This document shows, piece by piece, positions 1-21,328 of a stretch of DNA of 21,328 nucleotides. The notes beneath the pieces were generated by a model. That model saw nothing but the letters and a program-made list of their open reading frames with translations. It searched no databases and was not told the DNA's origin. This DNA is from Candidatus Heimdallarchaeota archaeon (GTDB taxonomy: Archaea; Asgardarchaeota; Heimdallarchaeia; Hodarchaeales; Hodarchaeaceae). Each line of letters opens with the position of its first letter. Within the stretch, counting starts at the first letter, position 1. Both the position numbers and the translations under genes were made by a program. Where the stretch lies: assembly GCA_048881705.1 (NCBI GenBank), contig JBHLSH010000070.1, positions 1 through 21,328 of the forward strand, written 5' to 3'.

Positions 1-2
1 CA

Positions 3-3000
3 CTGAATGCTATATTCAGTGATGAATTTTCTTTCTCCGTCATTGATACTTTCATGCCAGAGATTTTGATTCCAGCATCCCAGACATCTAATTCTCCTGA
101 ATATAATGATACAAATTCTGTATCAATTTTGGCTTTCGAACCCAGTGATGCAAGCGGAATAGACGCGGTTTGGCTGAACTACACCTATGATGACTGGCTG
201 ACCTCCGTAGTTGAGGATATTACATCTACTCAATCTTTTACCTTTGCTGAGGAGATGTTGCAGTTTGGTCAAACTTATCGCTGGATAATAGGATTTAATG
301 ATAGTGCGGGAAATTCAGGGTATAGTGATGAATTAATTTTCACGGTTGTAGACAATCACGGTCCCGATGTTATACAACCCGCCACACAAACTACATTTAC
401 GCCCGAATTTAATGGATCTGTGGTCGTTTCTATTGGCGTTTCTGAACCTAGCGATGCAAGTGGATTGAAGGCAGTCTGGCTCCATTATACGACTGATAAT
501 TGGTTTTCTTATTCCGTGATTAATGTCACATCTACCCAATCTTTCTCCTTTTCACCTGCCATGCTGGAATATGGCCAAATTTACCAATTGACGTTCAGAT
601 ATGAAGATATGGCAGGTAATAGTCGGTTTAGTAACGAACTGTCATTTTCGGTCATAGATACTTACTCACCTGATGTTTTGGTACCACCAGCTCAATCCAC
701 AGACTCGCCCCTCTATAACAGCAGTGTTTCCGTATCGATTACAGTAATAGAAACGCAGGATGCTGCAGGAATAGATATGGTTTGGATCAATTATACCATT
801 GATAACTGGCTAACCTATAATCTTACAATTATTACCGCAACCCAATTTTTCACCTTCACTGAAGATATGCTCCGGCATGGTCAGATATATTACTGGAAGA
901 TAGGCTATAATGACACAGCAGGAAATCAGAATTTTGGAAATGAATTGTTTTTCATCGTTGAGGATATTTTTCCTCCTGAGGTTATTATAGCGGCCAGTCA
1001 GTCGACTTCTTCCCCTGAATACAACAGTACGGTTCTCACATCAATCAGTATAGCGGAGCCAGAAGATGCGGCTGGTATAGATATGGTCTGGATCAACTAT
1101 ACAACAGATAACTGGCTAACGGTTCATATTGTCGACATTACCCAGTCACAATCATATTTGTTTGCTGATTCAGGTTTGGAATTTGGACAAACCTACAATT
1201 GGCAGATTGCGTATAATGACTCAGTAGGTAATACAGCTTATAGTTCCGTTTTTTCCTTCACCGTCATTGATTCTTATAAGCCAGATGTTGAAGTTGACGC
1301 TTTCCAATCTGTCGGGTCTCCGAACTATAATGAAAGCGTTGATGTTGCCATTATTGTATCGGAACCACCCGATGCAAGTGGTTTAGATACTGTTTGGCTC
1401 AATTATACATTCGATGACTGGTTGTCCTACACCATATTGGATATCACTGCAACACAAGGCTTTACTTTTGATGAAAGCATGCTCGAATATGGTCAGCTTT
1501 ACAGGTGGCAAATCTATTATAATGACACTGAAGGTAACATGGGGGTAACTGAGGAGTTGATATTCTCAGTTATGGATAAATTCGCTCCTGATGTGAATTC
1601 TGGTTCATTTCAATCAACCACATACCCAGAATTTAACGGTTCTGTTTTTGTTTCGATCAACGTCAGCGAACCTGCCGATTCGGCTGGCCTAGACAACGTT
1701 TGGCTTAACTACACAACCGATAATTGGACATTATACACTACTGTGGATATCAGTTCAGGTCAAGCGTTTACTTTCACAGATACCACATTAATATTTGATC
1801 AGACATACCAATGGGTTATAGGCTACAATGACACCGTTGGTAATACCGCGTATTCGGACGAACTAGTATTCAACGTCGTAGATAGCTATGCTCCGGATGT
1901 AACTATTCCACCATACCAAAGCACTCCCAATCCAGGGTATAATGAATCGGTTACGATAGCAATTACGGTTAGTGAACCCATTGATGCAGCAGGGGTTAGT
2001 AATGTTTGGATAAACTATACTCAAAACGATTGGACTTCCTTTTCGTTTGTGAATATCACCTCACTGCAATCGTTTACGTTCACGGATGTTATGTTAACCT
2101 TCGGGCAAGCTTATAGATGGGTTATTGGATTCAATGATACCCAAGGCAACACAGCCTATAGCGAAGAATTCTCATTTATTGTCACCGATGGATACGCCCC
2201 CGATATAATTGTACCTGCTCAACAGTCATTAGATGCGCCTGAATTTAATGATACCGTAGGAATTTCGATTACTATCGATGAACCTATCGATGCAGCGGGG
2301 GTCCATATGGTCTGGCTCAATTATACATTCGATGACTGGATTACATATTCAATTAGTGACATTACCTCTACACAAACATTTACGTTTACTGAAGAAATGC
2401 TCCATTATGGTCAGTCCTGCAAATGGAGGATATTAAGCAACGATACAGTTGGTAATATTGTCACTACCGGAGACTTCCTCTTTAGTGTAATCGACACATA
2501 TTCTCCTGATATTGTTGTTTTGGCTAGTCAAAATACCTCCATTCCACAATATAACGAGAGCGTAACCGCTTCGATCACAGTAAGTGAACCGTTTGATGCA
2601 AGCGGTCTGGATATGGTTTGGATCAATTATACCCTGGACAATTGGCTGACATTTAACGTGTTTGATGTCACCTTGGATCAATCTTTCAGCTTTTCTGAGG
2701 CCCTTCTTGAATATGACCAAACTTATAGCTGGAAAATTGGTTTTAATGATACAGCAGGTAATGTGAAATTCAGTGTGGAGAAAACATTCCAAGTTCTTGA
2801 TTCTTATGCCCCTGACATTGTGTCAGGTCCAGTTCAAATCCCCTTCGCCCCCAATTTCAATGAATCACTTGTTGTTTCGATTTCTGTTGTTGAACCTCTG
2901 GATGCAGCAGGTTTGGCCAATGTTTGGATTTATTACACGTCTGATAACTGGTCTTCGTACACTGTTGTAGATATAACAACGACACAGGTTTTCACCTTTT

Positions 3001-6000
3001 CTGATGTAATGTATGAGTACGGCCAAATATATCAGTGGAAGATACTGTACAAAGACATTCTGAACAATGAGGGAGTAACAAATGAGTTCAACTTCATTGT
3101 TATAGACGAATTTGCTCCTGATGTTATGGTCCAAGCAGAACAGACAACAAACAGCCCTGAATTCAACGACACTGTGATTGTTTCCATTTTTGTGGATGAA
3201 TCAGATGATGCAAGTGGAGTTGATACCATTTGGTTAAATTACACGGTAGACAAATGGTTGACATATACTGTAGTGAATATTACGCAATCACAAACGTTTG
3301 TTTTCGCTGGCGAGATGCTCGAGTTTAATCAAACCTATAATTGGATAATAGGGTACAATGATTCCGCAGGAAACGCGGGAAAGAGCTCGGAATTCTCTTT
3401 CCTAGTCGGAGACTCATTTGCCCCTGATATTGAAGCAGCTGCAAGTCAAAGTTCCTCTTCCCCTCAGTTTAATGGCACTCTTATTGTTTCGATCGCAGTT
3501 ATTGAACCTATAGATGCCAGTGGAGTGCATAAAATTTGGTTAAATTATACTAACGATGATTGGGGGACTCACGTTGTAGTCGATATCACATCAACGCAGT
3601 CCTACACGTTTAATGATGCATTATTGCGGTATGGCCAGATTTATTATTGGTTAATAGGATTTAATGACTCCGTTGGTAATGTAAGATATACTAATGAATT
3701 TATGTTTACGGTTGTCGACTCTTTCAAACCCGATGTTATCAGTCCGGCTCATCAATCTACCACGATACCTCAATTCAATGAGTCAGTACTAGTGGCTATC
3801 AACGTTTCCGAACCCTTAGATGCCGCAGGCATAAATAAGGTATGGATAAACTATACCACAGATAATTGGATAACTAGTTTCGTTGCAGATATAGGTCAAT
3901 CCCAGTCGTTTAACTTTACAGCTGACATGCTTGTATTTGGGCAGCTATATCAATGGATAATCGGTTACAATGATTCATTAGGCAACACTGGTTTTAGCCT
4001 GGAATTTTCCTTCTTAGTAATCGATAACTTTGCCCCTGATATTGAACAGGAGCCTGTTCAGACGGCTAGTACTCCAGAATACGATGATACAAACATTATT
4101 TCTATTTCTGTGGTCGAACCAGCGGACGCAAGTGGGATTAGTTCAGTATTATTCTATTATCGGGTTGACTCAGGTATTTGGCAGGTTGAGGATGTCACCA
4201 TTTCAAGGAATTTTGCTTTTACTCCTGATATGTTGTCCTTTGGGCAAACTTATGATTGGTATTTCCGGTTTAACGACACGGTAGGAAATTATGATCAATC
4301 AAACGTTGGATCATTTTTGATTGTTGATAATACCTCTCCAACATATTCAGATCTTAATCAGACAAGCAGCACTCCAGAGTACAGTGAATCAAACAACGTT
4401 TCGGTAGTTGTGAGTGAACCTCCTGACGCAAGTGGTATTGATACGATTTTGCTATTCTATCGCATAAATAGTGGGGCCTGGAACATTGAAGATGTTACCA
4501 CCACCAGCAACTATACTTTTACTGCTGATATGCTTAGCTATGGCCAAGTGTATGATTGGTACTTCTGGTTCAATGATACCGCTGGCAATGGCGGCCAGTC
4601 TAGTATCGTTACTTTCACTGTGGTGGACAACACCGCCATGGAATACTCTGGTTTAAATCAAACAACCCCGACACCATCATATAATGGGTCAAATACCGTA
4701 TCCGTAAACGTTCACGAGCCTGCAAATGCTAGCGGCATAGATAGAATCTTCCTGTACTATCGTATAAACAGTGGGGCCTGGAACATTGAAGATGTCACCA
4801 CCACCAGCAACTATACTTTTACTGCTGATGTGTTTAGTTACGGCCAGGAATTTACATGGTATTTCTGGTTTAATGACACGGCAGGAAATAATGACCAGAC
4901 CCTCCTCCAAGTGTTCAACGTCATAGATCCTTATTCTCCTGAAATTGCCCAGAATGCAATTCAATCGACAAACACTCCTCAATACAATGGCAGTGTTCTT
5001 GCGTCAATCAGTGTAAGTGAACCCCAGGGCAGCAGTGGAGTGGATACAGTCTGGATAAATTATACCGATGACAATTGGATGACATTTACGGTAATGAATA
5101 TCACGAAGACTCAATCCTACGTTTTTAATGATGAGATATTGGTATTTAACCAAGTTTATAGATGGATAATCGGTTTTAACGACACGGCTGGAAACGTAGG
5201 GTTTAGTGAGGAACTTTCATTTGTTGTCCTCGATTCATATTTGCCTGACGTTATTGGAATAGCCAATCAGTCGACATCGGCCCCTGAATACAATAGTTCA
5301 GTAGTGGTTTCGATTTCAGTTGCTGAACCCGCTGATGCAAGTGGAATCGCCATTGTTTGGATTAATTATACCTTGGATGGCTGGCAATCGAATTTTGTGG
5401 TGCCTATTACACCATCTCAGTCTTATACGTTCACTGAGGATATTTTGGAGTATAATCAGGCCTATAGCTGGATCATTGGTTTTAATGACACCGTGGGTAA
5501 TACGGGATACAGTGAGGAATATACTTTCCACGTCATTGATTCATTTAAACCCACAACCGTTATTCCGGCATTGCAAAGTACTTCTGACCCTGAATATAAT
5601 GAAAGTGTATCGATCTCGATTTTGGTATATGAATCGGCAGATGCCAGTGGAATAGGAAAAGTTTGGATTAATTATTCCCTTGATGATTGGGAAAGTTATA
5701 CCTTCGTTGATATTACGCAAACCCAATCTTTTACGTTTAATGAGGAAAATCTTGCATTTAATCTAACCTATAGATGGTTTATAGGTTATAATGACAGCGC
5801 GGGGAATGTTGGTTATAGTCATGAGCAGATTTTTACAGTTACAGACGGATACGCGCCTGACGTATTGACCCCCGCCTTCCAGTCAAGTTCTTTTGCAGAA
5901 TATAACGGGACGTTAGCGGCCACGATTCTTGTTAATGAATCAATTGATGCCAGTGGTCTTGCGGTGGTTTGGATTAATTATTCTTTTGACGATTGGACTA

Positions 6001-9000
6001 GCTACATCATCTTCGATATTACGCAAGGACAATCCTTTGTATTCACTCAAGATTTACTGGAATATGGCAAAATATATCGCTGGGTGATTGGCTTTAATGA
6101 TACGGCGGGCAATGCGGATTACAGTGAGGAATATTCGTTTTTGGTTGTTGATAGCTACGCTCCAGACGTTGAAACTGCCGCTAGCCAATCTACATCAAAT
6201 CCTGAGTTTAATGGCACTGTAGTGGTCTCAATCAATGTAACCGAGGCCATTGATGCAAGCGGAGTTGATACAGTTTGGATCAATTATACATCTGACAATT
6301 GGAATACATTTAGTTTTATAACCATAACAGCAACGCAATCTTTCACTTTCACTGAAAACATGTTAAGATTTAATCAGGAATATCGCTGGATAATAGGATG
6401 CAATGATTCCGCAGGGAATATAGGAAAGACATCCGAATTTTATTTCTTTGTCGTGGATTCTTATGCTCCTGACGTTTTAAACCCCGCTGATCAAACTACG
6501 ATTTCTCCCGAATTTAATGGAACGGTTATGGCGAATATCACGGTTATTGAACCAACGGACGCTAGTGGTCTGGATTCAGTATGGCTAACCTTCACCAATG
6601 ATAATTGGCTAACATCCAGAACCGAAGACATTACCGAGTTTCAATCATTTCTCTTTAATGATTCTTTATTGCAATTTAATCAAACCTATCACTGGTTTAT
6701 TGGATTTAATGACACCGTTGGGAATGTTGCTTTTAGTGATACTTATACATTCCTGGTTATAGATTCTTTCAAGCCTGATATAACACAACCAGCCAGGCAG
6801 GCGTTTAATACGCCAGAATATAATCAATCGAACATGGTAGATATTGTAGTGAGCGAGCCCCCTGACGCGAGTGGCATTGACACGATTTTGCTATTCTATC
6901 GAATAGATAGTGGGACCTGGAACATTGAGGATGTCACCACTACCAGCACCTATACTTTTACTGCTGACATGCTCAGCTATGGCCAGGTGTATGATTGGTA
7001 CTTCTGGTTCAACGATAGCGCTGGTAACGTGGATCAGACCAAAATTCAATGGTTCAATGTTATTGACAGCTTTGACCCTCTTTATTCGGACCTTGAACAG
7101 ACTAGTCCAACCCCTCAATATAATGAAACAAACATAATTTCAATCACGATTGGTGAACCCAGCGACGCGAGTGGAGTCAAATCGATTTTGTTCTACTATC
7201 GGGTCAATTTTGATGAAACATGGATAACGGTGGATGTTACATCTACTAGCCAGTTTGCCTTTACAGCAGATGATCTTGAATATGGTCAGGTTTATGACTG
7301 GTACTTTGTTTTTGACGATCTGGCAGGAAATAGTGCCCAGACCCCAACTAAAACATTTTCTGTTTCTGATCAGACAAGACCAAGGCTGAGCCAACCATAC
7401 GATATAACTGCATCAGAATATCTGACCTGGGGTAGGTTGACCTGGAAGGCAACTGATGTATACCCAGATTCTTTTGAAATTTATCAGAATGGATTACTGG
7501 TGGACTCGGGTAGCTGGAATGGACTCCAGATTGGCATTGATCTCATGGGACTCCCTGAAGGGAATCATAACTTCACTTTGGTTGTTTTTGATAAAGCCAA
7601 CAATAAGGCAACAGACGTTGTATTGATTAATGCAGTAAAGAGCTTCATTCCTCCTCCTATTGGAGATTTAGTAATAGAAAATCACACAATTTATCTTCAA
7701 AACGAGAGCCTAGCTCTTAACGGTAATCTGCTGATAAAAGGTAATGGATCGTTGACGTTACGCGGATCTACTCTTGAACTTAATAGTACATTCGATGGAC
7801 AATATCGTATTGAAGTTTATAGAGGCGGTTTTTTAGCGATATTAAATAATTCTATAGTTACCTCCAGTGATATACAGGAAACATACTATCTGAAAGCGGC
7901 AGCTGGAAGTTTATTATCCATTAATGGCAGTACCATTATGCATGCAGGGTTTGCATCCCGTGAACTATCTGGCTTGTATATTAACACTGATAAAGCACAA
8001 GTGATTAATAGTTTCATCAGAAACAATTACATTGGCCTGACTCTCAATAATGTTGCTTATTGTACGATAATCAATAATACTTTCGAGAATAATTATTTAG
8101 GAATTTTGGCCGAGAATGCAGATTCATGCCTCATCGCGTATAATATTATTAGAGGTAGCTCCAATTTCGGAATACTCTTGAATAAATCAAGGAATATTAC
8201 ATTAAACCAAAATCATATCTATAACATTGTAGGCGAACCAGGTGCGGATGGAATCACCTCTTCAGAATCTGGAACCACGGGTTCTATGGCTGTTGGTATC
8301 CATTTAATGAATTCAAGTGAGAATTTGATCATAAACAATGTAATTGACAATATTATTGGAGGTTCAGGGGGAACTGGAGGAGGTTTCTCAGGGTCTGGTG
8401 GAACTGGGGGAATCAGTGCTGGCATATTCCTAGAAAGCTCTTCTGGAAATATTTTCGCCAATAATGGTCTTGGCATTATCACAGGTGGAGCTGGAGGTTC
8501 TTCTGGCGATCTTTATGGATCAGGAGGATCTGGAGGAGTAGGCACTGGGATTTTATTATTGGATTCAATTAACAACTCTTTTAGATTAATGAGCATTACC
8601 GATATTCAAGGAGGACTTGGAGGTAATGGAGGCAGTGAATATGGATCTGAGGGTAGTCCTGGTAGTAGTTATGGAGTATTCTTTGAATCTGGCAGTTATC
8701 AAAACGAGTTCGAATCAACTGTGGTCATGGAAGGAGATCCAGTTCTCTACATGTATGGCCAATCCAACTTGGTTGTTGAAGATTTCAATATTTCTGCCAA
8801 TGTTAATCCAACTAACTTGGGCAAGATTGTCGTGATCAATTGTTATAATGTATCGATCAGAAACAACATTTTATCGAATTTTTATGGCGTTAATGGTATA
8901 ACTGGAGATTATTTTACGCCAGGGACAAAAGGAGAGCGTGGTACGGCAATCTATCTATTGAATTCTTTTAATGTTATCATAGAAAGAAATATAATTAAAA

Positions 9001-12000
9001 ACATCATGGGCGGGTCGGGCGGCACAGGAGGTTATCGAGGATCTGGTGGAACTGGAGGCGAGGCCGCTGCAATATTCCTCGAATCGTCTGCTTATAACAT
9101 CATTAGAAATAATACGATTATGAACATGATAGGCGGAAAAGGAGGAGAAGGGGGACGTTTAGGATCAGGAGGACCGGGAGGCAAAGCGACCGGAACCTAC
9201 CTGAGGAATTCTTCTGATAATTTTTTCTTGAAAAATGCGATTATATCTGGTGAGGGTGGATCAGGAGGATCAGGAGGTTACCATGGATCTGGAGGACAGG
9301 GTGGAACGGCTGCGGGAATCTATTTTGAGAATTCTATTGAGAATTTAATTGAGAATAACTCTTTTGCAAACCTAATTGGAGGAGTCCGAGGTTTGGCTGA
9401 AATCGGCAATAGCCATGGAACAGATAGTGCTGGTTTTGGTGTTTATTTCGAAGCAGACAGCTACAAAAACCACCTTGAAGGCAATCTCTATGATGGCGAC
9501 CTTGTTATATACCTCTACGGACAAAAGGATCTAATTTTCGAAAACCTTAATCTGACATCGCCAAACAATCCCACAAATCTAGGTAAGATTGTCTTAATTG
9601 ACTGCTATAATATTACCATCCGAAGAAATAATATTTCATTCTATTATGGAGTCGGAGGGGGCACAGGAAACAGTCTGGATCCAGGGGATTTGGGAGGATT
9701 GGGGGTTGGCATCTATCTTTTCAACAGTTCTTTTAACTTCATCGGGTACAACATTCTCACCGATATCACAGGCGGGATGGGAGGAACAGGGGGCTGGTTA
9801 AATGCAGGTGGCAAGGGAGGAAGTAGCATTGGGATTTACTTAGTGATTTCTAGTTTTAACACGTTTGATTTCAATGTTATGATGAACATTAAAGGTGGAA
9901 TTGGGGGTAAAGCTGGCTATACAGGGGTGAATGGAACAGGAGGAGATAGTATCGCCGTTTATATGGTAAATTCCTCGTACAATTCCATTACTGCTGTGAT
10001 TTCTGAACTTGTTGGTGGTGATGGAAATGCCGGTGGCAGCCAAAAGAATATCGTCCTATCTGAGGACTCCAAGAATAACTTCTGGGCATATGAATCAACA
10101 TCCAAAAGAGAATACGATGAAAATCAGACAATCTATTTTGGATTAGATGAGCATTTTGACAATGATACTCTTATCATATATTACCGTGTTGACAATGGAA
10201 GCTGGAGTACCATTGATACCTCAGGGACTCAAAATTATACCTTTACCTCAGAGTTGTTCTTTTATCAACAATTCTGGGAATGGTTTTTCTGGTTTAATGT
10301 AACATCTGGACAGAACTATGAAACTGGACTCCTAAGCTTTAAGATTATTGATACAAAACCCAAACTCTATACAGAAGTCTTTCAAACAAACTCTACAATT
10401 AACTATTTTCGATCCAACACTGTTTCCATCATTATTGAAGAACCAGAGGGATCTAGTGAAGTCGACACCATTTTACTATATTATCAGCTAGCAAACGACT
10501 CGTGGAATTTTATTGATGTTACTAGCGGGAGAAATTTCACCTTTTTGGCGGATCAATTAATCTATGGTCAGGTTTATCACTGGTACTTCTGGATTAATGA
10601 TACAGCAGGGAATACGAATAGAACAGGAATCTATTCTTTTTCAATAGTAGACAATACGGCTCCATATTATTCGAATCTGGTTCAAACGAATGAATCAATC
10701 GAATATGATGGAATAAATTTCATAAATGTTTCAATTACAGAACCTACAGACGGAAGTGGAGTCGATACAGTCCTATTGTATTATCGACTTGATAACGACT
10801 CATGGATTATTGTAGATGTCACTGATGGACAAAATTATACCTTTACGGAAAAGCAACTGGTCTATGGACAAAATTACGGCTGGTATTTCTGGTTCAATGA
10901 CACCGCCGGAAATAGCGGACAAACTGAGATGAACTCGTTTTCAGTAGTTGATTCAAAAGCACCAATAGTTACTAACATTAGTTTCACTGGTCCTACTATT
11001 CAATACACCGAATCCGTCCATATAGAGATAGATGTCATGGAACTGCCTGATGCAAGTGGAGTAGATACTATCTTGCTTTACTACTCTTTAAATGATAATT
11101 GGACAATCAAGGAAATTACTCTGACACGAAACTACACTTTCGCCGAAAATGTACTCCGTTATGGGCAACTTTATTCTTGGTTCATTTGGTATAACGACTC
11201 AGTGGGTAATTTCAATAAAACACAGGAAGAATCTTTCTATATCGTTGACTTGACGCCACCCCTTCATGATGTTCAGACCTATGGCGTTCCTGAATATAAT
11301 AAGGACTATACGGTATCTGTCTTAGCAACAGAACCAGGTGATGCAAGTGGAATGGATTCTATCCTATTTTACTTCTTCACAAACCATAGTACTGGCTGGA
11401 AAACCAGTGATATTACGGAAACGGGCAATTTTACCTTTAGAGAAGAGGACCTTATCTTCAATCAAACCTACTTTTGGTATTATTGGCTAGCTGATAGAGC
11501 AGGGAATACTAACCAATCTCGCATTTTTAATTTCACTGTTACTGATCTAACTCCTCCGTCCTATTCTGACCTCACCCAAGATTCTTTAAGCCCAGCATAT
11601 AATGAATCTAACACAGTTAGAGCCGATATTTATGAACCTTTGGATGCATGTGGCCTTGATTCGATATATATTTTCTATAGAGAAGATAACCAGTCTTGGC
11701 AAAAAACCAATATAACAGAAACACAAGAATATACGTTCGACGAGGTCTTATTAATGTATGGACAATTATGGGAGTGGTATTTGTGGTTTAACGATACTAT
11801 GGGCAATTATGCTCGTACGCCCGTTGCAAACTTCACCGTAGAGGATTATTATTACCCAGAATTTGCAGACGTGACTCAGAGTAAGACCATAATCTACGCG
11901 GGGGAAAACAACACTGTTTCACTAAGTGCATCAGAACCAATCGATGCTTCAGGGCTAGAAAAGATTCTCCTTTATTATTCTCAAAATCAAATATCTTGGT

Positions 12001-12248
12001 CAATCATAGACATAACGCACGAGCAAAGATACAGCTTTCAAACTAATGAATTGCTCAATGGAACCTATTTCTGGTACTTTGAGATACTTGATCGCGCAGG
12101 TAATCAAATCAGCACTCCAACCAAATCATTTGAGGTGGTTGTTACGGACATTGACCTTTCACCTATTATCTCACTAGGTGTACTAAGCAGTCTGATAATG
12201 GGAACGTTTGCTCTTGCTTATGCCTACGGAATTAAGAAAAGGAGATAG
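3..12248 (+). CDS. Giant cell-surface/adhesin-like glycoprotein (5'-truncated, >4,081 aa): 24 Ig-like repeats, Ig-like domain, Gly-loop parallel beta-helix, 7 Ig-like repeats, C-terminal TM anchor
   Basis: The ORF 54..12248 frame is open back to base 3 (LNAIFSDEFSFSVIDTF-MPEI), which matches the end of a repeat unit (e.g. NTAYSDELVFNVVDSYA-PDV). So ATG 54 is internal and there is no signal peptide in the window. Repeat motifs are EPxDASG[IV]xx[VI], ND[TS]xGN and DxxxPD. The C-terminus is IISLGVLSSLIMGTFALAYAYGI-KKRR*. Confidence 0.95.
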   Translation: MNAIFSDEFSFSVIDTFMPEILIPASQTSNSPEYNDTNSVSILAFEPSDASGIDAVWLNYTYDDWLTSVVEDITSTQSFTFAEEMLQFGQTYRWIIGFNDSAGNSGYSDELIFTVVDNHGPDVIQPATQTTFTPEFNGSVVVSIGVSEPSDASGLKAVWLHYTTDNWFSYSVINVTSTQSFSFSPAMLEYGQIYQLTFRYEDMAGNSRFSNELSFSVIDTYSPDVLVPPAQSTDSPLYNSSVSVSITVIETQDAAGIDMVWINYTIDNWLTYNLTIITATQFFTFTEDMLRHGQIYYWKIGYNDTAGNQNFGNELFFIVEDIFPPEVIIAASQSTSSPEYNSTVLTSISIAEPEDAAGIDMVWINYTTDNWLTVHIVDITQSQSYLFADSGLEFGQTYNWQIAYNDSVGNTAYSSVFSFTVIDSYKPDVEVDAFQSVGSPNYNESVDVAIIVSEPPDASGLDTVWLNYTFDDWLSYTILDITATQGFTFDESMLEYGQLYRWQIYYNDTEGNMGVTEELIFSVMDKFAPDVNSGSFQSTTYPEFNGSVFVSINVSEPADSAGLDNVWLNYTTDNWTLYTTVDISSGQAFTFTDTTLIFDQTYQWVIGYNDTVGNTAYSDELVFNVVDSYAPDVTIPPYQSTPNPGYNESVTIAITVSEPIDAAGVSNVWINYTQNDWTSFSFVNITSLQSFTFTDVMLTFGQAYRWVIGFNDTQGNTAYSEEFSFIVTDGYAPDIIVPAQQSLDAPEFNDTVGISITIDEPIDAAGVHMVWLNYTFDDWITYSISDITSTQTFTFTEEMLHYGQSCKWRILSNDTVGNIVTTGDFLFSVIDTYSPDIVVLASQNTSIPQYNESVTASITVSEPFDASGLDMVWINYTLDNWLTFNVFDVTLDQSFSFSEALLEYDQTYSWKIGFNDTAGNVKFSVEKTFQVLDSYAPDIVSGPVQIPFAPNFNESLVVSISVVEPLDAAGLANVWIYYTSDNWSSYTVVDITTTQVFTFSDVMYEYGQIYQWKILYKDILNNEGVTNEFNFIVIDEFAPDVMVQAEQTTNSPEFNDTVIVSIFVDESDDASGVDTIWLNYTVDKWLTYTVVNITQSQTFVFAGEMLEFNQTYNWIIGYNDSAGNAGKSSEFSFLVGDSFAPDIEAAASQSSSSPQFNGTLIVSIAVIEPIDASGVHKIWLNYTNDDWGTHVVVDITSTQSYTFNDALLRYGQIYYWLIGFNDSVGNVRYTNEFMFTVVDSFKPDVISPAHQSTTIPQFNESVLVAINVSEPLDAAGINKVWINYTTDNWITSFVADIGQSQSFNFTADMLVFGQLYQWIIGYNDSLGNTGFSLEFSFLVIDNFAPDIEQEPVQTASTPEYDDTNIISISVVEPADASGISSVLFYYRVDSGIWQVEDVTISRNFAFTPDMLSFGQTYDWYFRFNDTVGNYDQSNVGSFLIVDNTSPTYSDLNQTSSTPEYSESNNVSVVVSEPPDASGIDTILLFYRINSGAWNIEDVTTTSNYTFTADMLSYGQVYDWYFWFNDTAGNGGQSSIVTFTVVDNTAMEYSGLNQTTPTPSYNGSNTVSVNVHEPANASGIDRIFLYYRINSGAWNIEDVTTTSNYTFTADVFSYGQEFTWYFWFNDTAGNNDQTLLQVFNVIDPYSPEIAQNAIQSTNTPQYNGSVLASISVSEPQGSSGVDTVWINYTDDNWMTFTVMNITKTQSYVFNDEILVFNQVYRWIIGFNDTAGNVGFSEELSFVVLDSYLPDVIGIANQSTSAPEYNSSVVVSISVAEPADASGIAIVWINYTLDGWQSNFVVPITPSQSYTFTEDILEYNQAYSWIIGFNDTVGNTGYSEEYTFHVIDSFKPTTVIPALQSTSDPEYNESVSISILVYESADASGIGKVWINYSLDDWESYTFVDITQTQSFTFNEENLAFNLTYRWFIGYNDSAGNVGYSHEQIFTVTDGYAPDVLTPAFQSSSFAEYNGTLAATILVNESIDASGLAVVWINYSFDDWTSYIIFDITQGQSFVFTQDLLEYGKIYRWVIGFNDTAGNADYSEEYSFLVVDSYAPDVETAASQSTSNPEFNGTVVVSINVTEAIDASGVDTVWINYTSDNWNTFSFITITATQSFTFTENMLRFNQEYRWIIGCNDSAGNIGKTSEFYFFVVDSYAPDVLNPADQTTISPEFNGTVMANITVIEPTDASGLDSVWLTFTNDNWLTSRTEDITEFQSFLFNDSLLQFNQTYHWFIGFNDTVGNVAFSDTYTFLVIDSFKPDITQPARQAFNTPEYNQSNMVDIVVSEPPDASGIDTILLFYRIDSGTWNIEDVTTTSTYTFTADMLSYGQVYDWYFWFNDSAGNVDQTKIQWFNVIDSFDPLYSDLEQTSPTPQYNETNIISITIGEPSDASGVKSILFYYRVNFDETWITVDVTSTSQFAFTADDLEYGQVYDWYFVFDDLAGNSAQTPTKTFSVSDQTRPRLSQPYDITASEYLTWGRLTWKATDVYPDSFEIYQNGLLVDSGSWNGLQIGIDLMGLPEGNHNFTLVVFDKANNKATDVVLINAVKSFIPPPIGDLVIENHTIYLQNESLALNGNLLIKGNGSLTLRGSTLELNSTFDGQYRIEVYRGGFLAILNNSIVTSSDIQETYYLKAAAGSLLSINGSTIMHAGFASRELSGLYINTDKAQVINSFIRNNYIGLTLNNVAYCTIINNTFENNYLGILAENADSCLIAYNIIRGSSNFGILLNKSRNITLNQNHIYNIVGEPGADGITSSESGTTGSMAVGIHLMNSSENLIINNVIDNIIGGSGGTGGGFSGSGGTGGISAGIFLESSSGNIFANNGLGIITGGAGGSSGDLYGSGGSGGVGTGILLLDSINNSFRLMSITDIQGGLGGNGGSEYGSEGSPGSSYGVFFESGSYQNEFESTVVMEGDPVLYMYGQSNLVVEDFNISANVNPTNLGKIVVINCYNVSIRNNILSNFYGVNGITGDYFTPGTKGERGTAIYLLNSFNVIIERNIIKNIMGGSGGTGGYRGSGGTGGEAAAIFLESSAYNIIRNNTIMNMIGGKGGEGGRLGSGGPGGKATGTYLRNSSDNFFLKNAIISGEGGSGGSGGYHGSGGQGGTAAGIYFENSIENLIENNSFANLIGGVRGLAEIGNSHGTDSAGFGVYFEADSYKNHLEGNLYDGDLVIYLYGQKDLIFENLNLTSPNNPTNLGKIVLIDCYNITIRRNNISFYYGVGGGTGNSLDPGDLGGLGVGIYLFNSSFNFIGYNILTDITGGMGGTGGWLNAGGKGGSSIGIYLVISSFNTFDFNVMMNIKGGIGGKAGYTGVNGTGGDSIAVYMVNSSYNSITAVISELVGGDGNAGGSQKNIVLSEDSKNNFWAYESTSKREYDENQTIYFGLDEHFDNDTLIIYYRVDNGSWSTIDTSGTQNYTFTSELFFYQQFWEWFFWFNVTSGQNYETGLLSFKIIDTKPKLYTEVFQTNSTINYFRSNTVSIIIEEPEGSSEVDTILLYYQLANDSWNFIDVTSGRNFTFLADQLIYGQVYHWYFWINDTAGNTNRTGIYSFSIVDNTAPYYSNLVQTNESIEYDGINFINVSITEPTDGSGVDTVLLYYRLDNDSWIIVDVTDGQNYTFTEKQLVYGQNYGWYFWFNDTAGNSGQTEMNSFSVVDSKAPIVTNISFTGPTIQYTESVHIEIDVMELPDASGVDTILLYYSLNDNWTIKEITLTRNYTFAENVLRYGQLYSWFIWYNDSVGNFNKTQEESFYIVDLTPPLHDVQTYGVPEYNKDYTVSVLATEPGDASGMDSILFYFFTNHSTGWKTSDITETGNFTFREEDLIFNQTYFWYYWLADRAGNTNQSRIFNFTVTDLTPPSYSDLTQDSLSPAYNESNTVRADIYEPLDACGLDSIYIFYREDNQSWQKTNITETQEYTFDEVLLMYGQLWEWYLWFNDTMGNYARTPVANFTVEDYYYPEFADVTQSKTIIYAGENNTVSLSASEPIDASGLEKILLYYSQNQISWSIIDITHEQRYSFQTNELLNGTYFWYFEILDRAGNQISTPTKSFEVVVTDIDLSPIISLGVLSSLIMGTFALAYAYGIKKRR
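57..7379 (+). repeat. 24 tandem ~100-102 aa Ig-like beta-sandwich repeats (order A13-B3-A6-B2)
   Basis: Unit starts were checked at 57, 363, 669 ... 4035 (exact 306-nt period), 4338, 4638, 4938, 5244 ... 6774 and 7077. Type A carries W[IL]NYTxD[DN]W. Type B carries [LF][LF]YYR[IV]xxGxW and WYFWFND. The Ig-like fold is inferred from the alternating hydrophobic strands and the DxSG[VI]xxV / DxxGN motifs typical of bacterial and archaeal Ig-like (Big) domains. Confidence 0.9.
7380..7649 (+). other. Single divergent Ig-like domain (LTWKATD...YQNG...NFTLVVFDKANN) between the repeat stalk and the beta-helix
   Basis: About 90 aa with W-x-A-x-D, YxIYxNG and NxTLxVxDxAxN motifs, distinct from the A/B repeats. 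Confidence 0.7.
7650..10086 (+). other. Parallel beta-helix (PbH1/NosD/CASH-like) region with 13 Gly-rich insertions
   Basis: Repeating GIxLxxSxxNxIxxNxIxNI rungs with Asn/Ile ladders. From 8232 to ~10038 most rungs contain a GGxGGxGGxxGxGGxGG-type insert at 41-42 aa spacing. Confidence 0.85.
10089..12150 (+). repeat. 7 membrane-proximal type B Ig-like repeats (first one degenerate)
   Basis: EPxxxSxVDT[IV]LLYY...WY[FI]W[FIY]ND[TS]xGN motifs. Unit starts were checked at 10359 and 10662. Confidence 0.85.
12165..12245 (+). other. C-terminal transmembrane anchor with basic tail (KKRR)
   Basis: A 23-aa hydrophobic stretch followed by AAG AAA AGG AGA TAG. Confidence 0.85.
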
Positions 12249-12273
12249 ACAGGTTTGGCAACGGGGGCGTTTA

Positions 12274-12720
12274 TCAGGAAAATAGGAATACAAAAAATAC
12301 TACAAGGGTTCCAAAAAGCATGATGCTCACCAAGAGTATCCCTTTGGCTTTTACACTGAACAGTTTCCTGATACTTGGTAAATTCATATCGACGGCTTGG
12401 GCCAAATCCTGTTCAACAACTTGAGCCGCCCTATATACGTAGAAAGCGAATCCTAGAGTGATAATACCTACGGATACTAGAGTAAGGCCGGTTATAAAAA
12501 TCAACATTACAGCAAAATTCGGATCTACAATTCGTCTACCCAAGAAAAATATTCTAAATGCATCCAGGAAGTCAGGAAATGATACTGGGGCCCATGATAT
12601 TATCAAGACTATAGTTCCTAAAACCAGTAACCCTCCACCTATTATTACTAGCACTGAAAGGAATAAGAATACAAAAAAACCCCCTAAACCTCTGTATGTA
12701 TACTTTACTGGTTCGCTCAT
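12274..12720 (-). CDS. Hypothetical integral membrane protein, ~3 TM segments (148 aa)
   Basis: Three long hydrophobic segments. An in-frame TAA two codons upstream of the ATG fixes the start. It converges on the giant gene with a 25-nt gap. Confidence 0.8.
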   Translation of the reverse strand: MSEPVKYTYRGLGGFFVFLFLSVLVIIGGGLLVLGTIVLIISWAPVSFPDFLDAFRIFFLGRRIVDPNFAVMLIFITGLTLVSVGIITLGFAFYVYRAAQVVEQDLAQAVDMNLPSIRKLFSVKAKGILLVSIMLFGTLVVFFVFLFS

Positions 12721-12786
12721 CTCTATTTACCACTATTTCCTTAGTCAAATCACGTTTAAAGAATAAGACCGTGCTAGAACGATTGA

Positions 12787-14214
12787 TCAATACTTAGATG
12801 TGGATTTCAGTTTTTTTAATAATTCCAGTTCTTGAACTATTAATTGGTTAAGTTTCCGTAATCTAATCGATGTTTTTCGTATAATCCCTTCATCAACAGC
12901 AGCCTCAATTGACCTCAGCCATCTGATGCTTTTTTCTGTTTCCGTCTTTAGTTCCGAACATTTACGCAAATATTTCCGTTTAATATCTTTATTCGATTTT
13001 TTAAAGTTATTTAGGAAACTATTGATCGATGCGAGTTCGATCGTTAAATCCTCATTTGATTTTACCGTTAAAATTCGATCGGAAGGCCATTGTGTGTCTC
13101 TTTTAGTCTCGAGACATCTCCGTATGGCAAGGGCAAGTTCTTTAGCTTCTCTTTCAATGTCGAAATCCCTGCTTGTTGATGATTCCATATCTTTATCCAC
13201 GAATCTATTGCATACCGACCATGCCAAAATTATATTTGAAGGATCCTCAAAATCATCCCACCTTCCTTCTTGAAGTGATAAACGTATTTTTTTCACTCGC
13301 TCTCCCACATTTTCACCAGATGGGTAATTTCCTCGTTTTCTACTGGCTCGAATAAAATATGACGATATAAATCTAAATAAATCATTACCTAAGACTGGCT
13401 TTTCTACCTCTTCAAGTATTAGGCCAATATCTTCGATTTCTACAAGTTTATCTTCCAGTTTTATTAGCCTGTCTTTTATGACCTCCTTTCTTTGTACTAA
13501 TAAACTAAGATCTCCAGGCCTTGGTTTCAATGAATTTTGAGGTTTTTCTAATTCTTTGAATTCGTCTCCACGTGTAAAATAGCCAGAAAAGGTGCCATTA
13601 ATATGTTCTAGTTTTGTATTAATACTGTCCATGTCAAATTCCTTGGGACGAGAACGTCTGCTAGCTACAAATAATGTTCCGACCAGTAATACCCCAAACC
13701 CACCAGGAATAACGATGGCAGCTAAGTCTATACTAGCTCCAAGCTTCTGATAACTGGCAGCGAGCTGTACAGTTTCATTATATAATGCAGACTCATAGTT
13801 TCCCCAAAAGAAGGTTACTACCATAAGCGTCGTGAAAGTACCTATTGTAGGAGTTTCAAAAGGAATTGTTTCAATATAGGAATCAATTGAGGTATTGATA
13901 AGAATATCTAAACCAAGCTCATTTGCATAAATTGACCTGTTATCTTGAATGGTTTGAAAGGACAGTACCTTAATGAAAAGGATATAATCACTGGTTACTC
14001 GGGTAACGTTTATTATCCCCTTAACTTCATCAAGGTCAATTGCTGAATTGGGCTCAGGAGAAAAATAAACCTGAACATCAATCCCATAGATATCAAAACT
14101 CTGGCTTTGGATCCAATCATTACCAGCTACCATAGAAGAGCTAAAGATAACGAGAAAGGCAAGTATCGTAAAAAAGAATAGACTGCGTGGGGATCCCACA
14201 ATCCAATTCAACAT
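12787..14214 (-). CDS. Hypothetical type I membrane protein: signal peptide, ~130-aa beta-rich ectodomain, TM (aa ~164-184), ~290-aa helical/coiled-coil cytoplasmic domain
   Basis: N-terminal hydrophobic core ending in SSSMVAG. Four N-x-S/T sequons lie in the ectodomain. The TM is followed by SRRSRPK. The C-terminal part is rich in K/E/R/L with heptad-like patterns. A GGGTGG RBS-like motif lies 4 nt upstream. Confidence 0.85.
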   Translation of the reverse strand: MLNWIVGSPRSLFFFTILAFLVIFSSSMVAGNDWIQSQSFDIYGIDVQVYFSPEPNSAIDLDEVKGIINVTRVTSDYILFIKVLSFQTIQDNRSIYANELGLDILINTSIDSYIETIPFETPTIGTFTTLMVVTFFWGNYESALYNETVQLAASYQKLGASIDLAAIVIPGGFGVLLVGTLFVASRRSRPKEFDMDSINTKLEHINGTFSGYFTRGDEFKELEKPQNSLKPRPGDLSLLVQRKEVIKDRLIKLEDKLVEIEDIGLILEEVEKPVLGNDLFRFISSYFIRASRKRGNYPSGENVGERVKKIRLSLQEGRWDDFEDPSNIILAWSVCNRFVDKDMESSTSRDFDIEREAKELALAIRRCLETKRDTQWPSDRILTVKSNEDLTIELASINSFLNNFKKSNKDIKRKYLRKCSELKTETEKSIRWLRSIEAAVDEGIIRKTSIRLRKLNQLIVQELELLKKLKSTSKY

Positions 14215-14218
14215 TTTT

Positions 14219-14224
14219 CCACCC
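14219..14224 (-). promoter_or_regulatory. Shine-Dalgarno-like site (GGGTGG) for the 475-aa gene
   Basis: The minus strand reads AGGGTGG-AAAA-ATG. Confidence 0.5.
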
Positions 14225-14730
14225 TATCGAGGAAAAAGGGGAAAGAACAGGGTTTTTTGTTCAAATCCGCATTTCAACTTGATACAGAACACAGTCTTTT
14301 AAAATTTCAGTAGATCGCTTATACTCACATCATGATTATGGCCCTATTATTGCCATAAATAGTGTATTAAGGGCTGTTTTTGGCGTTTTTCGCCATATTG
14401 TGACCAGTCCTGATGTTTTTCCTCATCAAGTACTTCATGAAGAAACCAGGAATCGGACATTGCTTGCCGCTGTAATCCATCACAGCCTAGAGGTATCATT
14501 ATGCCCAAAACAGCCATTTTGCCCATATCGAACTGATTGCCGAAATATGGTCATAAGTTAGGGGATTTCACCCAGTATACCAAAGAGTTACTAAGGCAAT
14601 TTGAATTAATAAGACAATTCGCCGCTTTAAGGTGTATATCTAGCATAAAAATAAGCCAAAAGGCCATTCCGAATCATATGATCAATCTTGTGACTCCTAG
14701 CCATAAATGAAATTCATAAAACAAGGAAGT

Positions 14731-16209
14731 TTAAGAAAGTCGGCTTTTTGGGTTATTCCTCTCCGCCGTTTCGAACTTGATACAACCATGTGTATTTCTG
14801 ATAGTCCGATGGTTCTGATCAAAATCCAAGTGGAAGTGAATTCCAACAATTGATTTTGGTGGAATTGAATCTACCAGGGGCACCTCTACCTGGGCATACG
14901 GTGCAAATATAATTGATCCATGTACTAGAGTGAGATCCTTTGATCTCCCTTCTTTCTCAAATGTGATTGTATGTACAAGGATTTTAACATCTGTTGTGTT
15001 TTTAAGAAGAATTATACTGGATGAACTCTTCTCCACCGAAATGAGGTTATCCAAGCGATTTTTAATATATTTGAGGAGACGGGGCCGATCTTGATTTGAG
15101 AACACTGATTCTCCGTCGTAAATAATGTCCAATGCTTGGTTTAGTTCGCCCAGGTCAAGTGCAAGCAGAATTCGGTCTGGTTTTAAGGACGGATCGAGTA
15201 AATTTTGGGTGATGGGGACATTGTAGAGTAATCCGATGATAAATGCTTGATAGAGAAAACTCCTCCTAGAATTCTTTTCGTAAAGCATGTAAAAAAGGCG
15301 AGTGATTTCCTCGGCCGGCAAGATCTGCTTATCTGGGGCCACAGTATGTGTTATAAAAAACTCGAAGGCATCCAAGAATTCATGTTCATGCCATTCTTCT
15401 GTATGGTACCCTGCCAAAATAAGGAGGTTGCGATAGAACCCTTGGAGGCGAGCACGTGAATGCTTTAACAGTACTTGGTATATTTTCTGCTGCATAAATT
15501 CCTTTGAGCTGAATTGGATTTTGTTTGAAGAAGCTACTTTTATCGTTCTCAGCATACTTAGTGCAAATGGAATCCCAACCTCGGGAGTCGACCGCACGTT
15601 CTTAGGGAGCATATATAAAAATGCATAATAATAAAGTATTTCAGGGATGTGGGGATTTTTTTCCTGGAAGTAAATGAATCGGCCATCGCTGGCGGTTTGA
15701 AAAGGGCCCCCGAATTCCCTGAAACCTAGTCGTATTAACGGACGATTCCTTGTTTGTTTCTTTGGGACATGAAGCTTTTTGGCAATTGATGTCCAAATTC
15801 TCTGGAATCGGTTATTGAGTTGGGATGTTTTTTCAATGATTGTCAATTCCTTCTTTTGAGCAGGATATCGAGTAATTAGCTTCGTTTTAGATTCAATATT
15901 CTGACGTAATGCTTCCAAGTTATGGTGATCAGAAAATGTCTCCGCTAATTGATAATGACCATTCTCATCGAAATAGTACAATCGAATCTCCCGTAAGGTT
16001 GTTACGGGCTTCCAAAATAAAACGACTACAAATGGTAGACCTTGATCGGTTTGTATAACCAAGGATGGTATTTGAGGTAATCCTTTCTTAACTAGTACCT
16101 TTTTCTTGATCCTTCGTAATTCTCCAAGTTGGGCCCCCTTCTCCTGAACTTCTCGTCGCATCCAGTGATGGATGAGCTTCCGTGGGTCACGGAGGGGACG
16201 CCTACTCAT
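14731..16209 (-). CDS. Hypothetical soluble basic protein (492 aa)
   Basis: Long ORF with no TM and an Arg/Lys-rich N-terminus. A canonical AGGTGA RBS lies 3 nt upstream of the ATG. No family was recognised with confidence. Confidence 0.85.
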   Translation of the reverse strand: MSRRPLRDPRKLIHHWMRREVQEKGAQLGELRRIKKKVLVKKGLPQIPSLVIQTDQGLPFVVVLFWKPVTTLREIRLYYFDENGHYQLAETFSDHHNLEALRQNIESKTKLITRYPAQKKELTIIEKTSQLNNRFQRIWTSIAKKLHVPKKQTRNRPLIRLGFREFGGPFQTASDGRFIYFQEKNPHIPEILYYYAFLYMLPKNVRSTPEVGIPFALSMLRTIKVASSNKIQFSSKEFMQQKIYQVLLKHSRARLQGFYRNLLILAGYHTEEWHEHEFLDAFEFFITHTVAPDKQILPAEEITRLFYMLYEKNSRRSFLYQAFIIGLLYNVPITQNLLDPSLKPDRILLALDLGELNQALDIIYDGESVFSNQDRPRLLKYIKNRLDNLISVEKSSSSIILLKNTTDVKILVHTITFEKEGRSKDLTLVHGSIIFAPYAQVEVPLVDSIPPKSIVGIHFHLDFDQNHRTIRNTHGCIKFETAERNNPKSRLS

Positions 16210-16212
16210 AAT

Positions 16213-16218
16213 TCACCT
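16213..16218 (-). promoter_or_regulatory. Shine-Dalgarno site (AGGTGA) for the 492-aa gene
   Basis: The minus strand reads GGTAGGTGA-ATT-ATG. Confidence 0.65.
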
Positions 16219-16530
16219 ACCATTCCACAAGACAATTCTGTGTTCCCGCATTGCGTCCTCGTCCCAATTTCATTTCTGAGGTAAAGAAATCCTGATTTAA
16301 GATTTCTCATAAAATTCTCGCCTATAGTCTCTCAAGAGAGGAAAAATGTTCTAAGGTCAATATAGATTCCTAAATAATGTAAACCCAGGAGCCACAATTT
16401 CATAACGTCTTTTTCTTGTCATGTTTTTGGTCATAGATTCGTGAAAACTCAATCTTCCGATAGCCCTTAATCAGTGGCCAAATATTCCTCCGATCTTTTC
16501 ATCACTAGAGGAAACCAAGGAATCTCGAAT

Positions 16531-16550
16531 GGAAAGATTATATATTATAT
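16531..16550. promoter_or_regulatory. Candidate archaeal BRE/TATA element in the divergent promoter region
   Basis: GGAAAGA-TTATATATTATAT: a purine-rich run followed by a TTATAT box. It lies in the 482-nt gap between divergent genes. Which gene it serves is unknown. Confidence 0.3.
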
Positions 16551-16691
16551 TTGGCAATATCTTGAATCTCTAAAACAGTTAGACACTATTCCTCAAGAGA
16601 ATTCGACAAAGAATATCCACAAACTTTAGATCATTATCCTTAACAAATTTCAAATAGCGTGGAATAGACATTTGGAGCGGTAGGAAAAGGT

Positions 16692-17534
16692 ATGGTCGAT
16701 ATTTTCCAGGGAATTGTAATAGCCATCATCCAAGGGATAGTAGAATGGCTCCCAATTTCTTCTGAAGGCCAATTATCACTAGTTTTGGTCAATATTCTGG
16801 GATTGAGTGAGTTGGAGGCGGTAACTCTGGCTCTTCTTCTTCACCTAGGCACCATGATTTCAGTAATTGCCTATTTCAGATCTGATCTCCTCGGTCTTAG
16901 ATATTTTCGATCTCGTTTGCTCCAAGTTATCGTTGTAGCCACTTTGGGAACCGCGGTGACGGCCATACCACTTATCATGTTTTTTAAATCATATTGGGAG
17001 ACAATTGCTTCAAATCTACCATTAAGTGCCGATATTCTTTTCACGGTTCTCATTGGAGTCCTCTTAATCCTTACAGGTGTGATTCTCTCCAAACAGCCTG
17101 AACAAGGAATTCGCACTCTAGAGTCTTTAACCGCTAGAGAAGCACTTTTGCTAGGAATGGCTCAAGGTATTGCTGCGTTGCCTGGTATTAGTCGTAGTGG
17201 GATGACCGTAACAATCTTATTGGTTTTTGGATTAACTCAGAGTGAAACATTTCGGACAAGCTTCATTATTTCAATACCAGCTGTTCTTGGGGCAACAGGT
17301 TTAGAGTTTATACTGGGAGGTTTTACTGTTCAATCAGGAAATATCGCAGTTGGTCAGGTGATTCTTCCAATTGAACTGATACTCGGTATAATTGCTATCA
17401 CTGCAGTTATTGGTTTTCTCTCTATTGAAACCTTGCTAAGATTTAGAAATGTCCGATACGATAAATTTTGTGTTGTTTTTGGAATAGGCACTATCTTGTT
17501 GGCAGTATTATTGCTTCTTATAGGGTTACTGTGA
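16692..17534 (+). CDS. uppP: Undecaprenyl/polyprenyl-diphosphate phosphatase (BacA/UppP family)
   Basis: Signature motifs QGIVEWLPISSEG, LHLGT and PGISRSG. Multi-TM protein of 280 aa. Confidence 0.95.
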   Translation: MVDIFQGIVIAIIQGIVEWLPISSEGQLSLVLVNILGLSELEAVTLALLLHLGTMISVIAYFRSDLLGLRYFRSRLLQVIVVATLGTAVTAIPLIMFFKSYWETIASNLPLSADILFTVLIGVLLILTGVILSKQPEQGIRTLESLTAREALLLGMAQGIAALPGISRSGMTVTILLVFGLTQSETFRTSFIISIPAVLGATGLEFILGGFTVQSGNIAVGQVILPIELILGIIAITAVIGFLSIETLLRFRNVRYDKFCVVFGIGTILLAVLLLLIGLL

Positions 17535-17554
17535 TTATAAAAGGAATGAAGAAT

Positions 17555-18883
17555 ATGACGATTGCTCCTACACATTTGAGCCTAACAGGCATCGTATTTT
17601 GGGGCCTCCTCCCCCAATCGGAGCGTGATCGCTTTCGACAGGCAAAAAGATTGTTCTGGTTGGTACTCCTATTTTCAATTTTGCCTGATTTTGATGTCTT
17701 TCTTGGCCAACACCGGGGACTTTCCCACAGCATCATTCCACCCATTACGCTGATGGTACTAGGTTCACTTCTGCACACATATTACACATATTACAGTGTT
17801 CATCTCCAGAATCCTCAACAAATGAAATATGCTTTTTGGGGGCGTTGTGTGTTGTATGTCGGAGGAATTTGGCTATTTCATACGTCTCTAGATTGGGATT
17901 GGCCTTTAACCTTATTTTATCCGTTATCTGATCGAGCCTATCAAATAAGGTTCGAATATGTTCTAAGTCTTCTCCCGTGGCTAGTTTTTCCTGCCATGAT
18001 AATCGGAATAGGATTTAAAATAACAGGAATTTCCTATCTACAAGGTCTTGCGACATTCTTCATAAATTTGCCCTCTGATGTTCGCCAACAAATTTTTGGA
18101 GGCCCTACTGCTACTTTTACGATAACAGATTTTGTTTTGCATGTCACATTGTTTAGTTTATTCCTAGTTTACGTTGTTCAACCGATGACCCCTCAAATCA
18201 ATCTCAAAAAATCCCTTAATTGGAAGCGCGACCTGACTTATGATAAGCCATTATTGGGATTAGGTCTCATTTTGATCCTCTCAGGAACATTAACGGGACC
18301 GATGATTGGAATCCGGACCGCTAATTCTAGTTCCATTTCAGGTACGTTCGAAGTTTCTCAGTCCGTCTTTTCGCCGACAGTAGCTCTTTCATTTGAGTCT
18401 ACTCTATACCTCCTTCAACCAGGTACAGTCGTGCATATCAATGGTTTGATGAATGTCACGTCCAGCGGCTCCCTCTCCCATTCTCTCTATTTGATAAGCC
18501 CTTCGGTTTATACCCTGTTCACAGACAATACTTCCGAAACATATTCTGATTACCCTCTAAATTCAAGCCAGAATGAGCAGATGTTTCGGGCGAGATACCA
18601 GGAGTTTCTTACATCATTGGACACGAATTCATATGCAATGGCCTCTCCCTCAGATGAAAACGTTTCCCTTATAACTCTAGATCTTTCGACTGGTTCATAT
18701 GTACTTATGGGTGTCTTAACGGACTGGAATACTACCCAATTACTCAATGGAACACGACAAGGAGAGCATGTGAGGTTAGAAATAGGTTTTACTACCAATA
18801 GGATTACGATGTATATCCTTGGAGTTGTATTTCTCCTAAGCGGCATCGTAACAATGATATGGGCCTTTCGTTTGAAAAAATGA
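17555..18883 (+). CDS. YdjM/DUF457-type membrane metal-dependent hydrolase fused to a C-terminal TM-ectodomain-TM module (442 aa)
   Basis: Motifs PTH, SILPDFD, HRGLSHS and FHTSLD. The start is moved from 17468 (which overlaps uppP and gives an implausible N-terminus) to ATG 17555 (or 17546), just after the uppP stop with AAGGA upstream. Confidence 0.85.
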   Translation: MTIAPTHLSLTGIVFWGLLPQSERDRFRQAKRLFWLVLLFSILPDFDVFLGQHRGLSHSIIPPITLMVLGSLLHTYYTYYSVHLQNPQQMKYAFWGRCVLYVGGIWLFHTSLDWDWPLTLFYPLSDRAYQIRFEYVLSLLPWLVFPAMIIGIGFKITGISYLQGLATFFINLPSDVRQQIFGGPTATFTITDFVLHVTLFSLFLVYVVQPMTPQINLKKSLNWKRDLTYDKPLLGLGLILILSGTLTGPMIGIRTANSSSISGTFEVSQSVFSPTVALSFESTLYLLQPGTVVHINGLMNVTSSGSLSHSLYLISPSVYTLFTDNTSETYSDYPLNSSQNEQMFRARYQEFLTSLDTNSYAMASPSDENVSLITLDLSTGSYVLMGVLTDWNTTQLLNGTRQGEHVRLEIGFTTNRITMYILGVVFLLSGIVTMIWAFRLKK

Positions 18884-18942
18884 ACCCACCACCCCTTAAA
18901 CAGACCGTTTGTAAATCCATACACTTAGGCTAATAGAAATCC

Positions 18943-19107
18943 TTAATGATTATTATCGGCATGTGTGACCTCAATCATTCTATGACACCGGCCACAGTTA
19001 AAAACGGTGATTTTCTTTACTTCTTCGATTTTGATCCGCCTATAAACTGAATAGAGACTCGTCTTATAGGAATGCCCCTTGAATCTACATAAAATCCTAT
19101 TAAACGT
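18943..19107 (-). CDS. Probable 54-aa Zn-binding microprotein (C-x3-GH ... CxxC) with a non-canonical ACG start, or a start-codon pseudogene
   Basis: The frame reads (T/M)FNRILCRFKGHSYKTSLYSVYRRIKIEEVKKITVFNCGRCHRMIEVTHADNNH*. AGGTGG lies 6 nt upstream of ACG, and an in-frame TAA sits immediately 5' of it. It is not in the supplied ORF track. Confidence 0.55.
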   Translation of the reverse strand, partial: TFNRILCRFKGHSYKTSLYSVYRRIKIEEVKKITVFNCGRCHRMIEVTHADNNH

Positions 19108-19113
19108 TTATTT

Positions 19114-19119
19114 CCACCT
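19114..19119 (-). promoter_or_regulatory. Shine-Dalgarno site (AGGTGG) in front of the ACG-start microprotein frame
   Basis: The minus strand reads AAAGGTGG-AAATAA-ACG. The motif and the 6-nt spacing are the same as for the upstream ferredoxin-like gene. Confidence 0.55.
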
Positions 19120-19189
19120 TTCAATCTAATCTGAAATAATCATATCCTCGATCGCTTCAGTAAACAGAACCATTTGTTTTCTATGTTCA

Positions 19190-20158
19190 TCAACTAGACT
19201 CTTGAAAATTAGTTATATCGAGACCGTAGATATCCTTTTGTTTTCCGCAACGCGTGTTTCCGATTCGAATGGGCGTCTTCTCCAATTGTATATTTACCTT
19301 ATACGAACCCTTTATTGTCTTGTCTCCCGATTCATAATTTATGAGAACTGTGGCTTTGCTATTTTCATGATATATAAGCCTAGCTGTCTTCTTCCAATCG
19401 ATCCATGCCCAGTCGTTTCTATAAAAGGCCTCTCTCTCCGCAGCCTGACTATAAGAGTCTATTCCTAGGATCCCGCGGTAATGATTCTTTGGAATGCTCG
19501 ACACCGGTCCGTTTCTCCTTATCAGCGTTTCTAGGGTTTTTTCGTTGATATAGGCCCAATATCTCCCTTCTGGTAAATCCAATATTGTAGGGGCAAACCG
19601 ATGACCCGTTAGATGACTTGTTTCCCATACTCTTAGTTTCCTGTTCGGAATTCGTTCGTATTTTTCCTTTAGGATTTTACGCAGGTTTGCGCCAAATTTC
19701 CCGCAACAATAATCACGCTCTTCATGTGTGCAAATAAGCAAATCTCGAGTTTTATTTTGTGATTCAAGATATCGTGCATAATTATCTGTCAAGGTCATCC
19801 TGTCCCACGGAAGTTCCGGAAGAGCATTCAACAGCCCATTGGGCAAGAACAGTTCAAGTTTGTCCATTTTTTCCAACTTACTTGGAGTTTTTTGAAAATA
19901 AAAGAGTCTAGTGAACCCATTTCTGGAATAATCATTATTGGGCCTGATAGCTTGTATTCTCACCTGACGGATGGCATTTTTATTATACCTGGTTATGATT
20001 TCTTTAATTCTTTTATTTAGGTTGGGGGATTTAGTAATCTTACGATGCCAAGGAGCAGGGAGCTCAACTAAAAGGAGTGCGTTGATACTAGTCGGCGCGG
20101 TTCCTATCGGATCAATAGGATATGATTTTGATGCAATTGAACACGCCTGATCGATCAT
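19190..20158 (-). CDS. Sucrase/ferredoxin-like protein (thioredoxin-like [2Fe-2S] ferredoxin, Aim32/Apd1 type), 322 aa
   Basis: N-terminal CS..S...IGTA...LLVELPAPW, then CTHEERDYCC (C-x8-C) and WETSHLTGHRFAPT..DLPEG. The start is moved from TTG 20185 to ATG 20158, which has AGGTGG 6 nt upstream. Confidence 0.9.
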   Translation of the reverse strand: MIDQACSIASKSYPIDPIGTAPTSINALLLVELPAPWHRKITKSPNLNKRIKEIITRYNKNAIRQVRIQAIRPNNDYSRNGFTRLFYFQKTPSKLEKMDKLELFLPNGLLNALPELPWDRMTLTDNYARYLESQNKTRDLLICTHEERDYCCGKFGANLRKILKEKYERIPNRKLRVWETSHLTGHRFAPTILDLPEGRYWAYINEKTLETLIRRNGPVSSIPKNHYRGILGIDSYSQAAEREAFYRNDWAWIDWKKTARLIYHENSKATVLINYESGDKTIKGSYKVNIQLEKTPIRIGNTRCGKQKDIYGLDITNFQESS

Positions 20159-20164
20159 CACAAT

Positions 20165-20170
20165 CCACCT
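20165..20170 (-). promoter_or_regulatory. Shine-Dalgarno site (AGGTGG) for the ferredoxin-like gene
   Basis: The minus strand reads AAGGTGG-ATTGTG-ATG. Confidence 0.6.
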
Positions 20171-20485
20171 TATCTTAACTTTCAAGATTTCCTGCTGAGT
20201 ACTAGCCCATAGCGATATAATATTGATCTATATTTGATCATGTATGCCTGACTATAAAATCGCAGTATGATGAATAATAAATAATCGATCTGATTCATAG
20301 CAGGAAAGGCCAAATGGTCTCATTCGACTTCGTAGGTCGAGAGTAAGTCAAACGAATTTCCTTGGGAACAGATGAGGCAGGGAATTTTATTCGCCTATCA
20401 AATCATCAAATGTTGAGGAACAGAGTGAAAACGTTATTATTAGGCGATGTTAGGAAATCGTTCACCTTAAACATCTTAAAATGCC

Positions 20486-21328
20486 TCATGATTGAATCCC
20501 ACGTGCAAGTCTAACATGAGAGTCAGCGAGATCTAAGCCACTCGCGAGACTTATTAGTAGATTCAACTCTTGTGCGGTTACCGCTGCTCCTATAATCTCA
20601 GCAAGTTTTAAGGCATTTTCTCCCGGGATTTTACCTGGTCCTTGACATTGGAGGAGAGTTAAGGATTCACGAGCGGTTGGGGTTTCTGTCCCCCCTCCTA
20701 TTGTTGCTACCTCCAGTGATGGCAACGATACTCCAAAGTAGAGAGCCTCCCCTAGATCTTCCGCATATACAAAACACGATGAACTCTCTGTAGTTTGAGC
20801 TAGATCCTGTCCTGTTGCTGCAAAGAGGGCAGCCACTGCATTTCCCGCATTTGCATTAAAGCCAGCAATGGTTCCAGAAAGGGAAGAACCCATCCAGTTC
20901 TTTACGAAGTTGAGACGTTCAATAAGCCTTGGAGTTATATGAGATCGAAGTGACGCTAGTGTGCTAGCTGGGATTACGACTTCAGTTTCCACATGTTTTC
21001 CGCGATTCAAGAGAACGTTAACGTGTGTGCTTTTTTTATCAGTACACATATTTCCAGACAAAGCAATCAGTTTTATCTCTGGAAATTTCGACTCTATATA
21101 GCGAATGGCATCAGCCGAATACCTAGTAGCACTGTTCATTCCCATGGCATCTCCAGTTTGAAATACAAACCGTAACCACAAGAATTTGGATTGCTGAAAT
21201 ACTTGAAGATCATCCAGACGTGAAACCGTTGCAGATGCCTCGCTAGCATCCTTTATCTCTTGAAATAGCCCGTTATTTTTGTGCTGGAGTTTCATCTTGA
21301 GATTTCTTGCAAAATCGATACTAGGACA
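20486..21328 (-). CDS. hmgA: Class I (NADPH) 3-hydroxy-3-methylglutaryl-CoA reductase, 5'-truncated by the window edge
   Basis: Motifs TGDAMGMN, SGNMCTDKK, ATGQD, LPSLEVATIGGGT and a C-terminal catalytic His (SHVRL). The frame stays open from 21295 to the window end (CPSIDFARNLK-MKL). The ENVIG/TTEG region is absent, so it must lie outside the window. Confidence 0.95.
   Translation of the reverse strand, partial: CPSIDFARNLKMKLQHKNNGLFQEIKDASEASATVSRLDDLQVFQQSKFLWLRFVFQTGDAMGMNSATRYSADAIRYIESKFPEIKLIALSGNMCTDKKSTHVNVLLNRGKHVETEVVIPASTLASLRSHITPRLIERLNFVKNWMGSSLSGTIAGFNANAGNAVAALFAATGQDLAQTTESSSCFVYAEDLGEALYFGVSLPSLEVATIGGGTETPTARESLTLLQCQGPGKIPGENALKLAEIIGAAVTAQELNLLISLASGLDLADSHVRLARGIQS

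Follow-up and report, generated by a model that had tools for sequence, protein, structure and literature searches.

A predicted beta-helix carrying glycine-rich polyproline-II hairpins in a giant surface protein of a Heimdallarchaeota archaeon

Bundles of glycine-rich polyproline-II (PPII) helices make up a third class of regular protein architecture, and a rare one. To our knowledge, a mere handful have been solved, and none of those in the literature we surveyed is archaeal. The window analysed here, a stretch of 21,328 nucleotides from Candidatus Heimdallarchaeota archaeon (contig JBHLSH010000070.1, forward strand), encodes a run of glycine-rich segments that a sequence-only reading had interpreted as polyglycine-II (PGII) hairpins set into the rungs of a beta-helix. 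This raises two questions: whether such segments would form an ordered structure on a beta-helix, and what that structure would do on the cell surface. Judging mainly from structural models, we consider it reasonably probable (about 0.55) that the region encodes a composite solenoid, in which a NosD-type beta-helix bears PGII fins that constitute a candidate recognition or adhesion surface.

The host protein and its glycine-rich inserts

The segments occupy positions 8232-10038 of the window, in frame +3, within a single open reading frame. Its features, with the blocks of inserts lettered A to C, are as follows.

3..12248, plus strand: giant surface-protein open reading frame, at least 4081 aa, 5' end open at the contig end
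57..7373, plus strand: 24 Ig-like repeats, each about 102 aa long (aa 2-2440), rich in N-glycosylation sequons (jackhmmer self-search)
7641..10088, plus strand: domain spanning aa 2530-3345, predicted to be a right-handed parallel beta-helix of NosD/CASH type (Pfam, AF2, profile match, VIA-align)
8232..8663, plus strand: putative fin block A, four hairpins at nt 8232-8291 (GXX edge), 8358-8411, 8484-8537 and 8610-8663, starting at aa 2727, 2769, 2811 and 2853; pLDDT 94-98 in model 1
8664..8885, plus strand: plain rungs between blocks A and B, no inserts (DSSP of model 1)
8886..9434, plus strand: putative fin block B, five hairpins at nt 8886-8942 (GXX edge), 9009-9059, 9132-9182, 9255-9305 and 9378-9434 (degenerate edge), starting at aa 2945, 2986, 3027, 3068 and 3109; pLDDT about 98 in model 2, superposes on 7JJV
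9435..9647, plus strand: plain rungs between blocks B and C, no inserts (DSSP of model 1)
9648..10037, plus strand: putative fin block C, four inserts at nt 9648-9704 (GXX edge), 9771-9821, 9894-9944 and 10014-10037 (truncated edge), starting at aa 3199, 3240, 3281 and 3321; pLDDT 85-97 in model 1
10089..12143, plus strand: seven more Ig-like repeats, aa 3346-4030 (jackhmmer self-search)
12156..12245, plus strand: hydrophobic transmembrane anchor at the C terminus (aa 4035-4060) with a KKRR tail after it, read from the translation

The jackhmmer self-search gave 31 Ig-like repeats in total. For the 24-repeat region, the Pfam Big_13/CBM53 scores exceeded the threshold when summed, with no single stretch passing by itself. 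N-x-S/T sequons numbered 85 in the 24-repeat region (shuffle mean 34.8) and 32 in the seven-repeat region (shuffle mean 9.9), and only one was present in the 13 glycine-rich inserts together. Taken from its sequence, with the transmembrane anchor, the sequon-rich repeats and the single insert sequon as the basis, the product is a surface protein of an Asgard archaeon, over 4000 aa long and anchored in the membrane. The near-absence of sequons from the inserts of a sequon-rich protein suggests that these surfaces are left bare for contact.

The inserts occur one per rung at an equivalent point, as the sequence-only reading had proposed, and each lies in the connection from the last strand of a rung to the first strand of the rung that follows; the example sequences that the reading quoted and the coordinates 9009 and 9132 were exact. 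Nine of the 13 are GGX-type, the last of these (aa 3321) being a single truncated arm, and four (aa 2727, 2945, 3109 and 3199) are degenerate, three of which still have glycine at each third position of the two arms. The spacing, given as 41-42 aa in the sequence-only reading, is 40-45 aa within blocks, and two gaps of 86-92 aa, made of plain rungs, divide the series into blocks of 4, 5 and 4. The plain rungs between blocks A and B contain an NPTNLGKIV module that is conserved family-wide.

The arms follow the motifs GGxGGxGG and GxGGxGG, with X at positions 3, 6, 9, 12, 15 and 18, and the edge inserts follow GxxGxxG...GxxGxxG. Glycine thus recurs with a tripeptide period (GGX or GXX), as it does in PPII bundles, where short turns link segments of 6-12 residues. 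GGxGGxGG was found six times, against a mean of 0.04 and a maximum of 2 in 5000 shuffles, and GxGGxGG 12 times against 0.2. Glycine made up 22.7% of the insert region compared with 5.3% elsewhere in the protein, and GGxGG was absent from the entire protein outside that region. The in-register glycine pattern is far above chance.

Predicted structure of the core and of the inserts

Pfam Beta_helix (PF13229) scored 56.0 bits on the whole protein (cut-off 25.9) and 29.5 bits on aa 2925-3150, where NosD (PF05048) fell slightly short of its cut-off (21.9 versus 23.6 bits). The family profile matched NosD 7o0y with an E value of 3.7e-17. Model 1, an AF2 model of the 816 residues from aa 2530 to 3345, had a pLDDT of 87.3 and a pTM of 0.88. 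DSSP assigned E7-E1-E3-E6 per unit in the AF2 models, and the three-stranded rungs superposed on solved beta-helices: VIA-align gave Z 17.8 over 136 residues (rmsd 1.5 Å) with NosD and Z 17.5 with CBA120 TSP3, the two together spanning rmsd 1.5-2.1 Å and 136-140 residues. NosD-type and tailspike beta-helices aligned just 126-167 of the 226 residues of a shorter model, which is roughly the size of the rung core. Foldseek with the 816-residue model returned generic beta-helices only (TM-scores 0.1-0.2), because this model is too large and has many parts. By profile and by model, the core is a right-handed parallel beta-helix of NosD/CASH type. Orthology with the NosD copper chaperone was rejected, since TIGR04247, at 12 bits, stayed far below its cut-off of 300, no neighbouring nosZ, nosF or nosY was found, and the domain forms part of a surface protein over 4000 aa long.

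Among the closest structural matches to the core are tailspike depolymerases, alginate lyases/epimerases and pectate lyases (Z 12-17.6), which would fit a polysaccharide-active lyase, hydrolase or epimerase whose substrate groove is walled or extended by the fins. This interpretation seems to us quite improbable, given that the structural matches reflect the shared fold only, that NosD, the closest sequence relative, is not a glycanase, and that the domain lies within a repetitive, adhesin-like stalk.

The shorter model (model 2) was an AF2 refold of the 226-residue module at aa 2925-3150, with a mean pLDDT of 95.2 (94.7-95.2 across five models) and a pTM of 0.91. The inserts had a pLDDT of about 98 in all five models and of 93-99 in model 1 (85-97 in block C), and DSSP gave them no H or E assignment. 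The top PDB matches of model 2 in Foldseek were to 7JJV, a springtail antifreeze protein whose nine PPII helices form a solved two-layer bundle (probability 0.97-1.0, target-normalised TM-score 0.51). VIA-align superposed model 2 on 7jjv_B with Z 14.3 and rmsd 2.1 Å over 123/126 residues, at 30% identity that is glycine-driven, the likeness being in fold only. In the AF2 model, and there alone, the helices pack laterally in antiparallel layers superposable on the solved bundle. The assignment of the inserts as PPII is supported indirectly, by this superposition and the lack of H or E, and the hybrid beta-helix/PGII fold is supported at the level of prediction. At that level, the suggestion that (GGX)n arms stack as PGII hairpins was borne out, and the disorder that would have spoken against it was not predicted. 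The lattice envisaged along the beta-helix survived in part: lateral packing is predicted, but it is discontinuous, being split by plain rungs into three capped blocks. Two other repeat types were considered and rejected: the RTX beta-roll (GGxGxDxUx), whose nine-residue repeats have short beta-strands and an Asp conserved for Ca2+ binding, since the GGxGGxGG motif has no conserved Asp and the inserts were assigned no strands, and Chlamydia Pmp-type repeats on motif grounds.

In the composite solenoid that we favour, a hairpin of about 17-19 residues, consisting of two glycine-rich polyproline-II (polyglycine-II) helices, would replace the turn from the third strand to the first strand of the next rung on 13 rungs of the NosD/CASH-type core. 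Beta-helix rungs and PGII helices share a stacking distance of about 4.8 Å, and adjacent hairpins could therefore hydrogen-bond laterally to build PGII sheets two layers thick, like those of the springtail antifreeze proteins. The result would be three fins of 4, 5 and 4 hairpins, with GGX hairpins inside and glycine-poorer GXX hairpins capping the edges, on a domain within a stalk of at least 31 sequon-rich Ig-like repeats.

The glycine content of the inserts agrees with such lateral packing, climbing with the number of neighbouring helices as in PPII bundles. In the window, block-edge inserts contain 25-32% glycine and are mostly GXX, versus 50-67% in full-length GGX inserts away from the degenerate edges. 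Family-wide, inserts that close a block had a mean glycine fraction of 0.36 compared with 0.44 for interior ones (p = 0.004); the corresponding comparison for first inserts is biased by the block definition used. The same arrangement has been reported for the antifreeze protein GrAFP, whose central helices are GGX and outer helices GXX (bioRxiv 10.1101/2022.09.07.506985).

Occurrence in the family and comparison with known folds

The family search gave 975 matches (E <= 0.001, cluster representatives), from which 153 homologues were examined. The 17-residue consensus GGxGGxGG-[YWF]x-GSGGxGG with a 41-aa period was present in 61 of them, and the homologues belong to Hod-, Hermod- and Promethearchaeota, Thermoplasmata and Altiarchaeota. 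The hairpin consensus and its period are thus, on sequence, a family feature; 41 aa was by far the commonest spacing between successive GGxGGxGG motifs (n = 51), and 88 of 117 motifs were 17 residues long. A family logo built from 88 units showed invariant glycine at 12 positions, abundant Thr and Ser at the X positions, strongly conserved Ser at position 12, and Tyr, Trp or Phe in 42% of cases at tip position 9. A search of genome contigs with the single protein returned no confirmed relatives. A DNA pattern of the canonical hairpin, applied to 301 genomes of the phylum, was unspecific (it matched GGM/RGG repeats, poly-G contig ends and other glycine-rich genes), and a reversed-pattern control matched about equally often; its matches give no measure of prevalence.

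Identity across ten homologues was 83% for arm glycines, 35% for rung positions, 26% for arm X positions and 18% for tips, and the entropy of the tips in the logo was 3.7-3.8 bits, compared with 2.6-3.5 bits elsewhere. The tips are accordingly the least conserved class in sequence, yet only modestly below other exposed positions (18% versus 26%), a margin too narrow to mark them clearly as hypervariable in the way of the phage gp38 loops.

The inserts might instead be flexible glycine-rich loops in the real protein, with the AF2 bundle an overconfident artefact. Low-complexity glycine-rich segments are often disordered, the solved structures include no member of the family, and AF2, having been trained on GGX antifreeze bundles, may be overconfident for such repeats. 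We nevertheless find this improbable. The 83% identity of the arm glycines fits an ordered structure better than flexible linkers, as do the fixed motif length and the strict 41-aa period; the strict three-residue phase of X and the edge-GXX/interior-GGX rule are unexpected in linkers, and the high pLDDT recurred in all five models.

Springtail antifreeze proteins (GrAFP, 7JJV; snow-flea sfAFP) are built, as the fins would be, from antiparallel glycine-rich PPII helices that are connected by short turns and arranged in a sheet of two layers. They are free-standing arthropod proteins of 6.5-10 kDa, whereas the archaeal fins would be part of a giant protein in which every second PPII connection is a complete beta-helix rung of 23-24 residues; the bundle would thus be templated by the solenoid. 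The likeness is one of fold. Flat PGII faces lined with Thr and Ser could in principle bind ice or another ordered crystalline surface: among solved structures only the antifreeze protein matches the fins, and Thr, Ser and Ala are abundant at X positions. This we regard as very unlikely, as the resemblance is confined to the fold with glycine-driven identity, the data analysed give no sign of a freezing habitat, and the homologues are spread over diverse archaeal lineages in metagenomes.

The rung core is homologous to the NosD/CASH beta-helix (PF05048, PF13229; 7O0Y). NosD has one glycine-containing loop (RGDTGGDSMISGGEG) at the turn matching the hairpin site, but no periodic 17-residue GGX hairpins; a plain rung or short loop stands where the family profile has a hairpin. 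The gp38 adhesin tip of phage S16 and T-even phages (6F45) is a PGII sandwich with variable loops between helices, akin to the fins, and contains a small beta-solenoid whose layers are partly made of linkers between PPII helices (bioRxiv 10.1101/2023.11.25.568672). No published precedent comes closer to an interleaving of PPII helices with the layers of a solenoid, but in gp38 ten helices are sandwiched in three layers at the tip of a fibre, the hypervariable segments are long, and it has no regular one-hairpin-per-rung pattern along a long PbH1 helix; it was not among the fold-search matches listed. Glycine-rich PPII bundles are also found in ALK/LTK glycine-rich domains, PE_PGRS (AF2 models), Obg, acetophenone carboxylase, phage Bxb1 gp33/gp29 and the cyanophage fibre 7YFW. 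These differ in topology and context; none is archaeal, and none is described as a rung-by-rung insert in a beta-helix.

The sequence-only reading had not recognised this combination as a described fold, and we found no PDB chain or Pfam family covering both beta-helix and PGII hairpins. When the single domain was searched against PDB sequences, all matches were artefacts from low-complexity linkers (e.g., GGS linkers in fusion constructs), BFVD viral structures contained nothing matching both parts, and the ESM Atlas returned only generic NosD/Beta_helix clusters with scores below 0.9. No beta-helix/PPII hybrid was found in the open-access papers and bioRxiv preprints searched, although the fold may still be described elsewhere.

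Possible roles of the fins

The fins may be rigid, almost sequon-free recognition or adhesion surfaces, whose Ser/Thr-lined faces and variable, aromatic-rich ridge of tips would make contact with a ligand such as a glycan or the surface of a partner cell; we propose this role tentatively, at a little below even odds. The same fold could instead be purely architectural, with fins that act as rigid buttresses stiffening and stabilising the beta-helix, or as flat faces for lateral association of neighbouring molecules on the cell surface, and with no ligand recognition. The strong conservation of the glycines and of Ser at position 12 would suit such a role, the tip aromatics could make a stabilising stacking ladder, and tip variability is just modestly above that of other exposed positions. 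PPII bundles are moreover dense, robust and rich in hydrogen bonds, and the snow-flea antifreeze protein dimerises (PMC13243192; bioRxiv 10.1101/2023.11.25.568672). In contrast, the near-freedom of the inserts from sequons suggests bare contact surfaces, the tips are the most variable positions of the motif, and many beta-helices are stable without fins. On this evidence, a purely architectural role appears rather unlikely to us, though it deserves serious consideration.

Returning to the composite solenoid with a recognition surface, a broader proposal, which we advance only as a speculative one, is that it represents a new class in which the beta-helix serves as a ruler along which a crystalline PGII sheet is templated, one hairpin to each rung. 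Such a sheet would serve as the specificity-determining contact surface of giant adhesins in diverse archaea, directed for example at syntrophic partners or glycans, with the tips in the role of the gp38 hypervariable loops.

If confirmed, the family would provide the first case of a PPII bundle fused periodically to a beta-solenoid, and evidence that rungs spaced 4.8 Å apart in a beta-helix are able to template a PGII sheet. Protein design would also gain from it a natural modular scaffold, with a width set by the number of rungs. For the Asgard archaea, whose cell-cell interactions are of wide interest, the analysis marks a nearly sequon-free candidate contact surface on their giant surface proteins.

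The giant surface protein and its glycine inserts

The glycine-rich inserts are carried by a giant surface-protein ORF. The ORF is cut off by the 5' contig end, and the residues before its first Met (window 3-53; the reading from Met onward spans 54-12248) continue the Ig-like repeat sequence; the true protein therefore exceeds 4081 aa, and its signal peptide lies outside the window. The features are as follows.

3-12248, plus strand: giant surface-protein ORF, at least 4081 aa, open at the 5' contig end
57-7373, plus strand: 24 Ig-like repeats of ~102 aa each, N-terminal to the beta-helix
between the 24-repeat array and the beta-helix domain: one divergent Ig-like module
aa 2530-3345, plus strand: beta-helix domain, holding all 13 inserts
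10089-12143, plus strand: seven Ig-like repeats, C-terminal to the beta-helix
C-terminal end of the giant protein: hydrophobic anchor, then a KKRR tail
12274-16209, minus strand: three ORFs (148, 475, and 492 aa), immediately past the 3' end of the giant gene
16692-17534: BacA/UppP undecaprenyl-diphosphatase
17468-18883: YdjM-like membrane protein with a long extracellular tail
19190-20185: sucrase/ferredoxin-like protein
20486-21328, minus strand: HMG-CoA reductase, C-terminal part, running off the window

Pfam matched none of the 148-, 475-, and 492-aa ORFs; hydrophobic stretches suggest that the first two are membrane-associated. The genes at 16692-21328 look like housekeeping genes.

The 31 Ig-like repeats, each of ~102 aa, were enriched 2.4- to 3.2-fold in N-x-S/T sequons over shuffles (85 in the repeats at 57-7373, where shuffles averaged 34.8, and 32 in those at 10089-12143, where they averaged 9.9), and a single sequon was found across all 13 inserts. 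The enrichment is consistent with an archaeal surface protein that is N-glycosylated.

The sequence-only reading had described 13 glycine-rich inserts at the same point of the rung, and we found this accurate: all 13 sit at an equivalent turn in consecutive rungs, in blocks of four, five, and four. Spacing was 40-45 aa within blocks, and 86-92 aa of plain rungs (rungs without an insert) separated the blocks. Nine inserts are of the GGX type (e.g., GGSGGTGG-YR-GSGGTGG; the last one is truncated) and four are degenerate. GGxGGxGG occurred six times (0.04 expected from shuffles), while the rest of the giant protein contained 5.3% Gly and no GGxGG.

Predicted structure of the insert-bearing domain

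The AF2 model of the whole domain (78-sequence alignment A1) had a mean pLDDT of 87.3 and a pTM of 0.88, with ten-residue block means of 85-99 over the insert-bearing residues ~180-790. The N-terminal ~110 residues (window 7641-7970, aa 2530-2640) scored 38-55, unlike the remainder, and could represent a cap or a stretch thinly covered by the alignment. For a shorter module of 226 residues at aa 2925-3150, modelled from alignment A2, the mean pLDDT was 95.2 and the pTM 0.91, the five models ranging from 94.7 to 95.2. In both models the 41-aa unit consisted of strands in the order E7--E--E3--E6, followed by 18-19 residues without helix or strand at pLDDT ~98.

The 226-residue model was compared with 48,161 PDB representatives using VIA-align, and the matches were of two independent kinds, beta-helices and a polyproline-II (PPII) bundle. 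The beta-helices, NosD (7o0y; Z 17.8, rmsd 1.5 Å) and CBA120 TSP3 (Z 17.5) among them, covered no more than 126-167 of the 226 residues; in the tightest matches the number was ~136-140, which corresponds to the rung core in size. The bundle was 7JJV (GrAFP), the nine-helix PPII antifreeze protein of the springtail Granisotoma rainieri: 123 of the 126 residues of 7jjv_B aligned to model residues 30-223 (Z 14.3, rmsd 2.1 Å, 30% identity), and Foldseek independently ranked 7JJV first (probability 0.97-1.0). Because this match took up ~26 residues per 41-aa unit and its identity was Gly-driven, the antifreeze helices must overlie the inserts of the model, which would be packed against one another as in the bundle. 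No single PDB chain covered rungs and inserts together in either search. True disorder of the inserts appears quite improbable. With every structural statement here being a prediction, a composite solenoid, in which polyglycine-II (PGII) hairpins carried by beta-helix rungs pack side by side, has a probability of about three in four.

The distribution of glycine offers an independent argument for lateral packing of the hairpins. The helices of GrAFP follow a GXX pattern where they face outward and a GGX pattern in the centre, since its hydrogen-bond network is carried by Gly residues that point inward (bioRxiv 10.1101/2022.09.07.506985), and a helix of a PPII bundle is the richer in Gly the more neighbours it has (bioRxiv 10.1101/2023.11.25.568672). 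The fins of the window, i.e., rows of neighbouring hairpins on successive rungs, show the same GXX-edge/GGX-interior pattern: Gly made up 25-32% of the degenerate inserts, which lie at block edges, and three of these four (aa 2727, 2945, and 3199) kept Gly at every third residue of both arms (the halves of the hairpin), whereas the remaining full-length inserts were GGX with 50-67% Gly. Across the family, the Gly fraction of the last insert of a block was 0.36 versus 0.44 in the interior (p = 0.004); this test rests on last inserts, and the first-insert comparison is biased by the block definition. On sequence grounds, this pattern would suit laterally packed hairpins.

Relation to known folds and families

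Pfam and NCBIfam matches were limited to generic Beta_helix, NosD, and para_beta_helix repeats. NosD was the sole solved structure with clear sequence similarity (E 3.7e-17; a further chain, 9rx2, reached just E 0.0048). It has a single Gly-containing loop, RGDTGGDSMISGGEG (7o0y, residues ~268-285), at the inter-rung turn where the archaeal family has hairpins, but its other rungs are plain; this loop may represent an evolutionary seed of the hairpin insert. PPII bundles listed in the literature include springtail antifreeze proteins, Obg, acetophenone/acetone carboxylases, S16 gp38, ALK, LTK, phage Bxb1 gp33/gp29, the cyanophage fibre 7YFW, and AF2 models of PE_PGRS (bioRxiv 10.1101/2023.11.25.568672; PMC13243192). 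The nearest precedent is S16 gp38, whose linkers between PPII helices help to form the layers of a small beta-solenoid (bioRxiv 10.1101/2023.11.25.568672). We found no description of a regular one-hairpin-per-rung arrangement in the open-access papers searched.

Searched exhaustively with HMMER, the cluster representatives yielded 975 relatives at E <= 0.001, 105 of them at E <= 1e-30, and the full hairpin motif was present in 61 of the 153 relatives retrieved. Named homologues belong to Hodarchaeota/Hodarchaeales, Hermodarchaeota, Promethearchaeota (Lokiarchaeota), Thermoplasmata/Thermoplasmatales, and Altiarchaeota, and further ones to unclassified MAGs labelled 'bacterium'. Within the window's own genome, the module is confined to the giant gene. 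Dense GGxGGx runs were seen in other genomes of the phylum (G210:C10:609989-610368, G228:C19:41522-41796, G243:C49:5629-5990, and G222:C9:3613-3893), with motifs overlapping every 9 nt in clusters of ~270-380 nt; in register and spacing these runs do not follow the 41-aa hairpin pattern, and they may therefore encode free-standing PGII-type domains.

Motif conservation and possible role of the fins

Of 117 hairpin motifs, 88 had 17 residues, and the commonest distance between successive GGxGGxGG motifs in homologues was 41 aa. In the logo of the 88 units, the pattern GG-x-GG-x-GG-[tip, tip]-G-S-GG-x-GG precedes a canonical 24-residue rung (xGxG-I-Y-L-xx-S...N...I...GG). Among 10 aligned homologues, identity to the window protein was 83% at arm Gly and 35% in the rung. 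At the non-Gly X positions of the arms identity was 26%, and Thr and Ser were abundant in the logo. Identity was 18% at the tips, the two residues between the arms, where entropy was highest (3.7-3.8 bits at both positions) and position 9 was Tyr, Trp, or Phe in 42% of units. Ice binding, the activity of the 7JJV protein, is a minor alternative for the fins, as is a role in walling or extending an enzyme groove on the beta-helix. Given the composite solenoid, we favour an exposed recognition or adhesion surface, which the fins may form at somewhat less than even odds overall; that they serve architecture or self-association alone appears less likely still.
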